From positions 229,301 to 293,300 of the forward strand of contig JBBTCT010000022.1 in the NCBI GenBank assembly GCA_038060895.1: a DNA stretch of 64,000 nt, read 5' to 3'. How positions within the stretch are numbered: position 1 is the stretch's first letter; each line of letters opens with the position of its first letter. The DNA comes from Planctomycetota bacterium (lineage in GTDB: Bacteria; Planctomycetota; MHYJ01; WSZJ01). Shown in pieces: positions 1 through 64,000 of this stretch. A model generated the notes under the pieces. The model was not told the DNA's origin and did not search any database. It saw only the letters and a program-made list of their open reading frames with translations. The position numbers were made by a program, and so were the translations under genes.

Positions 1-1
1 C

Positions 2-286
2 CCCGAAAACCTCGGCAACCCCGTCGCCGCCGGCGTCCGCGTCCAGGGAGAACTCATGACGGACGGGACGCTCACCTGCCAGGGCGCAGGCGAAGTCCAC
101 AAGGCGTACACCGACTACGTGGAAGCGATGCGCGGCCAGGGCTGGGAGCCGCGCTCGGCCGACGGCGACGACGTCAGCAGCATGAAGTGTTCGCTGAAGA
201 AGGACACGCGGCAGGTGGACGTCGCGATCACCGCCGAGGGGAACGGGGCGATCAAGGTGGTCGTCACGGTGGGGACGGCGAAGTAG
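2..286 (+). CDS. hypothetical protein, C-terminal part (gene probably starts upstream of the window)
   Basis: Track ORF 56..286. The same frame has no stop back to nt 2, so the gene is probably cut by the window edge. No motif recognised. Confidence 0.4.
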   Translation, partial: PENLGNPVAAGVRVQGELMTDGTLTCQGAGEVHKAYTDYVEAMRGQGWEPRSADGDDVSSMKCSLKKDTRQVDVAITAEGNGAIKVVVTVGTAK

Positions 287-545
287 GCTCGACCTTTGCC
301 CTGAATCCTCGCCGCCCTCGCTATGGCCGCTTCGACCTGCTCCGCCGGCGAGTCTGAGAACGTGGTGCTCTGCGACTGCCAGTGGAAGAGCGAGGAGGTG
401 CGCGCGTGTTGGCGGCAATTGGATTTCGGAGGGAAATCGAGCGCCGATTCCAGAGCGGCAGCAAGCTGCGGATCGGCAATTCCTGAGCAGTTGGCCGGAA
501 GATGTTGGTCGCACTTCGATACTCGACCGATATCATCTAGAACTA

Positions 546-2369
546 ATGAGTTCTGCTTCCTGCGCTTGGCAAGGCTCTGTCTCTTCCTTCCTGGAAACTT
601 CGGAGGAACGCGTCCTTTCCGATCTCACCGCGTTTCTGCGCGAAACCGGCGCGCCTCAGATCCTCGCCTGGGATCGCTCTCTCCGCGTCTTGCGAGACCA
701 GCTCCATACGTGTATGCCCGACGCCTCGAACTTCGCACTCGTCCTCGAATTCGAACTTCCGCGAAGCGGTGGCAGGCGCCCGGACTTGATCGTTCTGGAG
801 AACGGCCTCGTCCTCGTCATCGAATTCAAGAATCGCGTAACTGCGGAAGCGGCGGACCTCGCCCAGGTGAAGGGGTACGTGCGCGACCTCGAGGACTACC
901 ACGCCGCTTGCCGCGGCAAGACGCTCGTTCCGATCCTCGTGCCGATCGGGATGGAAGGGGAGCCCGAGGAGCGTGACGGCGTGCGCGTCGTCCCGTCGCG
1001 TCTGTTAGGCAGGGTGATTCGCGAGATCTCCAAAGGCGGCGAGGGGAAGCGCGGCGACGGGGAAGCGTTCGTTCTGGCACCATTTGAGCCTCTCCCCGCT
1101 CTTGTCGACGCCGCACGCCTACTATTCGAGCGCAAGCCTCTCCCTCGTATCAGAGCTGCCGAATCGGCACGCATCCCGGCGACGGTGGCCCGCCTCGAGC
1201 GGCTCGCTCGAGAAGTGCGCGGCACCGGAAGGCGGTCGCTCGCGCTTGTCTCGGGAGTGCCGGGAAGTGGCAAGACGCTTGTGGGTCTTCAACTGGTGCA
1301 CTCGCGCGACCTCGGTGTCCCGGCGGTGTTCCTCTCCGGAAACGGGCCGCTCGTCAACGTTCTCCAGTACGTCCTGGAGAACAAAGAGTTCGTGCGCGAC
1401 ATGAAGAAATTCATTCACGACCACCTCGTGCGTACGACCTCGGCGCCGCGGGAACACGTCGTTGTGTTCGACGAAGCGCAGCGAGCGTGGGACCGAGACC
1501 GTGTGCTCAAGAAGCATCGCGGGGCACTGGCGGACGGCGAGCCGGCTCTTCTCGCGAGGATTGCGACCAAGGTGAGCGACGGATTTGTGCTTGTCGCCCT
1601 GATCGGGACAGGGCAGGAGATCCATGAGGGAGAAGAAGGCGGGATTGCCCAGTGGGTGGGCGCGCTGAAAGAGGTCGGCGGGTGGGATGTGCTTGGACCC
1701 CCCGGGTACCGGGAGGAATTCGTGAAGGCCGGAATCGAATACACGGCGGATGACCTGCTTCATCTCACGGTAGCGCTTCGGAGTCACAGGGCGTCCGACA
1801 CGGCTCTGTGGGCCGGGCTCCTTCTTGAAGGTCGCCTGACCGAAGCGGCGAGCGTCGCTGCCGGCATGCGCGACAACAATTTCGAGATTCTCGGTTCACG
1901 ATCGCTGAACGCTCTTCGCGACTATGCGCGTGAGCGATACAGCAATGAGTCCGGAAAGAGGTTTGGGCTGGTGACTTCGTCGAGATTCCGAAATATCGAC
2001 GAGTACGGAGTGCGAACGCCACCCGCGAAATTCTTTCCGCATGGGCCGTGGTATGAGAGCCATCGTGACGATCCGAAATCCTGTTGTCGCCTCGAGGTCG
2101 CCGAAACGGAATTTGGATGCCAAGGACTGGAGCTAGACTTTCCGATCGTCTGCTGGGGACCGGACCTTGTCTGGCGCGGAGCTCACTGGGAAGTGGTGAT
2201 CAAGCGACGGAATCCCGACGTAAGGAATCCGGCCAAGCTGAGGCTCAACGCATACCGAGTCCTCCTGACGCGCGGCCGAGACGGCATGGCCGTGTTTGTG
2301 CCTCCTGGCCAAGCCGGAGACGCAACCTGGAGTGCACTCTTGGCGGGCGGGATCCGCGAACTGGCTTAG
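546..2369 (+). CDS. DUF2075-type protein: PD-(D/E)xK-like nuclease N-domain + P-loop NTPase + SF1-helicase-like C-terminus
   Basis: 607-aa ORF. 'RRPDLIVLENGLVLVIEFK' gives a D..ExK pattern. Walker A is 'GVPGSGKT' and a Walker B-like motif is 'VVVFDEAQRAW'. The C-terminal 'NAYRVLLTRGRDGMAVFV' is typical of this family. Confidence 0.85.
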   Translation: MSSASCAWQGSVSSFLETSEERVLSDLTAFLRETGAPQILAWDRSLRVLRDQLHTCMPDASNFALVLEFELPRSGGRRPDLIVLENGLVLVIEFKNRVTAEAADLAQVKGYVRDLEDYHAACRGKTLVPILVPIGMEGEPEERDGVRVVPSRLLGRVIREISKGGEGKRGDGEAFVLAPFEPLPALVDAARLLFERKPLPRIRAAESARIPATVARLERLAREVRGTGRRSLALVSGVPGSGKTLVGLQLVHSRDLGVPAVFLSGNGPLVNVLQYVLENKEFVRDMKKFIHDHLVRTTSAPREHVVVFDEAQRAWDRDRVLKKHRGALADGEPALLARIATKVSDGFVLVALIGTGQEIHEGEEGGIAQWVGALKEVGGWDVLGPPGYREEFVKAGIEYTADDLLHLTVALRSHRASDTALWAGLLLEGRLTEAASVAAGMRDNNFEILGSRSLNALRDYARERYSNESGKRFGLVTSSRFRNIDEYGVRTPPAKFFPHGPWYESHRDDPKSCCRLEVAETEFGCQGLELDFPIVCWGPDLVWRGAHWEVVIKRRNPDVRNPAKLRLNAYRVLLTRGRDGMAVFVPPGQAGDATWSALLAGGIRELA

Positions 2370-2374
2370 CGTTT

Positions 2375-2749
2375 TCAACCACGTTTTACAGTTCTTGCCG
2401 TCCGGACCCTGTGGACGACGGGAGGGGGGTCCGTTTTCGTGGCGTCGACTTGCCTGAACCTGCGTCGATCTCCTTTCGATTTCCTAGCCCAACTTTCGTC
2501 GGTCACCGACCAGTCGCCGTAGTACATGCCGTCGTAGTAGAGCAGGCACTCGCACGTCACCTGCAGGTCGGCGCTTGCGCACTCGTCTGGCTGCCCCTCA
2601 CCGTCGAGAGGACAGCACTTCAGGTCGCCCGCGTATGTCGTGTGGACGTAAGAGAGCGGACCGAGAATCGGGCCCTGTTCGCCCCAATCGTTGAGTTCTG
2701 ACCGATCGGTGGTCTCGGTTCCATGGAAGAGTTCGAGGTAGACGGGCAT
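2375..2749 (-). CDS. hypothetical small protein (Cys/Tyr/Trp-rich)
   Basis: 124-aa ORF 'MPVYLELFHGTETTDRSELNDWGEQGPILGPLSYVHTTYAG...'. Its composition is unlike the Arg/Pro-rich artefact ORFs. It is convergent with the DUF2075 gene. Confidence 0.5.
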   Translation of the reverse strand: MPVYLELFHGTETTDRSELNDWGEQGPILGPLSYVHTTYAGDLKCCPLDGEGQPDECASADLQVTCECLLYYDGMYYGDWSVTDESWARKSKGDRRRFRQVDATKTDPPPVVHRVRTARTVKRG

Positions 2750-2992
2750 GGAACCTCCTTGATCCGTGTGAGTTCAGAATTCCAATCGTGTGACATTGAT
2801 ACGTCCCGATCGAAAAACTCCTGGAGGAATTCCCAGGAATTCGGACAAGGTTCCACCGCGCCTGCCACCTCCTAGAACTCCTCAATGTGATTCCCCGTCC
2901 TCTTCCGCTTCACCCGGTCGAACTCCTTCACCGTCTTCGGGGATGAGGTCGAGGAACGCTTCCGATGCCACGACCTCGCGAGGCCGGGAGGA

Positions 2993-3811
2993 GTGGCGGG
3001 TTATCCTGCAACTATGCGAGCGCCGGCCCACTACGAATACACCGGCCTCATGGCCCAATCCTGGGACCTTCTCCGCGGCGACACTTCCGCCTGGCCCGAC
3101 CGTGCGTTCTACCTCGAGGTCATCCGCCGGCACGGGCAGCCGGTGCTGGATGTCGGGTGCGGGACGGGGCGGCTGCTGCTGGATTTTCTCGCGCAAGGGA
3201 TCGACGTGGACGGGGTGGACAACTCACCGGAGATGCTGGCGTTGTTGCGGGAGAAAGCTCGGGTGGCGGGACTGCAACCGCGCGTCTACGAGCAGCCGAT
3301 GGAAGCGCTCTCGCTGCCGCGGCGCTACCGGACGATTCTCATTCCGTCGAGCTCGCTTCAGCTGGTCACGGACGTCGCGGCGGCCGGAGCGGCGCTGCGC
3401 GGGATGCGGTCGCTTCTCCCGGAAGGCGGCGTCCTGGTCGCGCCGTTCATGACGCTCTGGCACGAAGGCCAGCCGCTGGAGTCGGGGCGCGAGACGAGGG
3501 CGGTGCGGCCGGCGGACGGGGCGGTTTTCCGGCGGATCGAGAAGTGCCGCTTCGACCCGGCGAATGGATGCGAGCACACGGAGGACCGGTATGAGGTGAT
3601 CGTGGACGGCCGCGTGGTCGGGGAGGAGACGCACCGGCGGTCGCCGGCGACGCGGTCGTACACGCAGGAGGAGGCGCGGCGGCTGTTTCTGGAAGCGGGG
3701 TTCGCGGAGGTGACGGTGACCAGCGGGTTCAGGTTGGTCGCCGCGAAGGCGGACGACCTGTTGTTCTGCGTGACCGCGCTGGATTCGAGGGCCCGTCCCG
3801 GGATAAGCTGA
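2993..3811 (+). CDS. class I SAM-dependent methyltransferase
   Basis: Motif I is 'VLDVGCGTGRLLLDF', followed by 'GVDNSPEML'. The start is either GTG 2993 or ATG 3014. Confidence 0.85.
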   Translation: MAGYPATMRAPAHYEYTGLMAQSWDLLRGDTSAWPDRAFYLEVIRRHGQPVLDVGCGTGRLLLDFLAQGIDVDGVDNSPEMLALLREKARVAGLQPRVYEQPMEALSLPRRYRTILIPSSSLQLVTDVAAAGAALRGMRSLLPEGGVLVAPFMTLWHEGQPLESGRETRAVRPADGAVFRRIEKCRFDPANGCEHTEDRYEVIVDGRVVGEETHRRSPATRSYTQEEARRLFLEAGFAEVTVTSGFRLVAAKADDLLFCVTALDSRARPGIS

Positions 3812-3815
3812 ATCC

Positions 3816-4094
3816 ATGTCAACGCTTCCCGACCACGGCGACTTCTTCGTCAAAACCACGCTCAACGAAGACCTCAAGGCGATTCGCCAGGCCACCGAGA
3901 TGGCGAAGCAGAACCCCTCGAAGCCGGGGCACTACTGGCTGCGGGCGGTGATCAAGGGGGACGGGCCGGAAGGGAAGTTCGAGGTGATCAAGATGTATCA
4001 CGTGGACCTGAACGCGGGGATCGTGGAGATCACGGAGACGATGGAAGGCGAAGAGCGGGCGCGGCGGACGCGCAAGCTGGACGATCTGGGGTAG
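3816..4094 (+). CDS. hypothetical protein
   Basis: 92-aa ORF beginning 5 nt after the methyltransferase stop. Normal amino-acid composition (Lys/Glu-rich). No motif recognised. Confidence 0.55.
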   Translation: MSTLPDHGDFFVKTTLNEDLKAIRQATEMAKQNPSKPGHYWLRAVIKGDGPEGKFEVIKMYHVDLNAGIVEITETMEGEERARRTRKLDDLG

Positions 4095-4120
4095 GCTCGT
4101 TTGCGGCGAGGGTCGAAACG

Positions 4121-4189
4121 ATGGGCTATGACGAAAAGCTGGCCGGCCGGATTGCCGGGAAGCTCGACGGGAAGAAGCCTCGGAAGTGA
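4121..4189 (+). pseudogene. possible TfoX-N-like gene stub (22 codons)
   Basis: The stub reads 'MGYDEKLAGRIAGKLDGKKPRK*'. It resembles the first ~15 residues of TfoX/Sxy N-domain proteins (MAYDEELAERIR..) and then stops. Confidence 0.25.
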
Positions 4190-4242
4190 GCGGCCCGCGG
4201 AACCGATCAGGCTTTCGCCGCACGAGCCGCTAACATGAGGGC

Positions 4243-5214
4243 ATGATCCGACTTGCCGCTCTCCTTCTGCCGTTCCTGGCCGGCGTTTCCGCGGCCCAGT
4301 CGCCGGCGACGCAGGTCACTTTCGAGCTGAACGACGCGTTCGTGAAAGGAAAGGCGCTGGAAGGGGTGGAGGTTTCGCTTCAGCGAAGCCCTGAAGGTCC
4401 TGTCGAGCACTCGGGGTTCACGGGCGCGGGCGGTCGCCTGGTGATCATCGTGGAGCCTGGGAAGTGGCTCGTGTCGTACCGGCTGCGCGGATACGTGCCG
4501 GTCGTGCGGAGCGAGACGGACTTTGTCCGCGGTGCGGCGATCGTGACGACGAGCCTGTCGATGAACCTTGAGAGCGAAGGGAGCGACGGCGGCCGCCGGG
4601 TCCGGATGATCCTGAACTGGGGATCCGGCGCTGACCAGGTCCGCGACCTGGATGCGCACGCGCTGTGTGTGTGCGTGCCGGCCAATCCGCACATCTACTA
4701 CCAGGCGAGGATGCACGAGGCCGGTGCGCACGAGGTGTCGCTGGATGTCGACGACCGGGACGGGGGCGGGCCGGAGACGATCACGCTACGGGATCCCACG
4801 CCGGGACAATATCGGTACTTCGTGCACAACTTCAGCGGCGCGCCGGCGCGGCTCGGCGCTTCGGACGCCGTCGTGCGCGTCCTCTCGGGGGACGAACTGA
4901 TCGGGGAATTCCGCGTGCCGCCCGACGTCGCGGAGCGGGTGTGGCGGCCGTTCAAGGCGATCGAAGTGACGCCCGAGGGAAAAGTCTGGATCGTGCCGTT
5001 CGCGGAGTCCGAACTGAAGCGCGCCGAGGACCGGCGGGCACCTGTCGGGACGTCGACGTTCCGGGAACCGGCGGATGAGGAAGGGGCGCCGGTGCGTGCC
5101 GCCGCGCCGGCGAAGAAGGACAACTCCTCTTCCTTCGGGGTCCCGATCGCCGTACTGGTTGTCGTCCTCATCATCCTGGCCGAATTGTTTTTGCGCCGCA
5201 GGCGCGCTTCCTGA
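4243..5214 (+). CDS. secreted, C-terminally membrane-anchored protein with carboxypeptidase-regulatory-like beta-sandwich region
   Basis: Signal peptide 'MIRLAALLLPFLAGVSAAQS'. C-terminal TM segment plus basic stop-transfer 'IAVLVVVLIILAELFLRRRRAS'. Beta-rich middle region. Confidence 0.75.
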   Translation: MIRLAALLLPFLAGVSAAQSPATQVTFELNDAFVKGKALEGVEVSLQRSPEGPVEHSGFTGAGGRLVIIVEPGKWLVSYRLRGYVPVVRSETDFVRGAAIVTTSLSMNLESEGSDGGRRVRMILNWGSGADQVRDLDAHALCVCVPANPHIYYQARMHEAGAHEVSLDVDDRDGGGPETITLRDPTPGQYRYFVHNFSGAPARLGASDAVVRVLSGDELIGEFRVPPDVAERVWRPFKAIEVTPEGKVWIVPFAESELKRAEDRRAPVGTSTFREPADEEGAPVRAAAPAKKDNSSSFGVPIAVLVVVLIILAELFLRRRRAS

Positions 5215-5269
5215 CCGGCGACGAGGTTTCCCGGGACCTTCCGGCGGCCTCCCGGCGCCGACGCGTCGC

Positions 5270-5750
5270 AGGTGAGCGTGCTGCTCACGCTCGGCGGCGT
5301 GGTCGACGAGGTCCTGAAGTAGCCGCGCGCCGACTTCAGGCGCGCACCACGCTTCGAGTACCTGCGAGCCGAGTTCCTTCTGGTCACGGCCGATTTTCTC
5401 CAGCGTCGTCGAGCGCAGCCGCCGGCGAGTGCGTGGCCGTTGATGGCGGCGACGAGGGGTTTGGGGAACGTGAAAGCGGCGCGGAGCGCGTCGTGAAGTG
5501 CCGGGATCAGATCGCGGATGTACGTGGGCCCGCCGTCGGCGAGTTGTTTGATGTCGAGCCCGGCGGAGAATATCGGGCCGTCTGCGGCGAGGACCACGGC
5601 GCGCGACCCGGATTTCGCCTCGCTCGCGAACGCCGCTTCCAGCTCGCGCAGCAGTCCGACGTCCATCGCGTTCGCCTTGCCCTGTCGGAGGCGCAGGATC
5701 GTGATCGCACTGCGGGATTCGGTGGCGAGCATGGAGGTCCATGGAACCAT
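5270..5750 (-). pseudogene. enoyl-CoA hydratase/isomerase (crotonase) remnant with internal deletion and frameshift
   Basis: The N-terminal ~105 aa are intact: 'MLATESRSAITILRLRQGKANAMD...VVLAADGPIFSAGLDI...KPLVAAINGHALAGGC'. The frame then turns to junk. A crotonase-like C-terminal piece 'LEKIGRDQKELGSQVLEAWCAPEVGARLLQDLV' follows in another frame. The oxyanion-hole and catalytic middle is missing. Confidence 0.7.
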
Positions 5751-5816
5751 GCCCGCGGCCGGGGCGCACGCCGTTCGGAATTCTGCGAAATTCCGCTTGA
5801 CATGAAATGAATTATA

Positions 5817-6965
5817 ATGGATCATAATGACATGAAACGATATGAGACGGACTTCGACGCCGCCCTGGCGTTCCTCCAGGTCAGCCGCTCCACCCTGAAC
5901 CGCTGGGTCCACGACGGCAAACTCCCCGCCCGAAAGGTCGGCGGCCAGTGGCGCTTCTCCGAAGAAGACCTCACCAGACTCCGCGACGGATCCGGGGAGC
6001 CCGCCCCGCTCGTCCGCGCTCGAGAAGAGCTGAAGACTTTCCTCGAATCCTCACGGGCCAACCGAAAGGGACCGAAAAACATGAACGCCATCGACACGAA
6101 ATCGCAGCCGCTCGCCGAAGCCCTGGTCTGGGAAGCGCACGACCGCAAGGCCTCCGAGCTGCACCTCCAGCCGAGGAAGGACGGCGTCCACATCTCCGTG
6201 GGCAAAGAAGCGCGGCTCGAGACGATCCGCGTCATTCCGGCGGACCTCGCGCGCGAACTCGAGCAGGCATGGGAAGAAATCGGGCTGCCGTTCGGCGACT
6301 CGGGCATCCGCCGGATCTTCCTCAGTCGCGCCGGGGACCAGGCCGTGAACGAAGTCTCCGTGCTACTCCAGGCCATCGACACCCTCCAGGGGCGCCGCGT
6401 CACGCTACGCTTCATGGGCGGCGGCCGCATCGCCGACCTCGATACCGTCGCGCCGAAAGCCGACGACCGCGCCGTCTTCGAGCGCTGGCTCAAGCGCCCC
6501 AACGGGATCATTCTCTTCTCGGGCCCGACCGGCTCCGGCAAGACGACGACGCTCCTCTCCTGCCTTCAGCATCTCGCGAAGGACGCCGGGCTGGCCGTCT
6601 TCAGCCTCGAGTACCCCGCTTATGTCCGCGTCGATGGCGTCGACCAGGTTGAGGTTCCGAGCGAAGACGGCCCGGTCGTCAAGGCCGCGCTCGAGCGCAT
6701 CATGAGGATGTATCCCAACGCGATCGGAATCTGCGTCGAGACCGAAGAAGCCGCCGCGGCCGCGCTGAACATGGCGATCACGGGGCATCTCGTGCTGATG
6801 CAGGTGCATGCAGAAGAGCACGAGGCGGCGGTGAAGCGCCTCGAGCAGCTCGCAGGCAGGCCGGTCGCGCCGTCCGTGATCGGGGTGATCTCGCAGCGGC
6901 TCAAGCGCGGCGACGCGGGCGGGAAGGTGGCTGAGTACCGCTTCTGGGAGCCTGGCGGGAGATAG
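5817..6965 (+). CDS. excisionase/MerR-type HTH fused to a GspE/PilB-like secretion ATPase core
   Basis: HTH is 'FLQVSRSTLNRWVHDGKLPARKVGGQWRFSEEDL'. Walker A is 'GPTGSGKTTT'. His-box-like motif is 'ITGHLVLMQVHA'. An alternative start is ATG 5832. Confidence 0.85.
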   Translation: MDHNDMKRYETDFDAALAFLQVSRSTLNRWVHDGKLPARKVGGQWRFSEEDLTRLRDGSGEPAPLVRAREELKTFLESSRANRKGPKNMNAIDTKSQPLAEALVWEAHDRKASELHLQPRKDGVHISVGKEARLETIRVIPADLARELEQAWEEIGLPFGDSGIRRIFLSRAGDQAVNEVSVLLQAIDTLQGRRVTLRFMGGGRIADLDTVAPKADDRAVFERWLKRPNGIILFSGPTGSGKTTTLLSCLQHLAKDAGLAVFSLEYPAYVRVDGVDQVEVPSEDGPVVKAALERIMRMYPNAIGICVETEEAAAAALNMAITGHLVLMQVHAEEHEAAVKRLEQLAGRPVAPSVIGVISQRLKRGDAGGKVAEYRFWEPGGR

Positions 6966-6987
6966 GCTCCCGCGCGACGGCGGCCCG

Positions 6988-8313
6988 TTGCGTAAGATGC
7001 CGGGGATGCCTCTGCTTCGCCGCCCGGGCTGGATCTGCGCCGCCGTCGCGCTCGCTTGCCTTGCCGGATGCGGGCAGAAAAAGCCGGCCGCATCCCGAAC
7101 TTCTTCGCCGGCGCCTCAGGAAATCACCGAACTCGACGCGGGGGAGCTCTTCACGAAGCTTCTTCCCGAAGGACTCCAGGCGCGCGTCACCCGCCGCGAG
7201 TACGCAGGCTACCGCGAGGGAGGCGTCTTCGTCATCGACGGCGACTACCAGTTCTTCCTCACCGTCATCAACAGCACGGCCGCGCCGGCGCGTGCGACGT
7301 GCCCGAAGTACCTGCTCGGCAAGGGCGAGGGGTGGAGGAACCCCAATCCGGGCGAAGGGCGGGAGCCGGAGTTCCTCTATTTCATGGTCGTCCGCGACCG
7401 GGAACTGCGGATCCCCGCGGGACAGGAGACGCGCGTTGAGCTCCGTGAAGCGCATTACCTGGGCAACGTAAACCGACCGCCCTATTTCGGGCCGGGGACG
7501 GAGCCGGAGCTGCGGATCTCGGTGCCGGCTGCGGATTCGCAGTATGTCAGAGCCGCTGAAGCGCTCGAAGCCCTGAAACCGTCGCTGGCGCCCTGGTTCC
7601 CGGGCCTCGCTTTCAGCCTCATTTCCGACGCGTCCCCCGACGAGATCCAGCGCAAGCGAATCCTGGCGTGGGAGTGGGTCGGGCTGAAGAGGCTTCGCGA
7701 GGCGCTGGAAGGGGCCGGTGTCCGGCCGCGGCAGGCATCGTCCTTCGAGGAGGCCGCGAAAAAGCGCGAGGGCATTCTCGGGAAGCTGCGCGCGGCCGTT
7801 GACGCCGCCGAGGCGATCCGCGCGGTGGACGAGCGATCGTGCGCCGGCGACGTCGAGGTCGCCGTCGCGGTCGCAGCTTTCCTCAAGCCGGAAGCCGACC
7901 GGACGGAGAAGTCACCGCTTCCCCTGGTCCTGGGCCGCCTCAAGGTCCGCGACCCCCGCATTCTCGACCGGCTCTTCGAATTCGCCCTGCGCGACGGCCA
8001 CGAATTCAGCCGCGTGCAGGCGGCCATGGAGGGAGCGAAGCTCGGCGACCCCCGGTGCATTCCGCTGCTCGTGCAGTACAGCCGGAACCCGGCCATGGCC
8101 GATGGCGACGTGGCGAAACTGGCCCAGGAATGCACCGGCACGCTGGTCGAGTTGTGGGAAGCGCAGGGAAAGTTCGCGCGGGGAGGGAAATGGAAAGAAG
8201 CCATCGACCGCTTCGGCGGCCTGGATGCCCCCGATCTGGCGGCCGTCCCGCAGGGGCAGCTCGCCGAGCTCAGGACCTTCCTCGAGTCCGGAAAAAACCT
8301 CCGCAGGAAATAG
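6988..8313 (+). CDS. lipoprotein, helical-repeat (HEAT-like) C-terminal half
   Basis: Lipobox 'LACLAGCGQ'. Helical repeats near 'PLLVQYSRNPAMADGDVAKLA'. The start is probably ATG 7006 (see the leaderless finding). Confidence 0.7.
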   Translation: MRKMPGMPLLRRPGWICAAVALACLAGCGQKKPAASRTSSPAPQEITELDAGELFTKLLPEGLQARVTRREYAGYREGGVFVIDGDYQFFLTVINSTAAPARATCPKYLLGKGEGWRNPNPGEGREPEFLYFMVVRDRELRIPAGQETRVELREAHYLGNVNRPPYFGPGTEPELRISVPAADSQYVRAAEALEALKPSLAPWFPGLAFSLISDASPDEIQRKRILAWEWVGLKRLREALEGAGVRPRQASSFEEAAKKREGILGKLRAAVDAAEAIRAVDERSCAGDVEVAVAVAAFLKPEADRTEKSPLPLVLGRLKVRDPRILDRLFEFALRDGHEFSRVQAAMEGAKLGDPRCIPLLVQYSRNPAMADGDVAKLAQECTGTLVELWEAQGKFARGGKWKEAIDRFGGLDAPDLAAVPQGQLAELRTFLESGKNLRRK

Positions 8314-8385
8314 CCGCCCCGTCCGTGGCTACAATGCCCGTGTCCTTTCGCCGTTCCGTGGAATCGCGGTCGCAGGGGGTGCGGC

Positions 8386-10608
8386 GTGGGCAGGGAGCTC
8401 GAGATTCTCGCTGGACTCATGGCAGTCCAGCTGCGCCTCGTGCCGGGCCCCCGATTCATCCACGCCGGCGCGCAGACCGAATCGGACCCGACGAAACTCC
8501 TCACCCGGCGACTGGTCGAGGAACGGGACATCGGCGAAGCCGAAATGGCGTCGATTCTCATGCTGGCGTCGGGGCAGGTCCGGCAGCACGGCGGGGACGA
8601 GACCGCCGCCCTGGCCTCGGCGCCGATCGACCCGAAGCTCCTCGACGCGCTTCTGGAGTGCGGGCCGTCTCCGAAAATGAAAGGGTTGCTGCGGCTGCTG
8701 CGTCCCGCGGAAAAAGTCGGCACTTCGGTGCTGCCGGGGCACGCACCGAAGCTGTCGCTCATCGACACTTCGGAGCTGGACGACGTTCTCGGCGGCGGCG
8801 AAGTCGACCTGGAACAGGAGCTCCGCGGCGCGCGGCCGATGGGCGGCGGCCTGGCCATCCCCGCTTCCATTCCGGCGCCGACCGCGGAATCGGCCGAGGC
8901 GGACGACGTCCGCAGGGTTGAGCGCGCGCTGAAAACGTACGCGGATTCGCTGGCGGCGGCGCAGGGGCAGAAAGGGTTCCATGCCAGGGGGATGACGCGC
9001 GGCGTCTCGGAGTCGAACGTGACGGCGCTCGGGTCCGACCAGTCCGCGACCCGGGAAGCCAGGCAGAAAGCGGCGACCTTGTTCGAGGGATTGCGCAAGA
9101 CGATCGAGGAAGCGGTCGCGCGCCGGCCCGCGAACCGCGCCATCCGGCACGCCGCGGCGGAGTTCTACACGCGCGCGGCGAGCCAGCGCGAAATCGAGGG
9201 AGAGGCGGCGGCTTCTTCCGAACTCAAGGCCCGCGCCCGGCTGCTCGACACCTCCGTTCACTCCGCGGTCCGGCGCTCCGGGACGCTGGGCGTGCGGACC
9301 CGGGCGTTTTCCTGCGCGTGCGTGCGCGAGGGACGCGAGTTCGCGCCCGGCGCGCTGGCACTTCGCGGCCTGAGCCTGTTCACCGGCCTCCCCGCAGTCA
9401 AATCGCCCTCGAAAGTTCCGGGAGATTCCGGCGAATCGGATCGCCCCGTCCGGCTGAAGGCCCACGGGCCCGAGTGCGTTCCGGCGCCCCTTCCCGGAGC
9501 CGACGTCTGGCTCTTCCGGTACGACCTCGGCACGGATCACTCCACGCTCACGACGCCGAAGGACGTGGCCGGGCGCGGGACCGATCCGCTGCCGGTTCAT
9601 CTGCGCGAAGCGCTTTTTGCGAAGAACTCCCCGCACGCGCCGGAAGGGCCCGGCGTCCACCTCGGGAAGACGCCGGTGGAGGGCCTCGTCCTCCCCTCCG
9701 GTTCGTGGATGCTGCTGGTCTGGCAAGCCGGCCGCAATCCGGCGCGGGTGCCCGTGCGCACGGGCGTCAGCGGCGACACTTCCATCGACGTGACGCTGTC
9801 GCTCCCCACGGAAGTTCCGCCGAAGTTCGCTTCGATCGCCGAAGGAACGTTCCTGTACCAGGGGGACGTGAAGAACCCGCACTCGGAGCCCGGCCAGTCC
9901 GGATCGACGCACGAGTTCCTGCTGGCGAAGTACCCGGTCACCGCGAGGGAGTACGCCGAATTTCTGAACGCCCGCTGCCAGGCGGAACTCGACCTCGTCG
10001 TGCGCCGGAGCGCGCCGCGGGACGTGGAAAAGGCGACCACTCTCTGGCCCGGGCCTCCGTTTGCCGTGCCGACGGCGCAGGCCCTCGAGGCCGCGCCCGC
10101 GGAGTTCCGCGCCGCCGCGAAGAAACTCCCCGGCTGCACCGCCGACTGGAATGAACGGTGGCCGATCGTCTCGATTTCGTGGCGCGACGCGATGATGTTC
10201 TGCGAATGGAAGCGCGCCACCACGGGATGGCTCATGACGCTTCCCCACGAAATCGACTGGGAGAAAGCCGCCAGGGGAGTGGACGGGCGGACGTTTCCGT
10301 GGGGGCACGGCCTGAAGCAGGGCAACTGCAATACCGTCAGCGCGCGTCCCGACTCGGCCAGCCCCTCGGCCGTGGAGGAGTTCCCGGCCGACGAGTCGCC
10401 CTACGGCGTCTTCGGGCTCGGCGGGAACGCGCGCGACATGTGCCTCAACCAGCCCGGGCCGGAATTCGCCGGGCAGCGCGTCATGCGCGGCGGCTACTGG
10501 GCGAGCGACGGCCTCCGCTGCCACTCCAGCTACCGCACCTGCGCCAGGCAGGACCACGTTTCCGCGAACGGAGGCTTCCGGCTGATGTGCATCACACGGC
10601 TCTCCTGA
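8386..10608 (+). CDS. FGE-sulfatase (SUMF1) domain protein with long N-terminal region
   Basis: The C-terminal domain contains 'LLAKYPVTAREYAEFLN', 'ISWRDAMMFCEWK', 'LPHEIDWEKAARG', 'ESPYGVFGLGGNARDMC', 'MRGGYW' and 'GFRLM'. Confidence 0.8.
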   Translation: MGRELEILAGLMAVQLRLVPGPRFIHAGAQTESDPTKLLTRRLVEERDIGEAEMASILMLASGQVRQHGGDETAALASAPIDPKLLDALLECGPSPKMKGLLRLLRPAEKVGTSVLPGHAPKLSLIDTSELDDVLGGGEVDLEQELRGARPMGGGLAIPASIPAPTAESAEADDVRRVERALKTYADSLAAAQGQKGFHARGMTRGVSESNVTALGSDQSATREARQKAATLFEGLRKTIEEAVARRPANRAIRHAAAEFYTRAASQREIEGEAAASSELKARARLLDTSVHSAVRRSGTLGVRTRAFSCACVREGREFAPGALALRGLSLFTGLPAVKSPSKVPGDSGESDRPVRLKAHGPECVPAPLPGADVWLFRYDLGTDHSTLTTPKDVAGRGTDPLPVHLREALFAKNSPHAPEGPGVHLGKTPVEGLVLPSGSWMLLVWQAGRNPARVPVRTGVSGDTSIDVTLSLPTEVPPKFASIAEGTFLYQGDVKNPHSEPGQSGSTHEFLLAKYPVTAREYAEFLNARCQAELDLVVRRSAPRDVEKATTLWPGPPFAVPTAQALEAAPAEFRAAAKKLPGCTADWNERWPIVSISWRDAMMFCEWKRATTGWLMTLPHEIDWEKAARGVDGRTFPWGHGLKQGNCNTVSARPDSASPSAVEEFPADESPYGVFGLGGNARDMCLNQPGPEFAGQRVMRGGYWASDGLRCHSSYRTCARQDHVSANGGFRLMCITRLS

Positions 10609-10660
10609 TGGCCCGTCCGGCGGCGCCTCCCTTGTCCGGCGCCTGGAGCAGGAGGTACGC

Positions 10661-12556
10661 TTGCAGACATCCATCAGCGGGGAAGCCGGCGATCCGCGCC
10701 GGGCGCTGGATTCAGGGGAAGCGGCGGTGACAGAGCAAGAGAATCCGGGCCGGTGCCGGAACTTCGTGAACGCCTGCCGTGAACGGCGGTCGGTGAAGGT
10801 CCTCGCCGCGGGGGTGTTCCTCCTCGCGGCCGCGTGGGTCGTGCAGATCGCCTCACAGCCCGAGGGCCCGCGCTTCCGCGAAGGCCTCGCTCTCTACGCG
10901 ACTCGCTTCTGGCCGCTTCTGGGAAGCGCCGCCGTGCTCTTCGCCGTGTGGGTCGCGCTGTGGGCCGCGACGCACCGCGCGAAGCTCTCGGCGGTCCTGC
11001 TCCTCGTGCTGTGGCTGCCGCCTGCGATCGCCAACGCGGCGAAGCTGGCGAGCCTCGACCTCCCGCTGATGCCGCTGGACGCGTACCGCACGGGGGACAT
11101 GCTGTCGATTTTTCACGCGGACCTCGTGCGGCCGGGGGGGTGGCTGAAGCTGTCGCTCCTGGTCGCGCTCACGGCGCCGCTCGTCATGGCATTCGCGGTG
11201 ATGCCGTCGCCGAAGACGCGGCCGCGCGTCCGCATCGCCGCCGGCGTGGCGGCCCTCGCGTTCCTGGGCTCGCTCTTTCTCCCGGCGACGAACGTCTTCG
11301 CGCAGCTCTCGGGACCGTTCACGCGCTACAGCTGGGACAGCCGCGGCACCCACGACCAGAACGGATTCGTCGTGTTTTTCGCCATGAACTGCCGGTACGT
11401 GAGGGTCGAAGAGCCGCGCGGCTACTCGGAGGAAGCGGTCGCGCGCATCATCCGCGAGCTGCCGCCGTCCACTGCGAAGACGAGCGGCCTCCGCCCGAAC
11501 GTCATCGTCGTCCTGAGCGAGTCGTTCAGCGACGTGACGCGCATCCCGGGCGTCGAATTCGAAACCGACCCGCTCCCGACCCTCCACGAACTCCAGCGCG
11601 ACTTCGGCCGCCTCGACCTCGTCAGCCCCGTCTACGCCGGCATCACGTGCAACGCCGAGCTCGAGATCCTCACCGGATTCAACATGCGCTTCTTCCCCGA
11701 ACCCTCCGCCGCCTGGGTCGATTCGATCCGCCGCCCGGTGCCGTCTCTCGCTTCCATCCTCCGCGGCCACGGATATCGCGCGATCTCGCTTCACGCCGCC
11801 GGCGGGTTCCACAACGACGCGCAGGTGCAGCCGCTTCTCGGTTTCGAAAAGTGCATTCCCGGAAGCGACTGGGTCAACCGCGACGCGATCGGCTGGCTCG
11901 TGACGGACGAAGCGGTGACGAAGGAGGTCATCCGCGTTTCGCGCGAGCTGCCGCGGCCGTGGTTCGTGTGCGTGAACACCATCGAGGGGCACGCGCCCTA
12001 CGACGGCAAGTACCCGGACCCGAAGTGCGGGATTCGCTTTACGAGGCCGCTCTCGGAGAAGTCGCGTGAGATTCTCGAAGGGTACGCGTACGGACTGAAC
12101 CGAGCCGACCGCGCGCTGCGCGCGCTCATCGACGGGTACCGCGACTCGCCCGAGCCCACGCTCATCCTGTTCTACGGCGACCACCTTCCCGACCTCGGCG
12201 AGAACTTCCTCGCCTGGAGCGAAACCGGTTTCCTCCCGCCCGGACAGGGAAGCTCCTCCCTCGCCATGCGCACCGTCCCCGCCGCGATCTGGAACAACTA
12301 CGGGAAGCGGCTTCCCGTGCTCAACGGTCCCGTCGGCATGTCGCGAGTCCTGCCGCTTCTCCTCGACGCGCTCGAGTTGCCGAAGCCGGCGCACGTGCGC
12401 GTCGTCGAGCAGGTGGGCGCCCGCTGGCCGGTCGTGAGCACCGCGGGATGCTTTGACGCCAGCGGGACCGGCGCGGACGCGGATCTCGCCGATTACTCCC
12501 TCATGCAGTACGACCTGCTGTTCGGCAAGCAGCACTTCCTGCAGGGCGGGCGCTGA
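10661..12556 (+). CDS. LTA-synthase-family sulfatase-like membrane transferase
   Basis: Several N-terminal TM helices are followed by an alkaline-phosphatase-superfamily domain ('NVIVVLSESFSD', 'NTIEGHAPY', 'FYGDHLP'). The true start may lie further downstream. Confidence 0.8.
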   Translation: MQTSISGEAGDPRRALDSGEAAVTEQENPGRCRNFVNACRERRSVKVLAAGVFLLAAAWVVQIASQPEGPRFREGLALYATRFWPLLGSAAVLFAVWVALWAATHRAKLSAVLLLVLWLPPAIANAAKLASLDLPLMPLDAYRTGDMLSIFHADLVRPGGWLKLSLLVALTAPLVMAFAVMPSPKTRPRVRIAAGVAALAFLGSLFLPATNVFAQLSGPFTRYSWDSRGTHDQNGFVVFFAMNCRYVRVEEPRGYSEEAVARIIRELPPSTAKTSGLRPNVIVVLSESFSDVTRIPGVEFETDPLPTLHELQRDFGRLDLVSPVYAGITCNAELEILTGFNMRFFPEPSAAWVDSIRRPVPSLASILRGHGYRAISLHAAGGFHNDAQVQPLLGFEKCIPGSDWVNRDAIGWLVTDEAVTKEVIRVSRELPRPWFVCVNTIEGHAPYDGKYPDPKCGIRFTRPLSEKSREILEGYAYGLNRADRALRALIDGYRDSPEPTLILFYGDHLPDLGENFLAWSETGFLPPGQGSSSLAMRTVPAAIWNNYGKRLPVLNGPVGMSRVLPLLLDALELPKPAHVRVVEQVGARWPVVSTAGCFDASGTGADADLADYSLMQYDLLFGKQHFLQGGR

Positions 12557-12559
12557 TGC

Positions 12560-12961
12560 CTAGGGCGGGCAAAGCAGCGGGATCGCTTCGCGTTTGTTCC
12601 TGCGATAGACATGAAAGTCGGTTCGGTCAGTCGTGATCACGATGTGGCGCGGGTACATCTCGCTCATGCGGATGAGGCAGAGATCGGCAAAATCGGGTTT
12701 CAAGTCGGCGTAACGCTTCGCCAGGGCTGCCAGCTGCGGAATATGCGCGCGGGATTCGAATGACGGAAGCACCAGGCCTTCCTCGATCATCGCCAGGACG
12801 ATGGCAGAGTCCTGTACGTGGAAGGCCGCTTCCGCAAGGACCGCATCGCAGGTGAGCAGCGGTTCCGTCATGCCTTCCGCCACGCTGACGGCCCAGTCGT
12901 GGTGCATGTCGTTCCGGCGGATGAAGGCGACGATGAAGCCGGTGTCGGCGATCCCCTTCAA
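12560..12961 (-). CDS. vapC: PIN-domain toxin (VapC-like)
   Basis: 133 aa beginning 'MKGIADTGFIVAFIRRNDMHHDWA' (N-terminal acidic D). It overlaps the upstream antitoxin gene by 4 nt. Confidence 0.8.
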   Translation of the reverse strand: MKGIADTGFIVAFIRRNDMHHDWAVSVAEGMTEPLLTCDAVLAEAAFHVQDSAIVLAMIEEGLVLPSFESRAHIPQLAALAKRYADLKPDFADLCLIRMSEMYPRHIVITTDRTDFHVYRRNKREAIPLLCPP

Positions 12962-13173
12962 TGCTTGCTGAAGCCCTTGCGCATCGAAAGGTCGCGAGGC
13001 CCTCCGCGGATGATGCCTGCGAGCCTCATGAATTTGCGTTGCTCGCCGGCCGCGCGAGCCTTCTCCAGCTGCTCGCGGACGAGACGGCCCTGTGAAATCC
13101 CGCTCCGGGCGGCGGCTTTTTCAAGCCAGTCGGCGAGGTCGGGGGTGAGGCGGATGGAGAGTGTACGACTCAT
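12958..13173 (-). CDS. ribbon-helix-helix (CopG/VapB-like) antitoxin
   Basis: 71 aa. 'RTLSIRLTPDLADWLEKAAARSGISQGRLVREQLEKA' fits the RHH pattern. Confidence 0.8.
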   Translation of the reverse strand: MSRTLSIRLTPDLADWLEKAAARSGISQGRLVREQLEKARAAGEQRKFMRLAGIIRGGPRDLSMRKGFSKH

Positions 13174-13342
13174 ATGGCAGAAGTGTACTCAGAGCGCGCG
13201 AAGAAGTCGAGTGCCGTCGGCGGTCGGACCTCGCTGCGCGACGCCGCCGAACGGCCGGCGTCGTCGCTTCGCTCGCCCCGACCGCTCGCCGTCACTCGAT
13301 TTCTTCGCGCGCTCTCACCTGGCCCGCACCGGTCAATGCGCC

Positions 13343-14929
13343 CTACTTTTCCGCCTCCAGCCGGACGGTCACGTTTTGCACCGATCGATCGCGGACTCTC
13401 AATTCCGCGCTCAACTTCTCTCCGTCCACTTCCCCCCACGCCACCAGGTCCAGCCGGTCCACGTCCTCGGAATCGAAGAGCAGGCTGAACCGCCCGTCCG
13501 CCCCGACGACGACGATGCCGGAGTCGGGGCGCTTGATGAGGGTGCAGACGCTCGCTCCCGCGCAGGGTTCGCCGTCGGGCTTGAGGACGACCCCGGCGAT
13601 GCGGAAGCCGGCGCGGAGGCGGACGACGAGTTCTTGCCCCTGGGGCTCGACGTTGCGGACGAGTCCCTTGACCCAGTCGATCGCGGCGGGGTCGTCGTCG
13701 GGAGGAGAGACCTCGACGAGCAGTTTCACGGGAGGGAGGCCGGTGAACGCGGCGACGCCGAGCTGATCCGTGACGCGGGCGCTGGCCGGGCTCTCGTAGA
13801 CTTCATAGAGCCGCACGGCCGCCGCGGCGACAGGCCCGCCCGTCGGCGATTCGACCTTGACCCGCAGCGTCCGGTCGAGCGGCTGCACCTGGAGCTGCAG
13901 GACGAGGTCGCGCGCGCCGGCGCTCACGCCGGGCAGCGAGCCGGTGACGCGGACCGGCCACGTGTCTTCCGCTTCCTGAAGCGCCGGCGCCTTCTCGCCG
14001 AAGTCGATCGCGAGCGTGACGGTTTCGCCTTCGGGGACGGTGGCTTCGAAGCGGCCCTCGGCGTCGGTTTTGGCCGTCGAGACCGTGTCCTTCCCCCGGA
14101 GAGTGGCGACGACGCCGCCCTTGAAGGGTCGCCCGCGAGGAGTCAGGACGACGCCTGAGGCGATGCCCGCATCCTCGAGCACGAAGCGCACGTCGTTGCC
14201 GTCGTCCGGGTACAGCTGCGTCTGCATCGGCAGCACGTAGCGGCGTCCGAAGGCGGGGGTTTCGACGACCTCGACCACGGGAAAGTCCCCGTACGACGTC
14301 AGCCGGGCGACGCCGAGCTCGTTGGTGGGGACGCACCCCTGCTTCGGGTCGTCGTTCGCGCGCTCCGACGAAACCACGACCTGCGCGCCGGCGACCGCGG
14401 CGCCGCGGGCGTCGACGACGGTCACGGTGATGATCCGCGCCTGCGGAAGGCGCAGTTCGAGGCCGTCGCGACTTCTTCCATCGGACAGGTCGAAGGGAAG
14501 CGTCACCACGCTTGCGGGGAAACGCAACGCGTCACCCGCCGAGAGGATTCCTGTGCTGGCGGGCAGGCCGTCAAACCGGAAAGCCCCGTCGGACCCTGTC
14601 TCCACGCCATTCATGAAGATGTCCGCAACCGATCTCGTCGAGCGAACCTGCACCAGGCAGCCGGCCGCGGCCGTCCCGTCGTGATTCAGCACCCGACCCG
14701 CGATGAAGAGTTTCCCGGCGGGCGCCGGAGCCCGCAGGCCCGTCGAACTTTCCTTCGGCGGGCTGCCTTCGCCGCCCTCGCCTGCCGCCGGCCTCTCGGG
14801 GCCCCGCGCCAGGTCCGCGGACGAGTCTTCGACAACGGGGCGCTCCGCCCCACGGAACCGGAGCCAGAGCCCGGCCGCCCCTGCCATCAGCAGGCAAAAG
14901 ACGACGCCGATGACAACGCGGTTCCGCAC
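13343..14929 (-). CDS. N-terminally anchored protein with repeated carboxypeptidase-regulatory-like beta-sandwich domains
   Basis: TM segment 'VVIGVVFCLLMAGAAGLWL'. Repeated 'G.V.d..G.P..GA.V' type units run through the 528 aa. Confidence 0.75.
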   Translation of the reverse strand: MRNRVVIGVVFCLLMAGAAGLWLRFRGAERPVVEDSSADLARGPERPAAGEGGEGSPPKESSTGLRAPAPAGKLFIAGRVLNHDGTAAAGCLVQVRSTRSVADIFMNGVETGSDGAFRFDGLPASTGILSAGDALRFPASVVTLPFDLSDGRSRDGLELRLPQARIITVTVVDARGAAVAGAQVVVSSERANDDPKQGCVPTNELGVARLTSYGDFPVVEVVETPAFGRRYVLPMQTQLYPDDGNDVRFVLEDAGIASGVVLTPRGRPFKGGVVATLRGKDTVSTAKTDAEGRFEATVPEGETVTLAIDFGEKAPALQEAEDTWPVRVTGSLPGVSAGARDLVLQLQVQPLDRTLRVKVESPTGGPVAAAAVRLYEVYESPASARVTDQLGVAAFTGLPPVKLLVEVSPPDDDPAAIDWVKGLVRNVEPQGQELVVRLRAGFRIAGVVLKPDGEPCAGASVCTLIKRPDSGIVVVGADGRFSLLFDSEDVDRLDLVAWGEVDGEKLSAELRVRDRSVQNVTVRLEAEK

Positions 14930-14935
14930 GAAGGT

Positions 14936-15664
14936 CTATTTGTCCTCCGTTTCGTCCGGCTTCCCGTGTTTCACCAGCTTCGCCGGCCCGTCCTTGATCA
15001 GCCCGATCCCCTTCACGTAGTACTTGTACTCAATGTGCCCGGGCTCGAGCGGCGTCGATTCCTGGATCTTGAGCACGTCCTTGAACTTCCCGGCCGGCGT
15101 CGTGACCTTGCGGTCGAGGCCGACGATCTCCGCCCGGTCCATCGCGACCCCGGGGGCGACTTCCTGCATGTAGCGGGCGCCCAGAAGCGCCGTCCCCGGC
15201 ATGATCATTCCGAACTTCGCGCCGTCCTTGCCGGCGAGCCAGGAGCCGTCGTGCGAGACGACCTTCCCGCCCTTGTACATGTCCACGTCCTCGCCGAAGT
15301 AGTACACGGCGTTGGTGCGCTTCGAGATCACGAAGTAGTTGCGCGAGACCTCGATCAGTTCGTCTCCTTCCCACTCTTTCTCCTCGACGATGCGCGTGTT
15401 GATGTCGCCGACCTTCTTCGTCTCTTTGAGGACGGTGATCAGGAGCTTGAGCTTCTTTTTCCCCTCCATCCCTTCGTACTCGAGCACGTAACCGGGATCG
15501 AGAATGAAGTAAGGGTTCTTGCCGGATGTCTCGAAGTCCGCGGGGTCCTCGCCGAAATCCTGTGTGAACACGGGCTCGTCCGGCGGCGGCGCTTTCGGGT
15601 CTTCTGCGCAGACGGTCAGGACGAGAAAAAGGGCGGAGGCGGTGAAAAGGGAAGCGCGGATCAT
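14936..15664 (-). CDS. secreted hypothetical protein
   Basis: The real start is 'MIRASLFTASALFLVLTVCAED' (ATG at 15664). Lys/Glu/Tyr-rich, normal composition. The longer 688-aa track ORF is an artefactual 5' extension. Confidence 0.75.
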   Translation of the reverse strand: MIRASLFTASALFLVLTVCAEDPKAPPPDEPVFTQDFGEDPADFETSGKNPYFILDPGYVLEYEGMEGKKKLKLLITVLKETKKVGDINTRIVEEKEWEGDELIEVSRNYFVISKRTNAVYYFGEDVDMYKGGKVVSHDGSWLAGKDGAKFGMIMPGTALLGARYMQEVAPGVAMDRAEIVGLDRKVTTPAGKFKDVLKIQESTPLEPGHIEYKYYVKGIGLIKDGPAKLVKHGKPDETEDK

Positions 15665-15798
15665 GGGGGCTCCTGCGGGCAGGTAGAAGTGCCTTCGACC
15701 ATACGCCCCGGAGCGTGGGCGGTTCAAGGACCATATGCGGGCTCCGCGGGCCGAAGTCTCGAGCAGACGATTGCCTGCTCCATGATTTTCAGTCCAAG

Positions 15799-16809
15799 TC
15801 AGCCACCGAGGATCACGCACGAGTCCCCGAACTCGTGGCAGAGGTAACCTTCGGATTCGGCGTGCCGGTAAGACTCGCGCAGCAGTTCCTCCGCCGCGAA
15901 TGCGCACAGCAGCCGGTAGTGGCTGGTGCCGGGTTCGTGGATGCCGGTGAAGATCCCGTGGACGACGCGGGGCCGGGTGTCCGGGGTCACGAGGTGCGTC
16001 GTGCGGCCGGCGCCGGCGCGGATTTCGCCATCGTGCGAACAGGCGCTTCCTTCGAGCGCGCGCACAACGCTGGTGCCGACGGCGATCACGCGGCGCGCGA
16101 CGGCGATCGCATCCACCGTGGCCTGCGGAATCTCGAAGCTTTCCCCGAACGGCAGGCGCGCGTCGAGCGCGGCGTCGCCGGAAGAAGAGAGCCCCGCCGA
16201 GTGCGTGATCGACGCGACGCGCACGCCGGCGCGCGCGAGCCCGAGCAGCGTCGCCCACGACAGCGGGCGCCCCGCCGACGGCGCTTCCGCCGCCCACGGC
16301 CGTGCGGCCCAGCCGGTCTGGACGTCCCAGAGCGCGAGGGGGCGGTCGAGGTACGAGTACTGCACGGGACGGCCGGCGCGATAGAGCGCGGGCCAAAAGG
16401 CGTCGGGGGGTTCGTCGAAACGGAGGTGCACGAGGCGGGGCGAAACGGCGTCCACGGCGGTGACGATGGCGTGCAACTCCGCGCCGAAATCGAGGTGCGT
16501 GCCGGCCGGAAGAAGCGGCGGCGCCGGTCGGTCCTCGGTGCGCGCACGCCAGTCGCCGGCGCCGAAGGCGATCGCTTCCCAGGAATCTGCTGACGGTGCG
16601 CCGCACAGGCGAAGCTCGACGGGATGCGAGGTGGAATTGAGGGAAGCGGGGAGAGTCGCGGCGTCGTTGACGACGACGAGGTCGCGGGGACGAAGGAAGG
16701 AGGGGAGGTCGCGGACGCGTGAGTCGTGGAAAGCGCCGGTGGATGGGTCGATTCGGAGAAGGCGCTCGGCGTCGCGGTCCGTGCGGGGGTGGCGGGCGGG
16801 GCTGAGCAT
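15799..16809 (-). CDS. queA: S-adenosylmethionine:tRNA ribosyltransferase-isomerase-like (QueA family)
   Basis: 'LRPRDLVVVNDAATLPA', 'RVIAVGTSVVRALE', 'FTGIHEPGTSHYRLLCAFA' and 'HEFGDSCVI' are colinear with QueA motifs. Confidence 0.7.
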   Translation of the reverse strand: MLSPARHPRTDRDAERLLRIDPSTGAFHDSRVRDLPSFLRPRDLVVVNDAATLPASLNSTSHPVELRLCGAPSADSWEAIAFGAGDWRARTEDRPAPPLLPAGTHLDFGAELHAIVTAVDAVSPRLVHLRFDEPPDAFWPALYRAGRPVQYSYLDRPLALWDVQTGWAARPWAAEAPSAGRPLSWATLLGLARAGVRVASITHSAGLSSSGDAALDARLPFGESFEIPQATVDAIAVARRVIAVGTSVVRALEGSACSHDGEIRAGAGRTTHLVTPDTRPRVVHGIFTGIHEPGTSHYRLLCAFAAEELLRESYRHAESEGYLCHEFGDSCVILGG

Positions 16810-16813
16810 GGTC

Positions 16814-16865
16814 TTTAGCCTCCGCCAGCTTTCGCCAGCCTCGGCCAGCCTTCGCCAGCCTCACC
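16814..16865. repeat. tandem 10-mer repeat, about 4.5 copies (TCCGCCAGCT TTCGCCAGCC TCGGCCAGCC TTCGCCAGCC), single arm
   Basis: Read directly. It belongs to the same family as the right arm at 32497-32550, including the leading 'CTTTAGCC'. Confidence 0.85.
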
Positions 16866-17585
16866 TTCCATTCCCGGCAAACCGCTGAGCCGCGTTCCGC
16901 TGGGGATTTCCTCAACCCCCTCGATGCACCGCACGATCCGCTTCGCCACTTCCGCCGGATCCGCCAGCGTCGCGGGGTCGGCCTCGGGCATTGCTTCGGC
17001 ATGCATGCGCGTGTTCATCTCGCCGGGGTCGATGCCGAGGAAGCGCACGCCGGTGCCTTCGAGTTCCGCGGCCCAGATGCGGGCGAGGTGATCGAGGGCT
17101 GCCTTGGAAGAGGAGTAGGCGCCCCAGCCGGGGTAGGCGCTTGTGGCGGCGTCGCTGGAGATGTGGAGGACGAGGCCGCGGCGGCGGAGGACCATGGAGC
17201 CGGCGAGGGCTTTGGTCAGGCGGAAGGGACCGACGAGGTTGACCTCGAGGACGCGGGAGAGGTCTTCGCACTCGGTGTCGAGGAGGAGGGGAAGGGGCGT
17301 TTTGCCGAGGGTGCTGGCGTTGTGGACGAGGAGGTCGATCGGGCCGACGAGGGCGGCCGCGGCGCCGGCGAGAGGGTAGATCGCGGACTTGTCGCCGATG
17401 TCGGCGGGGAGGGGGTGGGCTTCACCGCCTTCGGCGCGGATTTCGGCCGCGACGCGATCGAGATCCGTTCTTGAGCGGGCGACGAGGACGACGCGGGCGC
17501 CGCGGCGGGCGAGTTCCTTCGCGAGCGAGGCGCCGAGGCCGCGGCCGGCGCCGGTGACGAGAGCGGAAAGACGGTTGAGATTCAT
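16815..17585 (-). CDS. short-chain dehydrogenase/reductase (SDR)
   Basis: 'ALVTGAGRGLGASLAKELARRGARVVLVARS' (TGxxxGxG), 'NASTLG' and 'YSSSKAAL' (YxxxK). The last ~17 codons are translated from the 10-mer repeat. Confidence 0.9.
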   Translation of the reverse strand: MNLNRLSALVTGAGRGLGASLAKELARRGARVVLVARSRTDLDRVAAEIRAEGGEAHPLPADIGDKSAIYPLAGAAAALVGPIDLLVHNASTLGKTPLPLLLDTECEDLSRVLEVNLVGPFRLTKALAGSMVLRRRGLVLHISSDAATSAYPGWGAYSSSKAALDHLARIWAAELEGTGVRFLGIDPGEMNTRMHAEAMPEADPATLADPAEVAKRIVRCIEGVEEIPSGTRLSGLPGMEGEAGEGWPRLAKAGGG

Positions 17586-17682
17586 TGAGAGCCCTCCGGA
17601 TTGTGTTCCCTACTTAATAAAGTAACTCCTTTACTAAGTTTGTCAAGCGGGTTGGGTAGAAAGGCGGGAGAGAACGGAACCT

Positions 17683-17756
17683 GGCCCTTGCCCAGGGGAC
17701 GGAATGGGAGCGCCTGGGATTGAAGTTTGGTGGGCAAGGGCAAGGGCGAGGGCAAC
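17683..17756. repeat. GGCCCTTGCCC facing four tandem hexamers GGGCAA GGGCAA GGGCGA GGGCAA (imperfect inverted arrangement)
   Basis: Read directly. GGCCCTTGCCC (17683-17693) is the reverse complement of GGGCAAGGGCC. The tandem hexamers lie at 17732-17756. Confidence 0.7.
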
Positions 17757-17793
17757 GACTGCGCTGTGACCGAATTCCGGTAACATTCCGGCG

Positions 17794-19158
17794 ATGCGCA
17801 TCACACTGCTGCTCCTGTTCCTGACCTCCACCGCGTTCGCCGATCGCTGGGGGGCATACGTGGAAAACCGCACGGTGTCCCCCAACGGAAAACACTACGT
17901 CGTCGCCAGAAGCCCCGAGTTCATGAAGCTCTCCTTCCAGATCTGCCGCCGCCGCGACGGTGTCGCGCCCCTTCTCCCGGCCGAGAATCCCGATCCCATC
18001 GATCGCGATTCCGAGGACAAGCTGCTGGCGGAAGGGCAGCTCGACTGGTGCCCGATTGCGATCCGGGTGCTGGACTCGGAGCCCTCGGCGGTGCTGTTCG
18101 AGAAGCACGGCGGAGTCGGGCGCGGAAACTCGCTGGCGCTGGTGGACGAGAAGGGACAGACGCGGTGGACGGTGCAGCTGGACGACCTCTTCACGGCGCA
18201 GGAGATCGAAAAGTTCATGCGCACGGTGTCGTCGATCTGGTGGTCGCAGGGGTGGTGGATTGACGAAAAGCGCGGAAAGGTCGTGGTCGTCGCGACCGGG
18301 GACGCGCTTCGCGAGGTTGACCTCAAGGACGGCAAGGTTTCGACGCCGCCGGCGAAGGTGCTGCTCCTGCGCGTGGAGGAAGGACCGGTGGCGGACCGGT
18401 GCCTGGCGCTTGAGGTGATGTCGCGGATACTGCCGGAGGGGATGACGCCGTGGGTCACGACGGTGGCGCAGGATGAGAAACAGCCGGTTGCGGTGCGGCT
18501 GCGCGCCGCGATTGCGTCGAAAAAGGCGGGTGAGGATCCGAGGGCGGGAGATCTTTTCCTGGCGGCGATCCCGAAGGGACAGCCGATCGACGAGCGGCGG
18601 TACGCAATCGGGCATCTCGGGGAGATTCTCGGTGAGAAGGCGATCCCTCACCTGCGTGAAGCGATGCGCGGGACTGCCGACGGGGCCTGGGGCTCGGCGC
18701 AGGAGGGTCTGGCGGCGTTCGGGGAGCACGCGGTGCCCGTGCTGATCGAGATGATGAAGGAAGTCAAGGAGACGCCGGACTACCGTGGAGGCGCGGCGCA
18801 CGTGCTGGCGAAGATCGGGGCGAGGTCGTCGGTGCCGGCGCTGGTCGAGACGATTTCGGACCCGGTTGAATACGTTGCGAATGCCGCGGCAAACGCGGCG
18901 ATCGCGATCGGGGCGCCGGATCTGGAGGAGAAGCTCGCCGCGATTCTGCTGAAGGGATCGACGCAGGACTCGCGCCTGGCCGGGTACTTCGAGGATCACC
19001 CGGGCGAGCGGGCGGTGGAAGCGCTCGTCGCGGCGCTAGGGCGGACGAAGCCGGATACGTACGACCGGCGGAGGGTGCTGCAAACGCTGAGGAAAATTAC
19101 GGGGAAGGATTTCGGTGAAGAGGCGGAGGATTGGAAGGCGGGGTTGAAAGGGAGGTAA
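17794..19158 (+). CDS. secreted HEAT-repeat protein
   Basis: Signal peptide 'MRITLLLLFLTSTAFA'. The C-terminal half holds HEAT-like repeats ('RLRAAIASKKAGEDPRA', 'RRYAIGHLGEILGEKAIPHL', 'GGAAHVLAKIGARSSVPALV'). Confidence 0.8.
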   Translation: MRITLLLLFLTSTAFADRWGAYVENRTVSPNGKHYVVARSPEFMKLSFQICRRRDGVAPLLPAENPDPIDRDSEDKLLAEGQLDWCPIAIRVLDSEPSAVLFEKHGGVGRGNSLALVDEKGQTRWTVQLDDLFTAQEIEKFMRTVSSIWWSQGWWIDEKRGKVVVVATGDALREVDLKDGKVSTPPAKVLLLRVEEGPVADRCLALEVMSRILPEGMTPWVTTVAQDEKQPVAVRLRAAIASKKAGEDPRAGDLFLAAIPKGQPIDERRYAIGHLGEILGEKAIPHLREAMRGTADGAWGSAQEGLAAFGEHAVPVLIEMMKEVKETPDYRGGAAHVLAKIGARSSVPALVETISDPVEYVANAAANAAIAIGAPDLEEKLAAILLKGSTQDSRLAGYFEDHPGERAVEALVAALGRTKPDTYDRRRVLQTLRKITGKDFGEEAEDWKAGLKGR

Positions 19159-19273
19159 CGACGGCGGAAGGAAGCTGTCCTCGCGGCGCCATTCCTCTCA
19201 GGGCGGTGCCATTTCCCATTCCCTCATGCCGGGTAGGAGGGAAAGGACAAGACGGGCGGCTGAATTGGCCTGG

Positions 19274-21091
19274 TTACTTCGCTCCCAACGTCCTCGCCCG
19301 AACAAGGTAAACCCAGACCTCCCGCCCCTTCGCCCCGTTCCTTGTGACCGCCGAGGCCACGAACGCTCTCCCGTCCTGCAGATGCGCGTCGCATCCCAGC
19401 GACACGACCTCGCAGGTCGGCGTCTGCACGGCGCCCCCTGTCTCGGACTCGGTCTCCAGTGCCTCCGCCATCGAGGCTTCGGCCAGACCCGACTGAAGCT
19501 TCACCTGCAGCCGTCCCTCGGTGGCCTGGAGGACGCCGGCGTGGAGAAGGAAGCCGTCGTTCAGCGAATCGATGACGGGATCCCAGGCCTTGGCGCCCCA
19601 GGCGATTTCCACGTCGTGCTCCGCGACGAAATCGGCGTGGCGGCCGCGAAGCGAATGGAAAGGACTCCCGGTGCGGCCGAGCGCGGACGACTGGGCGACG
19701 AGGCGCGCGGTCCCTTTCTGCACGAGCCCGAGGATGTCGCCGAAAAGCGCGTCGGGGAGCCCGCCCGCCCGCTCCAGGACGTCGCGGCGGGCGAGCCACT
19801 CGGACTCGGGGAACGCGAGAAGCCACGACTCGGCCGCGAGGTTCGCGCCAAGGCGCAACTCCAGGTCGGTCAGCGTGCGCCGGATCTTGTCCTGCACTTC
19901 CGGCGGCGCGTGCACGACGAGGTCGTCGCCGATGATGGCGTAGCGGCAGCCGTCTTCGCTCCAGGTTTCTTCGCCGGTGCCGGCCTTGATCCGCTCGTCC
20001 AGTTCGTCGAGGTCCAGGCAGGTCGGATCGGGACCCGGGCCACATCGGATTCCCCCTCCGTTCTCGGGCGGATCGTTCAGCCCCAGATGGGGGGGCCTGC
20101 GATCGAACCAGGGGAGGCGCAGCAGAGCGCCGATGCTGTAGGCACGGAAGACCTCCGCGTTTCCCGCCCGCTCGGCGACGGCGTCGGAAGCGCCCTCGAC
20201 GCGTGCGCGCAGGAGGACGGCCGTGGTCCAGCCCGGAGTGAAGGGGCGGTAATCGGTCGCAGCGAGGAGGAGGGTCCGGCCCGGCTGAAGCGCGACGTAG
20301 GTGCGGATTTCCGTGGAATCCATGCGCGGAAGTTCGAGGCGTCCGCCGGACGCCGCCGGGAGTTTGAAATCGGCCAGCTCGGCCAGGCGCGCGGTCTGGA
20401 TCAGGAGCTCGAGGTGCAACAGGTCCTCGCCCGCCGAAAAATGCGGCCGCATCTCCAGGACCGCACCTTCCTGAAGTTCGTCCATGATCGGGTCGGCGAT
20501 CGCAGACTGCTGCGCAATCTCGATGTCGAAATCTCTCACATAGGTCTTCCGCCGGAGCGACGACGCAACCGCGTAGCGCCCCCCGCCCCCGCGGGCGACC
20601 AGCCGGTGCGCCACCCGGCCGCGCGCCTTGTCAGCCGCCGCGGCCCGAAGCCCCGCCGCCGCCGCTTCGTCCAGCAATCCCGGCGCAAGCCCGTCCGCAA
20701 CCCCGGGCGCCAATTCCACCATCTCCATCTCCACCACGATCGTCCGCGCCGCCCGCTTTTCGAGCAGCTCGAGCGCTGCGGCAATCGACTGAAGCACTTC
20801 CGGCCCCGCCGTCACGCGCAGCGTCCCGTTGGCGTACTCGAGCGTGTCCACGCCGCTGTCCCACGCGCCGGCATTCACGGTCTGGCCGAGGAGAAGCGCG
20901 ATGCTGTCTCCGGTGCCCTCCGTCTCGGGGGCCGCGCCCACCGGGGGCTCGTAAACGACAAAGCCGATCCGCGGCCCGCGCTTTTCGGGACGAGGGTCCG
21001 TCAGGGAGCGCAGATCCCACGTGCGGCGCTCCTGCGCGGAAGCGGCCGTTGCGAAGGCGAGGACGGCGAGGATGGCGATTGAGACCCGCAT
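19274..21091 (-). CDS. secreted protein with two secretin-like modules (paralogue 1)
   Basis: The start 'MRVSIAILAVLAFATAASA' (ATG 21091) overlaps the upstream stop as ATGA. Each module has a Secretin_N-like 'L.V.A.PEV...I...L..L' segment. That is followed by 'RDFDIEIAQQSAIADPIMDELQEGAVLEMRP' or 'EHDVEIAWGAKAWDPVIDSLNDGFLLHAGV'. Confidence 0.75.
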   Translation of the reverse strand: MRVSIAILAVLAFATAASAQERRTWDLRSLTDPRPEKRGPRIGFVVYEPPVGAAPETEGTGDSIALLLGQTVNAGAWDSGVDTLEYANGTLRVTAGPEVLQSIAAALELLEKRAARTIVVEMEMVELAPGVADGLAPGLLDEAAAAGLRAAAADKARGRVAHRLVARGGGGRYAVASSLRRKTYVRDFDIEIAQQSAIADPIMDELQEGAVLEMRPHFSAGEDLLHLELLIQTARLAELADFKLPAASGGRLELPRMDSTEIRTYVALQPGRTLLLAATDYRPFTPGWTTAVLLRARVEGASDAVAERAGNAEVFRAYSIGALLRLPWFDRRPPHLGLNDPPENGGGIRCGPGPDPTCLDLDELDERIKAGTGEETWSEDGCRYAIIGDDLVVHAPPEVQDKIRRTLTDLELRLGANLAAESWLLAFPESEWLARRDVLERAGGLPDALFGDILGLVQKGTARLVAQSSALGRTGSPFHSLRGRHADFVAEHDVEIAWGAKAWDPVIDSLNDGFLLHAGVLQATEGRLQVKLQSGLAEASMAEALETESETGGAVQTPTCEVVSLGCDAHLQDGRAFVASAVTRNGAKGREVWVYLVRARTLGAK

Positions 21092-22899
21092 CAGCGCACC
21101 TCCGGAAAGCGGACCCGGATGAGGAGAAGGAGCGTTTCGGCGGGGCCTTCGCGTCGCGCCTCCGTCACCGCCGTCCACTCGCCGGCCTTGACGGTCGAGT
21201 CCGTCCGGATTTCGAGCAGGTCGATCGTGGTCCGGTGGATGTCGCCGCCGTGCTCCGCCCCGGTTCCAAATGCTGCGATTTCCGAACGCCACCCGAACTG
21301 GCCCTGGAGTTCCACCCGCGCGCGCCCGCCAGCGTCGGCCGCAAAGGGCCTCACGTCAAGCAGGAGCCCTTCGCGCAGGACGTCGTTGACCGGGTCCGTC
21401 GCCGCCGCTTCCTGCGCAATCTCGACGTCGCGGTCGCGCACGAAGAGCGACTCGGCGCCCGCGAACGCGTGGACGCGCTGGCCGGTGAGCCCGAGAGCCG
21501 TCGCGCCTGCGACCACGCGCGCACGGTCGCCCTTGCGCGCCGCCGCGAGAACGTCCGCCGCCGGGAGGTCGCCGCGCTCCCTGCCCTCGAGGGCCACCAC
21601 GACCGCGTCCACCGCGACCCGCTTCAGCCGGAGTTCGGCCATTCCCTTGAGCGCCGCTTCCGTCGCTTCCAGGATCCCCTGCGGTGCGACGGCCATGATG
21701 CGGTCGTGCCTGAAGCGCAGTTCGCGGCCTTCCACCGACCAGGCGTCCTCCCCGCCGGCCGACTGGCGGAGCAGCGCCCCGAGAGTGTCGTCGTCGAGCC
21801 CGGGATTGCGCGGGTCTTCGATGAAGATGACGCCGCCCTGCTGTTCGTCCCAGTCCGAGAGGTCCAGCCGCTGCCCGGGGAAATCCGTCACGTTCCATTG
21901 GAGGGTGCCGGCCTCGAGGAAGCGCATCTTGAGATCGTCGAGGCCCGCCGCGAGATCGCCGAGGGGCTCTTCGACGCGCTTGGCGCGGACCAGCGCCACG
22001 AGCGTCCAGCCGTTCTCGATGCCTTCGACGCCGCCGGGGACGAGCAGGACGGTGCGCCCCGAAGGGCACGGCCACGTCCCGGCCGCGAACCAGGCCGCGC
22101 GCGAGGGGAGCTGGATCTTTCCCTCGGGTTTCGCCTTCGCGTCGAATTCGAGCACCGTGCCCGGGCGGGCGCACTGGAAGCGGTACTCCAGGAGGACCGT
22201 CGCGCCGTCGGGGGCGAGCACCGGCCGCACGTCGAGCACGGTCCCATCCAGCACTTTCTGCACGAACGGGTCGGCGACCGTGGCCGCCTGCGCAATTTCG
22301 ATGTCGTAGTCCACCACCAGTTGCCGCTCGCGCACGTCGGCCGCGTGAAACCGAAGCCCCGGCGCGCCGCCCGATCGCAGCACCGCCACTGTCCGCCCGC
22401 GCGTCCCGCCCGCCGCCGCTTCCCGCAACGACTGCTCCTGCGCATCCGTCACGACGCCCGCTTCGAGCCCGGCCGTTTCAAGCACCCCCGGCGCCAGCAG
22501 CATGACCTCCGCATCCACCACCACCCGGCGCGCGCCGATCCGCGCGAGCACGTTCAGGGCCGCGACGATCTTCTCCTGGGCCTGCTTCGTCTGCTTGACC
22601 GTCATCCACCCGTCGCCGGCGATGTCGAGCGACGCGTCCCCCGCTTCCCACGACTCCGGCTCGACCATCCGCTGGATCGCCCAGGTCAGCGTCTCGGCGT
22701 CGAAGGCGGCCACTTCCTCGTACTCCTCGCCGTTCTCAACGGCCGAAGTATCCGGAATGGTTTTCAGGCTCAGCCTCGGTCCCGGCTTCGAACTGCCCGT
22801 AGCCCGGAGCGCGCGGACGTCGTGCGTGCGCGTCACAAAGCCAGAGTCCTCGGCCCAGGCAAGTCCCGCGGCGAGGAAGAGGACGGCGATCGGTCGCAT
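21091..22899 (-). CDS. secreted protein with two secretin-like modules (paralogue 2)
   Basis: Start 'MRPIAVLFLAAGLAWA' (ATG 22899). Motifs are 'VDYDIEIAQAATVADPFVQKVLDGTVLDVRP' and 'RDRDVEIAQEAAATDPVNDVLREGLLLDVRP'. Colinear with paralogue 1. Confidence 0.75.
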   Translation of the reverse strand: MRPIAVLFLAAGLAWAEDSGFVTRTHDVRALRATGSSKPGPRLSLKTIPDTSAVENGEEYEEVAAFDAETLTWAIQRMVEPESWEAGDASLDIAGDGWMTVKQTKQAQEKIVAALNVLARIGARRVVVDAEVMLLAPGVLETAGLEAGVVTDAQEQSLREAAAGGTRGRTVAVLRSGGAPGLRFHAADVRERQLVVDYDIEIAQAATVADPFVQKVLDGTVLDVRPVLAPDGATVLLEYRFQCARPGTVLEFDAKAKPEGKIQLPSRAAWFAAGTWPCPSGRTVLLVPGGVEGIENGWTLVALVRAKRVEEPLGDLAAGLDDLKMRFLEAGTLQWNVTDFPGQRLDLSDWDEQQGGVIFIEDPRNPGLDDDTLGALLRQSAGGEDAWSVEGRELRFRHDRIMAVAPQGILEATEAALKGMAELRLKRVAVDAVVVALEGRERGDLPAADVLAAARKGDRARVVAGATALGLTGQRVHAFAGAESLFVRDRDVEIAQEAAATDPVNDVLREGLLLDVRPFAADAGGRARVELQGQFGWRSEIAAFGTGAEHGGDIHRTTIDLLEIRTDSTVKAGEWTAVTEARREGPAETLLLLIRVRFPEVR

Positions 22900-22990
22900 G
22901 AAGCGGTCTCCCGGGTGAATTGGCAGGGCGTCCCCCGGTGCATGAGACGGCCCGACGGGGGTGCGGGTCAAGCGCATTTCTGAAGTTCTG

Positions 22991-23030
22991 GGCTGGCATG
23001 GGCCGGCATGAGCTGGCGTTGGCTTAGTTC
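22991..23030. repeat. tandem 10-mers GGCTGGCATG GGCCGGCATG AGCTGGCGTT GGCTTAGTTC
   Basis: Read directly. Same family and orientation as the left arm at 32372-32432. Confidence 0.7.
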
Positions 23031-23228
23031 AGCAGGAAGACCAAGACCCGTACAGAGGGTGGGCTGAAACGCCAGTGACTCGGGGCCGGCCAGGGGACTA
23101 TACTCTGGTCGGGGGAGATTTTTCCGAGTGGACCGCTGCTTTGCGCTGAGATCGCTGGTGCGGGAGGGAGAAGTAATGAGCGACCTGCTCTGCGTTGGAC
23201 TTTCGAAACGCTCCGCCCCCTCTCGTGT

Positions 23229-23252
23229 GCAAGCAAGCAAGCAAGCAAGCAA
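23229..23252. repeat. tetranucleotide microsatellite (GCAA)x6
   Basis: Read directly: gcaagcaagcaagcaagcaagcaa. It lies in the divergent intergenic region between the secretin-like operon and the EBP gene. Confidence 0.95.
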
Positions 23253-23364
23253 GGTAACCCACCTCTCAGCGCTGTTTGCGCGCCGCCGAAAGTCGAGATG
23301 CGGAAGACCGCATGGACGCCAGATGTCGCTGTGCCTCCCAGTCTGAAGGTTTCAATGCCAAGTT

Positions 23365-24924
23365 TTGCCTGGTGCCTACGAGAGGAAATCGCCCATGGAA
23401 CGATTTGAGGCCGCACGTCGCGCACGCGCAGTTCTGCAAAATCTGGTCATCGCGGCGGCTCCGGCTGGTCAAATCCTGAATGCCACGCTTCGCGAGTGCC
23501 TCCTCCTGACTGGGGCGCGAACCGCGCTCTTCATTGGCGCCGCCGAGGTCCCAGAGCACCTTCGAAGCGTTCCCATGACCTTCGATGGACCGGGAAAGTG
23601 GCCGCCGCTTTCACCGAAACTGCTCGAAACGGTCATGCGTACGGCGAAGCCCTGGGTTCCCGTGGCAACGCCCGCGGATGGAAATGGCACTCCACCCCAC
23701 GTCTCCGAAGTGCTGTGCCTGGGCGATCGTTTCATGGGGGTCGCAGGGTTCATGCCCTGCTCGTTGGAAACTCTCGGTGAAGCGGGGCGTGAACTGCTCA
23801 CAGAGCTCCTACAGTCCATCGCCGAAGCTCTCTCCGCGGCCGTGTACCAGACGGCAATCGCCCGATTGGAGTCGGACCTGCGGCTTGCGAGAGTTGGCAA
23901 TGCCCTCACGCCGCTACCTCTCGTCGGCGGACCGACGAAGCTGCAGTCAAAGCGGCTGGTCGGCAATTCATCCCAGATGCGCGATTTGGACGGACGGATC
24001 GATCGTGCAGCCGCCACCGATGCAACGGTCCTGATCCAGGGGGAAACAGGAACGGGGAAGGAACTTGTCGCCCAGGAAATTCACGCCCGTTCGCCGCGGC
24101 GGCGGGGCCCGTTCGTCGATCAGCACATGGGAGCCTTGCCCGACGACCTGATCGAAGCGGTCATCATGGGGTACGTCAAGGACATCCACTCGCAAGCCCA
24201 CAAAGACAAGCCCGGCCAGTTCGAGCTAGCCGACAAGGGCACCTACTTCATGGACGAGGTCGGGCTGACCACCCTGATCGTGCAGGAGAAATTTCTGCGT
24301 GTTCTCCAGGAGCGAAAGGTCCGCCGCATCGGGTCGGAAGTGTCGTTCGATTTCGACACGCGCATCATTGCGGCGAGCAATCGCGATCTGCAGGAACTCG
24401 TCCGTGAAGGAAAAATGCGTGAGGACTTTTTCTACCGGCTCAAGGTCGTGACCATTCCCATCCCCCCGCTGCGTCACCATCTCGAGGACTTGCCGGCACT
24501 GTTCGAGTATTTCACCGAGCGCCTCGCCTGCAAGTGGAGCCTGCCCGCGCTTCGCGACCACAAATTCGATTCCGCCTGGGCCGCTCTCCTCGGGGGATGG
24601 TCGTGGCCCGGAAACGTTCGGGAACTTGAAAACACCGTTGAGGAGGTCGTAACGAATTCGGGAGGCGCGCCAAAGCTCGAGGAACTGGAAAAGATCATGG
24701 ACGCGAAGCGGAATGCGGCCGGGATCGAGGAGGCAGCGTCCGGCGAGCGGATTTCGCACGCCAAGCGGATGGAGAATGCCGAAGCGAACTTCCTGCGAAG
24801 CGACCTGCGCGAGAGCAACGGCAGCGTCCGCAAGGCGGCAGAGAAGAACGGCCTCTCGGAGCCGACCATGCGAAGGAAGGCAACCCGGTATCACCTCTCG
24901 ACTTCGTCAGGCGCTCAGAAATGA
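23365..24924 (+). CDS. sigma-54-interaction-domain (AAA+) transcriptional regulator, GAF-like N-terminus, Fis-type HTH; GAFTGA motif absent
   Basis: 'VLIQGETGTGKELVAQEIH', 'GTYFMDEVG', 'RIIAASNRDLQELVREGKMREDFFYRLKVVTIPIPPLR', 'WPGNVRELEN' and the HTH 'SVRKAAEKNGLSEPTMRRKATRY'. An alternative start is ATG 23395. Confidence 0.85.
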   Translation: MPGAYERKSPMERFEAARRARAVLQNLVIAAAPAGQILNATLRECLLLTGARTALFIGAAEVPEHLRSVPMTFDGPGKWPPLSPKLLETVMRTAKPWVPVATPADGNGTPPHVSEVLCLGDRFMGVAGFMPCSLETLGEAGRELLTELLQSIAEALSAAVYQTAIARLESDLRLARVGNALTPLPLVGGPTKLQSKRLVGNSSQMRDLDGRIDRAAATDATVLIQGETGTGKELVAQEIHARSPRRRGPFVDQHMGALPDDLIEAVIMGYVKDIHSQAHKDKPGQFELADKGTYFMDEVGLTTLIVQEKFLRVLQERKVRRIGSEVSFDFDTRIIAASNRDLQELVREGKMREDFFYRLKVVTIPIPPLRHHLEDLPALFEYFTERLACKWSLPALRDHKFDSAWAALLGGWSWPGNVRELENTVEEVVTNSGGAPKLEELEKIMDAKRNAAGIEEAASGERISHAKRMENAEANFLRSDLRESNGSVRKAAEKNGLSEPTMRRKATRYHLSTSSGAQK

Positions 24925-25081
24925 CGAAGCGCCGCTCATCTTTGACGAAACGCACTTCGTAAGTCGAAGCCCTGTGGTGCGCGAAACTTGTGTCGCGTGC
25001 CGCACCGGCCGGTTCCGTTGAATTCGTCAAGAGTGAGCGAGTGCCGGATCCTTTTCCGGATCCCGCCCCGGGGAATGTGAG

Positions 25082-25096
25082 TGGCCCGCGGCTTGC
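25082..25096 (+). promoter_or_regulatory. sigma-54-type -24/-12 promoter candidate TGGCCCG-N4-TTGC
   Basis: TGGCCCGCGGCTTGCG matches the consensus TGGCACG-N4-TTGCW, with GG and GC at the canonical spacing. It ends 13 nt before ATG 25110. Confidence 0.5.
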
Positions 25097-25109
25097 GATA
25101 AAGATTCGC

Positions 25110-25637
25110 ATGGGAGCCTGCTGCGGCGGATGCGATGAGGGCGCGAGTTGCGCTGGCAAACAGCCTGCGGCGGTTTTGCTGCCTCCGGACCTGATCATCC
25201 CGGGACCCGACCCGGATCGCACGGGAGTGCTTGAGCTGGAAGAAGTTCCGGATGAGACGACGAGCGATGAATCGGTCCCGCTGATCACGAAGTCGCTCGG
25301 CCCCACCCGGCCAGTCGCACTTAACACCCGTCTCGTCCTCACGGACGGCGGAACGACTGTCAGCGAAGCGCTGCACGTCCGGGGTTGCAACTCGGGTAGC
25401 GTCGACCTTGTCGTCTTCCTTCTGAATTCGATCTCGACCATAGACGCGGTCCTGGAGGGCGGAATCGACGGAGAAAACTACCGCCGGATTTCCTCGACGC
25501 GATTCAGCGCAGCCGGGTTTGCGAGGTTCCGATTTCGCCGGGTGGGTTACCGCTTTCTCCGAGTGTATTACAGCGCTTCCGGCTCGGCCGGTGGCGTCGC
25601 TGTCCTGACCACAACGATCAACGGTTCATCCAACTGA
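25110..25637 (+). CDS. cassette protein A: Cys-rich N-terminus, Pro/acidic linker, beta-rich C-domain
   Basis: 'MGACCGGCDEGASCAGKQ...'. The C-domain 'AVLEGGIDGENYRRI...YRFLRVYY' is paralogous to protein B. The track ORF extends to GTG 24990; the start chosen here follows the promoter candidate. Confidence 0.6.
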   Translation: MGACCGGCDEGASCAGKQPAAVLLPPDLIIPGPDPDRTGVLELEEVPDETTSDESVPLITKSLGPTRPVALNTRLVLTDGGTTVSEALHVRGCNSGSVDLVVFLLNSISTIDAVLEGGIDGENYRRISSTRFSAAGFARFRFRRVGYRFLRVYYSASGSAGGVAVLTTTINGSSN

Positions 25638-25656
25638 CCCCCAAAGGAGGACGTTC

Positions 25657-25980
25657 ATGGCCTATGCCAAGCTCTTTACAAACTTGTCCGTCGTCAACGG
25701 AGTTTCGCAGTACTCGCAACCGTTCAGTATGGCGGGGAACAACGCGTTCCGGTTCGGAGTGACGGTCTTCAGCAACTCCGCGACGAGTCTGACCTGTACG
25801 CCCCAAGGTTCCATCGACGGACAAAACTGGCGGGACCTCACCGCCGCAACCGGGCTCGTCGTCGGGTGGGCCTCGTTCACGCAAGGGAGCATCACCGACC
25901 TGATGGTGAGACTCGTCTGCACGGTCGTAGGAACCGGGACGATCGTCCTGGCCGCTGATGTGTACACGAGCCAGCAGTAG
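25657..25980 (+). CDS. cassette protein B: 107-aa beta-rich protein (possible major subunit)
   Basis: Strong SD (AAAGGAGG, 6 nt before the ATG). 'TPQGSIDGQNWRDLTAA...LMVRLVC' parallels protein A. A stable hairpin follows the gene. Confidence 0.7.
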   Translation: MAYAKLFTNLSVVNGVSQYSQPFSMAGNNAFRFGVTVFSNSATSLTCTPQGSIDGQNWRDLTAATGLVVGWASFTQGSITDLMVRLVCTVVGTGTIVLAADVYTSQQ

Positions 25981-26026
25981 GAACACGAAGAGTCGGAGCA
26001 GTCGCAACCCTCGGACCAGTCGGGGC

Positions 26027-26055
26027 GGAGGAGAGCCGTCGTCCGGCTCTCTTCC
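26027..26055 (+). other. intercistronic GC-rich hairpin (12-bp stem, 5-nt loop, no U-tract)
   Basis: GGAGGAGAGCCG tcgtc CGGCTCTCTTCC, read directly. It lies between cassette genes B and C. Confidence 0.6.
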
Positions 26056-26100
26056 GTCCGGCTTCCGAAATAAAAACATCGTCGTTACAAAGAGGTCGAA

Positions 26101-26667
26101 ATGCCCGAACTTCCGCTGACCTACGTCTACGAGCCGCCGAACTGGCTTGCGCGCGCGAACGCCTACGGCTCCTGCGTCGGCGGCCGGAGATTCTCCGTCG
26201 CGCATCAGACACCCGGGACGACCGTGACGGGGCAGACCTCCTTCGTGGCCACGACTCCCACGTTCCTGATCAACCAGGCGAGCGCCGCGCACCGCGTCGT
26301 GCTCTCGAACTTCGCGCTCTGCCAGATCGGGACGCCCGCGGGAGGGACGATCCACGTGGCGCTGGCGATCGACTCGTCGGATCGATACTCCTCAGGAGGG
26401 ACGTCGATCACCCCGCAGGCGACCGCGATGCCCAGTGCGCTCACCGCGGGCTTCAGTTTCCGGTTCAACCCGACCGCCGCCGCCGCCAGCGCCGTCCGGA
26501 TCCTGAACGAGTGGACCCAGCCCGCGTGGGCCGGTTCGATTTTCAATCCCGACCTGCATGACGGCGTCCTGATCGGATACACGGGTTCGATTCTGATCTA
26601 TACGTGGGCGGCCACGACGGCGCCGACGTGGATCATCGGCGGCTTCGACGTCCTGGAGGACGAGTAG
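26101..26667 (+). CDS. cassette protein C: 188-aa beta-rich protein
   Basis: SD 'AAGAGG' precedes the start. Ser/Thr/Ala/Gly-rich with alternating hydrophobic pattern ('VVLSNFALCQIG', 'ILIYTWAATTAPTWIIGGFDV'). The stop lies 1 nt before the gene D start. Confidence 0.7.
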   Translation: MPELPLTYVYEPPNWLARANAYGSCVGGRRFSVAHQTPGTTVTGQTSFVATTPTFLINQASAAHRVVLSNFALCQIGTPAGGTIHVALAIDSSDRYSSGGTSITPQATAMPSALTAGFSFRFNPTAAAASAVRILNEWTQPAWAGSIFNPDLHDGVLIGYTGSILIYTWAATTAPTWIIGGFDVLEDE

Positions 26668-26668
26668 G

Positions 26669-27553
26669 ATGCCGACGATCCGAGACCTGAGCCAGGGCGG
26701 CGTCCAGCCTCACGCCTCGACGCACATGTCGGGAGGTTCCGACGCGATCAAGCTCGACGAGCTCGCCGCGCCTACGGACGTCACGACGCTGAATGTCTCC
26801 ACTTCGGCTCACGGGCTGACGCCGAAGCTCCCGAACGATGCGACCAAATACCTCGACGGGACTGGCGCGTTCAGCGTCCCTGCGGGAAGCGGCGGCTCCG
26901 GCTCGTACCTCGGGACCACCGTGAAGACTTCCGGCACGACGTTCACGACCGGAGCCTCCACCAACACGATCCGTGTACGCCTTCAGGCCGGCGGCGGTGG
27001 AGGCGGCGGCGCTGCGTCGAATCTATTCAGCCCCGCCGGCGGCGGTGGCGCGGGCGGATACGCGGAAAAGACATTCGCCGTGAGCCCCTCGACCGCCTAC
27101 ACCTGCGCGATCGGCGCCGCAGGAGCCGGGGGCTCGGCAGGAAACAACAACGGCTCGGCCGGAGGGAACTCCACTTTCGCAGTCGGCGGAACGACCGTCA
27201 CAGCTTTCGGCGGCAATGGCGGAATCGGAACTGCCGGCGGAAGCGGCTCATCCGCGATCTTCGTTCTGGGGGGCGCTGCCGCATCCGTCTCCACGAGCGC
27301 CGACCTGAACGCAAGCGGCTCGCCGGGAGGGTTCGGGACAGGAAGTGGCGGCATTGGTGGTAGCGGCGCCTCGGGAGCCGGAGGTTCGTGCCTCTTCGGC
27401 GCCGGCGGAAACAGCCTCAATACCCAGAGCGGCGGCGCCGCGGGCGTCGGTTACGGCGCGGGCGGAAGCGGCGGCTGTTCGCTTTCCAGCGGCGGAAACG
27501 TTGCCGGCGGCGCAGGACTCGCCGGGGTGATCGTCGTCGAGGAGTTCTCGTAG
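26669..27553 (+). CDS. cassette protein D: phage-tail-fibre-like N-terminus + glycine-rich domain
   Basis: 'HASTHMSGGSDAIKLDELA...STSAHGLTPKLPNDATKYLDGTGAFS' is followed by a 'GGGGGGGAAS...GGGGAGGYAEK...GGNGGIG' glycine-rich domain. Confidence 0.8.
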   Translation: MPTIRDLSQGGVQPHASTHMSGGSDAIKLDELAAPTDVTTLNVSTSAHGLTPKLPNDATKYLDGTGAFSVPAGSGGSGSYLGTTVKTSGTTFTTGASTNTIRVRLQAGGGGGGGAASNLFSPAGGGGAGGYAEKTFAVSPSTAYTCAIGAAGAGGSAGNNNGSAGGNSTFAVGGTTVTAFGGNGGIGTAGGSGSSAIFVLGGAAASVSTSADLNASGSPGGFGTGSGGIGGSGASGAGGSCLFGAGGNSLNTQSGGAAGVGYGAGGSGGCSLSSGGNVAGGAGLAGVIVVEEFS

Positions 27554-27574
27554 CAAGATCGAGGAGATGAAGTC

Positions 27575-28015
27575 GTGAGCGGAAACGGCTGTTCCTTCTG
27601 GGCCCAGAACGTCTCCCCGGAGACGAGCTGGCCGATTTCCTCCGAAGCGCCGGCGGGGATGGACGGAATGTCCTGGTCGAGCGAGTGCGTCTGGGACGCG
27701 ATGTCCTTCCCGCAGGGAGTCCTGCAGGTCTCCGCGCCCGTCGAGATCCGGAACCCAAACAACACCGTGATCTTCTCCATCGTGATCATCGGCCAGAGCA
27801 GCGGGTCTCCTCAGCTCGCCATCGTATTCTCCGGCGCCAATTGTCCGGAGGGTCCCTACACCACGCTGAGCGGGCCGACCAACATCACGACCTTGGGCCT
27901 GCAGTTCCTAGGCGCCGTGACCGGAATCAGGTTCCCCTACGTCCGGGCAGAAGTCATGTCGTCGAACGGGAGTGCGGTGGCGGGGAGCGGGTGCTTTTGT
28001 GTCTCGGAAGCCTAA
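27575..28015 (+). CDS. cassette protein E: 146-aa beta-rich, Cys-containing protein
   Basis: GTG start with SD 'GAGGAG' 9 nt upstream. 'VIFSIVIIGQSSGSPQLAIVFSG...IRFPYVRAEV' is the same style as A and B. Confidence 0.65.
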   Translation: MSGNGCSFWAQNVSPETSWPISSEAPAGMDGMSWSSECVWDAMSFPQGVLQVSAPVEIRNPNNTVIFSIVIIGQSSGSPQLAIVFSGANCPEGPYTTLSGPTNITTLGLQFLGAVTGIRFPYVRAEVMSSNGSAVAGSGCFCVSEA

Positions 28016-28173
28016 AGCCAGCGTTCGCTCGACAAACCAACCGTCCAAAGCGCCATCGGTGTAGCACATAACGAGAAGAGGTTTCGCGCGACTGTCTCTC
28101 ATCAAAGTCAAGTCAGAGCTCTCCAGCGCCTGACGGGTCTTCGAGTCGATTTTCCCTAGAGAAGGAGGTACCG

Positions 28174-28656
28174 ATGCCAGATCCAGAGATTGTGTCAATT
28201 GACGAAATCTTGCGTGCTAATGAGCTAAGGGATCCGCTGACCGGGGTCAGAACCGGCGGCACCGTGCTACACCCTGGCACTGGCGTGAAACTTCGGAAAG
28301 ATCGGCCTTCAGGATCCATTGGAATCAACTTGGACACAGGTCAATTGGAGATGCATGACTGGGGGCCGACCGTTGCTGGGCCCAGTACTGATTTCTCAAA
28401 GTTACCTGAACGAATCCGACTCTTTGGGGGAGAAACTGGCGACGGGCCCAGGGTGGGTCGTGACCCAAAGGAGTCTGAGGACCGTGGCGTGGAGATGCTG
28501 CTTCCGGAAGGCGTGAGAAAATTCGTCGCAGGAGATGCGCTGAAGGCAGGTATTGTCTCCATTTCCTTCGAGTTCGGAGGACCTTGGGGCCTTACCGTCA
28601 CGTTTGGAAGGCCGCCTGAGCCGGCTGGGGTCAGACGGAAGGACCTGGAGAAGTGA
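28174..28656 (+). CDS. hypothetical protein (low-GC island)
   Basis: Strong SD (GAAGGAGG, 5 nt before the ATG). 160 aa. No motif recognised. Confidence 0.6.
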   Translation: MPDPEIVSIDEILRANELRDPLTGVRTGGTVLHPGTGVKLRKDRPSGSIGINLDTGQLEMHDWGPTVAGPSTDFSKLPERIRLFGGETGDGPRVGRDPKESEDRGVEMLLPEGVRKFVAGDALKAGIVSISFEFGGPWGLTVTFGRPPEPAGVRRKDLEK

Positions 28657-28760
28657 CGCAATGCGAAACACGATCCATTTCTCGAAGTCGAGGACTGTCT
28701 GGGATGGGATGACTTCCCAGGAGCTAACCGCGCCTCCGTCGAAATCTCAGGAGCACGTCA

Positions 28761-29909
28761 ATGCGAACAGAAGCTTCTAGCGAACTGACTCATTCGTCAA
28801 GGTGGTGTCATCCAGTTACATTTGCACTTGCCTTGTTTCTTGGATGCGCCGCGGGTCAGGGCACCAACGAATCGAAGCCAGAAGAACCCAGGATTCACAA
28901 TTCGGTGGAATTGAGGGACTCGCAAGGGAGGATCCGGCTCTCGATCTGTCTGGATCAAGATGAGTGTCCTCAAATCATGCTATTTGATCCCGCCGGACAC
29001 CCTCGCTCGCGAATTGGACTAAGTTCGGAATTCGAACCCGTAATTCGTATGACGGGTTCGAACGGCGAGGATGCGGTTTCGCTTGGTTTGCGCGAGGATT
29101 CCCCCCAACTCCGGCTGGAGTGTGGCGAGGGACGAAGTGGTATTCGGATCCAGGCTGAAGCAACGCGAGGACCGGAGTTGACGTTGTCGGATGGCGATGG
29201 TTTGGAGCGCGCCCGACTGGCAATTGATCGTGGCGCCCCACAACTTTCGATGTTGGACCCTGGACTCAAGCCTCGCCTGTACCTTGGAACCGAGGTCTCG
29301 ACACCGGATAATTACGGACTCCGCGTCACCTCAGACGACGGCCTTTCCCGCGCGGAGGTTGGCACGACAAAAAACTCGCCGGCGTTCATCCTCGTTTCTG
29401 GAGGCGCTGGCGAATGGTCAGCGCTTGCAATGAGCCGTGGCGGGCACCCGCTGCTAAGCTTTGTCGATTCGACCGACATCGAACGAATTCGAGTCAGCTT
29501 GACGCCTCAACAGGAGTCCGAAGTAGCGCTTTGTAGCGCCGAAGGTCAGATTTCCGTTCTGGCAAGATGTCCGAAGTCGGGTTTCGGGTTGGTCAACTTG
29601 TCCGATGGCGATTCACCGACAGCCGTGTTTCTGGGGAAAGGTTCGTCCGGTGATGTCTTGGCCGGGATCGTTGATGCGGCGGGGTGTAGACGAGCGAGCT
29701 TGTCGCTAACCCCGGAGGACCGAGCTTACGCCTCCGTACAGGATTCGACCGCCTCCTCAGCCTTTCTGACGAACGATGGCAAAGGACTTTGCAAACTCGA
29801 GCTGAATCGAAAGGGAAAGACCAGACTGCTCGCGGGTTTTGACAAGACTGATACAGCATCCTTCATGTCGCTTGATTCGGAGGAAATCGAAACTTGGCGA
29901 TCAAAGTAG
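28761..29909 (+). CDS. lipoprotein built from ~20-aa 'L.L.D..G..R..L' type repeats (low-GC island)
   Basis: Lipobox 'LALFLGCAAG'. Recurring units include 'VELRDSQGRIRLSI', 'IMLFDPAGHPRSRIGL', 'LTLSDGDGLERARLAI' and 'LRVTSDDGLSRAEVG'. Confidence 0.7.
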   Translation: MRTEASSELTHSSRWCHPVTFALALFLGCAAGQGTNESKPEEPRIHNSVELRDSQGRIRLSICLDQDECPQIMLFDPAGHPRSRIGLSSEFEPVIRMTGSNGEDAVSLGLREDSPQLRLECGEGRSGIRIQAEATRGPELTLSDGDGLERARLAIDRGAPQLSMLDPGLKPRLYLGTEVSTPDNYGLRVTSDDGLSRAEVGTTKNSPAFILVSGGAGEWSALAMSRGGHPLLSFVDSTDIERIRVSLTPQQESEVALCSAEGQISVLARCPKSGFGLVNLSDGDSPTAVFLGKGSSGDVLAGIVDAAGCRRASLSLTPEDRAYASVQDSTASSAFLTNDGKGLCKLELNRKGKTRLLAGFDKTDTASFMSLDSEEIETWRSK

Positions 29910-30203
29910 ACTGCGGGGCTGCCATTCTTCTACAGACAGGCTTCAGTAGATGCGGTCGGGCGTCTCGATGGGGTTGAGACGTCGGGTGTAGACGGTTTCG
30001 CGACGTTGTAGACGTCGTAGGGCGACTCTTCCGTTCGGACGGAGCCCAACACCTGGGCTTGCGGGACACCCCGAACCTCCGAACGCAAATCGCTTCGTCC
30101 ACATCCAATTTCCCCAGGAGTCTCATGCCCGCCTTGCTCCGCCTCCCCCGCCAATGCTAAAGTCGCCCTTCCGGGTAACCCAGGGCCCGGTTGAGGGCCT
30201 CTC

Positions 30204-30725
30204 ATGGACGCAACGAAACCGGAAGTCGCCGCTCCAGCACCGCCCGCGCCGCTGGCCGACCCGCGCGTGGACAAGCTCCTTGAAAAGATCGGGATCCTTG
30301 AGCAGCTTTTCGTGAAGCGCATCAAGGACGACCAGGCGCACGCGGCGGCGTACAACACGCTGTACCAGGACATGTCGAAGTACCGGGACGACGCGTTCCG
30401 GGGGGCGCAGAAGTCGCTTCTCAAGGGTCTAGTGCTCATTTACGACACGATGAAGCGGTCCATTTCGGGGATCGGGGACGGGACGGTGCGCGAGATGGTG
30501 AACCTGCACGTCGAGGAACTGCTCGAGCTGCTTCATCGCCACGACGTCGAGCGGATGCCGGACACGCTGGGAAAATTCGACCGGAACGTGCAGCAGGCGC
30601 TGGGGACGGAGCCGGCGGCGACGGCGGAAGAAGATCAGACTGTTGCGCGAGTGGTGCGTGACGGGTTCAAATGGGGGACTCAGGTGTTGAGGCCGCAGGA
30701 AGTAGTGATTAAGGTAAAAAAGTAG
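30204..30725 (+). CDS. GrpE-like nucleotide-exchange factor
   Basis: The C-terminal 'LGKFDRNVQQALGTEPA...DQTVARVVRDGFKWGTQVLRPQEVVIKV' matches the GrpE pattern G.FDP..H.A....V..V...GY....vlRpA.V.V. Confidence 0.7.
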   Translation: MDATKPEVAAPAPPAPLADPRVDKLLEKIGILEQLFVKRIKDDQAHAAAYNTLYQDMSKYRDDAFRGAQKSLLKGLVLIYDTMKRSISGIGDGTVREMVNLHVEELLELLHRHDVERMPDTLGKFDRNVQQALGTEPAATAEEDQTVARVVRDGFKWGTQVLRPQEVVIKVKK

Positions 30726-30757
30726 TAGGGAGCAGGGGGTAGTGGGTAGTTGGTAGG
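30721..30757. repeat. GGTAG-type oligomer repeat (contains GGTAGTGGGTAG)
   Basis: agtagtagggagcagggggtagtgggtagttggtagg, read directly. The 12-mer recurs reverse-complemented at 34670-34681, and an 8-mer recurs at 32549-32556. Confidence 0.7.
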
Positions 30758-30788
30758 AAAGGCAAAGACTCTTAACAGGAGACCGTCC

Positions 30789-32378
30789 ATGGCCGACCAG
30801 AAGACGCCGATGACGTGCGGGATTGACCTGGGCACGACGAACAGCGCCATCGCGTTCATCGACGAGCACGGCAAGGCGCAGGTGATCCAGAACACGGACA
30901 ACGAGCGGATCACGCCCTCGGTCGTGCTGTTCGAGGAGAAGGAAGTCATCGTCGGCAAGATCGCCAAGAACTCGGCGGTGGCAGCGCCGGACCGGGTAGT
31001 GCAGTTCGTGAAGCGGCACATCGGCGAAGAGGGCTGGGTGAAGACGTACTTCGGGACGGAGTACACGCCCGAGACGATCAGCGCGCTGATCCTGAAGCGC
31101 ATCGTGCAGGACGCCGAGAAGGTGAGCGGCGGCAAAGTTGGGAGCGTGGTGATCACGGTTCCGGCGTACTTCAACGAAGTCGAGCGCAAGGCGACGCAGG
31201 ACGCGGGGACGATCGCGGGCCTGAACGTCGTCTCCATCCTCAATGAGCCGACGGCCGCGGCGCTGGCTTACGGGCTGGACCGGCTGGGCGAGAAGAAGCG
31301 CGTCCTGGTCTACGACCTGGGCGGCGGGACGTTCGACGTGACGATCATCGAGATCGACGGCACGAAGATCGACGTGCTGGCGACGGACGGCGAGCGGCGG
31401 CTGGGCGGCATCGACTGGGACGACGAGATCATCAACATGGTCTCCGAGAAGTTCCAGGCGGAGCACGGGATCGACCCGCGCAACGACCTCGAAGCGTGCC
31501 AGGACCTGCGCAACAAGGCGGAAGACGCGAAGATCAGCCTGTCGAAGCTCGAAAAGGTGCGCATCCTCTGCCAGTGCCAGGGCAAGACGACCAAGGTCGA
31601 ACTGACGCGCGAAGATTTCGAGAAGATCACCAAGGGCCTGCTCGACCAGACCGAGACGTACCTCGGGGTCGTGCTCCAGAAGGCGAAGCTCGCCTGGAAG
31701 GACATCGGCACCGTCCTGCTCGTCGGCGGCATGACCCGCATGCCCGCCGTGCAGGGCATGATCCAGCGTGTCACGGGTCTTAAACCCGAAACCGGCATCA
31801 ACCCCGACGAATGCGTCGCGATGGGCGCCGCCTACTACAACGCCGTCCTCGCCCTCCAGGCCAAGCCGTCCGAGGAGCCCGAGCTGGCGCTTCAGGGCGA
31901 AGCGCTGAAGGAGTCGATCGACGAGGAAGTCATGATCCTGCTGCAGGGCGTCGAGGTCACGAACGTGAACTCGCACTCGCTGGGCATCGTGGGCATCCAC
32001 AAGAAGACCGGCAAGCTGGTCGCGTACAAGATGATCCCGAAGAACACGCCGATCCCGGCCGACATCACAAAGCCGTTCGGGACGGAGAAGGAAAACCAGG
32101 TCAGCGTGCAGATCAAGATCGTCGAGGGCGAAGGCGAGACCCCCGAGGATTGCACGGAGATCGGGATGTGCGAGATCAAGGACCTCCCGAAGGGCCACCC
32201 CGCGGGCTCGATCATCGACGTGACCTACTCGTACAGCGTCGACGGCCGACTGCAAGTCACAGGCAAGGACCGCCTGTCCGGCAAGGAGGCCAGGGTCGAG
32301 ATCGTCCGCGCGAGCGGTATGGATGACAAAGAGATCAAGGAGGCGAAGAAGGACGTGGTTGAGATGGAAGTAGGCTAA
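30789..32378 (+). CDS. Hsp70-family ATPase, short form (no long helical lid)
   Basis: 'GIDLGTTNSAIAF', 'VITVPAYFN', 'LVYDLGGGTFDVTIIE' and 'VLLVGGMTRMPAVQ'. The start at ATG 30789 has SD AGGAG 8 nt upstream. About 529 aa. Confidence 0.9.
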   Translation: MADQKTPMTCGIDLGTTNSAIAFIDEHGKAQVIQNTDNERITPSVVLFEEKEVIVGKIAKNSAVAAPDRVVQFVKRHIGEEGWVKTYFGTEYTPETISALILKRIVQDAEKVSGGKVGSVVITVPAYFNEVERKATQDAGTIAGLNVVSILNEPTAAALAYGLDRLGEKKRVLVYDLGGGTFDVTIIEIDGTKIDVLATDGERRLGGIDWDDEIINMVSEKFQAEHGIDPRNDLEACQDLRNKAEDAKISLSKLEKVRILCQCQGKTTKVELTREDFEKITKGLLDQTETYLGVVLQKAKLAWKDIGTVLLVGGMTRMPAVQGMIQRVTGLKPETGINPDECVAMGAAYYNAVLALQAKPSEEPELALQGEALKESIDEEVMILLQGVEVTNVNSHSLGIVGIHKKTGKLVAYKMIPKNTPIPADITKPFGTEKENQVSVQIKIVEGEGETPEDCTEIGMCEIKDLPKGHPAGSIIDVTYSYSVDGRLQVTGKDRLSGKEARVEIVRASGMDDKEIKEAKKDVVEMEVG

Positions 32379-32550
32379 GGACAGGCTGGCATAGGCTGGC
32401 GGAGGCTGCGGAGGCTGGCGGAGGCTTTGGCGCAAAGGGAGGCAACCCCCTATGAGTAAGCGCCGACGCAATCGCCAGCCCCGATTCAGCCGACGCCTTT
32501 AGCCTTCGCCAGCCTCCGCCAGCCTCTGCCAGCCTCCGCCAGCCTCTTCA
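32372..32550. repeat. large inverted repeat made of tandem 10-mers (left arm ~5x AGGCTGGCGG, right arm 5x AGCCTCCGCC), ~64-nt spacer
   Basis: Read directly. The right arm is in perfect 10-nt register at 32501-32550. The arms are reverse complements of each other. Confidence 0.9.
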
Positions 32551-32556
32551 CTACCC

Positions 32557-33771
32557 ATGCCTGAAAACCGCTTCCACGAACTTCTGGGCCTCCCAGAAGA
32601 GGTCTCCGACCCGGACTATTACCAGCTCCTGGGCGTGCCACGCTCCGAGAATGACGCCGCCGCAATCGAGGCGTGCTTCAAGGAGAAGATGACGCATGTC
32701 CAGCACATCGAGAACCCGCGCCACAAGGAGTTTCTCGAGTTTCTCAAGGGGGAGCTGAAGCGCGCCCGGTCGATCCTGACCGACGAAGAGCGGCGCGGCG
32801 AGTACGACCGCGAGCTGGCGGAGGAGCGCGGCGACGAGCTTCGGAAGGTGCTGTCGCACATGCTCGTGGACGGGACGCTGAGCTCGATCGCCGAGGTGTC
32901 GGTCTTCCGCGAGGGTCACAATCTCGGGCTGAGCGGCGAGTTCGTGAAGCAGGTCGTGGACGAGGAGTTGAAGAAGGCGGGGGCGCGCCGCGTCTCGGTC
33001 GCGACGGGGACCAACGGGCACCAGACGCAGGTCCTCATGAACCAGAAGGCGCAGGAAGTCGCGCGCCAGATGCAGGAAGCCCGCATGGCGGCGCGCATCG
33101 CCGACACGCGCGCGAAGATCGCGGAGACGCACCAGAAGAAGGCCGAGGAGCAGGTGCAGGTCGTGCTGCAGAAGGCCCGCGTGGCCGAGGTCCAGAAGAA
33201 GCAGGCCGTCGAACTGGCGCAGGAAACCCGCGAACGCGCGCGGCAGGCCGAGATCCACAAGATGCGCGCCGAACAGAAGGTCCAGGCCGTCACGCAGAAG
33301 GCCCGCGAAGCCGAGACGCTCGCGCGCAAGGCGATTACCCGTGAGCACCTCGCCGCCGCCCGCCACAAGATGTCCGAACAGGAACGCAAGCAGCTCGAAG
33401 CCGGCATGAAGGAGGCGGAGACCCGCTTCCAGGCCTACGTCGAAGCCTCCAACGAAGAACTTGAGTCGGTCCGTGAGAAAGGCATGGCAGGGCGGCGCCT
33501 CACGATGTGCTACGCCCTCCTCAGCATGTCGCTCGTCGCCGGCGCCGCGCTGCCTAAATACGTGCCGGGCGCCGCTTCCGCCATCACGAAACTGCTCGAA
33601 CCCTATGTCTCCAGGGTCAGCGGCATTCCGCACGCGGCCCTGCCGCTCATCGCCATCGCAATCCTGCTCCCGACGCTTCATTGGCTGGCAGGGACGCGGG
33701 CCACCGGGTTCTTCGCGCCGCTGCTGGTTATCCTCGCGCTGGCCGTCGCGGCGGGCGTGCTGCGGGGATAG
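32557..33771 (+). CDS. J-like-domain protein without HPD, long coiled coil, C-terminal TM helices
   Basis: 'DYYQLLGVPRSENDAAAIEACFKEKMTHVQHIENPRH...ILTDEERRGEYDREL' is a J-domain scaffold with HIE in place of HPD. A Gln/Lys/Ala/Glu coiled coil follows. C-terminal TM segments are 'LIAIAILLPTL' and 'FFAPLLVILALAVAAGVL'. Confidence 0.8.
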   Translation: MPENRFHELLGLPEEVSDPDYYQLLGVPRSENDAAAIEACFKEKMTHVQHIENPRHKEFLEFLKGELKRARSILTDEERRGEYDRELAEERGDELRKVLSHMLVDGTLSSIAEVSVFREGHNLGLSGEFVKQVVDEELKKAGARRVSVATGTNGHQTQVLMNQKAQEVARQMQEARMAARIADTRAKIAETHQKKAEEQVQVVLQKARVAEVQKKQAVELAQETRERARQAEIHKMRAEQKVQAVTQKAREAETLARKAITREHLAAARHKMSEQERKQLEAGMKEAETRFQAYVEASNEELESVREKGMAGRRLTMCYALLSMSLVAGAALPKYVPGAASAITKLLEPYVSRVSGIPHAALPLIAIAILLPTLHWLAGTRATGFFAPLLVILALAVAAGVLRG

Positions 33772-33857
33772 TGGCTGTCGGGAACGGAATTGAATGTAGC
33801 CGCGCCCGGCGAAGGATTGCAGGATTCCGCCCCTTAACCCATTCAGGGGAAACCGCC

Positions 33858-34267
33858 ATGAAGTTCCGCAACGCTCTCCCGCTCCTCGCCTCGTTTGCCC
33901 TTCTCGCTGGCTGCGCCTCGAACGGCGAGGGCACCGCCGACACTTCCGGCAAACCCGGCGCCTTCCACGTCCGGGGCGACCAGGTTGAAGCCTGCGAGTG
34001 CGACTCAGTCTGCCCGTGCATCTTCGAAAAAGATGTCACCCACGAACAGTGCCAGGGCTGGCTCGCCCTCGCGATCCGGGAAGGCAGCTACGAGGGGACG
34101 GACCTCGCGGGCGTCACCTGCGCGATCGCCCTGCTGAAGACCGAGAAAAACCTGGGCAAGTCGATGGGCAAGTTGCGGACAGCAACACGCTCAGCGACGG
34201 CCCGGTGAAGTGGGATTTCAAGGGTCGCAACGGCGGGTACGGCGGCTTCGAATTCAAGAGCAAGTAG
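33858..34267 (+). pseudogene. DUF1326-family lipoprotein gene remnant (frameshift plus probable internal deletion)
   Basis: 'MKFRNALPLLASFALLAGCAS' (lipobox) is followed by 'ACECDSVCPCIFE' (the DUF1326 CxCxxxCPC signature). The frame is lost near 34170. The tail 'VKWDFKGRNGGYGGFEFKSK*' continues in another frame. Confidence 0.6.
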
Positions 34268-34331
34268 CAGAGTCCCGGGAGCCCGGCGAAAACGCCGGGC
34301 TCCCTTTGTCTACGGACCACCCGGAGGTCCC

Positions 34332-34598
34332 ATGCCCCTCTACGACTCCGTCCTCCAGCTCATCGGCCGCACGCCGCTTGTCCGCCTCGCGCGCGTCGGC
34401 GCGGGATGCCCGGCGCGCGTCTGCGGCGTCGGAACAGGCGGCACACTGACCGGCGCCGGGCGCTTCCTCAAGGAGCGCAAGCCGGCGCTTCGCGTCGTCC
34501 TGGCCGACCCGGTGGGGTCGACGCTGTCCGGCGGGGCTTCGGGGACCTACTTGCAGGGGCAATCGGCGACCCAAGACCCGAATCCGCATCGTCCTTAA
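34332..34598 (+). pseudogene. cysteine synthase (CysK/CysM, PLP fold-type II) remnant with ~145-codon internal deletion and 3' truncation
   Basis: 'DSVLQLIGRTPLVRLARVG' corresponds to the CysK N-terminus. It is joined directly to 'GVGTGGTLTGAGRFLKERKPALRVVLADPVGS', which matches CysK at about residues 175-215. The PLP lysine region is absent. Confidence 0.75.
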
Positions 34599-34618
34599 CG
34601 AAGAGTCGCTAGAATCCC

Positions 34619-34697
34619 ACCCCCTTCAGGGGGTAGGGGGTAGTAAAGGCCCTGCGTAGCCGGTTTTTCCTACCCACTACCTCCTGCCACTGCCGTC
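34619..34697. repeat. hairpin ACCCCC-TTCA-GGGGGT followed by an imperfect inverted GGTAG-type repeat
   Basis: Read directly. GGTAGGGGGTAGT (34632-34644) faces CCTACCCACTACC (34669-34681). Confidence 0.7.
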
Positions 34698-34717
34698 CCC
34701 GCTTCCAGGAACCCACG

Positions 34718-35677
34718 ATGAGTCCCAAAGACGATTCGGAACGCAATACGTTCCGCCGCATCCACAGCGACCTCGTCGATGATTTCGACGAAGAGCTCGA
34801 GCTGGAATCCGAGGACTACGAGCCCGGGGACATTCCGGCGAAGGGGATTTCCGACGCCGAGCGCGTCCTGCGCCGCCGTTATTTCAAGGAGCTCTTCCGG
34901 CTCCAGTCCGACCTGATCAAGATGCAGGACTGGATCGTGCACAAGGGGCTGAAGCTGGTGATTCTCTTTGAAGGGCGCGACGCGGCCGGCAAGGGAGGGC
35001 TGATCAAGCGGATCACGCAGCGCCTGAACCCGCGCGCCCTTCGCGTCGCGGCCCTGCCGGCGCCGACGGACCGGCAGCGGTCGCAGTGGTACTTCCAGCG
35101 CTACGTGGAACACCTGCCGGCGGCGGGCGAAATGGTGCTCTTCGACCGCAGCTGGTACAACCGCGCCGGCGTGGAAAAAGTGATGGGGTTCTGCACGGCG
35201 GCGGAGCTCGAGGAGTTCTACCGGTCGGTGCCGGAATTCGAAAAGATGCTCGTGCGGTCGGGGATCCAGCTCATCAAGTACTGGTTCTCGATCAGCGACG
35301 AAGAGCAGGAGTTCCGGTTCATGTGCCGGACGATGGACCCGATGAAGCAGTGGAAGCTCTCCAAGATGGACCTCGAGTCGCGCCGGCGGTGGGAGGACTA
35401 CACGAAGGCGAAGGAGATGATGCTCGAGCGCACGCACATCCCGGAGGCGCCCTGGTGGGTGGTGATGGCCAACGACAAGAAGCGCGCGCGGCTGAACTGC
35501 ATCCACCACCTGTTGAGCCAGGTGAAGTTCCAGGAAGTGCCGCACACGCCGCTGACGCTGCCGAAGAGGGAGCACCGGGAGGACTACCACCGGAATCCGG
35601 TGCCGAAGAGCATGATCGTCCCGGACGTTTACGGAGAACCCGGAAGTCCTTCGGGTCAGGCTCCGACGGCCGAATGA
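34718..35677 (+). CDS. ppk2: polyphosphate kinase 2
   Basis: 'LVILFEGRDAAGKGGLIKRI', 'WYFQRY', 'LFDRSWYNRAGVE' and 'IKYWFSISDEEQ'. Confidence 0.9.
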   Translation: MSPKDDSERNTFRRIHSDLVDDFDEELELESEDYEPGDIPAKGISDAERVLRRRYFKELFRLQSDLIKMQDWIVHKGLKLVILFEGRDAAGKGGLIKRITQRLNPRALRVAALPAPTDRQRSQWYFQRYVEHLPAAGEMVLFDRSWYNRAGVEKVMGFCTAAELEEFYRSVPEFEKMLVRSGIQLIKYWFSISDEEQEFRFMCRTMDPMKQWKLSKMDLESRRRWEDYTKAKEMMLERTHIPEAPWWVVMANDKKRARLNCIHHLLSQVKFQEVPHTPLTLPKREHREDYHRNPVPKSMIVPDVYGEPGSPSGQAPTAE

Positions 35678-37527
35678 CTCGCGCTGCCGCTCCCGGAGTT
35701 CTCCTCCTGCTGGCCACCTTCGCCTCCGCCCAGACGACGACGGTCCGCGACGCGGACGGGTTCCGGCAGGCGGTGAGGACGGCGAAGCCGGGCGCGAAGA
35801 TCCTCCTTGCGGCAGGGGAGTACGGCGGAGGTTTTTATTTCGAGAACGTGAAGGGCGAATCCGGGAAGCCTGTGACCATCGCCGCCGCGGACCCCGCGCA
35901 CCCGCCCGAGTTCACCGGCGGCGCTTCCGCGATGCACTTCACGGACGCCTGCCACCTCGAGCTGCGCGACGTCACGGTGAAAGGCTCAACCGCCAACGGC
36001 CTCAACTTCGACGACGGCGGCACGTTCGACACGACGTCGCACCACCTAGTCCTCCGCGGGATCAGGGTCACCGACGTCGGCGCGAGAGGCAACGAGGACG
36101 GACTGAAGATGTCGGGCATCCAGGATTTCCGCGTCGAAGACTGCTCGTTCGAGCGCTGGGGCGCGAACGGATCGGGGATCGACATGGTCGGGTGCGTGCG
36201 GGGCGTGATCGAAAATTGCCGCTTCAGCCACCCGGGAGGCTCCAACGGCGTGCAGATGAAGGGGGCCAGCGCCTCCGTATCGGTCCGCAGGTGCCGCTTC
36301 GAGGACGCCGGCTCGCGCGCGATCAACATCGGCGGCAGCACCGGCCTCCCGTTCTTCCGGCCGCCGCTCAAGGAGCCGCCGTTTGCGGAAGCGCGGGACA
36401 TCACGGTCGAAGGAAACACGTTCACGGGGTCGGACTGCCCGGTGGCGTTCGTCGGCGTGGACGGCGCCGTGGTCCGCTACAACACGATCTACCGCCCGCG
36501 GCGCTGGGCGATGCGCATCCTGCAGGAGACGACGGCGGACGGATTCGTGCCGTGCCGCAACGGCGAGTTCAGCCGGAACATCGTAGTTTTCCGGAGCGAC
36601 GCGTGGTCGGAGGGCGGGGTCAATGCAGGCTCCGGGACGGAGCCGTCGAGCTTCAAGTTCGAGGGAAACGCCTGGTTCTGCCTCGACGCCCCGGCGCGGT
36701 CGAAACCCAAACTGCCGGCGGAAGAGATCAAGGGGTTGTACGGGACCGACCCGATGTTCGAGGATCCTGAGAAGGGTGACTTGCGCGTGAGGGCGGCGAG
36801 CCCCATCCGCGACGCGGGGGCTGAGGCGCTTCAGGACTCGCCGGTCGTCTGGCTCGACGATGCGAAAACGGTGAAGATGGAATTCCGCCGCATCAAGGCC
36901 GGGAAGTTCACGATGGGTGCGAAGGAAGGCGCGGACGAAAAGCGGCTGCCGCATTCGGTGACGCTGACGCGGGATTTCCTGATGCAGACCACAGAGGTGA
37001 CGCAGGCGCAGTTCGAGGCGCTGATGGGGTCGAATCCGTCGAAATCGAAAGGCAAGGACCTGCCCGTGGAGCACGTGACGTGGGATGAGTGCCAGGAATT
37101 CGTCGAGAAGCTGAACGTACGCCTCGCAGGATGGGTCGCAAGCCTTCCGACCGAGGCGGAGTGGGAATACGCCTGTGGCGCGGGGTCTGCCGGGAGATGG
37201 GGCAGCGGGAACGACGCGAAACAGCTCCTCGATTACGCCTGGCTCGAGCCGAACTCGGGCGGCAAGACGCACCCGGTCGCGCAGAAGAAGCCGAACGCCT
37301 GGGGACTCCACGACATGCACGGCAACGCGTGGGAGTGGTGCGCCGACTGGTACGGCCCCTTCCGCGGCGACGAAATCGACCCCAAAGGCCCCGAAACCGG
37401 CGTCGCACGCTGCCTGCGCGGCGGGAGCTGGACCAGCCTCGCTACCCACGCGCGGTCGGCCCACAGCCTGTGGTGCGCGCCGGACTACCGAATGGAAGAA
37501 GCGGGGTTCCGGGTGCTCCTCAAATAG
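35674..37527 (+). CDS. secreted right-handed beta-helix domain fused to FGE-sulfatase (SUMF1) domain
   Basis: The ATG overlaps the ppk2 stop (ATGA). Signal peptide 'LLLLATFASAQ'. The C-terminal domain has 'VTQAQFEALMG', 'VTWDECQEFVEKLN', 'LPTEAEWEYACGAG', 'PNAWGLHDMHGNAWEWCADWY', 'RGGSW' and 'GFRVLLK'. Confidence 0.85.
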   Translation: MTRAAAPGVLLLLATFASAQTTTVRDADGFRQAVRTAKPGAKILLAAGEYGGGFYFENVKGESGKPVTIAAADPAHPPEFTGGASAMHFTDACHLELRDVTVKGSTANGLNFDDGGTFDTTSHHLVLRGIRVTDVGARGNEDGLKMSGIQDFRVEDCSFERWGANGSGIDMVGCVRGVIENCRFSHPGGSNGVQMKGASASVSVRRCRFEDAGSRAINIGGSTGLPFFRPPLKEPPFAEARDITVEGNTFTGSDCPVAFVGVDGAVVRYNTIYRPRRWAMRILQETTADGFVPCRNGEFSRNIVVFRSDAWSEGGVNAGSGTEPSSFKFEGNAWFCLDAPARSKPKLPAEEIKGLYGTDPMFEDPEKGDLRVRAASPIRDAGAEALQDSPVVWLDDAKTVKMEFRRIKAGKFTMGAKEGADEKRLPHSVTLTRDFLMQTTEVTQAQFEALMGSNPSKSKGKDLPVEHVTWDECQEFVEKLNVRLAGWVASLPTEAEWEYACGAGSAGRWGSGNDAKQLLDYAWLEPNSGGKTHPVAQKKPNAWGLHDMHGNAWEWCADWYGPFRGDEIDPKGPETGVARCLRGGSWTSLATHARSAHSLWCAPDYRMEEAGFRVLLK

Positions 37528-37826
37528 ACATCATTTCTCCGGTGACCACTCCACCGGCGTTTTCACCGCTTCCTTGATCGCGTCCCACTCCTTCGGCGTC
37601 ATGTTCATGCGCTCGGCGCGGCTTGTCGTTTCGCGAATTTGGCAAAGCCGTCCGCCGGCATGATCGAGTTAGACGGAGTGCATCCCGATGAAGAGATCCT
37701 CGCCCAGGCCGCGCTCGCCGGCGAAGGCAAGGGTGCGTGCCTTGAAGGCGCGCTCAAGTTCCTTGGCGGAAAATGAACCGGGCATGACGTCCCGCAGCGA
37801 ATGAGCCGTGCTACGATCCGCCCGCG

Positions 37827-38663
37827 ATGACCATGCTGCGCGTCATGACGTACAACATCCTCGAGGGCGCGAACGACCGCCTCGACGTGGTCGCCTCGGT
37901 CGTGCGCGCGGCGGACCCGGACGTGCTCGGCGTCACCGAGGCGAACGGGTTCGAGGACCCGAAGCGGCTGAAGGAAGTCGAGAAGGCGTTCGGGATGAAG
38001 GGTGTCGTGGGGCATGCGAAGAGCGGTTTCCACGTCGCAATTTTCACGAAGCCGGCGTGGACCGTCGAGGCCAGCGGGTCCGAGTTCTACCCGTTTTTTC
38101 ACGCGGCGCTCTGGGCGAAGCTGCGGTTCGACAAGGACCGCCACTTCACCGCCGTCGTCGCCCACCTCAATCCGTTCAGCCCGGATGAGCGCCTCGCGGA
38201 AGTCCGGGCCCTGTGCCGTCACGCGGCGCCCAAGGAGCGCGCCGTCCTGATGGGAGACTTCAACTGCATGGCTCCCGGAGACGAGATCGACCAGAGCGTC
38301 CTCGAACTCCCGCGCAACATCCTGGCGCGCTTCATCAAGGAGGCCGGCGACCCCGTCGAGTTCGACCGCCGCGAGATCGCGCTCGCCGAGTGGGCGGGGT
38401 TCGTGGACGTTTACCGGAAAATGGTCCCGAAGAAACCGGGGTGGACGCTCATGACGACGCGGTTCGGCGCGGCGCTCCGGTCGCGAATGCGCATCGACTA
38501 CATGCTGGCGACTCCGGGGATGTCGAAGCGCGCGACTTCGTCGGAGGTCATCGAGACGAACGAGTCGCGGCGCGCGAGCGACCACTACCCGCTGATGGCG
38601 ACGTTCGACATGCGCGGGATGGGGACGGGGAAGTCGGAAAAGTGGATACCGCTTGAAAAGTAG
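37827..38663 (+). CDS. endonuclease/exonuclease/phosphatase (EEP) family protein
   Basis: 'LRVMTYNILEG', 'LMGDFN' and 'ASDHYPLMATF'. Confidence 0.85.
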   Translation: MTMLRVMTYNILEGANDRLDVVASVVRAADPDVLGVTEANGFEDPKRLKEVEKAFGMKGVVGHAKSGFHVAIFTKPAWTVEASGSEFYPFFHAALWAKLRFDKDRHFTAVVAHLNPFSPDERLAEVRALCRHAAPKERAVLMGDFNCMAPGDEIDQSVLELPRNILARFIKEAGDPVEFDRREIALAEWAGFVDVYRKMVPKKPGWTLMTTRFGAALRSRMRIDYMLATPGMSKRATSSEVIETNESRRASDHYPLMATFDMRGMGTGKSEKWIPLEK

Positions 38664-38696
38664 AGGCTTGCCATCCTGGAGGAAAGGCGGTAGCCC

Positions 38697-40808
38697 ATGA
38701 GACTTCATGGAACATTCACGGCGCTCGCGCTCATCGCCTTCGTCGCCGGCTGCGGGGGAAGCGCCGACCATGCCGACCCGGGGGAAACGGACTTGAGCGC
38801 GGACCCGCATCTCTGGCTTGAAGACGTCTACGGCGAGAAAGCGCTCGATTGGGTGCGCGCGCAGAACGCCGTGAGCCAGAAGGAGCTCGAGGCGCTGCCG
38901 GAATTCGAGCCGACGCGGAAGCGGCTTCTGGCGATCTACGATTCGCGGGAGCGGATTCCGCACGTGGGGAAGCGGGGGAAGTGGTTCTACAACTTCTGGC
39001 GCGATGCGAAGAACGTGCGCGGCGTGTGGCGGCGGACGACGCTGGACGAGTACCGCAAGGCGGCGCCGGCGTGGGAGACGGTGATCGACGTCGACCAGCT
39101 CGCGGCCGCGGAGAACGAGAATTGGGTCTGGCAGGGGACGCACTTCCTCGAGCCGGGTTGGGAGCGCTGCATGGTCCAGCTCTCGCGCGGCGGGCTGGAC
39201 GCGAGCGTGTGGCGCGAGTTTGACGTCGTGAAGAAGGAATTCGTGGCTGGCGGGTTCGCGGTGCCGGAGGCGAAGAGCTGGGTCGCGTGGCGCGACATCG
39301 ACACGATCTACGTCGGGACCGATTTCGGCCCGGGGTCAATGACGACATCCGGGTACACGCGCATCGGCAAGGAGTGGAAGCGCGGGACGCCGCTGGCGGA
39401 GGCGCGGACGGTCTTTGAGGGGACGGTGGACGACGTCAACGCGGACATCACGGTCATCCACGATCACGGCCGCACGTACGAGCTGGCGTCGCGCTCGCCG
39501 ACGTTTTTCACGGACGAGATGTTCGTGCGCCGGGGGGACGAGTTCGTGCGCATCGAGAAGCCGGCTGACACCCGACTCCGCTTCTTCGGCGACGCGGCGC
39601 TGTTCGAGCCGCGCACGGACTGGACCGTCGGCGGGAAGACGTGGCCCGCCGGCACGCTCCTTTCGACGGACTTCGACTCCTGGATGAGGGGCGAACGCAA
39701 CCTCGTCCCCGTCTTCGAGCCCACGGCGCGCGCTTCGCTGAGCAGCATCCATTCGACGAAGAGCTGCCTGATCCTGAACATCCTCGAGAATGTCCGCAGC
39801 CGCCCCGTTCTTCTGCACCTTGAAAAGGGAGCCTGGAAACGCACGCCCCTCGAGGTGCCGGAGATCGGCGTCGTGGGCGCGCACGGCGTTGACCCGGACG
39901 AGAACGACGACTACTTCCTGGACGTGACCAGCTTCCTCACGCCGTCCAGCCTGTGGATGGGGACCGTCGGGAAACCGGGGCGCGAAAAGTTGAAGAGTCT
40001 CCCGGAGTATTTCGAGGCCGACGGTCTCGAGATCCAGCAGTTCGAGGTCAAGTCGAAGGACGGCACGCGCGTCCCGTACTTCCAGGTCAGCCGCAAGGGC
40101 CTCGCGCTCGACGGCTCGAATCCCACCCTTCTCTACGGCTACGGCGGCTTCGAAATCTCCATGCTCCCTTCCTACAACTCCGGCCTCGGAGCCTCCTGGC
40201 TCGAGCGCGGCGGCGTCTACGTCCTTTCCAACATCCGCGGCGGCGGCGAGTTCGGCCCCGCGTGGCACAACGCCGTGCGAAAGGAGAACCGGCAGCTCGC
40301 CTACGACGACTTCATCGCGATCGCCGAGGACCTCATCGCGCGCAAGGTCTCATCCCCGCGCCACCTCGGCATCTCAGGCCGCTCGAACGGCGGCCTCCTC
40401 ATGGGCGCCATTCTCACCCAGCGCCCGGAACTCTTCCGCGCCGTCGTCTGCGGGAATCCGCTTCTCGACATGAAGCGTTACCACAAGCTGCTGGCCGGCG
40501 CGAGCTGGATGGACGAGTACGGCGACCCCGACAAGCCGGAGGAGTGGGCGTACATTTCGAAGTTCTCGCCGTACCAGAACCTGCGCAAGGAGCGGACGTA
40601 CCCGCGCGTGCTGTTCACGACGTCGACGAGGGACGACCGCGTCCACCCCGGCCACGCGAGGAAGATGTTCGCGCGCATGCAGGAGCAGGGCCATGACGCC
40701 CTCTACTACGAGAACATCGAGGGAGGGCACGGGTCGGCGGCGAACAACAAGCAGTCGGCCTTCATGGAAGCGCTGGCGTATGCGTTCCTGTGGAAGGAGC
40801 TGAAGTGA
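38697..40808 (+). CDS. prolyl oligopeptidase (S9A) family serine peptidase, lipoprotein
   Basis: Lipobox 'FVAGCGG'. Nucleophile elbow 'GISGRSNGGLLMG'. Also 'TSTRDDRVHPGHARKM' and 'IEGGHGS'. Confidence 0.9.
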   Translation: MRLHGTFTALALIAFVAGCGGSADHADPGETDLSADPHLWLEDVYGEKALDWVRAQNAVSQKELEALPEFEPTRKRLLAIYDSRERIPHVGKRGKWFYNFWRDAKNVRGVWRRTTLDEYRKAAPAWETVIDVDQLAAAENENWVWQGTHFLEPGWERCMVQLSRGGLDASVWREFDVVKKEFVAGGFAVPEAKSWVAWRDIDTIYVGTDFGPGSMTTSGYTRIGKEWKRGTPLAEARTVFEGTVDDVNADITVIHDHGRTYELASRSPTFFTDEMFVRRGDEFVRIEKPADTRLRFFGDAALFEPRTDWTVGGKTWPAGTLLSTDFDSWMRGERNLVPVFEPTARASLSSIHSTKSCLILNILENVRSRPVLLHLEKGAWKRTPLEVPEIGVVGAHGVDPDENDDYFLDVTSFLTPSSLWMGTVGKPGREKLKSLPEYFEADGLEIQQFEVKSKDGTRVPYFQVSRKGLALDGSNPTLLYGYGGFEISMLPSYNSGLGASWLERGGVYVLSNIRGGGEFGPAWHNAVRKENRQLAYDDFIAIAEDLIARKVSSPRHLGISGRSNGGLLMGAILTQRPELFRAVVCGNPLLDMKRYHKLLAGASWMDEYGDPDKPEEWAYISKFSPYQNLRKERTYPRVLFTTSTRDDRVHPGHARKMFARMQEQGHDALYYENIEGGHGSAANNKQSAFMEALAYAFLWKELK

Positions 40809-40827
40809 ATCGAGGCTGGTTGCAGCA

Positions 40828-41241
40828 GTGAGCACGAAGCCACAATTTCCATGTCCGTGTTGTGGATACGTCGTGTTTTTCGAGCGTCCGGGTAACTACG
40901 AAATTTGCCCGATCTGTTTCTGGGAAGACGACCTCGTTCAACTTCGTGACCCGCGGTTTCCAGGGGGCGCCAACAAATCCAGCCTGGTGGATGCGCAGCA
41001 GAACTGCATTTTGGAAGGTGCCATGGAATCCCGATTCAAGGGGAATGTCCGCAAGCCGCGACCTACCGACGAACAGGATCCGCATTGGCGGCCGGTCAAC
41101 CTCGAGAAGGACAACCTGGAGCAGTGCCTGCCTGAAGGGGTCTTCCCTGCCCGAGCTTCCGATTCGCCGGCGCGAGATTTCAGGTGTTCGACTGCCCCCG
41201 CCGCGGCATCATGCCTGCAACCTCTCAGCCGGAGAATTGCC
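40828..41241 (+). CDS. CPCC-family cysteine-rich protein; no in-frame stop before the next gene
   Basis: 'FPCPCCGYVVFFERPGNYEICPICFWEDD'. The ORF reads straight on into the signal peptide of the next gene (the track shows one 377-aa ORF). Confidence 0.5.
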
Positions 41242-41961
41242 ATGCGCGTTTGCCTCGTTCTCGCCTTCGTCGGCATCGCCGCTTCCCTCGCTGCCGCCCA
41301 GGACTCGAAGCCCGACGTCTCCGAAAACGCCTGGCTCGACTACGACGTCGCTTCGCTCAAGAACGGCGAGTGGGTGAAACTGAAACTCGACCGCGACGGG
41401 GAGAAGCCTCTGGAGTACCGGCTGTCGTGCGTGGGGCTGGAAGCGGAGGTGGTCTGGATCGAGGAGGACCGGACGACGGTGGAGTCGTTCCCGGGGACGG
41501 TGATCCTGTGCTCGGTGGGGTTGAAGGACCGGAAGGTGAAGCGCGCGTTCTGGGGGAAGCCGGGTGAGAAGGGCCGGGAGCTGAACCTGACGCGGCGGAT
41601 TTTGCCGGATCCGGGCAACGACGCGGCGAAGGGGACTGCGGAAGTGACCGCGGGCAAGGTGACGATCAAGGGAAAGGAGCACGTCACCGAGAAAATCGAA
41701 ATCAAGGTGGAGATCGAGGGGTTCGGCGCGCCGATCAAGACGAAGCAGGTGATCGTCCTTGCAGCCGAGATCCCATTCCCGCTGGCGATGGACGAGAAGG
41801 GCAACTGCCGCGCGAGCATTTCGGAGGGGAAGATCGAATGGAAGGGGAAGCCGACGTGGAAGGGCGGGGTGGTGACGCTTCAATTTGAGGGCGGAACGAA
41901 GTCGACGCTGTCGCTTGTGGACTGGGGGGCGGACGCGAAGGCGACGTTGTTCAAGCCCTAG
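41242..41961 (+). CDS. secreted hypothetical protein
   Basis: Internal start 'MRVCLVLAFVGIAASLAAAQ' is a signal peptide. The body is Lys/Glu/Val-rich and beta-type. Confidence 0.6.
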   Translation: MRVCLVLAFVGIAASLAAAQDSKPDVSENAWLDYDVASLKNGEWVKLKLDRDGEKPLEYRLSCVGLEAEVVWIEEDRTTVESFPGTVILCSVGLKDRKVKRAFWGKPGEKGRELNLTRRILPDPGNDAAKGTAEVTAGKVTIKGKEHVTEKIEIKVEIEGFGAPIKTKQVIVLAAEIPFPLAMDEKGNCRASISEGKIEWKGKPTWKGGVVTLQFEGGTKSTLSLVDWGADAKATLFKP

Positions 41962-42785
41962 CGCCCGAGCCTCTCGGAAGCATCCCACTCTTCTTCATTT
42001 TCCAGACCTGTCCTGTAGTCCGGATTCTCGACGAAGTGGCCGAGGTCCTGGTCCCAGAAGAACACCTTCCGGCAGGGGAACTCGGAAACCGGATCCCGGC
42101 GGATGATGCCTTCCTCACCTTCAATTGTGTCACCGTCGTCTTCTCCCTTGTCGACGACGGTTCCCGTGAGATCGAGGTCGTCGTACCCGTCGAGGTCGAT
42201 GTCGCGATAGCAGGGAGACAGCAGGCCCCCCTTGTAGGTGTACCGGTCGTCATGGTCGTCCACGGCGCGCGTCTCGAGGAGCAGCACCAGCTTCCGGCCG
42301 CGCAACTCGTACAGGTACAAGCCTCCGTTGCCCATGTGCGTCTGGCCGAAAACCTCGAACACCGGATTGGGGATTCCGTGCAGCGCCAGGGCCCGCATCT
42401 CCCGGACCGATTGCTCCCCGGGCTGGTTTTCGCACTCCGCCTGCCAGACAATGGCATCCTCCTCAACCCCGTACACCGTCATGAATCCCCACCACTGGCC
42501 TTCGTAGTCGCAAATGGCGCCGAGCAGATCGGGGTGCCCGGCGACCGGGACTGAAGTGATCGCGCGGAGTTCGGCCGACTCGTGTTTCAGGTTCCATGCG
42601 GCGATCGCGGCGTTGAAGCGGCCTGAATCGTCTCCCTCAGGGTCCTCCAGGCGGGGAGAGATTCCGGCCTCATCGGCGGATTTGCGCGACGAGAGCCGCC
42701 GGCATCCGGCGAGCAGAAGAGCGATCGCGACTGAGATCGTAAGGACTCTGATGGGGCACCTCGGGCTGTGAGCGACGCGCGGCAC
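41958..42785 (-). CDS. lipoprotein, hypothetical
   Basis: Lipobox 'IALLLAGCRR'. Acidic 'DIDLDGYDDLDLTG' segment. Confidence 0.7.
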   Translation of the reverse strand: MPRVAHSPRCPIRVLTISVAIALLLAGCRRLSSRKSADEAGISPRLEDPEGDDSGRFNAAIAAWNLKHESAELRAITSVPVAGHPDLLGAICDYEGQWWGFMTVYGVEEDAIVWQAECENQPGEQSVREMRALALHGIPNPVFEVFGQTHMGNGGLYLYELRGRKLVLLLETRAVDDHDDRYTYKGGLLSPCYRDIDLDGYDDLDLTGTVVDKGEDDGDTIEGEEGIIRRDPVSEFPCRKVFFWDQDLGHFVENPDYRTGLENEEEWDASERLGR

Positions 42786-42817
42786 TGCTATCGGCGCGCC
42801 GCCGACCCGGGCCGCAC

Positions 42818-43285
42818 TTACTCTTTACCGCCGCAGCACTTCTTGTACTTCTTGCCGCTCCCGCAAGGGCACGGATCGTTGCGGCCGAGAGGCGCGCCCG
42901 CATTCTTGAAAGGCGTTCCCTCGGGTTTCGCCTGCTTTTCGAACGCCGCGGTGAGCGCGCCGGCGTAGGTGGCGAGCTGGCGGCCGCCGTAGAGGCGACC
43001 CTCGGATTCCAGGAATTCGAGGAAGGCGCCGACGAGGTGGGGGACGGAGGCGCGCGCTTCGGGTGGAAGGGCAAGCCGGGCGAGGCCGGTGAGGAGGCCG
43101 TTTCTGACGGAGAGTTCGTCGAGATCGCCGGGAGAAACGGAGGCGCACGCCGTTTCCATGAAGGCCATGAGGAGCGGGGCGGCGTCCAGATCGGGGCGTG
43201 CGCGGAAGGGGCGGAAGGGAGTGGACTCGAGGAAGTCAGCGATCCAGGCTTCGACGCTGTCGCGTTCGAACGTTTCCATGGGCAA
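42818..43285 (-). CDS. SEC-C motif protein
   Basis: C-terminal '[18 protein letters not shown]'. Confidence 0.8.
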
Positions 43286-43426
43286 AGCATCGTACGCGCG
43301 GGGCTGCTGTCGCGCGAGTGGCAGGGGGAATAGTCGCCGGAACGCTCAGCCGAGATCGTATAAAATAAGTACTCTGCGCTGCTTAATGATATGCGTGGCT
43401 GGAGTCTGACGCACAGCGAATTTCAA

Positions 43427-43447
43427 CGGGATTATGCACTTGACAAA
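43427..43447. repeat. left terminal inverted repeat CGGGATTATGCACTTGACAAA
   Basis: Exact reverse complement of 45542-45562. Confidence 0.95.
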
Positions 43448-43522
43448 CTTAAAATCCATGAACGAAACTCGTACAGGCATCATGGTTTGCGTCGATTATG
43501 GCCCCGCGATTAAACGAATAAG

Positions 43523-43557
43523 AAAATCGCCAGAGTCCCGTTTCAGGACGCGATTTT
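43523..43557 (-). terminator. intrinsic-terminator-like hairpin after the 42-aa ORF
   Basis: AAAATCGC...GCGATTTT, with inner GTCC/GGAC pairing. On the minus strand it is followed by TTTTCTTATT. Confidence 0.5.
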
Positions 43558-43573
43558 GGCCCGCGACGAGGAT

Positions 43574-43702
43574 TCAGGACTTACGGCGAGGTTTCCCGGC
43601 CTTCTTAGCCCGCTTCAGGGGGGGTGTAGCGAGGGCCTTCCGGATCATGGCGTCGAAGTCCACGCGGGTCACTTCTCGGTGGCTCTCTGGCTTGGGTTTC
43701 AT
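43574..43702 (-). CDS. small basic protein (42 aa), IS cargo
   Basis: 'MKPKPESHREVTRVDFDAMIRKALATPPLKRAKKAGKPRRKS'. SD AAGGAG lies 8 nt upstream and a terminator hairpin lies downstream. The ORF is below the track's size cutoff. Confidence 0.45.
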   Translation of the reverse strand: MKPKPESHREVTRVDFDAMIRKALATPPLKRAKKAGKPRRKS

Positions 43703-43749
43703 CTATCTATCTCCTTGGGGGTTATCAGGCTGATTCCCCTAGAAAGTAT

Positions 43750-43778
43750 TTGACAGCGTCTGCGGCGCAGCTTAGGAT
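43750..43778 (+). promoter_or_regulatory. sigma-70-like promoter TTGACA-N17-TAGGAT
   Basis: -35 at 43750-43755, -10 at 43773-43778. ATG 43786 starts 7 nt after the -10, a leaderless geometry. Confidence 0.5.
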
Positions 43779-43785
43779 TTCCCAG

Positions 43786-44175
43786 ATGCGAAGGAACAAC
43801 AAGATCGTGAGCCTTGGAGAGGAAATCGCGGCGAAGCGCCGGGAGCTGGCGGCGCTTGAGGCCGAACTTGACATCGAAGTCAGGCGGTATAGCGGTGGTC
43901 ATGCGAAGGCTCCACAAGCGGTGGTGACACCGCCTAGACCTGCGGACCCTGAAGAGGTCCTTCTGAGTGATGCCATCATCGCTGGCAAGGTGGTGCCTCT
44001 CTTGGACAGGGAGCCGGATCGGGTGTTCACCGTGGATGATATCACAAGATTGACCGGAGTGCCGCGCCACCTTCTGGTGATGTCTATCGGGCGCATGGTG
44101 CGCTGGCACAAGGTCCACAAAGTGGAAGCTGGCAAGTACAAGGCATCCACGGTTAAGAAAGCGATGGAGGGATAA
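43786..44175 (+). CDS. IS cargo protein: coiled-coil N-terminus + possible winged-helix C-terminus
   Basis: 'MRRNNKIVSLGEEIAAKRRELAALEAELD...FTVDDITRLTGVPRHLLVMSIGRMVRWHKVHKVEAGKYK'. The track starts it at TTG 43750, which coincides with the -35 box. Confidence 0.6.
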   Translation: MRRNNKIVSLGEEIAAKRRELAALEAELDIEVRRYSGGHAKAPQAVVTPPRPADPEEVLLSDAIIAGKVVPLLDREPDRVFTVDDITRLTGVPRHLLVMSIGRMVRWHKVHKVEAGKYKASTVKKAMEG

Positions 44176-44182
44176 AGAAAAA

Positions 44183-44203
44183 CCCTCGGTCGTTGGCCGA
44201 GGG
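44183..44203. other. hairpin CCCTCGG-N7-CCGAGGG between the cargo ORF and the first tRNA
   Basis: Read directly. An A-run lies on the + side and a T-run on the - side, so a terminator function would be leftward only. It could instead be a processing or stability element. Confidence 0.4.
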
Positions 44204-44215
44204 TGTACGTCGGTT

Positions 44216-44307
44216 GGAGAGGTGTCCGAGTGGCTTATGGTGCTGGTTTCCAAAACCAGTGAACGGTGGTGACACACCGTCCGAGGGTTCGACTCCCTCC
44301 CTCTCCG
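44216..44307 (+). tRNA. type II tRNA, Ser-like body (G73, long variable arm), anticodon CCA
   Basis: Manual cloverleaf. Acceptor GGAGAGG/CCTCTCC. D-arm TCC-GAGTGGCTTAT-GGT. Anticodon stem CTGGT/ACCAG with loop TTCCAAA. 23-nt variable arm (ACGGTG-GTGACA-CACCGT). T-arm GAGGG-TTCGACT-CCCTC. Discriminator G. No encoded CCA end. Confidence 0.8.
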
Positions 44308-44325
44308 TTTTGCTGTTCTGAGGCT

Positions 44326-44420
44326 GGCCGGGTGGCGGAACTGGTTTACGCGCCCGACTTGGAATCGGGTGGTTGTCTCTTGACGGGGGCACCATGCGGG
44401 TTCGAATCCCGTCCCGGTCA
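44326..44420 (+). tRNA. type II tRNA, Leu-like body (A73, GGCGGAAYTGGT D-arm), anticodon UGG
   Basis: Manual cloverleaf. Acceptor GGCCGGG/CCCGGTC (one G.U pair). D-arm GCG-GAACTGGTTTA-CGC. Anticodon stem CCCGA/TCGGG with loop CTTGGAA. ~26-nt variable arm. T-arm GCGGG-TTCGAAT-CCCGT. Discriminator A. Confidence 0.75.
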
Positions 44421-44484
44421 GTCTCATTTTTGAAAGATCGAAGCGCCTTTGCGAAGTGCTTGAGGCTGGCGCGTGTCAAAAGAA

Positions 44485-44528
44485 TACAACAAGACTGGGT
44501 GCGTGTCAACTTGCGAAATTGACGCACC
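44485..44528 (-). terminator. hairpin plus T-rich tract downstream of the transposase
   Basis: GGTGCGT(GT)CAA-N9-TTGACGCACC (44498-44528). On the minus strand it is followed by CAGTCTTGTTGTATTCTTTTG. Confidence 0.45.
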
Positions 44529-44541
44529 GCGCCAACTCTGA

Positions 44542-45495
44542 CTAGCGCTTCACATCCCGCTTTGGCGCTTCCAGAGTGAGGCGTTTTCCTTCGGTGCGCT
44601 GGATCGCGTCGAGCATCTTCGCCCCGTCTGACTTCTTCCGGTTGTTGAACGTCCAGAGGTAGGAATCGAGGTACTTCGGAAGGTAGTCATGCCCAACGCC
44701 GTGGAAGATGCCCACGATGGAAGTCTTGAAGTTGGCGAAGAGGCCCTCAACGCCGTTCGTCGTGACGTCCCCACGGGCGTACTCTTCGATGGAGTGGTTG
44801 ACGGTTTCATGCTTCACCATCATCCGCCCTGGCGTGACGTACAGCTTGGATTCGTCTGAGTGAAGCACCGTCCGCTTGGGATCAACGTTCTTCATTACGA
44901 AGCGGCGGATGTCCCGCGCGTTGGCCTTGGGCGCTGGCTTGACGACGGCACGCGCGGACCCTCCACGCTGAACCAGCGCCAGCACGGTTGACTTCTTCAC
45001 GGCCTTGCCACGGCGCGATCCGCGCCCCTTGTGGCCGAAGTAGGTTTCGTCCGCTTCGATGATCCCGGCGAGTGGTGACTTGTCGGAGTTCTGGAGAGCG
45101 TGGCGCACCCGATGGCAGAGAAACCACGCGGTGCGATAACTGCCGAGTTCAAGGTGCCGCTGGATTGCCAGCGCCGAGATTCCTGTCTTGCTGGACGAAA
45201 TGAGGTAGAAGGCCAGCAGCCACTTGTTGAGCGGGATGTGGCTGTCCTCGAAGATCGTGCCAACGGTGCAAGTGAACTGCTTCCGGCACGCCACGCAGAA
45301 CAGCAGCCCCTTGCGAATCTTCTTCTCCGCGTCTGGCTTGAGCCGGGCGACCTTCTCGCGTTCGGTGCAGCCACAGTGCGGGCAAACGGGGCCAGAGGGC
45401 CAGCGCACCGCTTCGATGTAGTTACGCGCGGCGTCCTCGTCTGGGAAGAGAGAGAAGATGTTCGTCAGGCTCACGGCATCGGGCGTCGGGATCAT
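44542..45495 (-). CDS. IS1595-family (ISXO2-like) DDE transposase with N-terminal zinc ribbon
   Basis: 'RWPSGPVCPHCGC...LLFCVACRKQFTCTVGTIFEDSHIPLNKWLLAFYL', 'DETYFG', 'VLHSDESKLY' and 'TNGVEGLFANFK'. SD AAGGAG. Confidence 0.92.
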   Translation of the reverse strand: MIPTPDAVSLTNIFSLFPDEDAARNYIEAVRWPSGPVCPHCGCTEREKVARLKPDAEKKIRKGLLFCVACRKQFTCTVGTIFEDSHIPLNKWLLAFYLISSSKTGISALAIQRHLELGSYRTAWFLCHRVRHALQNSDKSPLAGIIEADETYFGHKGRGSRRGKAVKKSTVLALVQRGGSARAVVKPAPKANARDIRRFVMKNVDPKRTVLHSDESKLYVTPGRMMVKHETVNHSIEEYARGDVTTNGVEGLFANFKTSIVGIFHGVGHDYLPKYLDSYLWTFNNRKKSDGAKMLDAIQRTEGKRLTLEAPKRDVKR

Positions 45496-45520
45496 GGGCG
45501 TCTCCTTTGAGTACGCCTAA

Positions 45521-45549
45521 AAGATACTAGATCATGCTTGTTTTGTCAA
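45521..45549 (-). promoter_or_regulatory. transposase promoter candidate, -35 TTGACA inside the right IR, N17, -10 TATCTT
   Basis: Minus-strand reading gives TTGACA (45549-45544), a 17-nt spacer and TATCTT (45526-45521). Confidence 0.5.
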
Positions 45550-45562
45550 GTGCATAATCCCG
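45542..45562. repeat. right terminal inverted repeat TTTGTCAAGTGCATAATCCCG
   Basis: Exact reverse complement of 43427-43447. Confidence 0.95.
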
Positions 45563-45721
45563 ATTTCAAGCTTAACATTATGATATTAAATAAGTTATGA
45601 CACATTGTCTGCAACGGTTCATTCGGCACGTGCGTTGCAATTCAATCTTGACGCGACCTGATCAACGAACGGTTGCGGCCTTCACTTCCCAAACAACAAC
45701 TCACCGATCGGAGAACGACCC

Positions 45722-46261
45722 ATGAGCAACACATTGGACACAACCATCCGGGTTCAGTGGTCCCCGGCCCCCGGCTCCCCCGAAGCCCTTTCTTCCAACC
45801 GCCGTCTCTCGAAGCTCGCCGCTGCGGCGCTTCACTGCGCCTGGCTGTCCTACATCGCGGCGCTCTTCCTTCCTGCCGCTGTCTACACACCCGGCTACCT
45901 GTGCCTGCTCGGGTCGGCCGTTTCGGTGGTGGTTCTCTGCCTGGGCTCGGTCTCCGCGCTCGTTCCCGCGCTTCTGTTCATCCCGAACCTGGCGATGCTC
46001 CTGAGCCCGATGGTCCTGGCGCGGTCCGTGCGTCGCGGCCGCATGATGCAGGTCCTGAGCGGGCTCAGCGTGGCCGGCGCCATCCTGACCGTTTCGTGCG
46101 GCGCGCTGATCTGCTCCCAGGGGCTCGACACCGGCGGCTGCGGCGGCACGGGCGGACGGAACTCCGATCCGGAGATCGGGTTCTTCATGTGGGTCGTGTC
46201 GGCGGTCTTCCTCGCGGCCGGCACGGTCCTCGCCCGCCGGTCGGAAGGCGCCGCGAAGTAA
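45722..46261 (+). CDS. multi-pass membrane protein, hypothetical
   Basis: Four or more hydrophobic segments, including 'AAALHCAWLSYIAALFLPAAV', 'LLGSAVSVVVLCLGSVSALVPALLFI' and 'FFMWVVSAVFLAAGTVL'. SD GGAGAA. Confidence 0.65.
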   Translation: MSNTLDTTIRVQWSPAPGSPEALSSNRRLSKLAAAALHCAWLSYIAALFLPAAVYTPGYLCLLGSAVSVVVLCLGSVSALVPALLFIPNLAMLLSPMVLARSVRRGRMMQVLSGLSVAGAILTVSCGALICSQGLDTGGCGGTGGRNSDPEIGFFMWVVSAVFLAAGTVLARRSEGAAK

Positions 46262-46353
46262 GTCCGGTCTCCTCTCTGCCGAACGGGCCGCGCGATCCCC
46301 ACGGATCCGCGGCCCGTCGCGTTTCCGGCATTCTTCGGGGACAATGCCCCGGA

Positions 46354-46713
46354 ATGGACCAGCTGAACACCGTGCGCGTTCACCTCCTCGAACTTCATCG
46401 CCTCCTCCTCGCCGTCGAGCGCGAGGACTACGAACGCGTCCACGGCCGCGTGACGGGCGCCACCTTCCTGAACGTGCTGACCTCCGACCCGGCGTTCGCA
46501 TGGCTGCGGCCCCTCACGTCGCTGATCCTCACGCTGGACGAGATGCTGGAAGCGGAACTCACCGAGGCCGACCGGGTGGACGGCATCACGCGCATCCGCG
46601 CTTTCCTGGCCCCCGACGAAAACGGGAACGAGTTCCAGAGGAGGTACGCCGACGCGCTTCAGCAGAGCCCGCACGTTCTACTCGCGCACGGGGTGGTGAT
46701 GAAGGCGCTGTAG
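46354..46713 (+). CDS. hypothetical helical protein
   Basis: C-terminal 119 aa of track ORF 45673..46713, starting at 'MDQLNTVRVHLLELHRLLL'. The upstream part of that ORF is antisense-type junk. Confidence 0.5.
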   Translation: MDQLNTVRVHLLELHRLLLAVEREDYERVHGRVTGATFLNVLTSDPAFAWLRPLTSLILTLDEMLEAELTEADRVDGITRIRAFLAPDENGNEFQRRYADALQQSPHVLLAHGVVMKAL

Positions 46714-46744
46714 ACCGCCGCCGGGCGCTCCCCCGGCTCACTGT

Positions 46745-46772
46745 AATAGACAATAAAACCATTATGTCTATT
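46745..46772. promoter_or_regulatory. palindrome AATAGACA-N12-TGTCTATT upstream of the antitoxin gene (candidate operator)
   Basis: Read directly. It sits in an AT-rich stretch 40-65 nt before ATG 46812. ATTATG direct repeats are nearby. Confidence 0.45.
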
Positions 46773-46811
46773 CTGGGCATTATGGTAATTTCCGTCCAGG
46801 AGGTTTCACCC

Positions 46812-47162
46812 ATGACGACAAGTTCCCTGCCGACGCCGACGGGCGAATCCGTTCCCATGACCAGCTTCCCGGCCTCTGCGCTCAAGAACTCCGCTGCGGA
46901 TGTCCTGGAGATGGTCCTGACCTCCGGCGCCGTTGTCATCACCCGACACGGCAAGGAGAAGGCCGTGATCCTGTCCGTCGAAGCCTACCGGCGACTCGTG
47001 GCTTCCCGCCGCGACGACCTGGACGTTCTACGCGCAAAATTCGGCGGGCTGCTAGCCAGAATGCAGACTCCCGCTGCGCGAAAGGGCGCACGGGCCGCCT
47101 TCGACGCTTCGCCGGATGAAATGGGCAAAGCAGCCGTAAAGGCGGCGCGCCGCCGTGGCTGA
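46812..47162 (+). CDS. Phd/YefM-type antitoxin
   Basis: 'SALKNSAADVLEMVLTSGAVVITRHGKEKAVILSVEAYRRL'. SD AGGAGG. It overlaps the toxin gene by 8 nt. Confidence 0.75.
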   Translation: MTTSSLPTPTGESVPMTSFPASALKNSAADVLEMVLTSGAVVITRHGKEKAVILSVEAYRRLVASRRDDLDVLRAKFGGLLARMQTPAARKGARAAFDASPDEMGKAAVKAARRRG

Positions 47163-47802
47163 CCGCCGCGCCGTCATCACCGTGCTCGCCGGCACGAATG
47201 GCGCCGGCAAGAGCAGCATTGCAGGAGCCACGATTCGTTCGCGCCAGGCGGACTACTACAACCCTGACGAAGCGGCGCGCGCTCACAAGGAAGCGCATCC
47301 GGAGGCGACTGCCGAAGAAGCGAACGCCGCTGCGTGGGAATTCGGCCGCCGCATGCTCGAAGAGGCCGCTCGTGAGCGGAAGAACTTCGCCTTTGAAACG
47401 ACACTGGGCGGCAACACGATCATGTTTCTTCTTGAGAATGCAGCGAATTCCGGTTTGGACGTGCGGATCTGGTACACCGGACTTGCTTCAGTCGAGTTGC
47501 ACCTCAAACGCGTCCGGCAACGGGTCCGCCTGGGAGGTCACGACATTCCCGAGGAAATGATCCGGCGCCGCTATGAGAACGGGCCCCGGAACCTGATCCG
47601 CCTCATGCCGAAGCTCGCCTCGCTGCGCGTCTACGACAACAGTGCCGCAGGGGATCCCGCCGCGGGAGTGGCTCCGAAACCAGTTCTTGTTCTGCAGATG
47701 GAAAAGGGCCGAATTGCCGGGCCGAAGGATCTGTCCCGGACTTCCGAATGGGCGAAATCGATCGTCGCGCGGGCCATGGAACTTCACTCGGCGCCCAGGT
47801 AG
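47155..47802 (+). CDS. zeta-toxin-family P-loop kinase
   Basis: '[15 protein letters not shown]' (Walker A) and 'FAFETTLGG'. About 215 aa. GTG start. Confidence 0.75.
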
Positions 47803-47863
47803 CGACCCCGCTCGGATCGGCATTGTGCTATCCTCCCGCCCCCTCATTTCCGGAACCACCTTG

Positions 47864-49387
47864 ATGCGTTTCGCAGACCTGCACCTGATCGAGCCTCTTC
47901 TCCGCGCCGTGCACGACGAAGGCTATGTCACGCCCACCCCCATCCAGGAAATGTCGATCCCGCACGTGCTGGAAGGGAAGGACCTGCTCGGCTGCGCCCA
48001 GACCGGCACCGGCAAGACGGCGGCCTTCGCACTTCCGATCCTCCAGCGCCTCCACGCCCAGCCCATCCCGAACCCGCGATACGTGCGCGTGCTGGTGCTC
48101 GCGCCCACGCGCGAGCTGGCGACCCAGATCGGCGATTCGTTCCGGACCTACGGGAAACACCTCGGCTTCCGGCACGTCACCATCTACGGCGGCGTCGGCC
48201 AGAACCCGCAGGCACAGGCGCTTCACCGCGGCGTCGACATCGTCGTCGCCACCCCCGGCCGGCTGCTCGACCTGATGCAGCAGGGGTATGCGAAGCTGAA
48301 CCGGGTGGAAGTGCTGGTGCTCGACGAAGCGGACCGGATGCTGGACATGGGGTTCATCCACGACGTGAAGCGGATCATCGCGGCGATCCCGAAGAAGCGG
48401 CAGACGCTTTTTTACAGCGCGACGCTGCCGCGCGAGATCCAGTCGCTGGCGCACGACATCCTGTCGAGCCCGGTTCGCGTCGAGGTCACGCCCGCGGCGA
48501 CGACGGTCGAGAAAATCGCACAGTCGGTGTGCTTCGTGGACAAGGGAAACAAGTTCACGGTCCTTCAGGGGCTTCTGCGCGACACGAAAATTCAGCGCGC
48601 CCTCATTTTCACGCGCACGAAGCACGGCGCGAACAAGCTCGCCAAGCAGCTCAACCAGGTCGGCGTCCGATCCGACGCCATCCATGGGAACAAGGCGCAG
48701 ACGGCGCGCGAGCGCGCGCTGGCGGACTTCGGGCGAGGCAAGATCCGGGTCCTGGTCGCCACCGACATCGCCGCGCGCGGGATCGACGTCGAGGGCATCA
48801 CGCACGTCTTCAACTACGACCTCCCCAACGTCCCCGACAGCTACGTGCACCGCATCGGGCGCACCGCGCGAGCGGGGGCTTCCGGCGAAGCGATTTCATT
48901 CTGCTCCCCCGAGGAGCGCGGCGAGCTGTCCGACATCGAGCGGCTGATCCGGATGACGCTTCCGACGCGGCCGGGACAGCCGGAACGGCCCGCGGCGGGG
49001 CGGCCGGGCGGCCAATCGGCCGGGCGGGCAGGCGGGCGCAGCTTCGGCTCCTCAGGGCAGATGGGCGGCTCCTCGAATCGCTTCAATCGCCCGGGACAGG
49101 GACATGGAGGCCACGCGCACCGCTCGCAGGGCGCGAAGCCGGCCGGTCACGGCCACTCCGGGTCCCACGGCCACCACACTTCCGGCGGTCACGCCGCTTC
49201 CCACGTCCAGGCAGCCTCCCACGGCTCAACTCCCGCGCACCCGGCTCCGCACTCCCACGCCGCGCCTCACTCGCACGGAGCTCCGCGATCCGCCGGCGGT
49301 TCGCATCAGCACGGCGGCGCGCCGGCTCACGGCCAGGGCCGCTTCGCGGGAAAACTCCGGGGACGGCATCCCCGGAAGGGGCGTTAG
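47864..49387 (+). CDS. DEAD-box ATP-dependent RNA helicase (RhlE-like) with His/Gly/Ala-rich basic tail
   Basis: Q-motif 'YVTPTPIQ', 'AQTGTGKT', 'PTRELA', '[13 protein letters not shown]', 'SAT' and '[10 protein letters not shown]'. Confidence 0.92.
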
Positions 49388-49472
49388 CCGGAGTTCGTCC
49401 AGGGAGATCGAACCCGCGGCTCAGCGGTTCGTTGAAGGGGAGGACGCCCGGACGGGCGGCCCAACCCTTCTC

Positions 49473-50933
49473 ATGAGAACACTTCTCAGCCCCTGTCTTG
49501 CCGCGCTTGCGACGGCGGCCTGCTTCGCGATGAACGCGAGCGCCGAAGAGCCCGCTTCCGCCGATGTGTTCATCGAAACGGCCGACGGAACGATGATCGC
49601 GGGCACCTTGCCCTCGGACCTGGCGTTTGTGCTCGCGCGACCGGACGGAGAAACGAAAATCGCCGCGGGTGCGGTGCGCCGGCTGGCGGTGTCGAGCCTT
49701 CGGGAAGCGGAAGCGCTGGAGCTGGAGGCTTCGGTCAAGGGGATCGGAGTGCGGTGGAAGAGCGAGGAATTCGAGGAGCGCGAAGCGGCGACGAAGGAAG
49801 CGTTGAAGCTGCCGGCGGCGGCGGCGGCGTTCCTGTCGCGATTGAGAGCGGACCCGGACGCGGAGGTGGGCGCGCGGGCGCGCGAGGTGCTGGAAGAGAT
49901 CCAGGCGCGCGGAGACCCGGGCGATGCGCGCGACCAGGTATTTGCGGACGGCAAGATCCTGCGGGGCTGGCTGAAGCTCGAGACGTTCACGCTCACGACG
50001 ATGCTGGGGCCGGCCAAGATTTCACTGGCGGACGTGCGCACGCTGCGCCGGGTGGAAGAGCCGGAGCGCCTGCCGCGCGCGACACAGGAGGACGAATGGC
50101 CACCGCCGCCGCCGGACCGGCCCGCGCCGCCGCCGGCGAACGGTTCTATTCAGGTCGCGATGCTTCTGCGAAACGGCTGGCGGCTCGTGGGCGAGTTGGC
50201 GCCGGAGGCTCTTTCTCTCGAAGGAGAGAACGGCGACCTGGTGGCGATGGAGAACCTCGTCCGGCTCGAACGGGCGAAGGACGATCGCAAGTTCTTCCGG
50301 GTGATCCGAAAGGGAAAACCTTCGGTCAGCGCGACGCTGGCGGCAGATGAGGTCGCTCTCGATGCGCTCGTCGGGCGCTGGGCCGTGCCCGCCGACGACA
50401 TCGAGTGGATTGAGTTCGGGCCGCTTCGGCGCAACTCGGGAGCCCTCGTTCAACTCATTGCCGACTTCACCGCGGCGAAGGCCGCCGGCGAAAAACGGCT
50501 GGAGTCGAAGTTCTGGGTCCACATCCGCGACCAGCGTGCCAACCCGTGGGACAGCGCGGGAAAGGTGGGAATGACCTGGTCGCTTCTCGACGTCCAGGGC
50601 GACGCCTGCCTGGTCGGCGTGCACGCGAAGAGCAACGCCTACCAGGGCGATACGTCCGTGGAGGAAGAGCTTCCGATCCTCGCGATCCGCAAAGGGAAGT
50701 TCGCGCCGCCGGAGGGGCTGGACGTCTCGAACGCGTACCGGGGCTGGGCCTCGGGCGAGATCCGGCTGACGCGGCCGGTGCGCGGGACGGCGATGACTTC
50801 GCTGGAAGCGGCGAACAAGCTGGTCGTGGAGGAGTTCGGGGACGGCTGGCGGATGGCGCAGTTCCACGATACGAACAGGACGGGATGGCACTGGTGGGCC
50901 TACTGGGTGGATCCGACCGGGAAAGAGAAGTAG
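49473..50933 (+). CDS. secreted hypothetical protein
   Basis: Signal peptide 'MRTLLSPCLAALATAACFAMNASA'. Normal composition. No motif recognised. Confidence 0.7.
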   Translation: MRTLLSPCLAALATAACFAMNASAEEPASADVFIETADGTMIAGTLPSDLAFVLARPDGETKIAAGAVRRLAVSSLREAEALELEASVKGIGVRWKSEEFEEREAATKEALKLPAAAAAFLSRLRADPDAEVGARAREVLEEIQARGDPGDARDQVFADGKILRGWLKLETFTLTTMLGPAKISLADVRTLRRVEEPERLPRATQEDEWPPPPPDRPAPPPANGSIQVAMLLRNGWRLVGELAPEALSLEGENGDLVAMENLVRLERAKDDRKFFRVIRKGKPSVSATLAADEVALDALVGRWAVPADDIEWIEFGPLRRNSGALVQLIADFTAAKAAGEKRLESKFWVHIRDQRANPWDSAGKVGMTWSLLDVQGDACLVGVHAKSNAYQGDTSVEEELPILAIRKGKFAPPEGLDVSNAYRGWASGEIRLTRPVRGTAMTSLEAANKLVVEEFGDGWRMAQFHDTNRTGWHWWAYWVDPTGKEK

Positions 50934-51008
50934 GGAGGAGCGCTCGATCGCGGCCCTCTGTCCGCCGAACAAGCCGGAAAGGAGGTCCCTGCAACTACAC
51001 TCCGTTCC

Positions 51009-54000
51009 ATGAGCGGCGATTCGTCCCTGCAGAACCGCGCCCTTGCCGAGCTGGCCCGCGCCCGCGGGTGGGTGGAGGACGCGGCGCTCGACCGGGCGGT
51101 CTCGGAAGCGGCAGGCGCCGATCTTGGAAACCGGCTGCGGGACGCCGGGCTGATTTCGCAGGGGCAGCTCGAATCGCTTCGCGCCGCCCTCGGCGTGCCT
51201 CTTCAGCCGGGCTCTGATGCGACGGTGGTCCCGGGCGCGGTCGTCGGCGAGGCGTCTGCGGCAGACACCCAGGTCGGGCCTTACCGGATCCTGCGCGAAC
51301 TCGGCCGCGGTGGCATGGGGGTCGTCTACCGCGCGCTCGACCCGAAGCTCGGGCGCGAAGTCGCGCTCAAGGTGCTTCTCGGTGGCGGCATCGCTCCCGA
51401 GGACCAGGTCGAGCGCTTCCGCCGCGAAGCCGCCCTCCTCGCGCGGCTCGGCCGCCATCCGCATCTCGTCGCGGTGCACGACGCGGGGCGCGACGGGGAT
51501 TCGCTGTACTTCACGATGGACCTCGTCGCCGGGAGGTCGCTGCAAAAGCGCCTCGATGACGAAGGCGCTCTTCCTCCCCTCGAAGCCGCGCGCATCGCCG
51601 CGGAGGCCGCTTCGGCCCTGGCGTTCGTGCATGCTGCGGGGGCGGTGCACCGCGACGTGAAGCCCGCGAACGTCCTGCTCGACGCGGAAGGCCGCGCGTA
51701 TCTCACGGATTTCGGGCTGGCGCGGGCGGGGGATTCCGGGCTGACGCTGACGGGGGACGTCTTCGGGACGCCCGCGTTCATGCCGCCGGAACAGGCGGCG
51801 GGGATGGGGAAGTCCGCGACCGCCGCGGCGGACGTCTATTCGTTGGGCGCGACGCTGTACCAGGCGATGACCGGCGCGGCGCCTTTCGCGGGCGAAAGCG
51901 CGGCCGAGATTCTGCGGCAGGTCGTGAGCGAAGAGCCGCAGGCGCCGCGCTCGGTGCGCGCGGCGATCCCCGTCGATCTCGAAGTCATCTGCCTGAAGGC
52001 GATGCGCAAGGAACCTCACCGCCGGTACGGATCGGCTGCGGACATGGAAGCGGACCTGCGGCATTTCATCGCGGGAGAGTCGATCCAGGCGCGCCCGGCC
52101 GGCGCGGCCGAGAGGGCGGCGGGCTGGGCGCGCCGCCATCGCGGCCCCGTCGCGGCGGGAGCGGTGGCGCTTCTGCTCATCGCCGCAGCAGGCGGCGCCG
52201 CCGGCTGGAAGGCGATCACCCAGGCGCGCTCGGACCGCTCGCGGCAGGAAAACGAATCGCGGGCGCGCGCGGAAGCGGCGCCGCTTCTGGCCGAAGGAAG
52301 TTCCCTGATCCGGCAGTCCGACGAGGCCTGGAGGGCGGGCGATCCCTCCCTCCGCGCCGCGATCGCCGCGCGCGCGATCGCGCCGCTTCGCCGCGCCGCC
52401 GGCCTTCTCCCCGGAGACGGCGACATCGCCTGCGAACTCGGCCGCGCGCTCCGGAGGTCCGGGCATCGCGGTGAAGCGCTGGCCGCGCTCGAGCGCGCGC
52501 AGCGGCTGAGCCCCCGGAACTCGCTGGCGTGGTACGAACACGGGGCGACGCTGATGGACCAGCTCGAAGACCAGCGCGGGCGGATCCTGCGCACGGTCAT
52601 TCCCCGCGGAACCTTCAGCATGGAGCAGGACAGCAAAGTTCGCCCCGTCATGGAAGTGTCGCTGGATGAGACGGCCTCGCCCGCCGCGGAGTCGCTGAAA
52701 GCCCGCGCGGCCCAGGATTTCCGCGCGCTGGTCGATCTCGAGCCGGCCGGCGAACGCTCGGCCTACGGGCGGGGGATCCTGCACTTCTTCGAGAAGCGAT
52801 ACGAGGACGGGCTCCGCGAGCTCGACGCCGCGCTGGCCGAGAATCCGTATTTCTTCGAAGCGCGCGAGGCCCGTGCGCAGCTGCTCGACCTCTGGACGAA
52901 GGACCCGCTTCGCGCCCTCGAAGACCGCCGCACGCTCGCAGCGCAGCTTCCGCTCAACCTGCTCGCGCGCCTCGGATACGCCATGTCGCTGGCGGCGGTG
53001 GGGCGCAAGGAGGAAGCGCTCGCCGCGGCCCGCGGCATCGCCGCCGGGTGGCCGGACGACCTCGTCAGTCAGTTCAACGCGGGCGTGATCTGCCTCGCGT
53101 GCGACGACCGCGACAGCGCGAGCCGCTGCGCCGTCCGCGTGCTCGAGCTGGCGGACACGCAGGAAGAGCTGGAGGCCGGCGTCGAGCTCTCGGTCAATTC
53201 CTGCCTTCTCGTGCACGACGTCGCGGCCGCCGACGAAGCCCTGGAGCGCTTCGCGTCGCGCATCGACCCCGATTTCGCCCACCTCTTGCGCGCCATGGTC
53301 CGCCGCGAACAGGGGCGCCACGCCGAGGCCTCCCGCGAACTCCGGGCGATTTCACCGGATGACCCCTACTACCTCATCTGCTCCGACATGCGCGGCTGGG
53401 TCGAGTGGACCTGCGGCAACCTCGACCTCGCCGACAAGGCCTCCTTCGACGGCGCCCGGCGCTTCAGCGAAGGCGGCAGCTTCTGGGTCCGCGGCCTCAT
53501 CCTCATGGACCTCGGCCGCTACCCCGAGGCCGTCGAAAACCTCGACGCAGCCTGCCGCATCACGCCGGACTTCAACGCCTACATCATTCACCTCTCCGGC
53601 GCCCGCTTCCTCAATCGCGACCTCCCCGGCGCTGTCGAAGCGCTGGCGCAGGCGATCGCGACGACGCCCATGCCCGAGTCGGCGCGCAAGACCGCCGACA
53701 GTTACGTCGCCAACCTCCGCAAGCAGGCGGAAGCGGCAAAAACGCCCGCGCAGGAGGGCGCGCTCGTGCAGGGCGTCGCGGGTGCGCTGGCCTTTCTGGG
53801 GGCGCAGGTCGAGGCCCGCTCGGCGACCCGGCAGGCGATCGACATCGGCCTCGCCGGCCTCTGGTACCTGCTCCAGCAATTCTACTTCGACCGAGGGATG
53901 CACAAGGAATCGTCGACGGCCGGCGAAGCGCACCTGAGGATCCAGCGCAACGGGGCGGTCTTGTACAAGCTGGCGCGCTCAAAAGCTTCCGAGGGGAAGA

Positions 54001-54137
54001 CAAAGTCGGCGCTGAAGGCGCTCGCGGAGGCGTTCGAGAAAGGCTTCGACGACGGAAAGCGGCTGGACTCGGAAAAGGCGTTTGACGGAGTGAGGGAGTC
54101 GGGGGATTTCATTGAGCTTCGGAAGCGGTGCCGGTGA
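51009..54137 (+). CDS. Ser/Thr protein kinase with TM segment and TPR-repeat C-terminal region
   Basis: 'LGRGGMGVVYRA...VALKV', 'HRDVKPANVLL', 'DFGLAR' and 'TPAFMPPEQ'. TM segment 'AAGAVALLLIAAAGGAAG'. TPR-like repeats follow. Confidence 0.9.
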   Translation: MSGDSSLQNRALAELARARGWVEDAALDRAVSEAAGADLGNRLRDAGLISQGQLESLRAALGVPLQPGSDATVVPGAVVGEASAADTQVGPYRILRELGRGGMGVVYRALDPKLGREVALKVLLGGGIAPEDQVERFRREAALLARLGRHPHLVAVHDAGRDGDSLYFTMDLVAGRSLQKRLDDEGALPPLEAARIAAEAASALAFVHAAGAVHRDVKPANVLLDAEGRAYLTDFGLARAGDSGLTLTGDVFGTPAFMPPEQAAGMGKSATAAADVYSLGATLYQAMTGAAPFAGESAAEILRQVVSEEPQAPRSVRAAIPVDLEVICLKAMRKEPHRRYGSAADMEADLRHFIAGESIQARPAGAAERAAGWARRHRGPVAAGAVALLLIAAAGGAAGWKAITQARSDRSRQENESRARAEAAPLLAEGSSLIRQSDEAWRAGDPSLRAAIAARAIAPLRRAAGLLPGDGDIACELGRALRRSGHRGEALAALERAQRLSPRNSLAWYEHGATLMDQLEDQRGRILRTVIPRGTFSMEQDSKVRPVMEVSLDETASPAAESLKARAAQDFRALVDLEPAGERSAYGRGILHFFEKRYEDGLRELDAALAENPYFFEAREARAQLLDLWTKDPLRALEDRRTLAAQLPLNLLARLGYAMSLAAVGRKEEALAAARGIAAGWPDDLVSQFNAGVICLACDDRDSASRCAVRVLELADTQEELEAGVELSVNSCLLVHDVAAADEALERFASRIDPDFAHLLRAMVRREQGRHAEASRELRAISPDDPYYLICSDMRGWVEWTCGNLDLADKASFDGARRFSEGGSFWVRGLILMDLGRYPEAVENLDAACRITPDFNAYIIHLSGARFLNRDLPGAVEALAQAIATTPMPESARKTADSYVANLRKQAEAAKTPAQEGALVQGVAGALAFLGAQVEARSATRQAIDIGLAGLWYLLQQFYFDRGMHKESSTAGEAHLRIQRNGAVLYKLARSKASEGKTKSALKALAEAFEKGFDDGKRLDSEKAFDGVRESGDFIELRKRCR

Positions 54138-54152
54138 TCCGACGCACGACCA

Positions 54153-54758
54153 TCAACAATTCTCGTACTTCCAGTTCCGCGACTTTCCTTTCGTCAGCCA
54201 CTCCAGCGTCGTCGCGAGGCGGCGCTGGCGCGTCGCCTCCTGTTTCGCTTCCGTGATCCACTCGATGTACTCGCGCCGGTGGCTCGGCGGAAAGGCCTCG
54301 AACGTCGCGCGCGCCTTCGCGTTTTTCTTGAGCGCCGCGGCGAGATCCGCCGGCACCTTCGCCTCAGGCTTCTTCGTGCGTGGCCGCGACATCGGCGACT
54401 TCGCACCGGAGAGGTTCAGCTCGACGGCCTGCCGCACGTAGTCCGCGATCACTCCGTCCGGCGGAAGCTGCGACACGTCCGTGTACCGAGACCCCATCAT
54501 CCCGTCGTGCCTGCCGAGAATCCCCGCCGGGTCCTTCATCTGCTTCTCGCGCCAGAACCCGAACGTCGCGTGCGCCTTGAACGCCGCCATCCCGCAGACC
54601 ATTCCGTACTTCTCGAAGCTCGGCACACCCCACTTGATTTTCTCCTCGATCCCGGGGCACCCCGTGCGCACCGCCGCGCGGACGCGCTTCAGGATCGGCT
54701 GCGCGAACGGCGCGGCCTTCGCGATGTACGCATCGACTTTCTTCGAGTCGTCGGGCAT
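54153..54758 (-). CDS. DUF1801 (YdhG-like) + YdeI/OmpD-associated domain protein
   Basis: 'VDAYIAKAAPFAQPILKRVRAAV...IKWGVPSF' and the C-terminal 'FPPSHRREYIEWITEAKQEATRQRRL'. The start is ATG 54758. Confidence 0.8.
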   Translation of the reverse strand: MPDDSKKVDAYIAKAAPFAQPILKRVRAAVRTGCPGIEEKIKWGVPSFEKYGMVCGMAAFKAHATFGFWREKQMKDPAGILGRHDGMMGSRYTDVSQLPPDGVIADYVRQAVELNLSGAKSPMSRPRTKKPEAKVPADLAAALKKNAKARATFEAFPPSHRREYIEWITEAKQEATRQRRLATTLEWLTKGKSRNWKYENC

Positions 54759-54845
54759 GGCGGGACCTCTTGCAGGAGAAGCGCCGATGTTGCGGAAGGC
54801 CGCCCGGCGAGTCAAGCCGCGCGCACCGCGTATAATGCGCACCCC

Positions 54846-55307
54846 TTGCGACTCTTCCTCGCCACCGGCTGCGGCCTCGGCCGATTCCCCTTCGGCGGAT
54901 CGATCGCGTCGCTTGCCTCCTGCTTCTTCGCCGTCGTCGTCGCCGAATCGACGTTCCCTGACCGGCTCGAGTGGGCGGTGCTCGCCGTCCTTGCGTCGCT
55001 CGTGTGCCTTGCGACAGCCGGAGAAGCGGAGCGGGTGCTCGGGAGGAAGGACCCGCTGGAAGTCGTCGCCGACGAATTCGCGGGGATGTGGCTGGCGTTT
55101 GCAATCGCGCCGCCGGGGCGGAATCTCGCACTGGTCTTCGTGGTGTTCGGACTATTCCGACTCTTCGACGGCGTAAAGCCGTTCGGGCTGAAGAAGCTCC
55201 AGGCGGCACCGGGCGCAGTGGGGATCCTGATTGACGACCTGGTGGCAGGTGCCATAGCAGGAGCCGGCACCCTCGGCCTGTCCGCCGCGTTACCGGGAGT
55301 CCTTTAG
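54846..55307 (+). CDS. pgpA: phosphatidylglycerophosphatase A
   Basis: 'LATGCGLGRFPFGGSIASL', 'DPLEVVADEFAGMW' and 'FRLFDGVKPFG'. No in-frame ATG exists, so TTG 54846 is proposed. TATAAT (54831-54836) lies 9 nt upstream. Confidence 0.7.
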   Translation: MRLFLATGCGLGRFPFGGSIASLASCFFAVVVAESTFPDRLEWAVLAVLASLVCLATAGEAERVLGRKDPLEVVADEFAGMWLAFAIAPPGRNLALVFVVFGLFRLFDGVKPFGLKKLQAAPGAVGILIDDLVAGAIAGAGTLGLSAALPGVL

Positions 55308-55318
55308 CCGACCGCGGG

Positions 55319-55903
55319 CTACTTCGTGCCTGCCGGGGCCATCCAGGCACTTGGGTCGCCGTCGAGGAGGTCATCGGCGAGCGAGCCGGTCGGACTGTCG
55401 TACGTAAAGACGTCCACGCGGCCCTGGAAGAAGAGGACGTTGAGATCGTCCCCGTTGCCGTGATTCGGCTCGCCCGTCGCAGGATTGTCGTCGTCGCAGG
55501 CGATCGGCAGGTCCGGGGGCGCGCCGTCGTTGATGCCCGCGGTCGTCCACGTGTAGGTCACGCCGCCTTCAGGCGTGTAGGCGCCCGCGTCCACGATCGC
55601 GGCGTAGTGCGTCCCCGTGCCGCCCTTGCCGACTACGGCGCAGCGGAACAGATTGCCGTCGGTCGCCAGGTCGGGGCGCCAGAGCAACCCGAACCACGTC
55701 AGGGCGCCCGGCGTCGGGTAGGCCTTGAACTTTCCCTCGTACAGGGCGAAGTACACGCCGATCTGCTTGAGCGAGTTCTTGCAGTCCGTCTTGCGGCTCG
55801 ATTTGCGCGCCGCGGCCAGGGCAGGGAGGAGGAGCGCCGCCAGGATGCCGATGATGGCGATGACGACGAGCAGTTCGATGAGAGTGAAGCCTTTGCGTCG
55901 CAT
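55319..55903 (-). CDS. prepilin-type N-terminal cleavage/methylation domain protein (pseudopilin-like)
   Basis: '[29 protein letters not shown]'. SD AGGAG. Confidence 0.85.
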
Positions 55904-56108
55904 CAGACGTCTCCTGCTCCAAGAATAGCGTTTGTTCCCCACAAAGAGATGCCGGCATTCGTGAGGGGCTTTCACGGGGAAGCGGAATTCGTCCATCGGG
56001 GGAGGAGGGGCTATCGAATAGCCGCCACGACCTAACTTCCGGCTTACTTCAGCTCCGTCTGCGCGCTCTTTCCCCCACCCGTCCCGCTATCATGCATCTC
56101 CGACACCC

Positions 56109-56762
56109 GTGCCCACCTTCCCCAGCACCATCTGGCACGACCTCGACCGCGCCCGCAACGGCGAGGCCGCCGCGTGGACCGCCGTCGTCACCCGCTATCG
56201 CCCGGCGATTCACTCCTTTCTTCGAAGCGCCGGCAGATCGGAGGCCGACGCGGATGACATCGCGCAGGATGTCTTCCTCCAGATGGTCCGCAGCAGCCTC
56301 CTCGACGGCGCGCACCCCAGGCGCGGCAAGTTCCGGAGCCTCGTCCTCGCCGTGACGACCAACGTCATGCGCCACAAGCTCCGCGACGACCGCGCGGAAA
56401 AACGCGGCGGCGGCAGGAAGCCCGTCCCGCTCGAAGGGCAGGACGTCCCGGCGCCCGAGGAAGAAGAGCGCTTCGACCGCGAATGGGTCAAGCGCATGGT
56501 CGCCTCGGCGCTCGAAGAGCTGGCCCGGACACGGCCGCTCTATCACGAAGCGCTCCGGCTCTCCCTCGAGGACCGGACGCAGGCGCAGATCGCGCAGACG
56601 CTGGGAAAGTCGTCCGCCCAGGTGAACAACCACATCCATCGCGCGAAGAAGTGGGTCCGGCGGCGGTTGCGCGCGCTGGTGAGGGAGTCGTGCGCGGACG
56701 CGGTGACGTACCGGGAGGAGCTCGCCTACCTCGGGAAGTACCTGGACCTGGAGGGGGAATAG
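56109..56762 (+). CDS. ECF-type RNA polymerase sigma factor
   Basis: Region 2 is 'YRPAIHSFLRSAGRSEADADDIAQDVFLQMV'. Region 4 is 'LEDRTQAQIAQTLGKSSAQVNNHIHRAKKWVR'. GTG start. Confidence 0.85.
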   Translation: MPTFPSTIWHDLDRARNGEAAAWTAVVTRYRPAIHSFLRSAGRSEADADDIAQDVFLQMVRSSLLDGAHPRRGKFRSLVLAVTTNVMRHKLRDDRAEKRGGGRKPVPLEGQDVPAPEEEERFDREWVKRMVASALEELARTRPLYHEALRLSLEDRTQAQIAQTLGKSSAQVNNHIHRAKKWVRRRLRALVRESCADAVTYREELAYLGKYLDLEGE

Positions 56763-56764
56763 CC

Positions 56765-59332
56765 CTATTTCGCAGCTTCCACCGACCGCACCAGCCTGAA
56801 CCCGATGTCGCTGTCCACTTCTCTCTCCGGATCCCCATCCACGAACGTCGTCCGAAACTCGACCCAGTCCATGTCGCGCGACCCGCCGCCCCGCACCCCG
56901 CGCAGCCTCACCGACTTGTCCTGCCAGTTCGAGCACCACTCCTTCACATTCCCCGCCAGGTCCATGATCCCGTACGGGCACTCGTCCGCGGGATTCGACC
57001 CGACGGGAAGCGCCCCGAGTTCCACCGTCGGTCGCGACCGCCCGCCGTTCGTCCAGATCCAGTCGAACGTCGGTCCCCACGGAAACGCACGCCCGTCCGC
57101 GCCGCGGGCGATCGCTTCGCGCTCCCGCGTCGTCGGAAGCCGCCACGGGAGCCCGTCCCGCTGCGCCCGCCACGCGCAATACTTCCGCGCGTCCCAGTAC
57201 GACACTTTCACCATCGGCAGACGCAGACCTCCGTCCGGGTAACCCGGCTCCGCCGGCATCAGCCGCCCGTCCCGCATCTCCCAGCCGTCCGGCGGCGCCC
57301 GCTTCCGCAATTCCTCCGGGTCCCCCGCTGCCGCAAGCGCCGCGAGATACTCCGCGTACTCCGCACGCGTAACCTCGTACTTCCCGGCCACCAGGTCCCC
57401 CATCTCGCGAACCCGCCGCCTCTCGTCCGGACCCACGACGAATTTTCCGGCAGGCACGTGCACGAAGTCCGCACCGATCTCCGCTTCCGTCAGCAGCCGT
57501 ACCGTCGCGGCCACCTGCGGATACTTGCGCGTGATCGCGAACGGGAAGCGCGTGTCCCGGCGGCCCGGGAGCCGGAGGATCGCCAGGTACGAACCCGCCG
57601 GCAGCTTTTCCGGCGGCGCTTTCATCGGGCGCAGCACGAGTCGTGGATCCTCTCCCTGCTCGTACCGGAAGTACTCAACGGCAGCGCCCGGCGGGTCCGA
57701 GGTGATCACCACCGAGCCGCTCGCGCGGTCGCACTCTTCCGACCTCGGCTTGTCGTAGAGCTTCAGCAGACCTTTCGCTTCCGCCATCTTGAGTGCATCC
57801 CCGGCCCACTCCGCGCGCTTGAAAGCTCTCCAGTAATAGCCGGACAGGAATTCCCGGGGCGGCGCGTAGTCCGGGTCGGCCTGTACGGCGGACGAATAGA
57901 AGTGGACCACCTTTGTGCGTTCCTCGGAGAGTTCGCGCTCGAGCGTGGCGATCCGGGTTTCCATTCTCCAGAGCTCGTCGTGCTTGCCGGAGGGCGCGGT
58001 GGTGTCGAGCGAAGCGAACAGCGCGTCGCGTTCGACCTGAAGTGCCTTGAGCGAGGCGCCAATCTCCTTCACACGCGCGCGTGCCGCCTTTCCCTGCTCG
58101 GTGTTGCGCTCCGCGTTGTACCGCTTTGCTTCCCGACGCTTGAGCGCCAGCAGGTTCGAGTTCCGGTCGCTCTTCTCGAGATTCCAGAGCTGGCTGGCCA
58201 GCCACACGGCCTGCTCCGTGTCGCGTTCCGCCAGGACCTCCGCGTGTTTCGCTTCGACGTCGCTCCGGTGGCGGGCGGCATCGACGGCGAGCTTCACGCC
58301 GAGTCCTGCGAGTGCGAGCACCAGGGCGGCTCCCGCCGTCGCGGCCGCGACATGACGGCGCACCCAGAGTTCCGCCTTGCGCGCCGGCGAAGGCGGGCGC
58401 GCGAGCACGCGGCCTCCGTCGAGATGTCTGCGGAGGTCGTCGGCAAAGGAAGCGGCATCCGGGTATCGGCGCGCAGGATCTTTTTCGAGGGCGCGCAGGG
58501 CGACGAGCTCGAGGTCGCGCGGGACGCCGGGATTCAGCGCGTTCGGGGGAAGCGGATCTTCATACGCGACCCGCCGGATCACGTCGGCCGCGTTATCCCC
58601 CTGGTGCGGGGCGCGGCCGGTGAGGATGTGGTACAGGATCGCGCCGAGCGCGTAGACGTCGGTGCGGACCGAAAGGAGCCCCGACTGCCCGAGCGCCTGC
58701 TCGGGCGCCATGTACCACGGCGTCCCCAGCGTCGTCCCGCTCTGCGTCAGCGCCGTCTCGGAATCGATCTTCCGCGCAAGGCCGAAGTCCGCGACCTTCG
58801 GCACGCCGGCAGGCGTCAGCAGCAGATTTCCCGGCTTCAAATCGCGGTGAATGATCCCCGTCCCGTGCGCGTAATGCACCGCCCGGCTCACCGTTTCCAG
58901 GATCTCCGCCCCCTTGCGAATCTCCACGTCGTTCGCGCTCAGCGCTTCCGCCAGCGTCCTCCCGCGGATCAGCTCCATCACCAGGATCATTCGCCCTTCT
59001 TCCCAGCCCACGTCGTAAATCGTCACGATGTTCGGGTGCGTCAGCTTCGCCGCCATCTCCGCTTCACGCCGGAACCGGATCCCCATCTCCGCGTCCCCGC
59101 GGCTCTCCTCGCGCAGCACCTTGACCGCGACCTCGCGCTGCAGCTTCTTGTCGAACGCCGCGTAAACCACCGCCGTGCCGCCGCGCCCGAGCTCCTCGCG
59201 CATCTCAAACCGCGAAGCCGCCAGCGGCGGCGCCATCTGCACCGTCGCCACTTCCTTCATGGCGCTTCGCATCGCATCGTCGAGGGATTCGGGTTTCATG
59301 GTCGAGGTCCGGGAAGCGGCGGGCATTTTCAC
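56765..59332 (-). CDS. Ser/Thr protein kinase - TM - coiled coil - FGE-sulfatase (SUMF1) domain fusion
   Basis: 'LGRGGTAVVYAA...VAVKV', 'HRDLKPGNLLL' and 'DFGLAR'. TM segment 'AATAGAALVLALAGLGV'. The C-terminal domain has 'VTRAEYAEYL', 'VSYWDARKYCAWR', 'LPTTREREAIARG', 'CPYGIMDLAGNVKEWC', 'RGGGS' and 'GFRLV'. Confidence 0.9.
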   Translation of the reverse strand: MKMPAASRTSTMKPESLDDAMRSAMKEVATVQMAPPLAASRFEMREELGRGGTAVVYAAFDKKLQREVAVKVLREESRGDAEMGIRFRREAEMAAKLTHPNIVTIYDVGWEEGRMILVMELIRGRTLAEALSANDVEIRKGAEILETVSRAVHYAHGTGIIHRDLKPGNLLLTPAGVPKVADFGLARKIDSETALTQSGTTLGTPWYMAPEQALGQSGLLSVRTDVYALGAILYHILTGRAPHQGDNAADVIRRVAYEDPLPPNALNPGVPRDLELVALRALEKDPARRYPDAASFADDLRRHLDGGRVLARPPSPARKAELWVRRHVAAATAGAALVLALAGLGVKLAVDAARHRSDVEAKHAEVLAERDTEQAVWLASQLWNLEKSDRNSNLLALKRREAKRYNAERNTEQGKAARARVKEIGASLKALQVERDALFASLDTTAPSGKHDELWRMETRIATLERELSEERTKVVHFYSSAVQADPDYAPPREFLSGYYWRAFKRAEWAGDALKMAEAKGLLKLYDKPRSEECDRASGSVVITSDPPGAAVEYFRYEQGEDPRLVLRPMKAPPEKLPAGSYLAILRLPGRRDTRFPFAITRKYPQVAATVRLLTEAEIGADFVHVPAGKFVVGPDERRRVREMGDLVAGKYEVTRAEYAEYLAALAAAGDPEELRKRAPPDGWEMRDGRLMPAEPGYPDGGLRLPMVKVSYWDARKYCAWRAQRDGLPWRLPTTREREAIARGADGRAFPWGPTFDWIWTNGGRSRPTVELGALPVGSNPADECPYGIMDLAGNVKEWCSNWQDKSVRLRGVRGGGSRDMDWVEFRTTFVDGDPEREVDSDIGFRLVRSVEAAK

Positions 59333-59482
59333 ACAAAGAGATGCCCGGTGGCGTCCGGTTGTTTCACTTCATTCCAGGAATGACGGCATTTAAGGTTCGG
59401 TGAAGGTTCGGCCGCTTCTCGAATGGGCATCTCACGCTCGTTGCTTCGCGTCCCGCGATTCCCGTAGAATCCATGGGCTCAC

Positions 59483-60616
59483 ATGGGGGACCTCGCGATG
59501 GGCGAACACACGCGCGATCGGGCTGGCGCCGACGCGGATTCACTGCGCGCGGAGAATCTGCGCCTCGAGACCCTGGTTCGCAAGCAGGAACTGGACTTCA
59601 AGACGCTCCTCGAGATGGCCAACGCGATCAACGAGCGGTCGCTGGATCCGCGCGGGATCGAGGCCTACCTCATCTACATCTGCAACGCTGTGCGCGGGCA
59701 GTTCGGGGTCACGAAGGCGCATGTGGTGCGGGAAGCGATGGACGGGGAAGCGCGGCGGTTCATCCTGATGGAGCGGGGGAAGACGGTGTTTGAGTGCGCG
59801 CGGGACGGGGAGTTCGCGAAGGCGATGGTGAAGGCGCGCGGGGCGGTGCCGCTCTCGGGGGATCCGGTGGCGAATCTGCCGGAGGCCGCGCAGCTCAAGG
59901 CGCTCGACCTCGAAACCGTGGCGCCGCTTCTGAGATTCGCCGAAGGAAAAGCCGAACTCAAGGGGGTGCTCGCGATCGGAAAGCGGCTCGTCAAGGCGCC
60001 TTTCGCGGCCGACGACCTCCAGATGTTTGGATTGCTGGGGAGCATCATCGCGATTTCGCTGCATAATGCGGAACTGCACCGGAAGGCGATCGTGGACACG
60101 CTGACGCAGGTGTACAGCCGGGGGCATTTCGACCTGGCGATGGAAGCGGAGATTTCCCGTGCGGAGCGGTACGGCGGACAGCATCATTCCGACGAGGTGC
60201 GGTTCGTGTCGCTGGTGATGATGGACATCGACCACTTCAAGAAGGTGAACGACACGCACGGCCACCTGGGCGGGGACGCGGTGTTGCGGGTGGTGGCGCG
60301 GGCGCTGAGGCAGACGGTGAGGAAATCGGACGTGGTGTCGCGGTACGGCGGCGAAGAGTTTGCGTTGATCGCGCCGGAGACGAACAAAGAGGAGGCGATC
60401 CGGATGGCGGAGCGGTTGCGGCTGAGGATCGCCGGGGAGAAGGCGGAGAGCGGCGGGAAGTCGCTGGCGGTCACCGCGAGCTTCGGGGTCGCGACGTACC
60501 CCAATGATGCGGGGGATCTGCGCGCGCTGGTGGCGGCCGCCGACAAGGCGCTGTACGCGGCCAAAGAGCGCGGGCGTAACCAGGTCGTCGCCGCTTCCGG
60601 CCGGGAGCACGCCTGA
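59483..60616 (+). CDS. GAF-domain diguanylate cyclase (GGDEF)
   Basis: 'DIDHFKKVNDTHGHLGGD', 'RYGGEEFALIAPET' and 'ALYAAKERGRNQV'. Confidence 0.9.
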   Translation: MGDLAMGEHTRDRAGADADSLRAENLRLETLVRKQELDFKTLLEMANAINERSLDPRGIEAYLIYICNAVRGQFGVTKAHVVREAMDGEARRFILMERGKTVFECARDGEFAKAMVKARGAVPLSGDPVANLPEAAQLKALDLETVAPLLRFAEGKAELKGVLAIGKRLVKAPFAADDLQMFGLLGSIIAISLHNAELHRKAIVDTLTQVYSRGHFDLAMEAEISRAERYGGQHHSDEVRFVSLVMMDIDHFKKVNDTHGHLGGDAVLRVVARALRQTVRKSDVVSRYGGEEFALIAPETNKEEAIRMAERLRLRIAGEKAESGGKSLAVTASFGVATYPNDAGDLRALVAAADKALYAAKERGRNQVVAASGREHA

Positions 60617-62493
60617 TGGAACGGCCCATGGGGGGAGCGCGCCGTCCGGCGCCGGGAGGCACCAGCGCCAAGATGGGCGGGACGGGACAGCACCGTGCGG
60701 TCCGACCCGCGCCGGGGCACACCCCCGCGGGAACGCCACCGCCGTCGGACACCAGCCACCTGAGACGGACGGACGGCGGGCACAGCGCCGGCCACGGCGG
60801 GGGACACGCCGCCGGCCCCGCGCGCTCTCCGGGGACCTCCAGCGGGTCGCTCGGCGGCATGGGCCTCGGCGCCAAGTTCGCGCTCTTCATCGCCCTCACC
60901 GTCGCCATCGCCAGCTCCTTCCTCGTCGTCGGCGGGTACTACTCCGTCGCGAAGGAAATGGACCAGGAGATCGACGAAGCGGGCGTTCGGCTGACGAAGC
61001 TCGCCGCGGCGACGGCGTGGCCGATCATCAAGAAGCACATGGACGCCGGCGATGACAACCCGCGCGAGAAGCTGCTCGAGAACCTCAACAACATGGTCAA
61101 GCTGGTCGATCCCACGAACCAGCCGGCCTACAAGAAGCTCGACGACGAGAACCGCAACAAGTGGCTGAAGGCCATCCTGGAATCCAGCGACATCGACCCT
61201 TACAGCCTCCTGACCAATTCGACGATGGAGCTCGAAACCCCCGAGATCATCAACATCATCATCCTCCTGCCGAACGGGCGGGATTACATCGCCTCCATGA
61301 AGCGAGACCCGATCACCCTTGGAAATCCGACGCCTCGCGCCAAGATCGGCGGCGTGGAGATCCAGGAGGGCATCTACTCCTCCGGCAACAACGTCCGGGT
61401 GCGGCTCTTCAAGAAGCCCGTCCTCGACCAGAACGGAACCGAGCGCGGCACCGTGCAGGTCTACCTGAAGGCCGCGAAGATCGACGCGGCGAAGTCGCAC
61501 ATCCTGACGGCCATGATGATCCCGCTGCTCTTCGCGATCGTCATCGGCGCCGGCATCGGCTTCTACCTGTCCACGATCGTGACCAAGCCGCTCAAGACGC
61601 TCATCAGCGACATCCAGATCGTGTCGCAGGGTGACCTCGAGCACGAGACGAAGGCGCGGTCCACCGACGAGATCGGGTACCTCGCGCGGACGTTCAACCT
61701 CATGACGAAGAGCCTCGCGGTGGCGCACACGGCGGAGCTGCAGACCAAGGCGATGGAGCACGAGTTGAGCATCGCCGTGGACATCCAGTCGAACCTGTTG
61801 CCTAAGCGCATCCCGAAGATCCCGAAGTTCGAGATCGGCGCGTACTACCGGCCGTCAAAGGAAGTCGGCGGCGACTACTACGACTTCATCCAGATCGACC
61901 AGAACCACCTGGGCGTGATCGTGGCCGACGTGTCGGGCAAGGGCATTCCCGGGTCGATGGTGATGACGATGGCGCGGTCGCTTATCCGGATGGAAGCGGA
62001 GCGAAATCTGTCCACGGCCGACACGCTGATCAAGACGAACCGCATCCTCGCGCGCGACATCCGCCGCGGAATGTTCGTGACGTGCCTCTACGCGCTCATC
62101 GACGTGCAGAAGAACTCGATGCTCGTCTCGAGCGCCGGGCACAACCCGATGGTGGTCTACCGCAAGGCGACCAACAAGTACGAGCTGATCAACCCCAACG
62201 GCATCGCCCTCGGTTTCGACAAGGGCCCGATCTTCGAGCGCACCATCAAGGAACAGTCGATCCCGTACGGCCCGGGCGACCGCTTCGTCCTCTACACCGA
62301 CGGCGTCGTCGAGGCCATGAGCCCCCGGAACGTCGAGTTCGGGGACGAACGTTTCTACAAGATGGTCCAGACCCTCGCCGACAAGGATTCGAACGTGTTC
62401 ATCAACACCATCGTGAAGGCGCTCGACGACCACCAGGGCGACGGGGAGCAGCACGACGACATCACGCTCGTTACGGTGAGGGTGCTGGGCTAG
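60616..62493 (+). CDS. membrane HAMP-domain PP2C/SpoIIE-type phosphatase (RsbU-like)
   Basis: The start overlaps the GGDEF stop (TGATG). A low-complexity N-terminus is followed by the TM segment 'FALFIALTVAIASSFLVV' and the HAMP motif 'IGYLARTFNLMTKSL'. The PP2C domain has 'GGDYYDF', 'VADVSGKGIPGS', 'LYTDGVVEA' and 'HDDITLV'. Confidence 0.85.
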   Translation: MERPMGGARRPAPGGTSAKMGGTGQHRAVRPAPGHTPAGTPPPSDTSHLRRTDGGHSAGHGGGHAAGPARSPGTSSGSLGGMGLGAKFALFIALTVAIASSFLVVGGYYSVAKEMDQEIDEAGVRLTKLAAATAWPIIKKHMDAGDDNPREKLLENLNNMVKLVDPTNQPAYKKLDDENRNKWLKAILESSDIDPYSLLTNSTMELETPEIINIIILLPNGRDYIASMKRDPITLGNPTPRAKIGGVEIQEGIYSSGNNVRVRLFKKPVLDQNGTERGTVQVYLKAAKIDAAKSHILTAMMIPLLFAIVIGAGIGFYLSTIVTKPLKTLISDIQIVSQGDLEHETKARSTDEIGYLARTFNLMTKSLAVAHTAELQTKAMEHELSIAVDIQSNLLPKRIPKIPKFEIGAYYRPSKEVGGDYYDFIQIDQNHLGVIVADVSGKGIPGSMVMTMARSLIRMEAERNLSTADTLIKTNRILARDIRRGMFVTCLYALIDVQKNSMLVSSAGHNPMVVYRKATNKYELINPNGIALGFDKGPIFERTIKEQSIPYGPGDRFVLYTDGVVEAMSPRNVEFGDERFYKMVQTLADKDSNVFINTIVKALDDHQGDGEQHDDITLVTVRVLG

Positions 62494-62542
62494 GCGCGTC
62501 CTGAGGTTGGCGGCGTGAATTCAACACCTGGGAGAGCAGCGG

Positions 62543-62989
62543 ATGGGTGAAGTGCACGACCGGATCGTCATCACGAACGACACCAAGTTCCTCGGTTTCG
62601 TGCGCGAGTTCATGTCGCGCATGATCCGCCAGTCGTCGCTCTCCCGCGAGGACGAGAACAAGATCATCCTCGCGGTGGACGAAGCCGTCGCGAACATCAT
62701 CGAGCACGCGTACGAGAACCAGCGCGAGGGGACGATCGACGTCGAGTGCCTGGCCGACCCGGTGAAGTTCGTCGTGACGATCCGCGACTCCGGCCACCAG
62801 TTCAGCCCGGAAGCCATCGAGACGCCGAGCATCGAAGGGCACGTGAAGATGAAGAAGAAGAAGGGCCTGGGCATCTACCTGATGCGCCTCATCATGGACG
62901 AGGTGCGCTACACGTTCCGCGAGGGAATCCAGAACGAACTCGTGCTCGTCAAGTACATCGGGGGAAAGCCCAAGGCACCGCAGGCTTAG
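62543..62989 (+). CDS. anti-sigma-type Ser kinase (RsbW/SpoIIAB-like HATPase)
   Basis: 'ILAVDEAVANIIEHAY' (N-box), 'IRDSGHQF' and 'KKGLGIYLMRLIMDEV'. Confidence 0.85.
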   Translation: MGEVHDRIVITNDTKFLGFVREFMSRMIRQSSLSREDENKIILAVDEAVANIIEHAYENQREGTIDVECLADPVKFVVTIRDSGHQFSPEAIETPSIEGHVKMKKKKGLGIYLMRLIMDEVRYTFREGIQNELVLVKYIGGKPKAPQA

Positions 62990-63047
62990 TTCCGTTGAGT
63001 CAGCCGGGGAGGATCGCTAGAATCCCCGTCCAACATCGAGGAATCAG

Positions 63048-63395
63048 ATGGCCGAGTTCCACATCCAGACCAAGAAGCTGAACAACAACATCGTCTTCAT
63101 CGCGGTGCAGGGTTTTCTCGACGCCCACACCTTCGAGGAGATGGAGAAGACGATCAACGACCTCTTCGACGGCGGCACCTACCGCCTCGTGGTCGACCTC
63201 TCCAAGCTCGACTACATCTCCAGCGCCGGCGCGGGCGTCTTCATCGGCGCGATCGGCACCGCGCAGGAGAACGACGGGAACATCGTCCTCATGAAGCCGA
63301 GCCCGAACGTGAAGGAAGTCTTCGACCTGCTCGGCCTCAGCCAGATCTTTCCGTTCGCCAACGACGTCGACGGAGCTTCGAAACTGTTCGCGTAG
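63048..63395 (+). CDS. STAS-domain anti-sigma-factor antagonist (RsbV/SpoIIAA-like)
   Basis: 'LVVDLSKLDYISSAGAGVFIG' (phosphorylatable Ser context) and 'VKEVFDLLGL'. Confidence 0.9.
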   Translation: MAEFHIQTKKLNNNIVFIAVQGFLDAHTFEEMEKTINDLFDGGTYRLVVDLSKLDYISSAGAGVFIGAIGTAQENDGNIVLMKPSPNVKEVFDLLGLSQIFPFANDVDGASKLFA

Positions 63396-63471
63396 AGGGG
63401 CCGGGCCGGAATCAGAAATGAAGTCGCCCGGAGCGGAATCGCTCCGGGCGAAGTTGTTTTCGGGGACTCCG

Positions 63472-64000
63472 TCATTCGCCGCGGCGCGCCCAGTCGATGA
63501 CGCGCTTCCAGAATGGGTAGAACCACGGCTCGTCTCCGCTGCGGAACCTCCATCGCCAGGTTTCGTCGGTGGCGGAGCAGAAGACGCGGCCGCGGCCGGT
63601 TTTCCTCGTGACGAATAGCGGCATGCGCCGGTCTTCGGGGCCGCATTCCACAAGCGCCTGCGCGTCCGCCTTGCAGCGGGTCGCAAGAAGCCAATGGATT
63701 CCCGGGATGCCGTCGCTGCGGCGGTCTCTGTCCTCCCAGACTTCCGTGGAGGGCGCCGGATTGGCCGAAAACGAAGTGATCGAGCTCAGGATCCCGAAGT
63801 CGGTCAGCCTGTATGCGTAGACAGCGGGTGATTCGGGGAGCGGCGTGTCGATTTCCACCGGCAGGAGCGGCTGAAGGTCCTTCTCGTCCCAGAGACTCGG
63901 CATCGCCTGTTCGCCGGCGATCAGGATGAGGCCGCCGCCCTCTTCCGCGACCCACGTGACCAGATTCTGCCAGCACATCCAGGACGCCATGTCCGGAGTC
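63472..64000 (-). CDS. C-terminal part of a GATase1-like/BatA-neighbourhood-type protein (gene continues beyond the window)
   Basis: The frame is open to the window edge. 'LVTWVAEEGGGLILIAG', 'RGRVFCSATDETWRWR'. The family assignment is tentative. Confidence 0.5.
   Translation of the reverse strand, partial: TPDMASWMCWQNLVTWVAEEGGGLILIAGEQAMPSLWDEKDLQPLLPVEIDTPLPESPAVYAYRLTDFGILSSITSFSANPAPSTEVWEDRDRRSDGIPGIHWLLATRCKADAQALVECGPEDRRMPLFVTRKTGRGRVFCSATDETWRWRFRSGDEPWFYPFWKRVIDWARRGE

Follow-up and report, generated by a model that had tools for sequence, protein, structure and literature searches.

A lid-less Hsp70 encoded with a GrpE-like protein and an HPD-less J-like membrane protein in a Planctomycetota bacterium

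Three co-directional genes within a 64-kb stretch of Planctomycetota DNA (64,000 nucleotides, hereafter called the window) encode a GrpE-like protein, an Hsp70 devoid of its helical lid and a J-like protein that carries a predicted membrane anchor and lacks the HPD motif. Judged from its sequence, this triad represents a variant of the Hsp70 machine that is uncharacterised and distinct from the housekeeping one. Its best explanation, held here with moderate confidence, is an autonomous, membrane-recruited, non-housekeeping Hsp70 system with an HPD-independent J-like adaptor, working on the cytoplasmic side of the inner membrane. A dedicated membrane machine, as already proposed in an earlier note made from the sequence alone, is what we infer. 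The three open reading frames listed in that note appear to be real genes, with a strong coding bias (GC3 of 0.80, 0.92 and 0.88 for genes 1, 2 and 3, respectively, and GC2 of 0.36–0.40). Its description of the triad as non-canonical also holds, since both the Hsp70 and the GrpE fall short of the NCBIfam equivalog cut-offs. No canonical dnaK, dnaJ or grpE gene was detected within the 64-kb window.

Conservation of the triad was checked in related genomes, where the same order was found. The GrpE–Hsp70–J-like succession is retained at more than ten loci of Planctomycetota MAGs, and it stays while the flanking genes differ between loci. Across orthologues, the Hsp70 (69–99% identity) is under tighter constraint than the J-like protein (39–87%). 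The idea of a one-off locus was rejected, the window representing one branch of a broad family of short Hsp70s found in the PVC group. These short Hsp70s usually come after a grpE-like gene, and often before a J-like protein that lacks the HPD and differs in its C-terminus from case to case. Five independent architectures adjoin them (the window family, L009/L020, L007, L028 and L029), and neither HPD nor HPE occurs in the J-like partners of any of the five.

The first gene (30204–30725, + strand) encodes a GrpE-like nucleotide exchange factor of 173 residues (NCBI: GrpE, MEK7468818.1). It belongs to the Pfam GrpE family (PF01025), with a score of 63.4 bits for a cut-off of 25.8. The match extends over residues 38–169 and profile positions 28–163 of 165. 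The GrpE-like assignment made earlier is thus upheld, but nearly the whole domain is covered, and not just the C-terminal beta-domain. The housekeeping GrpE equivalogs of NCBIfam are not reached, the best score being 37.3 bits where 176 are required; every equivalog cut-off is at least 137 bits, and gene 1 stays at about 37 bits or less throughout. A GrpE homologue lies upstream of the Hsp70 at nine of ten orthologous loci, with 57–89% identity.

The second gene (30789–32378, + strand; MEK7468819.1, ‘Hsp70 family protein’ at NCBI) encodes an Hsp70 of 529 residues. Its start is the ATG at 30789, and the resulting N-terminus, MADQKTPMTCGIDLG, agrees with that of homologues; an alternative TTG lies at 30750, but the 13 extra residues it would bring are unconserved. 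Membership of the Hsp70 superfamily is clear from the nucleotide-binding domain (NBD), in which the catalytic motifs GIDLGTTNS, K70, NEPT and DLGGGTFD are kept, and from the beta substrate-binding domain (SBD-beta). The positions of the K55–E267 salt bridge are also conserved. The Pfam HSP70 profile (PF00012) yields 436.6 bits, with a match up to position 516 of 599. The protein is closer to E. coli DnaK (38% identity) than to HscC (33%), and it remains below the NCBIfam DnaK equivalogs, with 452.9 bits against 648 (NF001413) and 439.7 bits against 822.55 (TIGR02350). Alignment with E. coli DnaK places its C-terminus at about DnaK residue 520–525, inside lid helix A, and only a short helix (513–525) comes after the beta domain in the AF2 model, which confirms the absence of the helical lid noticed earlier. 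The canonical DnaK lid (SBD-alpha, helices A–E) is therefore missing. The AF2 model (pLDDT 91.8, pTM 0.89) superimposes better on ATP-docked DnaK/BiP (TMq 0.83–0.86) than on the ADP state 2kho (0.58), and the Hsp70 is accordingly predicted to take the ATP-docked state.

The residues of DnaK involved in J-domain binding and allostery are changed. Arg167, which is the partner of the HPD aspartate in DnaK, is replaced by Ser149 (codon 31233–31235, + strand; NVVSILNEPT aligned to EVKRIINEPT of DnaK), Lys155 is replaced by Gln, and the interdomain linker VLLLD becomes VEVTN, with alteration of the positions L390, L391 and D393. The arginine is gone in 63 of 66 members of the short-Hsp70 family, where Gly (22), Gln (18), Ser (16), Ala (6), Arg (3) and Asp (1) occupy its position. 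Alignment to DnaK and HscC delineates a segment (31860–31967, + strand) made of a family-specific insertion followed by the altered linker. The insertion (residues 358–387) comprises two helices, AF2 predicting helices at 364–376 and 379–386 and a strand at 389–393; the linker V-E-V-T-N-V (residues 388–393) stands where DnaK has VLLLDV. The linker pattern φ-x-φ-x-N-V-x-x-H-S-L-G is conserved in the family, with an invariant His396. The length of the insertion varies in the family, the L009 and L020 versions being long and rich in proline. The remainder of the protein (31968–32375, + strand), assigned by alignment to the DnaK SBD-beta, includes this domain (residues 394–510), in which the pocket residues F426, V436 and I438 are retained, a short helix and a C-terminal tail. 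This hydrophobic/acidic tail (…DVVEMEVG) is conserved, and a φ-x-φ C-terminus is found across the family.

The third gene (32557–33771, + strand) encodes a protein of 404 residues, which begins with an HPD-less J-like domain (residues 1–92; 32557–32832, + strand) recognised by a Pfam DnaJ score near the cut-off, by Foldseek and by family alignment. The Pfam match (PF00226) is borderline and just misses the cut-off of 27.8 bits, the full-length sequence reaching 23.1 bits and residues 1–98 alone 27.6 bits; P0003, a close homologue, has a precomputed PF00226 match. The AF2 model, with a pLDDT of 84–95 across residues 10–145, displays the four-helix J fold, and its best Foldseek matches in the PDB are J-domains (2ctq, 2lgw, 2ej7, 2dmx and 2och), with TM scores up to 0.80 and rmsd values of 2.2–3.2 Å; the superposition with 2och gives a TM of 0.80 and an rmsd of 2.2 Å over 68 columns. 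Between helices II and III, where a J-domain carries its HPD, residues H50-I51-E52 (32704–32712) align with H33-P34-D35 of DnaJ without any indel, so that the replacement of HPD by HIE on a clear J-like scaffold, as described earlier, survives the indel check. The HIE triplet is not itself conserved, and the slot varies in the family (KIE, QIE, RLD, NIH, AIQ, EIK). No HP[DE] was found in residues 1–150 of the 21 orthologues, nor any HPD or HPE in this slot among about 160 profile relatives. The helix III block, H56-K57-E-F-x-E-F-L-K-G-E-L-K-x-A-R, is nearly invariant in the family.

A second conserved domain of small alpha/beta type (residues about 95–147; 32839–32997, + strand), not mentioned in the earlier note, separates the J-like domain from the stalk. 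It was delineated from the N-terminal profile and from the AF2 model (pLDDT 85–92), and has no Pfam match at E<10. The profile covers positions 1–145 in dozens of proteins with unrelated C-termini. Next comes a charged alpha-helical stalk (residues about 155–335; 33019–33561, + strand), defined by AF2 (helices 155–260 and 274–335) and by its composition, with 66% A/E/Q/R/K and 20% hydrophobic residues. The helical segment of about 180 residues rich in these amino acids is thus well founded, but its few hydrophobic residues and a periodicity of 3.5 residues that is almost nil do not support a classical coiled coil. The N-terminal module of the protein is conserved and its stalk variable, orthologues differing there through indels of about 30–60 residues. 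The C-terminal membrane anchor, ending with the stop codon (33499–33771, + strand), is predicted both by a Kyte–Doolittle scan and by AF2, in line with the earlier proposal. Three hydrophobic segments are found instead of two transmembrane (TM) helices, at about 315–335, 353–375 and 377–400, the C-terminal AF2 helices being 337–351, 361–378 and 383–403. An N-terminus-in topology is predicted because of the basic residues located ahead of TM1 (GRR) and in the TM2–TM3 loop (T-R-A-T / K-R / R-K). C-terminal TM anchors recur in the L007 and L029 partners.

In the membrane-recruited system favoured here, the J-like and second domains would form a recruitment module onto which the lid-less Hsp70 docks, most likely via the invariant helix III. 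The stalk (with a length of roughly 14–28 nm in a fully helical form) and the three TM helices would keep the Hsp70 near the membrane, where its open substrate-binding domain could take up a specific client and let it go quickly, the GrpE-like protein resetting the Hsp70. Since the HPD aspartate and Arg167 are both lost and VLLLD is rewritten, binding of the J-like domain probably bypasses the hydrolysis step classically triggered by the HPD. Loss of the HPD/Arg167 contact would also shield the pair from cross-talk with the housekeeping DnaK/DnaJ. Some observations run against this explanation. The co-variation between HPD and Arg167 is not strict, since the L029 Hsp70 retains an Arg at the Arg167 position while its partner has HTN. 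The GrpE gene is missing from one lineage of orthologues, L003/L019, and in some cases, such as L006, L027 and one further contig, the third gene accompanying the short Hsp70 is not J-like. Finally, the distant J-like paralogues of L021–L025 adjoin no Hsp70.

The HscC–DjlC/DjlB system of E. coli provides a precedent in favour of this explanation, with a specialised non-housekeeping Hsp70 encoded beside its own J-type partner, anchored through its C-terminus in the case of DjlC. Like the J-like protein, DjlC has a J fold at its N-terminus, then a long middle region, and a TM anchor at its C-terminus (PMC8215388). The window Hsp70 also has the HscC-type indels, namely a subdomain IIB loop shortened by a deletion (at about DnaK 281–285) and an insertion in the SBD loop L1,2. 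However, HscC has a shortened lid (556 residues, for a range of 550–580 in HscC-type Hsp70s; PMC8215388), whereas the 529-residue window protein stops in helix A, HscC running about 60 residues further. HscC retains Arg167 and a hydrophobic linker, VILTD, neither of which is present here. DjlB and DjlC already show a relaxed form of the HPD, namely HPE, but DjlC retains the His-Pro pair, while the slot, HIE in the window protein, is unconstrained in the J-like family. HscC is thought to be GrpE-independent, unlike the triad, in which a grpE-like gene is co-inherited.

The canonical DnaK–DnaJ–GrpE machine involves the same three functional roles and a GrpE domain, and DnaK shares with the window Hsp70 the NBD catalytic motifs, the beta-SBD pocket and the ATP-docked architecture. 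In contrast to DnaK, the window Hsp70 has no lid, and its Arg167, Lys155 and linker are changed; in contrast to DnaJ, the J-like partner lacks the HPD, the G/F region, the zinc finger and client-binding domains. A J fold without HPD is known in mitochondrial Pam16/Tim16 and in DNAJB13, Pam16 being tied to a membrane machine, but the likeness to the J-like protein is restricted to the fold, with no further sequence relationship. Pam16 acts in a pair with Pam18, which is a true J protein, whereas no HPD-bearing partner is found at the window locus or in the window. The lid is also short or missing in the eukaryotic Ssz1/HSPA14 and HSPA12 and in the Myxococcus ‘DnaK derivates’. Zuotin, the partner of Ssz1, stimulates another Hsp70 and carries an HPD, unlike the J-like partner. 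Hsp70 paralogues in which the lid is shortened or absent form a recognised class, mechanistically untested, and no operon with GrpE and J-like genes is described for the bacterial ‘DnaK derivates’ (PMC13580251); the window family is restricted to the PVC group, unlike those of Myxococcus.

Could the membrane protein itself be the dedicated client or regulated target, the Hsp70 controlling its oligomerisation, insertion or turnover? Its J-like domain would then be a docking remnant and not an adaptor for third-party clients, in a pairing analogous to those of HscA with IscU or DnaK with sigma-32. The gene pairing is indeed tight and specific, apart from the stalk and TM helices Pfam reveals no region that could be recognised as client-binding, and the tail-anchored topology is of the kind needing post-translational targeting. 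DnaK is reported, in a figure legend of one study, to guide DjlC to the membrane (PMC8215388). We nevertheless consider it unlikely: the stalk, which is the bulk of the protein, is poorly conserved and variable in length, and the J-like/second-domain module is carried by many unrelated C-termini, including FGE-sulfatase (7 of 84, and also at the Verrucomicrobiota locus L028), protein kinase (3 of 84), WD40, Laminin_G and TPR, so that a portable recruitment module fits better than a single client. These fusions would also suit a module for signalling or for immune-type conflict, resembling the conflict systems built around chaperones in multicellular bacteria, with the J-like domain as cytoplasmic output of membrane receptors or sensors and the Hsp70 and GrpE as an NTP-driven switch. 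Some neighbourhoods are suggestive in this respect, with integrase, primase and helicase genes beside L029 and FHA and vWA/DUF58 genes beside L027. In the GAP1-N2 GTPase systems, likewise, an extra Hsp70 shares its neighbourhood with a GrpE of its own and with an FNIII protein fused to DnaJ (Kaur et al. 2020; PMC7159879). They are, however, defined by linked TRAFAC GTPases and belong to Actinobacteria and Firmicutes, whereas a Pfam scan of the genes flanking the window locus shows no GTPase, and no FNIII protein is present. With no MoxR, effector or sensor domain in or beside the locus, ordinary and unconserved flanks, short predicted extracytoplasmic loops only, and no PADLOC hits other than weak matches from coiled-coil/low-complexity sequence (LeoBC, 19 bits), such a role seems rather improbable.

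A slightly better chance, still a slim one, is given to the lid-less Hsp70 serving canonical DnaK as an Hsp110-like or NEF-like co-chaperone, not autonomous as a chaperone and only localised by the J-like protein. Bacterial ‘DnaK derivates’ have been proposed in general as DnaK co-chaperones (PMC13580251), and the absence of the lid, Arg167 and the VLLLD linker resembles changes found in Hsp110 (for the linker, PMC13580251). Yet the beta substrate pocket and the catalytic residues are conserved, the model takes the normal ATP-docked state, and co-inheritance of a dedicated GrpE-like gene argues that this Hsp70 itself cycles nucleotide. That the triad might be the main or only Hsp70 system of a divergent lineage, as the lack of any other dnaK/dnaJ in the 64-kb window could suggest, is very improbable. 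The DnaK and GrpE equivalog thresholds are missed by wide margins, the lid, an HPD partner and a class A/B DnaJ are all absent, and the J-like orthologues make up a tiny family, with 21 clusters in a set of 5.8 billion proteins. Moreover, a survey reports no DnaK-derived paralogues where bona fide DnaK is missing (PMC13580251).

The spacer between the Hsp70 and J-like genes (32379–32556, + strand) folds into a long and very stable hairpin, with a minimum free energy (MFE) of −115.9 kcal/mol (z = −9.7) that was equalled by none of 200 shuffles. Its arms consist of 10-nt repeats, (GGCTGGCGGA)n, at 32384–32427, opposite their complement at 32500–32544, with 11 repeat matches observed for 0.43 expected. 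In the membrane-recruited system, this hairpin would plausibly hold the adaptor at sub-stoichiometric levels relative to the Hsp70 and GrpE. The same spacer bears hairpins of differing sequence in L012, L004, L013, L014, L001 and L018, and is just 6–24 nt long in L016 and L017.

The three co-directional genes are best interpreted as an autonomous, non-housekeeping Hsp70 system. They lie on the plus strand at 30204-30725 (GrpE-like), 30750/30789-32378 (Hsp70) and 32557-33771 (J-like predicted membrane protein) of a Planctomycetota MAG contig of 555,993 bp. NCBI names their products "nucleotide exchange factor GrpE" (MEK7468818.1), "Hsp70 family protein" (MEK7468819.1) and "hypothetical protein AAB074_15700" (MEK7468820.1). 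Their GC3 of 0.80-0.92 and GC2 of 0.36-0.40, in a genome of 65% GC, indicate that they are real genes. The GrpE-like protein scores 63.4 bits with Pfam GrpE (cut-off 25.8) over nearly the whole domain, and the Hsp70 scores 436.6 bits with Pfam HSP70, the match stopping at profile position 516 of 599. The 404-aa protein stays just below the Pfam DnaJ cut-off of 27.8 bits, with 23.1 bits as a whole and 27.6 bits for residues 1-98. When searched against PDB sequences, the GrpE-like protein returned only a spurious tape-measure match. The existence of the three-gene set is thus borne out by ORFs, coding bias and the GrpE and HSP70 matches, its earlier description needing corrections. Its non-canonical nature is upheld as well, since the triad proteins fall far below all NCBIfam equivalog cut-offs for DnaK, HscA and GrpE.

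Full-length relatives of the J-like protein are restricted to 21 clusters among 5.8 billion proteins, the named ones all being Planctomycetota MAGs. In the orthologue alignment, the N-terminal 147 residues are highly conserved, the helical region varies in length and the C-terminal helices are hydrophobic. The window residues H50-I51-E52 align without an indel to H33-P34-D35 of DnaJ. An indel-shifted HPD was ruled out, because the offset to DnaJ is constant from this slot through the whole of helix III and no HP[DE] occurs in residues 1-150; the domain thus remains HPD-less, as first described. The replacement by HIE proved not to be a fixed substitution: the slot reads HIE, HNE, RLD, QNE, RIE, KIE, QIE, NIH, AIQ or EIK in the orthologues, every one of which lacks HP[DE] in its first 150 residues. 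Conservation is found in helix I (PDYYQLL), in some of helix II and most of all in helix III (HKEFxEFLKGELKxAR), and selection, as judged from this alignment, falls there instead of on the HPD slot.

The AlphaFold2 (AF2) model of residues 10-145 has a pLDDT of 84-95, and its top PDB matches are all J-domains (2ctq, 2lgw, 2ej7, 2dmx and 2och; TM up to 0.80, rmsd 2.2 Å). The J scaffold of the proposed architecture is therefore sound, while an additional domain had been overlooked. This domain 2 (residues ~95-147) is modelled as a small alpha/beta domain, and a Pfam search with it matched no family. The following segment (residues ~155-335), previously called a coiled coil of ~180 aa, is modelled as one or two very long helices, with 66% A/E/Q/R/K and without heptad periodicity; it is thus better described, from composition and model, as a charged helical stalk than as a proven coiled coil. 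The hydrophobic C-terminal helices are indeed present, but number three and not two, and the positions of the basic residues around them favour a predicted N-terminus-in topology.

The Hsp70 shares 38% identity with E. coli DnaK and 33% with HscC. Its catalytic motifs are intact, the K55/E267 salt-bridge positions are kept, and the pocket residues F426, V436 and I438 of the beta substrate-binding domain (beta-SBD) are retained. In contrast to DnaK, it carries Ser at Arg167 and Gln at Lys155 (DnaK numbering), a 30-residue two-helix insertion ahead of the linker, and a linker reading V-E-V-T-N-V in place of VLLLDV. DnaK has a full lid, whereas the alignment places the C-terminal end of the window protein inside lid helix A, which confirms that the lid is missing. 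An IIB-loop deletion and a loop L1,2 insertion are HscC-like; membership of HscC was ruled out by the absence of a lid, the absence of an HP(D/E) partner and the linked grpE-like gene. The AF2 model (pLDDT 91.8, pTM 0.89) superposes on the ATP-bound docked structures of DnaK, BiP and Ssb (4b9q, 5nro, 7kzu and 5e84; TMq 0.83-0.86, rmsd ~3.3 Å) and not on the undocked ADP state (2kho; TMq 0.58), and the allosteric architecture is accordingly predicted to be intact.

In DnaK, Arg167 contacts the HPD aspartate, as seen in the DnaK-J-domain complex 5NRO and from suppressor genetics between DnaK R167 and DnaJ D35. The HPD motif and this contact are regarded as the universal trigger for Hsp70 ATP hydrolysis. 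Since both Arg167 and HPD are lost, both sides of the contact are missing in the triad. Arg167 is substituted in 63 of 66 short-Hsp70 family members, and the family keeps both a linker of the form phi-x-phi-x-N-V-x-x-H-S-L-G and a phi-x-phi tail at the C-terminus. Strict Arg167/HPD co-variation was ruled out with the single Arg-retaining short Hsp70 on which it was tested (P0090, from locus L029): its partner carries HTN and is thus HPD-less as well, so that the co-variation is family-wide and not pairwise.

The triad is one branch of a wide PVC family that has not been characterised. The Hsp70 search returned a large set of "Hsp70 family proteins" of 510-550 aa, with 44-60% identity, from Planctomycetota, Verrucomicrobiota, Poribacteria and Ca. 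Uabimicrobium, and their neighbourhoods were sampled. A GrpE gene precedes the Hsp70 gene in L007, where a 509-aa HPD-less J-like TM protein and then a TPR protein follow, and in L028 (Verrucomicrobiota), followed by a J-like, domain 2 and FGE-sulfatase protein. In L006, a kinase and GrpE lie upstream and a secreted protein downstream; in L027, an FHA protein and GrpE are followed by a vWA/DUF58 protein. No 5' partner was identified in L029, where a J-like (HTN), TPR and TM protein follows; this Hsp70 lies among phage integrase, primase-like and RecD-like helicase genes (1062-10994) and may be mobile-element cargo. A JGI contig has no 5' partner and two unknown genes downstream. In L009 and L020, the 5' side is not visible and a J-like gene follows; their Hsp70s (3-809 and 890-3034) contain a Pro-rich low-complexity linker of more than 100 residues between NBD and beta-SBD, at the site of the two-helix insertion of the window protein.

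The J-like module is also found on other PVC proteins. A HMMER search with a profile of the J-like proteins recovered 103 representatives at an E-value of 1e-10 or below and 1605 at 1e-3 or below, with no HPD in the best 150 matches. Most of these relatives match the N-terminal module only, over positions 1-145 or just the J-like part (~1-90). C-terminal domains among them are FGE-sulfatase (7 of 84), protein (Ser/Thr) kinase (3 of 84), WD40 and Laminin_G. In fusions such as P0146-P0261 of alignment A5 (J-like relatives) and L028 6576-8198, a single TM helix often separates the module from the other domain, a receptor-like arrangement. Distant paralogues are not adjacent to an Hsp70 gene and some genomes hold several (L018 with L022; L023 with L024), which fits the idea that one Hsp70 may serve several adaptors. 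FGE-sulfatase domains, found on such adaptors, also occur in the window in a Ser/Thr kinase-FGE-sulfatase fusion and a beta-helix-FGE-sulfatase protein (56765-59332 and 35680-37527), and a kinase-FGE-sulfatase gene lies immediately 5' of the triad in L004 (2131-4983).

When the three triad proteins were compared by tblastn with every fetched locus, the genes for the GrpE-like protein, the Hsp70 and the J-like protein followed one another in this order in L001, L004, L012-L014 and L016-L018 (identities of 57-89%, 72-99% and 39-87%, respectively), L013, L014 and L016 being Planctomycetota MAGs of separate studies. Conservation of the full triad holds for these loci but not for L003 and L019, where the Hsp70 and J-like genes are present and the GrpE gene is missing. 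As a whole, the earlier interpretation finds partial support: the set is non-canonical, lid-less, HPD-less and conserved in order, HIE as a set substitution has to be abandoned, and a dedicated membrane machine is a tentative reading.

The operon type was not found described in the literature. A review by Mayer distinguishes three types of bacterial Hsp70 and describes HscC and its partners DjlB and DjlC as a specialised pair that probably acts on membrane proteins and without GrpE (PMC8215388); the HPD slot of DjlB and DjlC is HPE (PMC10410713), as also seen in our alignment. Kaur et al. described HSP70+GrpE+DnaJ-FNIII themes, within GTPase-centred systems only (PMC7159879). The window carries no GTPase, MoxR or effector gene near the triad, to which PADLOC models gave no match; GAP1-N2 and other defence systems were ruled out on the lack of a GTPase and of a PADLOC match, and a signalling or conflict module is improbable. 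Only slightly less so is an accessory role of the lid-less Hsp70 towards DnaK, a co-chaperone function of the kind speculated in a 2026 review for the many bacterial "DnaK derivates" of unknown function with a short or missing lid (PMC13580251). It is somewhat easier to envisage, and still unlikely, that the tail-anchored protein is a client of the Hsp70 rather than its adaptor. No further dnaK or dnaJ was found within the 64-kb window; that the triad is the sole housekeeping Hsp70 system of the genome is very hard to credit.

An autonomous system would work as follows. The GrpE-like factor, by its presence, implies that the Hsp70 undergoes real nucleotide cycling; the Hsp70, catalytically and allosterically plausible, would operate without a lid and without the classical J-trigger contacts; and the third protein, as a tail-anchored adaptor, would bring it to the membrane through the J-like and domain 2 module, by an HPD-independent interface. 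The triad is in this sense a new version of the Hsp70/J/NEF theme. More tentatively, it could be part of an orthogonal PVC network, in which a portable J-like and domain 2 module without HPD, attached to outputs as varied as membrane stalks, FGE-sulfatase/lectin-type sensors, kinases, TPR and WD40, recruits a lid-less, Arg167-less Hsp70 that has a GrpE of its own. If true, this would represent an HPD-independent J-fold/Hsp70 coupling excluded by design from large J-protein surveys, one of which dropped sequences without a full HPD (PMC10410713).

An HPD-less J fold is maintained here under selection beside an Hsp70 that lacks the matching arginine and the lid and has a rewritten linker, but whose catalytic and substrate-binding cores are intact and which has a GrpE of its own. 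If functional, the pair would be a natural system for the roles of the J fold without HPD, would show how a lid-less Hsp70 might hold clients, and would allow the insulation of paralogous Hsp70 systems from the housekeeping one to be studied. Among the uncharacterised "DnaK derivates" of recent reviews, it offers a concrete testable case.

Beyond the triad, no neighbour was conserved that could hint at a client. The flanking genes are not conserved apart from a bactofilin block in L001 (9897-10367), L003 (9797-10833) and L018 (10732-11607). One or two bactofilin genes lie there downstream on the opposite strand, together with a conserved ORF of 345-460 aa (381 aa in L001, 344 aa in L003 as called). 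This block marks a deeper-branching triad sub-clade; neither the window nor its closer relatives have it. Just 3' of the J-like gene, the window holds apparent gene remnants (33858-34600): a 116-aa DUF1326 fragment covering profile positions 1-61 of 177 only, and an 88-aa fragment (34332-34598) resembling a PALP/cysteine synthase N-terminus, both of which are called as well on a separate Logan contig (L008). On the 5' side, GC falls to 0.563 at 28000-30000, against ~0.65 in the surroundings, and this region may be acquired DNA; within it, a gene at 28761-29909 encodes 382 aa that begin like a lipoprotein (…LFLGC…) and match no Pfam family, and a Gly_rich_2 protein is encoded directly before this gene (26669-27553).

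A sigma-70 promoter scan of the locus gave no hit, and terminator-like sites were intragenic and on the wrong strand. The 178-nt spacer that separates the Hsp70 gene from the J-like gene (32379-32556) folds into a very stable hairpin (MFE -115.9 kcal/mol, z -9.7), the arms of which are facing arrays of the decamer GGCTGGCGGA; Rfam returned only sub-threshold miRNA/IRES matches on the triad locus, reflecting this hairpin. The same spacer holds hairpins of unrelated sequence in six other loci and is nearly absent from two, a pattern that fits an intra-operon element setting the Hsp70:adaptor ratio, a role we infer. A one-armed array of the decamer also occurs at 16816-16860 on the minus strand, and the array may be a genome-wide REP-like element.

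What the first reader, a model, noticed from the sequence alone, without database searches (positions are those of the whole stretch)
32372..32550. ~180-bp inverted repeat whose arms are tandem 10-mer arrays, between the Hsp70 and J-like genes
The left arm has ~5 units of AGGCTGGCGG (32372-32432). The right arm has 5 units of the exact complement AGCCTCCGCC in perfect 10-nt register (32501-32550). A ~64-nt spacer separates them. The element fills the whole intergenic gap and ends 6 nt before the J-like start codon, at CACTACCC-ATG. It could fold into a ~45-bp imperfect stem in RNA or as a cruciform. Because both arms are arrays, many alternative registers are possible, giving a slippery and potentially variable structure. 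Related single arms occur at 16814-16865 and 22991-23030. I know of no described REP/BIME-type family with this sequence.
Basis: seen in the sequence. Interest (0 to 1): 0.55.

Follow-up and report, generated by a model that had tools for sequence, protein, structure and literature searches.

The report
Dispersed decamer-array hairpin repeat in Planctomycetota
The inverted repeat between the Hsp70 and J-protein genes is real, and it is one copy of an apparently undescribed family of hairpin-forming intergenic repeats, built from tandem 10-base units, that is scattered through the genomes of a small group of uncultured Planctomycetota and comes and goes between related species.

Summary
Window 32383-32426 holds 4.5 units of AGGCTGGCGG. 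Window 32501-32546 holds 4.6 units of its complement. A 74-nt core lies between them. Together they fill the 178-nt gap between an Hsp70 gene and a J-domain gene in a GrpE-Hsp70-J operon. The predicted RNA stem is about 45 bp (-124 kcal/mol, z = -8.6).

It is not a locus-specific regulator. The same architecture recurs at 64 or more loci in four other Planctomycetia genomes. The order is always G-array, then core, then C-array (31 close pairs against 0 in the reverse order). The inner ends often read GGCTAACGAC...GTCGTTAGCC. The neighbouring genes are ordinary housekeeping genes.

Copies are gained, lost, halved and resized between related genomes. One site that is filled in the nearest relative is empty in the window. 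In six more distant relatives Hsp70 and J are 0-24 nt apart, so the element is an insertion into an ancestrally tight gene junction.

Best reading: a new REPIN/BIME/MITE-like selfish repeat family. Its copy here puts a long double-stranded RNA stem into the operon mRNA, which probably uncouples J from Hsp70. That effect on expression is inferred, not shown. Interest is moderate.

The parts
30750..32378 (+). Hsp70 gene (short, 529-542 aa type). The stop codon TAA is at 32376-32378. Its native 3' end GTAGGCTAA resembles the repeat unit.
   Evidence: Pfam HSP70, E = 1.8e-130. The C-terminus ...VG* is conserved in orthologues that lack the element.
32383..32426 (+). Left arm (G-array): 4.5 units of AGGCTGGCGG, including one 9-nt unit at 32403-32411. 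It starts 4 nt after the Hsp70 stop codon.
32427..32500 (.). Unique 74-nt core, which forms the loop of the hairpin. Its left end reads GGCTTTGGCGC and its right end reads GCCTTTAGCC, a variant of the family's GTCGTTAGCC inner boundary. It holds a 16-codon ORF (MSKRRRNRQPRFSRRL) that is not conserved in the orthologue.
   Evidence: the core is about 45% identical to the orthologue, while the arms are about 90% identical. No other copy of this core was found in the loci held.
32501..32546 (+). Right arm (C-array): 4.6 units of AGCCTCCGCC in exact 10-nt register. It ends 10 nt before the J-gene ATG.
   Evidence: Confirmed by the independent assembly L109.
32557..33771 (+). J-domain protein gene (weak DnaJ match; my reading of the sequence is a coiled-coil region and a hydrophobic C-terminus). 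The start codon is fixed by the conserved N-terminus MPENRFHELLGLP.
30204..30725 (+). GrpE gene, the first gene of the GrpE-Hsp70-J operon.
   Evidence: Pfam GrpE, E = 2.6e-17. The same gene order holds in all orthologous loci.
16815..16862 (+). Half element: the inner boundary TTAGCC plus a C-array of 4.5 units, lying between two minus-strand genes. The orthologous site in the nearest relative carries a full element (G-array, core, C-array).
22989..23030 (+). Degenerate G-array remnant (GGGCTGGCAT GGGCCGGCAT GAGCTGGCGT TGGCTTAG). The orthologous site in the nearest relative has a full element and sits at a break in gene order.
56760..56767 (.). Empty site: two convergent stop codons 2 nt apart (TAG CC CTA). 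In the nearest relative a full element lies between the same two stop codons.

Best explanation
The element is one copy of a lineage-specific, non-coding, dispersed repeat family found in a clade of uncultured Planctomycetota.

Architecture. A full copy has a fixed order: (AGGCTGGCGR)n, an inner boundary close to GGCTAACGAC, a variable core of 30-100 nt, an inner boundary close to GTCGTTAGCC, then (YCGCCAGCCT)n. The two arrays therefore form the arms of a long hairpin.

Behaviour. The family behaves like selfish or mobile DNA, or DNA spread by recombination, in the manner of REPINs, BIMEs or MITEs.
- Copies are present or absent at orthologous sites.
- Copies occur as halves and as decayed remnants.
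- Core types recur within one genome.
- Arrays expand and contract in blocks of one or two units.
- Unit variants are homogenised within each genome.

History of this copy. It was inserted, before the window organism and its nearest sequenced relative diverged, into a junction where Hsp70 and J are ancestrally adjacent or overlapping and so probably translationally coupled.

Inferred consequence (not shown). The operon mRNA carries a G+C-rich stem of about 45 bp. Its base lies 4 nt after the Hsp70 stop codon and 10 nt before the J start codon. A stem like this is a textbook substrate for RNase III and a barrier to 3'-to-5' exonucleases. It would separate or attenuate the J cistron relative to Hsp70. 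J translation would then depend on opening or cleavage of the stem, which would free an unstructured, pyrimidine-rich leader.
For: Family and architecture:
- 64 of 108 loci returned by a truncated scan of species-representative genomes lie in four Planctomycetia MAGs. The other 44 loci are single hits in diverse phyla.
- Among neighbouring arrays up to 700 nt apart there are 31 G-to-C pairs, 0 C-to-G pairs and 5 G-to-G pairs.
- 25 of 89 arrays end in GGCTAA(C) and 15 end in GGCTGA, against a background of 0.4%.

Non-coding and dispersed in the core genome:
- Units of 9, 10 and 11 nt are mixed within arrays.
- The 48 neighbouring genes scanned are housekeeping genes (sigma-70 factors, ribosomal proteins S12 and S7, ALAD, ScpB). 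None is a transposase or integrase.

Turnover between genomes:
- One site is empty in the window (56760-56767) and filled in the relative.
- The window has a half element at 16817 where the relative has a full one.
- The window has a remnant at 22989 where the relative has a full one.
- One locus is occupied in three genomes. Array sizes there are 15+8 against 3+5 units, and in the third genome the core is of a type found elsewhere in that genome.
- Core subfamilies recur within one genome.
- Unit variants are genome-specific.
- Arrays often lie at contig ends.

Insertion at this locus:
- The Hsp70-J gap is -1 to 24 nt in six relatives (L113, L115, L116, L117, L119, L120).
- It is 178 and about 180 nt in the window and its nearest relative.
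- Between those two, the arms are about 90% identical and the core about 45%.

Structure:
- RNA fold -123.7 kcal/mol, z = -8.6.
- The C-arm on its own is unstructured (-5.4 kcal/mol).
- No sigma-70-type promoter and no intrinsic terminator was found in 31800-33000.
Against: - No transcript data exist, so cleavage, stabilisation, attenuation and occlusion of the J start are all inferred from the geometry.
- No mechanism of movement was identified. There is no target-site duplication at the single empty/filled pair, and no cognate transposase was seen, although only 8-kb snippets of each genome were available.
- The unit sequence is nearly identical in genomes whose J proteins are only about 65% identical. 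Neutral junk DNA would not stay that similar. This implies either a conserved machinery or function acting on the unit, or recent spread between lineages.
- Elements also occur in apparently divergent (start/start) intergenic regions: 7 of 20 by a crude gene caller. This argues against a general role at gene 3' ends.
- The sense strand does not fold better than the antisense strand: it is more stable in only 2 of 11 co-directional cases. There is therefore no sign of selection on the RNA of the transcribed strand.
Confidence: 0.6

Rival explanations
1. It is a dedicated cis-regulatory RNA of the chaperone operon. On this view the structure was selected at this locus, as a thermosensor, an attenuator or a translational-coupling device. 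The hairpin would bring the Hsp70 stop codon and the J start codon together, so that terminating ribosomes open the stem or re-initiate on J.
For: - The stem base lies 4 nt after the stop codon and 10 nt before the start codon.
- The arms are conserved much better than the core between the two orthologues.
- Unrelated hairpin inserts occupy the same junction in other lineages: L110 z = -4.7, L112 z = -3.1, L114 z = -1.4.
- J has no Shine-Dalgarno sequence of its own.
Against: - The same element occurs at dozens of unrelated loci next to housekeeping genes.
- Six relatives have no insert at all.
- A stem of -124 kcal/mol cannot melt at physiological temperatures.
- In other co-directional copies the distances to the stop and start codons are not kept short.
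- Conservation of the arms is equally well explained by homogenisation within the family.
Confidence: 0.12
2. It is a transcription terminator or insulator. From whichever side RNA polymerase enters, it transcribes the G-rich array first and then its complement, so a hairpin forms for transcripts in both directions. Alternatively the G-rich non-template strand could favour an R-loop. Either way transcription would stop between genes.
For: - The exclusive G-to-C polarity gives the same RNA in both directions.
- 35 arrays abut a stop codon at -1 to 20 nt, and 27 of those are within 8 nt.
- One filled site lies between two convergent stop codons.
Against: - No U-tract follows the stem, and the terminator scan found nothing.
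- Copies lie inside operons whose downstream genes must be expressed: Hsp70-J here, and a single array between rpsL and rpsG in L057.
- As many outer ends face gene starts (35) as face stops (35), and 7 of 20 full elements appear to lie between divergent genes.
Confidence: 0.13
3. The arrays are binding sites in DNA for a lineage-specific protein, such as a nucleoid protein, a domesticated transposase or a recombination factor. One variant of this idea is a Chi-like signal, because the unit contains GCTGGCGG, one base away from the E. coli Chi sequence GCTGGTGG. On this view the hairpin potential is incidental.
For: - The unit sequence is conserved across genomes whose orthologous proteins are about 65% identical, while the cores diverge quickly.
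- The polarity is strict.
- Outside the arrays, GCTGGCGG shows a 16:5 strand skew in the window.
Against: - Units of 9, 10 and 11 nt are mixed, so helical phasing is not kept.
- The strand skew is confounded with coding-strand bias.
- No candidate protein was found, and nothing could be tested directly.
Confidence: 0.1
4. It is an assembly artefact, or it is protein-coding repeat sequence.
For: - Arrays frequently break assemblies.
- One ORF (16815..17585, minus strand) reads through the array at 16817 and stops in the boundary motif. The same happens in the orthologue.
Against: - An independent Logan assembly reproduces the right arm exactly.
- The orthologue in another MAG has the same architecture.
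- A 10-nt period, mixed with 9-nt and 11-nt units, is incompatible with a conserved reading frame.
- The Hsp70 stop and the J start are fixed by their orthologues.
Confidence: 0.03

Closest known systems
REPINs and BIMEs (REP doublets of Pseudomonas and Enterobacteria; PMC3116915, PMC3337134)
   Same: - Short extragenic repeats present in many copies per genome.
- Two arms in inverted orientation around a spacer, forming a hairpin.
- Found between housekeeping genes and inside operons.
- They persist in a lineage, with gain and loss at individual sites.
- BIME-2 clusters also contain tandem reiterations.
   Different: - The arm here is not a self-folding palindrome of about 25-35 nt with a GTAG head. 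It is an array of non-palindromic units of 9-11 nt, in variable number.
- No RAYT gene was seen.
- The cores are long and of several unrelated types.
MITEs that are co-transcribed and cut by RNase III, such as Neisseria Correia/NEMIS elements, and modular elements with a variable number of internal units, such as pneumococcal BOX. This comparison rests on my own knowledge; I did not read papers on these elements.
   Same: - Terminal inverted repeats.
- Insertion into operons without destroying them.
- Presence/absence polymorphism.
- A long double-stranded RNA stem in the mRNA.
- Modular length variation.
   Different: - No target-site duplication at the one empty/filled pair.
- No constant length and no single internal sequence.
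- The repeated units lie at the outer ends, not inside.
Cyanobacterial STRR sequences (short tandemly repeated repetitive heptamers). They are mentioned in PMC4748335 and PMC2670836; the details given here come from my own knowledge.
   Same: Short units repeated in tandem, dispersed in intergenic regions, and restricted to one lineage.
   Different: - Heptamers of unrelated sequence, in a different phylum.
- Not organised as opposed arrays around a core with boundary motifs.
Integron attC sites (own knowledge)
   Same: - Imperfect palindromes that start right after stop codons.
- The boundary motifs GGCTAAC and GTTAGCC match the attC core sites RYYYAAC and GTTRRRY at 6 of 7 positions.
   Different: - The flanking genes are core operon genes, not gene cassettes.
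- No integrase was found nearby.
- Decamer arrays are not part of an attC site.

Membership tests
REP / REPIN / BIME | The repeat unit is itself an imperfect palindrome of about 20-40 nt that folds on its own. | tested here: not met
   The unit AGGCTGGCGG is not palindromic. The long stem forms only between opposed arrays. The G-arm alone forms only short G.U-containing hairpins.
REP / REPIN / BIME | [quoted passage not shown] | tested here: met
   31 G-array/core/C-array pairs, including the window copy.
REP / REPIN / BIME | Extragenic and dispersed, with tens to hundreds of copies per genome. | tested here: met
   A truncated scan found at least 27, 19, 13 and 5 loci in the four MAGs. All are between genes. 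True copy numbers are unknown.
REP / REPIN / BIME | A cognate single-copy RAYT (Y1 transposase) gene flanked by the repeats. | tested here: inconclusive
   None was found among 48 neighbouring ORFs scanned with Pfam. Only 8-kb snippets around the matches were available, not whole genomes.
MITE | Terminal inverted repeats. | tested here: met
   Opposed arrays plus the inner motifs GGCTAACGAC and GTCGTTAGCC.
MITE | Target-site duplication flanking the insertion. | tested here: not met
   In the empty/filled pair the empty site reads TAG|CC|CTA and the filled site reads TAG|GATCCGGCGG...CCTCCCGT|TCA, with no duplication. This is a single case.
MITE | Presence/absence polymorphism at orthologous sites. 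| tested here: met
   Window 56760-56767 is empty and the site in the relative is filled. Half and remnant copies also occur.
Intrinsic (Rho-independent) terminator | A G+C-rich hairpin followed directly by a run of U. | tested here: not met
   The scan found no terminator-like site in 31800-33000. The sequence after the stem is CTTCACTACCC.
RNA thermometer (ROSE / fourU type) | A weak hairpin that pairs with the Shine-Dalgarno sequence or the start codon and melts at heat-shock temperature. | tested here: not met
   The stem is -124 kcal/mol. J has no Shine-Dalgarno sequence. No Rfam family reached its threshold.
CIRCE / HrcA operator | TTAGCACTC-N9-GAGTGCTAA | tested here: not met
   No match in the window with up to 3 mismatches.
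Integron attC | Core sites RYYYAAC and GTTRRRY around a folded centre, within a cassette array or next to an integrase. | tested here: inconclusive
   The boundary motifs match 6 of 7 positions. The context is wrong: core operons and housekeeping neighbours. No attC model was available to score the fold.
Cyanobacterial STRR | Tandem heptamers of the STRR consensus sequences in heterocystous cyanobacteria. | tested here: not met
   The units are 9-11 nt, of different sequence, and from Planctomycetota.

The most novel reading that the evidence does not exclude
The decamer unit may be kept constant by a dedicated, still unidentified machinery shared by this Planctomycetota clade. Candidates are a domesticated transposase or nuclease, or a protein that binds nucleic acid.

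The elements would then act as a genome-wide punctuation system. Any transcript that enters an element first makes the G-rich array (which contains Shine-Dalgarno-like GGAGG motifs) and then its complement (which contains CCUCC, like the anti-Shine-Dalgarno sequence). This would create a double-stranded RNA site that is processed, resetting the mRNA ends and translation between neighbouring genes.

On this reading, the repeated independent acquisition of hairpin inserts at the Hsp70-J junction reflects selection to uncouple J from Hsp70. It would not be mere tolerance of junk DNA.
Probability: 0.12. Interest if true: 0.75.

Novelty: new variant of a known kind. Interest (0 to 1): 0.45.

Why it matters
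Dispersed hairpin repeats such as REPs, REPINs and MITEs are well studied in Proteobacteria and a few other groups. They are hardly described in Planctomycetota, which have large genomes and are mostly uncultured.

This family adds a new design. Its arms are made of expandable arrays of 9-11-nt units. Its polarity is strict. Its unit is conserved across genomes that are otherwise quite divergent.

Practical points:
- The arrays break short-read assemblies in these lineages.
- They mark sites of rearrangement.
- They could serve as strain-typing loci.

Biological point: the copy studied here shows that a tightly coupled chaperone / co-chaperone gene pair can tolerate a 178-nt insertion that forms double-stranded RNA, and possibly benefits from it. 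This gives a concrete, testable case of how such repeats reshape expression within an operon.

Tried and rejected
1. Small ORF in the core (MSKRRRNRQPRFSRRL, preceded by AGGGAGG). It is not conserved in the orthologue. Rejected.
2. Rfam. Nothing reached a gathering threshold in the region. In E-value mode only generic long hairpins appeared (plant microRNA precursors, VA RNA), all far below threshold.
3. Sigma-70-type promoter or intrinsic terminator in or around the element. None found.
4. CIRCE operator. None found.
5. G-quadruplex folding of the G-array. It does not compete with the duplex in the full element and is marginal for single arms.
6. Selection on the sense-strand RNA, tested through G.U pairs. 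The sense fold was more stable in only 2 of 11 co-directional elements. No support.
7. Chi-like reading of GCTGGCGG. There is a 16:5 strand skew outside the arrays, but it is confounded with coding-strand bias. Left as a minor rival.
8. Population polymorphism and more orthologues from metagenomes.
9. Link to 23S-rRNA-IVS-type four-helix-bundle genes. One element (L021) encloses such a gene (PF05635, E = 4.5e-34). No other case was found in the loci held.
10. Transposase or integrase neighbours. None among the 48 ORFs scanned.
11. Similar DNA in plasmids or phages. None.
12. Literature search for the unit dimer. No hits.
13. Gene context of full elements. A crude GC3-based gene caller gave 11 stop/start, 7 start/start and 2 stop/stop contexts. 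This is too rough to establish or exclude a context preference.
Full report
**1. The observation**

- After the Hsp70 stop codon (TAA, 32376-32378) and 4 nt come AGGCTGGCAT, AGGCTGGCGG, AGGCTGCGG, AGGCTGGCGG and AGGCT (32383-32426).
- A 74-nt unique stretch follows (32427-32500).
- Then come AGCCTTCGCC, AGCCTCCGCC, AGCCTCTGCC, AGCCTCCGCC and AGCCTC (32501-32546).
- After 10 more nt comes the ATG of the J-domain gene (32557).

Tandem Repeats Finder reports both arrays: period 10, 4.5 and 4.6 copies, 88% and 91% matches. The repeat finder reports nine alternative pairings of the arms.

A two-unit pattern with up to 3 mismatches occurs 14 times in the window, against 2.0 +/- 1.5 in shuffles. As RNA, the region folds into a stem of about 45 bp at -123.7 kcal/mol, z = -8.6. 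The minimum-energy structure is only 0.4% of the ensemble, which fits the 'slippery register' idea. The other strand and the DNA fold behave the same way.

The 'first unit' at 32373-32382 is really the native end of the Hsp70 gene (Val-Gly-stop, GTAGGCTAA). Relatives without the element have the same ending.

The one at 22989-23030 is a degenerate remnant.

**2. Context**

The genes are GrpE (30204-30725), a short Hsp70 (30750-32378) and a J-domain protein (32557-33771). DUF1326 and PPK2 genes follow. There is no CIRCE operator. No sigma-70-type promoter or intrinsic terminator was found around the element. No Rfam family reached its threshold.

**3. A dispersed family**

I scanned one genome per bacterial and archaeal species for AGCCTYYGCCAGCCTYYGCC.

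- 64 loci lie in four Planctomycetia or Planctomycetota MAGs: X3_MetaBAT.40 (27), MFD10097.bin.2.14 (19), SJ466 (13) and binchicken_co200_325 (5).
- The rest are single hits in many phyla, about what chance allows.
- The window's own J protein is annotated in NCBI as coming from a Planctomycetota MAG.
- Many arrays lie at contig ends or next to scaffold gaps, so they break assemblies. The independent Logan contig for this locus also starts inside the right arm.

**4. Architecture of the family**

I oriented about 90 arrays and inspected their flanks.

(a) Polarity. Arrays that have a neighbour within 700 nt are always ordered G-array then C-array on the strand as read. The counts are 31 G-to-C, 0 C-to-G, and 5 G-to-G that are interrupted or nested arrays. 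A full element is therefore a defined unit, not a chance meeting of arrays. Transcripts from either side have the same form.

(b) Inner ends. These are often GGCTAAC(GAC), mirrored as (GTC)GTTAGCC. 25 of 89 arrays end in GGCTAA and 15 in GGCTGA, against 0.4% of random 26-nt stretches. The window copy has GCCTTTAGCC on the right. On the left it has GGCTTTGGCGC, as does its orthologue.

(c) Cores. These are 30-100 nt long and of several unrelated types. Some types recur at different loci of one genome: L012/L025, L052/L089, L024/L074/L093, L074/L085.

(d) Outer ends. These run right up to the flanking genes. With a crude GC3-based gene caller:
- 35 outer ends abut a stop codon at -1 to 20 nt, 27 of them within 8 nt.
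- 35 outer ends face a start codon at 1-112 nt.
- Full elements appear in 11 stop/start, 7 start/start and 2 stop/stop contexts.

(e) Units. Lengths of 9, 10 and 11 nt are mixed, and each genome has its own preferred variants:
- X3: AGGCTGGCGG plus the 9-mer AGGCTGCGG.
- MFD10097 and binchicken: AGGCTGGCGA.
- SJ466: also AGGCGGGCGG.

Arrays also show two-unit higher-order periods. This is the signature of local expansion and contraction together with homogenisation within a genome.

(f) Neighbours. These are ordinary housekeeping genes (sigma factors, S12, S7, ALAD, ScpB and others). No transposase or integrase was found among the 48 scanned. One single array lies between rpsL and rpsG.

**5. 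Turnover**

The nearest relative, X3, has coding DNA about 87% identical to the window. The two can be compared at four sites.

| Site in window | Window | X3 relative |
|---|---|---|
| Hsp70-J junction (32383-32546) | full element | full element |
| 16817 | half element (boundary plus C-array) | full element |
| 22989 | decayed remnant | full element, next to a break in gene order |
| 56760-56767 | empty: two convergent stop codons 2 nt apart (TAG CC CTA) | full element between the same two stop codons |

No target-site duplication is visible at the last site.

A further locus is occupied in three genomes (alignment A3). Two of them share a homologous core but have 15+8 against 3+5 units. The third carries a core of a type found elsewhere in its own genome (alignment A4). 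Copies are thus gained, lost, resized and exchanged.

**6. History of the Hsp70-J copy**

The J protein has only 21 detectable relatives. I recovered the junction in eleven further lineages.

- The gap between Hsp70 and J is 6, 0, 6, -1, 0 and 24 nt in L113, L115, L116, L117, L119 and L120. The ancestral state is therefore a tight, probably translationally coupled junction.
- The window and X3 have the 178-nt and roughly 180-nt element. Between them the arms are about 90% identical and the core about 45%.
- Three other lineages carry different inserts at the same place:
  - L110 (binchicken), 205 nt: one degenerate unit (GGCGAAGGCAAACGAC) and an A+T-richer long hairpin, z = -4.7.
  - L112, 116 nt: the stop codon lies inside GGCTAACGACC, followed by a G+C-rich hairpin, z = -3.1.
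  - L114, 121 nt: purine-rich and pyrimidine-rich arms, z = -1.4.
- L118 has 86 nt without significant structure.

The element here is therefore a lineage-specific insertion. This junction has accepted hairpin-forming inserts more than once.

**7. How it most likely works**

*Shown.* It is a member of a dispersed, non-coding, dynamic repeat family. It was inserted into an operon. It is predicted to form a very stable stem whose base lies 4 nt after one gene and 10 nt before the next.

*Inferred from general knowledge of bacterial RNA metabolism.*
- If the operon is transcribed through the element, a near-perfect stem of about 45 bp is a substrate for RNase III and a block to 3' exonucleases.
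- This would stabilise the GrpE-Hsp70 part of the transcript.
- It would separate or reduce the J part.
- It would leave J's start region sequestered until the stem is cut or opened.
- The freed C-arm is predicted to be unstructured (-5.4 kcal/mol).

*Not supported.*
- A thermosensor: the stem is far too stable.
- A canonical terminator: there is no U-tract, and copies lie inside essential operons.
- A helically phased protein-binding array: unit lengths are mixed.
- Selection on sense-strand RNA: one search gives no support.

*Unexplained.* The unit sequence is almost the same in genomes whose J proteins are about 65% identical. Some conserved machinery, some function, or recent spread between lineages must therefore maintain it.

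**8. Comparison with known elements**

- It works most like REPINs and BIMEs (PMC3116915, PMC3337134) and like co-transcribed MITEs. It fails defining features of both: the unit is not a palindrome, there is no GTAG head, no RAYT gene was seen, and there is no target-site duplication.
- It shares the 'short tandem unit, dispersed, lineage-specific' character of cyanobacterial STRR sequences, but not their unit or organisation.
- The boundary motifs resemble integron attC core sites at 6 of 7 positions, but the context is wrong.
- No paper in the searched library contains the unit dimer. No plasmid or phage record matches the element.

**9. Verdict**

The element is a new variant of a known kind: a dispersed hairpin repeat. 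Its effect on the chaperone operon is plausible but untested. Interest is moderate (0.45).

The most novel reading the evidence does not exclude is a maintained genome-wide punctuation system based on double-stranded RNA. I give that a probability of about 0.12.

Noticed in passing
window 44215-44308 and 44325-44421 (+): Two adjacent tRNA genes of 94 and 97 nt both have long variable arms of 21-23 nt, the class II shape normally seen only in Ser, Leu and Tyr tRNAs. Their anticodons are CCA (Trp) and UGG (Pro). The first has discriminator base G and a Ser-like body. The second has discriminator base A and a D-arm very like tRNA-Leu. Each anticodon is one base change away from CGA (Ser) and UAG (Leu) respectively. 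If these tRNAs are charged according to their bodies, they would read UGG as Ser and CCA as Leu. Compare the allo-tRNAs of PMC5389517 and the review PMC7609411. This may deserve its own follow-up.
   Followed up: partly
L021 3329-4008 (MFD10097.bin.2.14): One full element encloses a complete minus-strand gene for a 23S-rRNA-intervening-sequence-type four-helix-bundle protein (PF05635, E = 4.5e-34) in its loop. This mimics the stem-plus-ORF layout of 23S rRNA intervening sequences. It is the only such case among the loci held.
   Followed up: partly
L110 2796-3000, L112 2885-3000, L114 2880-3000: In other lineages, unrelated hairpin-forming inserts occupy the same Hsp70-J junction. Six relatives have a gap of 0-24 nt there. 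In L112 the Hsp70 stop codon lies inside GGCTAACGACC, the boundary motif of the family, with no arrays present.
   Followed up: yes
L057 5621-5650; also L076 about 5551-5585 and L035 about 107-140 (X3_MetaBAT.40): A second small repeat, CCCTTCGACTCGCTSCGCTCGCTCAGGGC, has complementary ends. It is inserted inside or beside decamer arrays at three loci of one genome.
   Followed up: no
window 22990-30128 against L089 5404-4316: Gene order breaks next to an array. The window has about 7 kb between the remnant array and GrpE, where the nearest relative has about 1.1 kb. This suggests a rearrangement or indel at an element.
   Followed up: no
window 16815-17585 (-) and L052 4560-4660: The minus-strand ORF upstream of the half element reads through the array and stops at the TAA of the GGCTAA boundary motif. 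This happens in both the window and its orthologue, and the two C-terminal tails differ. G-arrays contain no stop codon in any frame.
   Followed up: partly
window 13191-13219 / 13287-13315: Another strong inverted repeat (29-nt arms, 90% complementary, 67 nt apart) lies just upstream of a possible minus-strand gene start. It is unrelated in sequence to the decamer family, and no other copy was found in the loci held.
   Followed up: partly
window 23229-23253 and 48967-49035: A perfect (GCAA)6 microsatellite lies in an intergenic stretch. A period-8 GCGGCCGG array of about 8.5 copies, 65% matching, lies further on.
   Followed up: no
window 30750-33771: This chaperone set is atypical. The Hsp70 is short (529-542 aa). 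It is paired with a J-domain protein that appears to have a long coiled-coil region and a hydrophobic C-terminus. That protein family has only 21 detectable members. From memory, the arrangement resembles E. coli HscC/DjlC rather than DnaK/DnaJ.
   Followed up: no

What the first reader, a model, noticed from the sequence alone, without database searches (positions are those of the whole stretch)
43427..45562. Complete IS1595-family element (perfect 21-bp IRs, 7-bp target duplication) carrying 1.1 kb of cargo including two tRNA genes
CGGGATTATGCACTTGACAAA (43427-43447) is the exact inverse of 45542-45562. Both ends are abutted by ATTTCAA (43420-43426 and 45563-45569), the hallmark of a single transposition of the whole 2,136-bp unit into an AT-rich intergenic site. 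One half encodes an ISXO2-like DDE transposase with an N-terminal zinc ribbon. Its -35 box (TTGACA) lies inside the right IR. The other half is not transposase-related. It holds a divergent pair of small ORFs with their own promoter and terminator signals, then two tandem tRNA genes 18 nt apart. GC is visibly lower than in the flanks (one 60-nt line at the left end counts 40 %). I recall that some IS1595 subgroups carry passenger genes and that 8-bp duplications are typical. I am not aware of tRNA cargo being described for them.
Basis: partly seen in the sequence, partly recalled or inferred. Interest (0 to 1): 0.85.

Follow-up and report, generated by a model that had tools for sequence, protein, structure and literature searches.

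The report
Transposon carrying anticodon-switched tRNA genes
This is an intact IS1595-family jumping gene whose passenger DNA encodes two transfer RNAs built like serine and leucine tRNAs but carrying tryptophan and proline anticodons, and the leucine-body/proline-anticodon tRNA recurs in related transposons from several bacterial phyla, so mobile DNA may be spreading tRNAs that can misread the genetic code.

Summary
A 2,136-bp element (43427-45562) has perfect 21-bp inverted repeats, a 7-bp ATTTCAA duplication and an intact IS1595 transposase. Its 1.1 kb of passenger DNA holds two small ORFs and two tRNA genes 18 nt apart.

First, both tRNAs are canonical 7/5 class II cloverleaves with mismatched anticodons. 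One has a tRNA-Ser body (G73) with CCA (Trp). The other has a tRNA-Leu body (A73) with UGG (Pro).

Second, the Leu-body/UGG tRNA is not one-off cargo. Of 80 relatives of the transposase (40-47% identity), about 26 carry such odd tRNAs, mostly UGG, also CGG, AGG, CUA and UUA. Eighteen of 58 elements with mapped ends hold one inside the ends.

Searching the other way, 120 metagenome contigs carry this tRNA type, and 23 of the 33 with enough flank also carry an IS1595 transposase. Covariation is very strong.

SerRS and LeuRS ignore anticodons, so the likeliest action is Trp-to-Ser and Pro-to-Leu missense decoding. The tRNAs are probably co-transcribed with a winged-helix protein. Charging by ProRS/TrpRS, or a non-translational role, is not excluded. 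I found no published description.

The parts
43420..43426 (.). Left copy of the 7-bp target-site duplication ATTTCAA
   Evidence: Read directly. It is identical to 45563-45569.
43427..43447 (+). Left terminal inverted repeat CGGGATTATGCACTTGACAAA
   Evidence: perfect 21/21; 0 chance matches. The same sequence ends the related element L002 and many relatives.
43574..43702 (-). 42-aa basic ORF (MKPKPESHREVTRVDFDAMIRKALATPPLKRAKKAGKPRRKS), divergent from the next ORF
   Evidence: called as a gene in public assemblies. Its C-terminal 28 aa are 75% identical to a 30-aa ORF at the same place in L002. No Pfam hit. Function unknown.
43750..43778 (+). Sigma-70-like promoter TTGACA-17-TAGGAT upstream of the 129-aa ORF and the tRNAs
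   Evidence: 10 of 12 matches. This is a consensus match only; its use is inferred.
43786..44175 (+). 129-aa ORF with a long N-terminal helix and a C-terminal winged-helix domain; putative regulator or nucleic-acid binder
   Evidence: AlphaFold model, pLDDT 72. Foldseek hits to winged-helix domains such as Z-alpha and SelB WH are weak. It is 47% identical to the 132-aa ORF of L002. Otherwise it is nearly an orphan: 2 clusters in 5.8 billion and only 9 weak hits in 1.84 billion representatives.
44182..44204 (.). G+C-rich hairpin 12 nt upstream of tRNA 1; has a U-tract only on the minus strand
   Evidence: A stable hairpin 8-12 nt upstream of the tRNA recurs in related loci.
44216..44307 (+). 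tRNA 1: class II, tRNA-Ser-like body (G73, 23-nt variable arm), anticodon CCA (Trp codon UGG), no encoded CCA end
   Evidence: 48.8 bits, canonical 7/5. Its 5' 25 nt are almost identical to annotated E. coli tRNA-Ser.
44326..44420 (+). tRNA 2: class II, tRNA-Leu-like body (A73, D-arm GUGGCGGAACUGGUUUACGC, 25-nt variable arm), anticodon UGG (Pro codons CCR), A37, no encoded CCA end
   Evidence: 55.5 bits. Alignment to E. coli tRNA-Leu. Family alignments with strong covariation.
44481..44530 (-). Imperfect palindrome and T-rich tract after the transposase stop (likely transposase terminator); overlaps a second TTGACA-17-TATTCT promoter-like site that points antisense into the tRNAs
   Evidence: (repeat D10). 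Its function is inferred only.
44542..45495 (-). IS1595-family transposase, 317 aa, intact: CxxC...CxxC zinc ribbon, invariant D149, D214, N247, E250
45521..45549 (-). Transposase promoter-like site TTGACA-17-TATCTT, with its -35 box inside the right repeat
45542..45562 (-). Right terminal inverted repeat
45563..45569 (.). Right copy of the target-site duplication ATTTCAA

Best explanation
The feature is a complete, probably still active IS1595-family transposon. Its ends resemble the ISNwi1 subgroup as I recall it from ISfinder.

What is shown:
- The whole 2,136-bp unit inserted once into an AT-rich intergenic site of a Planctomycetota genome.
- Convergent with the transposase gene lies a passenger module. 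In order it holds a small basic ORF, a divergent 129-aa helix + winged-helix ORF, a hairpin, and two class II tRNA genes.
- The tRNAs are structurally sound 7/5 cloverleaves whose anticodons do not match their bodies. One is a tRNA-Ser body (G73, long variable arm) with CCA. The other is a tRNA-Leu body (A73, Leu-type D-arm) with UGG.
- The Leu-body/UGG tRNA recurs in many elements of a large clade of these transposons in five named phyla. It is under clear selection for cloverleaf pairing and for the anticodon loop.

What is inferred:
- The tRNAs are transcribed with the winged-helix ORF from the promoter at 43750. RNase P and 3' processing release them and the CCA-adding enzyme finishes them.
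- The hairpin is left as a protective 3' end on the mRNA.
- SerRS and LeuRS do not read the anticodon. They should therefore charge the tRNAs with Ser and Leu, so that UGG is partly read as Ser and CCA/CCG partly as Leu.
- The winged-helix protein probably keeps expression low or conditional.

The benefit to the element or its host is not known. Possibilities are stress-induced proteome diversification, an addiction or toxicity function, or a defence function.
For: Element and mobility:
- Ends, duplication and transposase are confirmed.
- A sister element at another site has homologous cargo and an 8-bp duplication.
- Fifty-eight relatives have the same type of end enclosing 1.7-4.5 kb.
- Identical multi-copy insertions that include the tRNA occur in one chromosome.

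tRNA nature:
- Both pass Rfam tRNA above the gathering score with canonical 7/5 geometry.
- The Ser-like and Leu-like bodies are shown by alignment to annotated E. coli tRNA-Ser and tRNA-Leu.

Selection:
- Between the window and L002, all five anticodon-stem pairs and one acceptor pair changed with compensation, while the loop CUUGGAA is unchanged.
- In 12 IS-borne Leu-type tRNAs, 19 of 24 pairs show double changes.
- In 85 distinct metagenome members, 97.5% of cells are paired. The covariation score is 0.683, against 0.154 in shuffles and at most 0.145 when partners are slid.
- A73 is present in all 73 distinct high-scoring members.

Association, tested both ways:
- Starting from the transposase, odd tRNAs were found in about 26 of 80 relatives, and inside 18 of 58 elements with mapped ends.
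- Starting from the tRNA, 59 of 120 contigs carry an IS1595 transposase, and 23 of the 33 with at least 1.5 kb on both sides.

Anticodons and identity:
- Nearly every observed anticodon is a single position-35 change from a Leu or Ser anticodon: UGG, CGG, CUA and UUA on Leu bodies, CCA and UAG on Ser bodies (AGG needs two changes from the usual GAG).
- CUA and UUA cannot be ProRS substrates. This favours LeuRS charging for the family.
- That SerRS and LeuRS ignore the anticodon is established knowledge (reviewed in PMC11028032 and PMC9976931; A73 for LeuRS in PMC2377443).
- Engineered Ser-identity tRNAs with Leu anticodons mistranslate and kill E. coli (PMC5389517).

Operon design:
- A promoter-like site precedes the ORF, and there is no sigma-70 consensus directly upstream of the family's tRNAs.
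- A hairpin 8-12 nt upstream recurs.
- An ORF of 130-170 aa with an N-terminal helix and C-terminal winged helix lies just upstream of the tRNA in at least 8 other elements.
Against: - No expression, processing or charging data exist. All steps after the DNA are inference.
- UGG with A73 are also the main ProRS determinants, and CCA with G73 the main TrpRS determinants. The tRNAs could therefore be charged correctly or ambiguously.
- Transposase genes of UGG-bearing elements use more CCA/CCG (82%) than their host flanks (60%), rather than avoiding these codons. That is not what self-harmful Pro-to-Leu decoding predicts. However, the excess sits in about five alignment columns, and conserved prolines avoid CCA (1 of 51).
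- In the sister element L002 the Leu-type tRNA has lost the D-loop GG and the T-loop TPsiC motif. It fails Rfam tRNA at E<=1. The Ser-type partner there is barely recognisable. So at least some copies may not work in translation.
- Position 37 is A in about two thirds of members, whereas native CCN and CUN readers carry G37.
- The 129-aa ORF has no detectable sequence relatives among the analogous ORFs of other elements.
Confidence: 0.55

Rival explanations
1. The tRNAs are odd-shaped but correctly charged. ProRS recognises G35, G36 and A73 of the Leu-shaped tRNA, and TrpRS recognises CCA and G73 of the Ser-shaped tRNA. The element would then carry private tRNA-Pro(UGG) and tRNA-Trp that help translate its own genes, for example CCA codons that are rare in a high-G+C host. 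Alternatively the tRNAs have dual identity.
For: - Discriminator and anticodon match the main bacterial ProRS and TrpRS determinants (established knowledge; sequences).
- Seven of 73 family members even have C1:G72, as native tRNA-Pro does.
- The window transposase uses CCA for 6 of 15 Pro codons, against 12% in long ORFs of the window.
- Across the clade, UGG-bearing elements have CCA 30% and CCR 82% in the transposase gene, against 14% and 60% in flanking genes. Elements without the tRNA show no such shift.
Against: - Most members have G1:C72 rather than the C1:G72 used by bacterial ProRS, and they retain the Leu-type D-arm.
- Family members with CUA and UUA anticodons cannot be ProRS substrates.
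- The CCA excess is concentrated in about five alignment columns shared by related elements, so it may be inherited rather than adaptive. Conserved prolines avoid CCA.
- A host already has tRNA-Pro. A normal tRNA-Pro(GGG) lies next to the IS-type tRNA in L084.
Confidence: 0.2
2. The tRNA-like genes do not act in translation. They would serve the element as RNA parts. Possible roles are an RNase P/Z processing site that insulates or shapes the adjacent transcripts, an antisense or convergent-transcription brake on the transposase, or an RNA partner of the winged-helix protein, as in a type III toxin-antitoxin pair.
For: - The tRNA always sits next to the transposase gene, either convergent at its 3' end or 160-240 bp upstream on the same strand.
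- It follows an ORF and a hairpin.
- In L002 the helices and anticodon loop are kept although the elbow motifs needed by the ribosome and RNase P are lost.
- The winged-helix model resembles RNA- and Z-nucleic-acid-binding WH domains, though weakly.
- Mukai et al. found irregular soil tRNAs that were charged but not used in translation, and suggested links to transposons or toxin-antitoxin systems (PMC5389517).
Against: - A processing signal or decoy would not need a conserved anticodon, A73, U33 and an intact 7-nt loop in about 100 diverged copies.
- The window copies have all universal tRNA features and score well above the Rfam threshold.
- The anticodons seen are nearly all single position-35 changes from Leu or Ser anticodons, including two stop-codon readers. 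That points to decoding.
Confidence: 0.17
3. The tRNAs are accidental cargo. Host tRNA-Ser and tRNA-Leu genes were captured by the IS and are now decaying, and the anticodon changes are neutral mutations in pseudogenes.
For: - IS1595 subgroups are known to pick up varied passenger genes (my recollection of ISfinder/TnPedia). Other cargo in this clade is very diverse.
- The L002 copies look degraded.
Against: - Compensatory changes are massive and pairing is 97.5% across 85 distinct copies.
- The same anticodon recurs on two different body types and in five phyla.
- The tRNA-first search recovers IS1595 transposases in most well-flanked cases.
- Both window genes are intact.
Confidence: 0.05
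4. This is not one element but two. A short IS would end just after the transposase gene, and an unrelated left repeat would come from a second, degraded copy.
Against: - There is no third repeat copy in the window, even allowing 3 mismatches.
- A matching 7-bp duplication flanks the outer ends.
- The sister element and dozens of relatives have the same long architecture, with duplications at the outer ends.
- Identical copies share the whole unit.
Confidence: 0.02

Closest known systems
IS1595 family, ISNwi1-type elements with passenger genes (ISfinder/TnPedia; Siguier, Gagnevin and Chandler 2009; recalled from memory, not checked here)
   Same: - Single DDE transposase with an N-terminal zinc ribbon.
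- Ends of the form (C)GGnATTAT...
- Duplications of about 8 bp.
- Sizes well above 1.1 kb because of passenger DNA.
   Different: - The passengers described for the family, as far as I recall, are protein genes.
- Here a structured tRNA gene with a switched anticodon is the recurrent passenger.
- The window copy made a 7-bp rather than an 8-bp duplication.
allo-tRNAs and irregular soil tRNAs (Mukai et al. 2017, PMC5389517)
   Same: - Bacterial tRNAs, mostly from soil Acidobacteria.
- Ser-type identity or long variable arms combined with non-matching or suppressor anticodons.
- Sometimes polycistronic.
- Noted to lie near toxin-antitoxin genes, with one pseudogene overlapping a transposon-related ORF.
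- Ser-identity versions mistranslate and are toxic in E. coli.
   Different: - allo-tRNAs are defined by 8/4 or 9/3 acceptor/T-stem geometry. The tRNAs here are canonical 7/5.
- The main type here is Leu-bodied with UGG.
- The carrier is defined here as an IS1595 transposon, with mapped ends and duplications.
tRNAProX / ProRSx of Streptomyces and Kitasatospora (Vargas-Rodriguez et al. 2021; reviewed in PMC11415595)
   Same: Naturally encoded bacterial tRNAs whose body and anticodon specify different amino acids, proposed to cause deliberate mistranslation involving proline.
   Different: - The logic is the mirror image: a Pro body with Ala, Asn or Thr anticodons.
- They have a dedicated synthetase paralogue, and A33 and A34.
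- They are not reported on insertion sequences.
- No synthetase or editing gene was found in the cargo here.
nev-tRNAs of nematodes (Hamashima et al. 2012, PMC3333845)
   Same: Class II, Leu-type tRNAs with anticodons for other amino acids (Gly, Ile) that are charged with leucine.
   Different: They are eukaryotic, chromosomal and lineage-restricted, have different anticodons, and are not linked to a mobile element.
Classical Leu-inserting nonsense suppressors (tRNA-Leu anticodon mutants such as E. coli supP; from memory)
   Same: The CUA- and UUA-bearing family members (L035, L041, L074) are Leu-type tRNAs with a position-35 change. That is exactly the class of mutation that makes Leu-inserting amber and ochre suppressors.
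   Different: Those are laboratory or spontaneous point mutants of chromosomal genes. Here the variants are conserved, diversified and carried by transposons.

Membership tests
IS1595 family insertion sequence | DDE transposase with an IS1595-type catalytic domain and an N-terminal zinc ribbon | tested here: met
   - Pfam PF12762 (E 2.3e-29) and PF12760 (E 5e-12).
- NCBIfam NF033547 at 194 bits against a cut-off of 75.
- Invariant CxxC...CxxC, D149, D214, N247 and E250 in a 27-sequence alignment.
IS1595 family insertion sequence | Terminal inverted repeats flanked by a short direct target duplication (typically 8 bp, 7-9 in some subgroups; from memory) | tested here: met
   - 21/21 repeats and a 7-bp ATTTCAA duplication.
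- The sister element has an 8-bp duplication.
- Most relatives have 8 bp.
IS1595 family, ISNwi1 subgroup | Subgroup assignment by ISfinder: transposase clade and end consensus ggnnatTAT | not testable with these tools
   - The ends CGGGATTAT... fit the consensus as I remember it.
- ISfinder cannot be queried here.
- The only two papers that mention ISNwi1 are unrelated.
tRNA (Rfam RF00005) | Cloverleaf scoring above the curated gathering score | tested here: met
   - 55.5 and 48.8 bits against 29.
- Full-length, canonical 7-bp acceptor and 5-bp T stem.
- ARAGORN agrees.
Bacterial tRNA-Leu isoacceptor | Class II shape, A73, Leu-type D-arm | tested here: met
   - tRNA 2 aligns with annotated E. 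coli tRNA-Leu. The D-arm GTGGCGGAA(C/T)TGGT..ACGCGC is shared, and A73 is present.
Bacterial tRNA-Leu isoacceptor | Anticodon that reads a Leu codon (NAG or YAA) | tested here: not met
   The anticodon is UGG in the loop CUUGGAA. So tRNA 2 is Leu-like in body but is not a tRNA-Leu isoacceptor.
Bacterial tRNA-Ser isoacceptor | Class II shape with long variable arm, G73, Ser-type D-arm with C11:G24 | tested here: met
   - The 5' 25 nt of tRNA 1 are almost identical to E. coli tRNA-Ser(GGA).
- G73 and a 23-nt variable arm are present.
Bacterial tRNA-Ser isoacceptor | Anticodon that reads a Ser codon (NGA or GCU) | tested here: not met
   The anticodon is CCA in the loop UUCCAAA.
Native bacterial tRNA-Pro | Class I shape, C1:G72, A73, G37 (m1G37), NGG anticodon | tested here: not met
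   - tRNA 2 is class II, has G1:C72 and has A37. Only A73 and UGG fit.
- Normal tRNA-Pro genes in L084 and L089 show the native pattern.
allo-tRNA (Mukai et al. 2017) | 12-bp acceptor branch split 8/4 or 9/3 instead of 7/5 | tested here: not met
   The Rfam alignment and the family consensus give 7/5 for both window tRNAs and for the Leu-type family.
tRNAProX / ProRSx system | Pro-identity tRNA with a non-Pro anticodon, next to a ProRS paralogue | tested here: not met
   - The body is Leu- or Ser-type.
- No synthetase-like ORF lies in the element or in 20 cargo ORFs of relatives.
Functional mistranslating tRNA | Shown to be expressed, charged with the body's amino acid and used at the anticodon's codon | not testable with these tools
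   This needs tRNA-seq, aminoacylation assays and mass spectrometry. Here only structure, identity elements and evolutionary constraint were tested.

The most novel reading that the evidence does not exclude
IS1595-type transposons are dedicated vehicles for a conditional recoding module. A winged-helix (or DUF5343) protein would control a co-transcribed Leu-charged tRNA(UGG), joined here by a Ser-charged tRNA(CCA). When the module is de-repressed, for example by stress, phage infection or loss of the element, it would flood the cell with Pro-to-Leu and Trp-to-Ser errors. It would then act as an RNA toxin, an abortive-infection device or a proteome-diversifying device that spreads horizontally across phyla.
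Probability: 0.2. Interest if true: 0.92.

Novelty: new variant of a known kind. Interest (0 to 1): 0.82.

Why it matters
Naturally encoded mistranslating tRNAs are known from only a few isolated cases: allo-tRNAs, tRNAProX and nematode nev-tRNAs. Their biology is unresolved.

This case offers three things those lack:
- A defined carrier: an insertion sequence with mapped ends and duplications.
- A large, diverse family: more than 100 distinct copies in Verrucomicrobiota, Acidobacteriota, Planctomycetota, Actinomycetota and Alphaproteobacteria.
- A consistent anticodon choice (UGG), clear purifying selection and a recurring protein partner.

If the tRNAs are charged by LeuRS and SerRS, mobile DNA is spreading genetic-code ambiguity between phyla. 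That would bear on how codon reassignments start, on the costs and uses of mistranslation, and on annotation, because these genes are currently called tRNA-Pro and tRNA-Trp.

If they are charged correctly instead, they would be the first class II-shaped tRNA-Pro and tRNA-Trp. That would be equally informative about identity rules.

Either outcome can be tested with a small synthetic construct. The family may also supply compact, naturally diversified Leu-type tRNA scaffolds for code engineering.

Tried and rejected
1. The tRNA is needed to recode the transposase. Rejected.
- There are no in-frame stops in the transposase genes of the CUA- and UUA-bearing loci. Only L066 has a TAG at a conserved Gln, and no tRNA was found there.
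- There is no Pro at a conserved Leu column in UGG-bearing elements.
- Columns with CCA in UGG-bearing elements are not Leu in other elements.

2. Codon co-adaptation as proof of function. A significant CCA/CCR excess exists. It is concentrated in about five columns shared by related elements. I treat it as suggestive only.

3. Empty target site. Look-ups of the transposase and of the flanking 179-aa gene returned only the same filled locus, plus a 780-bp contig that stops 17 bp before the gene.

4. Exact-pattern search for tRNA 2 in the GTDB species genomes found nothing. The window's genome and its sister are not among the representatives.

5. Homologues of the 129-aa ORF.
- Two word-index searches and one full HMMER search gave only the sister protein and nine weak hits.
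- An HMM search of all ORFs in 80 related loci found nothing.
- The recurrence is one of architecture, not of detectable sequence.

6. BLAST of tRNA 2 against E. coli gave no hit. The Leu-type body was shown instead through family member L065 and by alignment.

7. Own promoter directly upstream of the tRNAs. No sigma-70 consensus was found in 85 family members.

8. Defence-system models. No PADLOC hit for the window ORF or the other winged-helix ORFs. Only the DUF5343 ORFs of L032 and L057 hit the candidate PDC-M34A.

9. allo-tRNA membership is rejected on geometry.

10. The sister element's 'tRNA 1' region fits no Rfam family. It folds as a long-stemmed multi-helix RNA with z = -3.0. I could not decide whether it is a decayed tRNA.

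Full report
**1. The observation**

- CGGGATTATGCACTTGACAAA at 43427-43447 is the exact reverse complement of 45542-45562. The match stops there.
- Allowing three mismatches, the 21-mer occurs nowhere else in the 64-kb window, and none is expected by chance.
- ATTTCAA abuts both outer ends (43420-43426, 45563-45569). The duplication is 7 bp and cannot be read as 8.
- The 317-aa ORF at 44542-45495 (-) matches Pfam Zn_ribbon_IS1595 and DDE_Tnp_IS1595 and NCBIfam transpos_IS1595.
- In an alignment with 26 relatives it keeps the CxxC...CxxC ribbon and the invariant D149, D214, N247 and E250.
- A TTGACA-17-TATCTT site has its -35 box inside the right repeat.
- G+C is 0.53-0.62 inside the element and 0.64-0.70 outside.
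- The exact transposase is annotated in NCBI as from a Planctomycetota MAG.

**2. The passenger half**

It holds the following, in order.
- A 42-aa basic ORF (43574-43702, -).
- A promoter-like site, TTGACA-17-TAGGAT (43750-43778, +).
- A 129-aa ORF (43786-44175, +).
- A G+C-rich hairpin (44182-44204). It has a U-tract only on the minus strand, so it should not stop plus-strand transcription.
- Two tRNA genes at 44216-44307 and 44326-44420, 18 nt apart.

The 129-aa protein is predicted as a long N-terminal helix plus a C-terminal winged helix (pLDDT 72). Its matches to solved winged-helix domains such as Z-alpha, SelB WH and MarR-like folds are weak.

**3. What the tRNAs are**

ARAGORN names them tRNA-Trp(CCA) and tRNA-Pro(UGG), but they are 92 and 95 nt long. 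Rfam aligns both as full-length, canonical 7/5 cloverleaves with long variable arms, at 48.8 and 55.5 bits against a gathering score of 29.

tRNA 1:
- It has G73.
- Its first 25 nt are almost identical to an annotated E. coli tRNA-Ser: GG(A/T)GAGGTGTCCGAGTGGCTTA....

tRNA 2:
- It has A73 and the D-arm GTGGCGGAACTGGTTTACGCGC.
- A family member (L065) matches annotated E. coli tRNA-Leu over 89% of its length.
- The alignment shows the shared Leu-type D-arm.

So the bodies are Ser-type and Leu-type and the anticodons are Trp and Pro. Each is one position-35 change from a cognate anticodon (CGA to CCA; UAG to UGG). Neither gene encodes the 3' CCA.

These are not allo-tRNAs, which are defined by 8/4 or 9/3 geometry (PMC5389517).

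**4. One mobile unit**

The closest relative of the transposase (P0002, 75% identity) lies in contigs from other samples.
- There the same repeats (20/21) enclose 2,933 bp, flanked by an 8-bp duplication, TGACATTG.
- Its cargo is homologous. It has a 30-aa ORF (75% identical to the C-terminus of the 42-aa ORF) and a 132-aa ORF (47% identical).
- It has a Leu-type tRNA in which all five anticodon-stem pairs and one acceptor pair differ from the window copy with full compensation. The loop CTTGGAA is unchanged.
- That copy has lost the D-loop GG and the T-loop TPsiC. Both ARAGORN and Rfam miss it.
- The Ser-type partner there is barely recognisable.

**5. A clade-wide feature**

I searched species-representative genomes with a transposase alignment and kept 80 loci at 40-47% identity. 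A script mapped ends in 58 of them.
- The ends resemble CGGGATTATGCACTTGACAAA.
- Most duplications are 8 bp.
- Element sizes are 1.7-4.5 kb.

So the whole clade carries passenger DNA. This fits my recollection of the ISNwi1 subgroup, which I could not check.

ARAGORN, a covariance model built from 12 of the tRNAs, and a simple cloverleaf scan together found odd tRNAs in about 26 loci. Eighteen of the 58 elements with mapped ends hold one inside the ends.

| Type | Anticodon | Loci |
|---|---|---|
| Leu-type body | UGG | window, L002, L018, L021, L024, L025/L026, L032, L078, L080, L084 |
| Leu-type body | CGG | L065 |
| Leu-type body | AGG | L057 |
| Leu-type body | CUA | L035, L041 |
| Leu-type body | UUA | L074 |
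| Class I body, unusual D and T loops | UGG | L019, L020, L023, L030, L031, L033, L060 |
| Ser-type body, G73 | UAG | L052 |
| Class I body | GCU | L048 |

- The class I/UGG type is found mostly in Verrucomicrobiota.
- The hosts span Verrucomicrobiota, Acidobacteriota, Planctomycetota, Actinomycetota and Alphaproteobacteria.
- One complete Bryobacteraceae chromosome has at least three copies. Two are 100% identical over 2,118 bp, from the repeat through the tRNA.

**6. The reverse test**

I scanned metagenome contigs for the Leu-type D-arm followed by a UGG anticodon loop.
- Fifty-nine of the 120 mostly short contigs carry an IS1595 transposase.
- Twenty-three of the 33 contigs with at least 1.5 kb on both sides do so.
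- Two layouts recur. The tRNA is either convergent just beyond the transposase stop, as in the window, or 160-240 bp upstream on the same strand.

**7. Selection**

- In the 12-sequence alignment, 19 of 24 pairs show double compensatory changes.
- In 85 distinct metagenome members, 97.5% of cells are paired.
- There, 22 of 24 pairs have double changes.
- The covariation score is 0.683, against 0.154 in shuffles and at most 0.145 with slid partners.
- All 73 distinct high-scoring members have A73.
- The 1:72 pair is G:C in 62 and C:G in 7.
- Position 37 is A in about two thirds. Native CCN and CUN readers carry G37.
- Variable arms range from 12 to 44 nt.

**8. Operon design**

- No sigma-70 consensus lies directly upstream of the family's tRNAs.
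- A stable hairpin ends 8-12 nt before the tRNA far more often than in control windows. Mean energies are -16.8 and -11.4 kcal/mol (p = 3e-6).
- In at least eight other elements the ORF just upstream on the same strand is 130-170 aa. It has an N-terminal coiled-coil-like helix and a C-terminal winged helix, with weak Pfam hits to HARE-HTH, PaaX and HTH_58.
- These ORFs have no detectable sequence similarity to the window ORF.
- In L032, L057 and L078 the upstream ORF is a DUF5343 protein. Two of them match the PADLOC defence candidate PDC-M34A.

I infer that the tRNAs are released from an mRNA-tRNA co-transcript, and that the hairpin then protects the mRNA's 3' end.

**9. Mechanism and rivals**

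SerRS and LeuRS do not read the anticodon (reviewed in PMC11028032 and PMC9976931; A73 for LeuRS in PMC2377443). The simplest prediction is therefore Ser at UGG and Leu at CCA/CCG. The CUA and UUA family members, which cannot be ProRS substrates, support LeuRS charging for the family.

Three observations argue for caution.
- UGG with A73, and CCA with G73, are also the main ProRS and TrpRS determinants.
- Transposase genes of UGG-bearing elements use CCA/CCG more than their host flanks do (82% against 60%). Elements without the tRNA do not. This is the opposite of avoidance. However, the excess sits in about five alignment columns, such as an N-terminal M-x-P-T-P, so it may be inherited. Conserved prolines avoid CCA (1 of 51).
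- The L002 copy has lost its elbow motifs.

The transposase does not need recoding. I found no in-frame stops in the suppressor-bearing loci and no Pro at conserved Leu columns.

My estimates:

| Explanation | Probability |
|---|---|
| Missense decoding | about 0.55 |
| Correct or dual charging | about 0.2 |
| Non-translational role | about 0.17 |
| Decaying cargo | about 0.05 |

**10. Comparison with the literature**

- Mukai et al. 2017 described allo-tRNAs and irregular soil tRNAs. [quoted passage not shown]
- A 2024 review lists tRNAProX, tRNA-Sec/Cys hybrids and those 'additional tRNAs with mismatched identities' as the known bacterial cases (PMC11415595).
- Nematode nev-tRNAs are the nearest functional analogue: a Leu body with other anticodons (PMC3333845).
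- Five full-text searches found no description of tRNA genes in IS1595 elements, or of Leu-body/UGG tRNAs in bacteria. Subscription-only papers are not covered.

**11. Verdict**

- The element is a new member of a known IS family.
- Its tRNA module is a new variant among natural identity-mismatched tRNAs. It has a defined mobile carrier and a broad distribution.
- Function is inferred, not shown.

Noticed in passing
window 46812-47802: A PhdYeFM-type antitoxin gene followed by a Zeta-toxin gene lies about 1.2 kb from the right end of the IS. The gene calls and Pfam hits come from identical public contigs. Mukai et al. noted that odd soil tRNAs often sit near toxin-antitoxin genes.
   Followed up: partly
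window 42818-43285 (-): The ORF to the left of the insertion ends in a SEC-C-type motif ([14 protein letters not shown]). The IS sits in the AT-rich spacer between this gene and a 179-aa membrane-like ORF (45722-46261).
   Followed up: no
window 44468-44530: Two direct copies of GG(C/T)GCGTGTCAA and an imperfect palindrome lie between the transposase stop and tRNA 2. They create a second TTGACA-17-TATTCT promoter-like site that would transcribe antisense through both tRNAs. The hairpin at 44182-44204 would terminate such a transcript.
   Followed up: partly
L035 3881-3949, L085 3880-3949, L074 4985-5054, L049 5037-5098: These are short tRNA-like pieces with a G-rich acceptor strand, a perfect T-arm (GGGGTTCGATTCCCC) and an encoded CCA end. 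They lie next to the transposase gene in four unrelated loci. The covariance-model scores are weak (E 0.08-0.35), but the motif recurs.
   Followed up: no
L046 7536-7629 (-): This is a class I tRNA inside the IS, close to its right end, with a 26-nt insertion in the anticodon loop.
   Followed up: no
L048 6341-6413 (+); L156 4146-4231 (-); L115 4007-4091 (-): These are further mismatched tRNAs in related elements or contigs. L048 has a class I body with GCU. L156 has a class II G73 body with UAU, the anticodon most common among allo-tRNAs in PMC5389517. L115 has a second UGG tRNA in tandem.
   Followed up: partly
L066 about 4001-4879: The transposase gene of a Thermoguttaceae element has an in-frame TAG at the conserved Gln of the CRKQFT motif. 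No suppressor tRNA was detected in that locus, so it may be a pseudogene.
   Followed up: partly
L032 5129-6037, L057 6122-6940, L078 6348-7079 (all -): DUF5343 proteins lie directly upstream of the Leu-type tRNA in three elements from three phyla. Two of them match the PADLOC candidate defence family PDC-M34A (E 1e-7 to 1e-8). In L078 a trypsin-like serine protease ORF follows the tRNA.
   Followed up: partly
L023 6414-7007 and L033 6089-6754: dCTP-deaminase-like (DCD) genes are passengers in two Verrucomicrobia elements that also carry the class I UGG tRNA. dCTP deaminases are known anti-phage effectors (from memory).
   Followed up: no
L002 7975-8085 (-): The position that corresponds to the Ser-type tRNA in the sister element folds into a long-stemmed, multi-helix RNA (-47.5 kcal/mol, z = -3.0). 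It fits no Rfam family.
   Followed up: partly
L002 7183-7674 (-): The sister element carries an extra 160-aa ORF between the transposase and the tRNA. It has no Pfam, NCBIfam or PADLOC match.
   Followed up: partly
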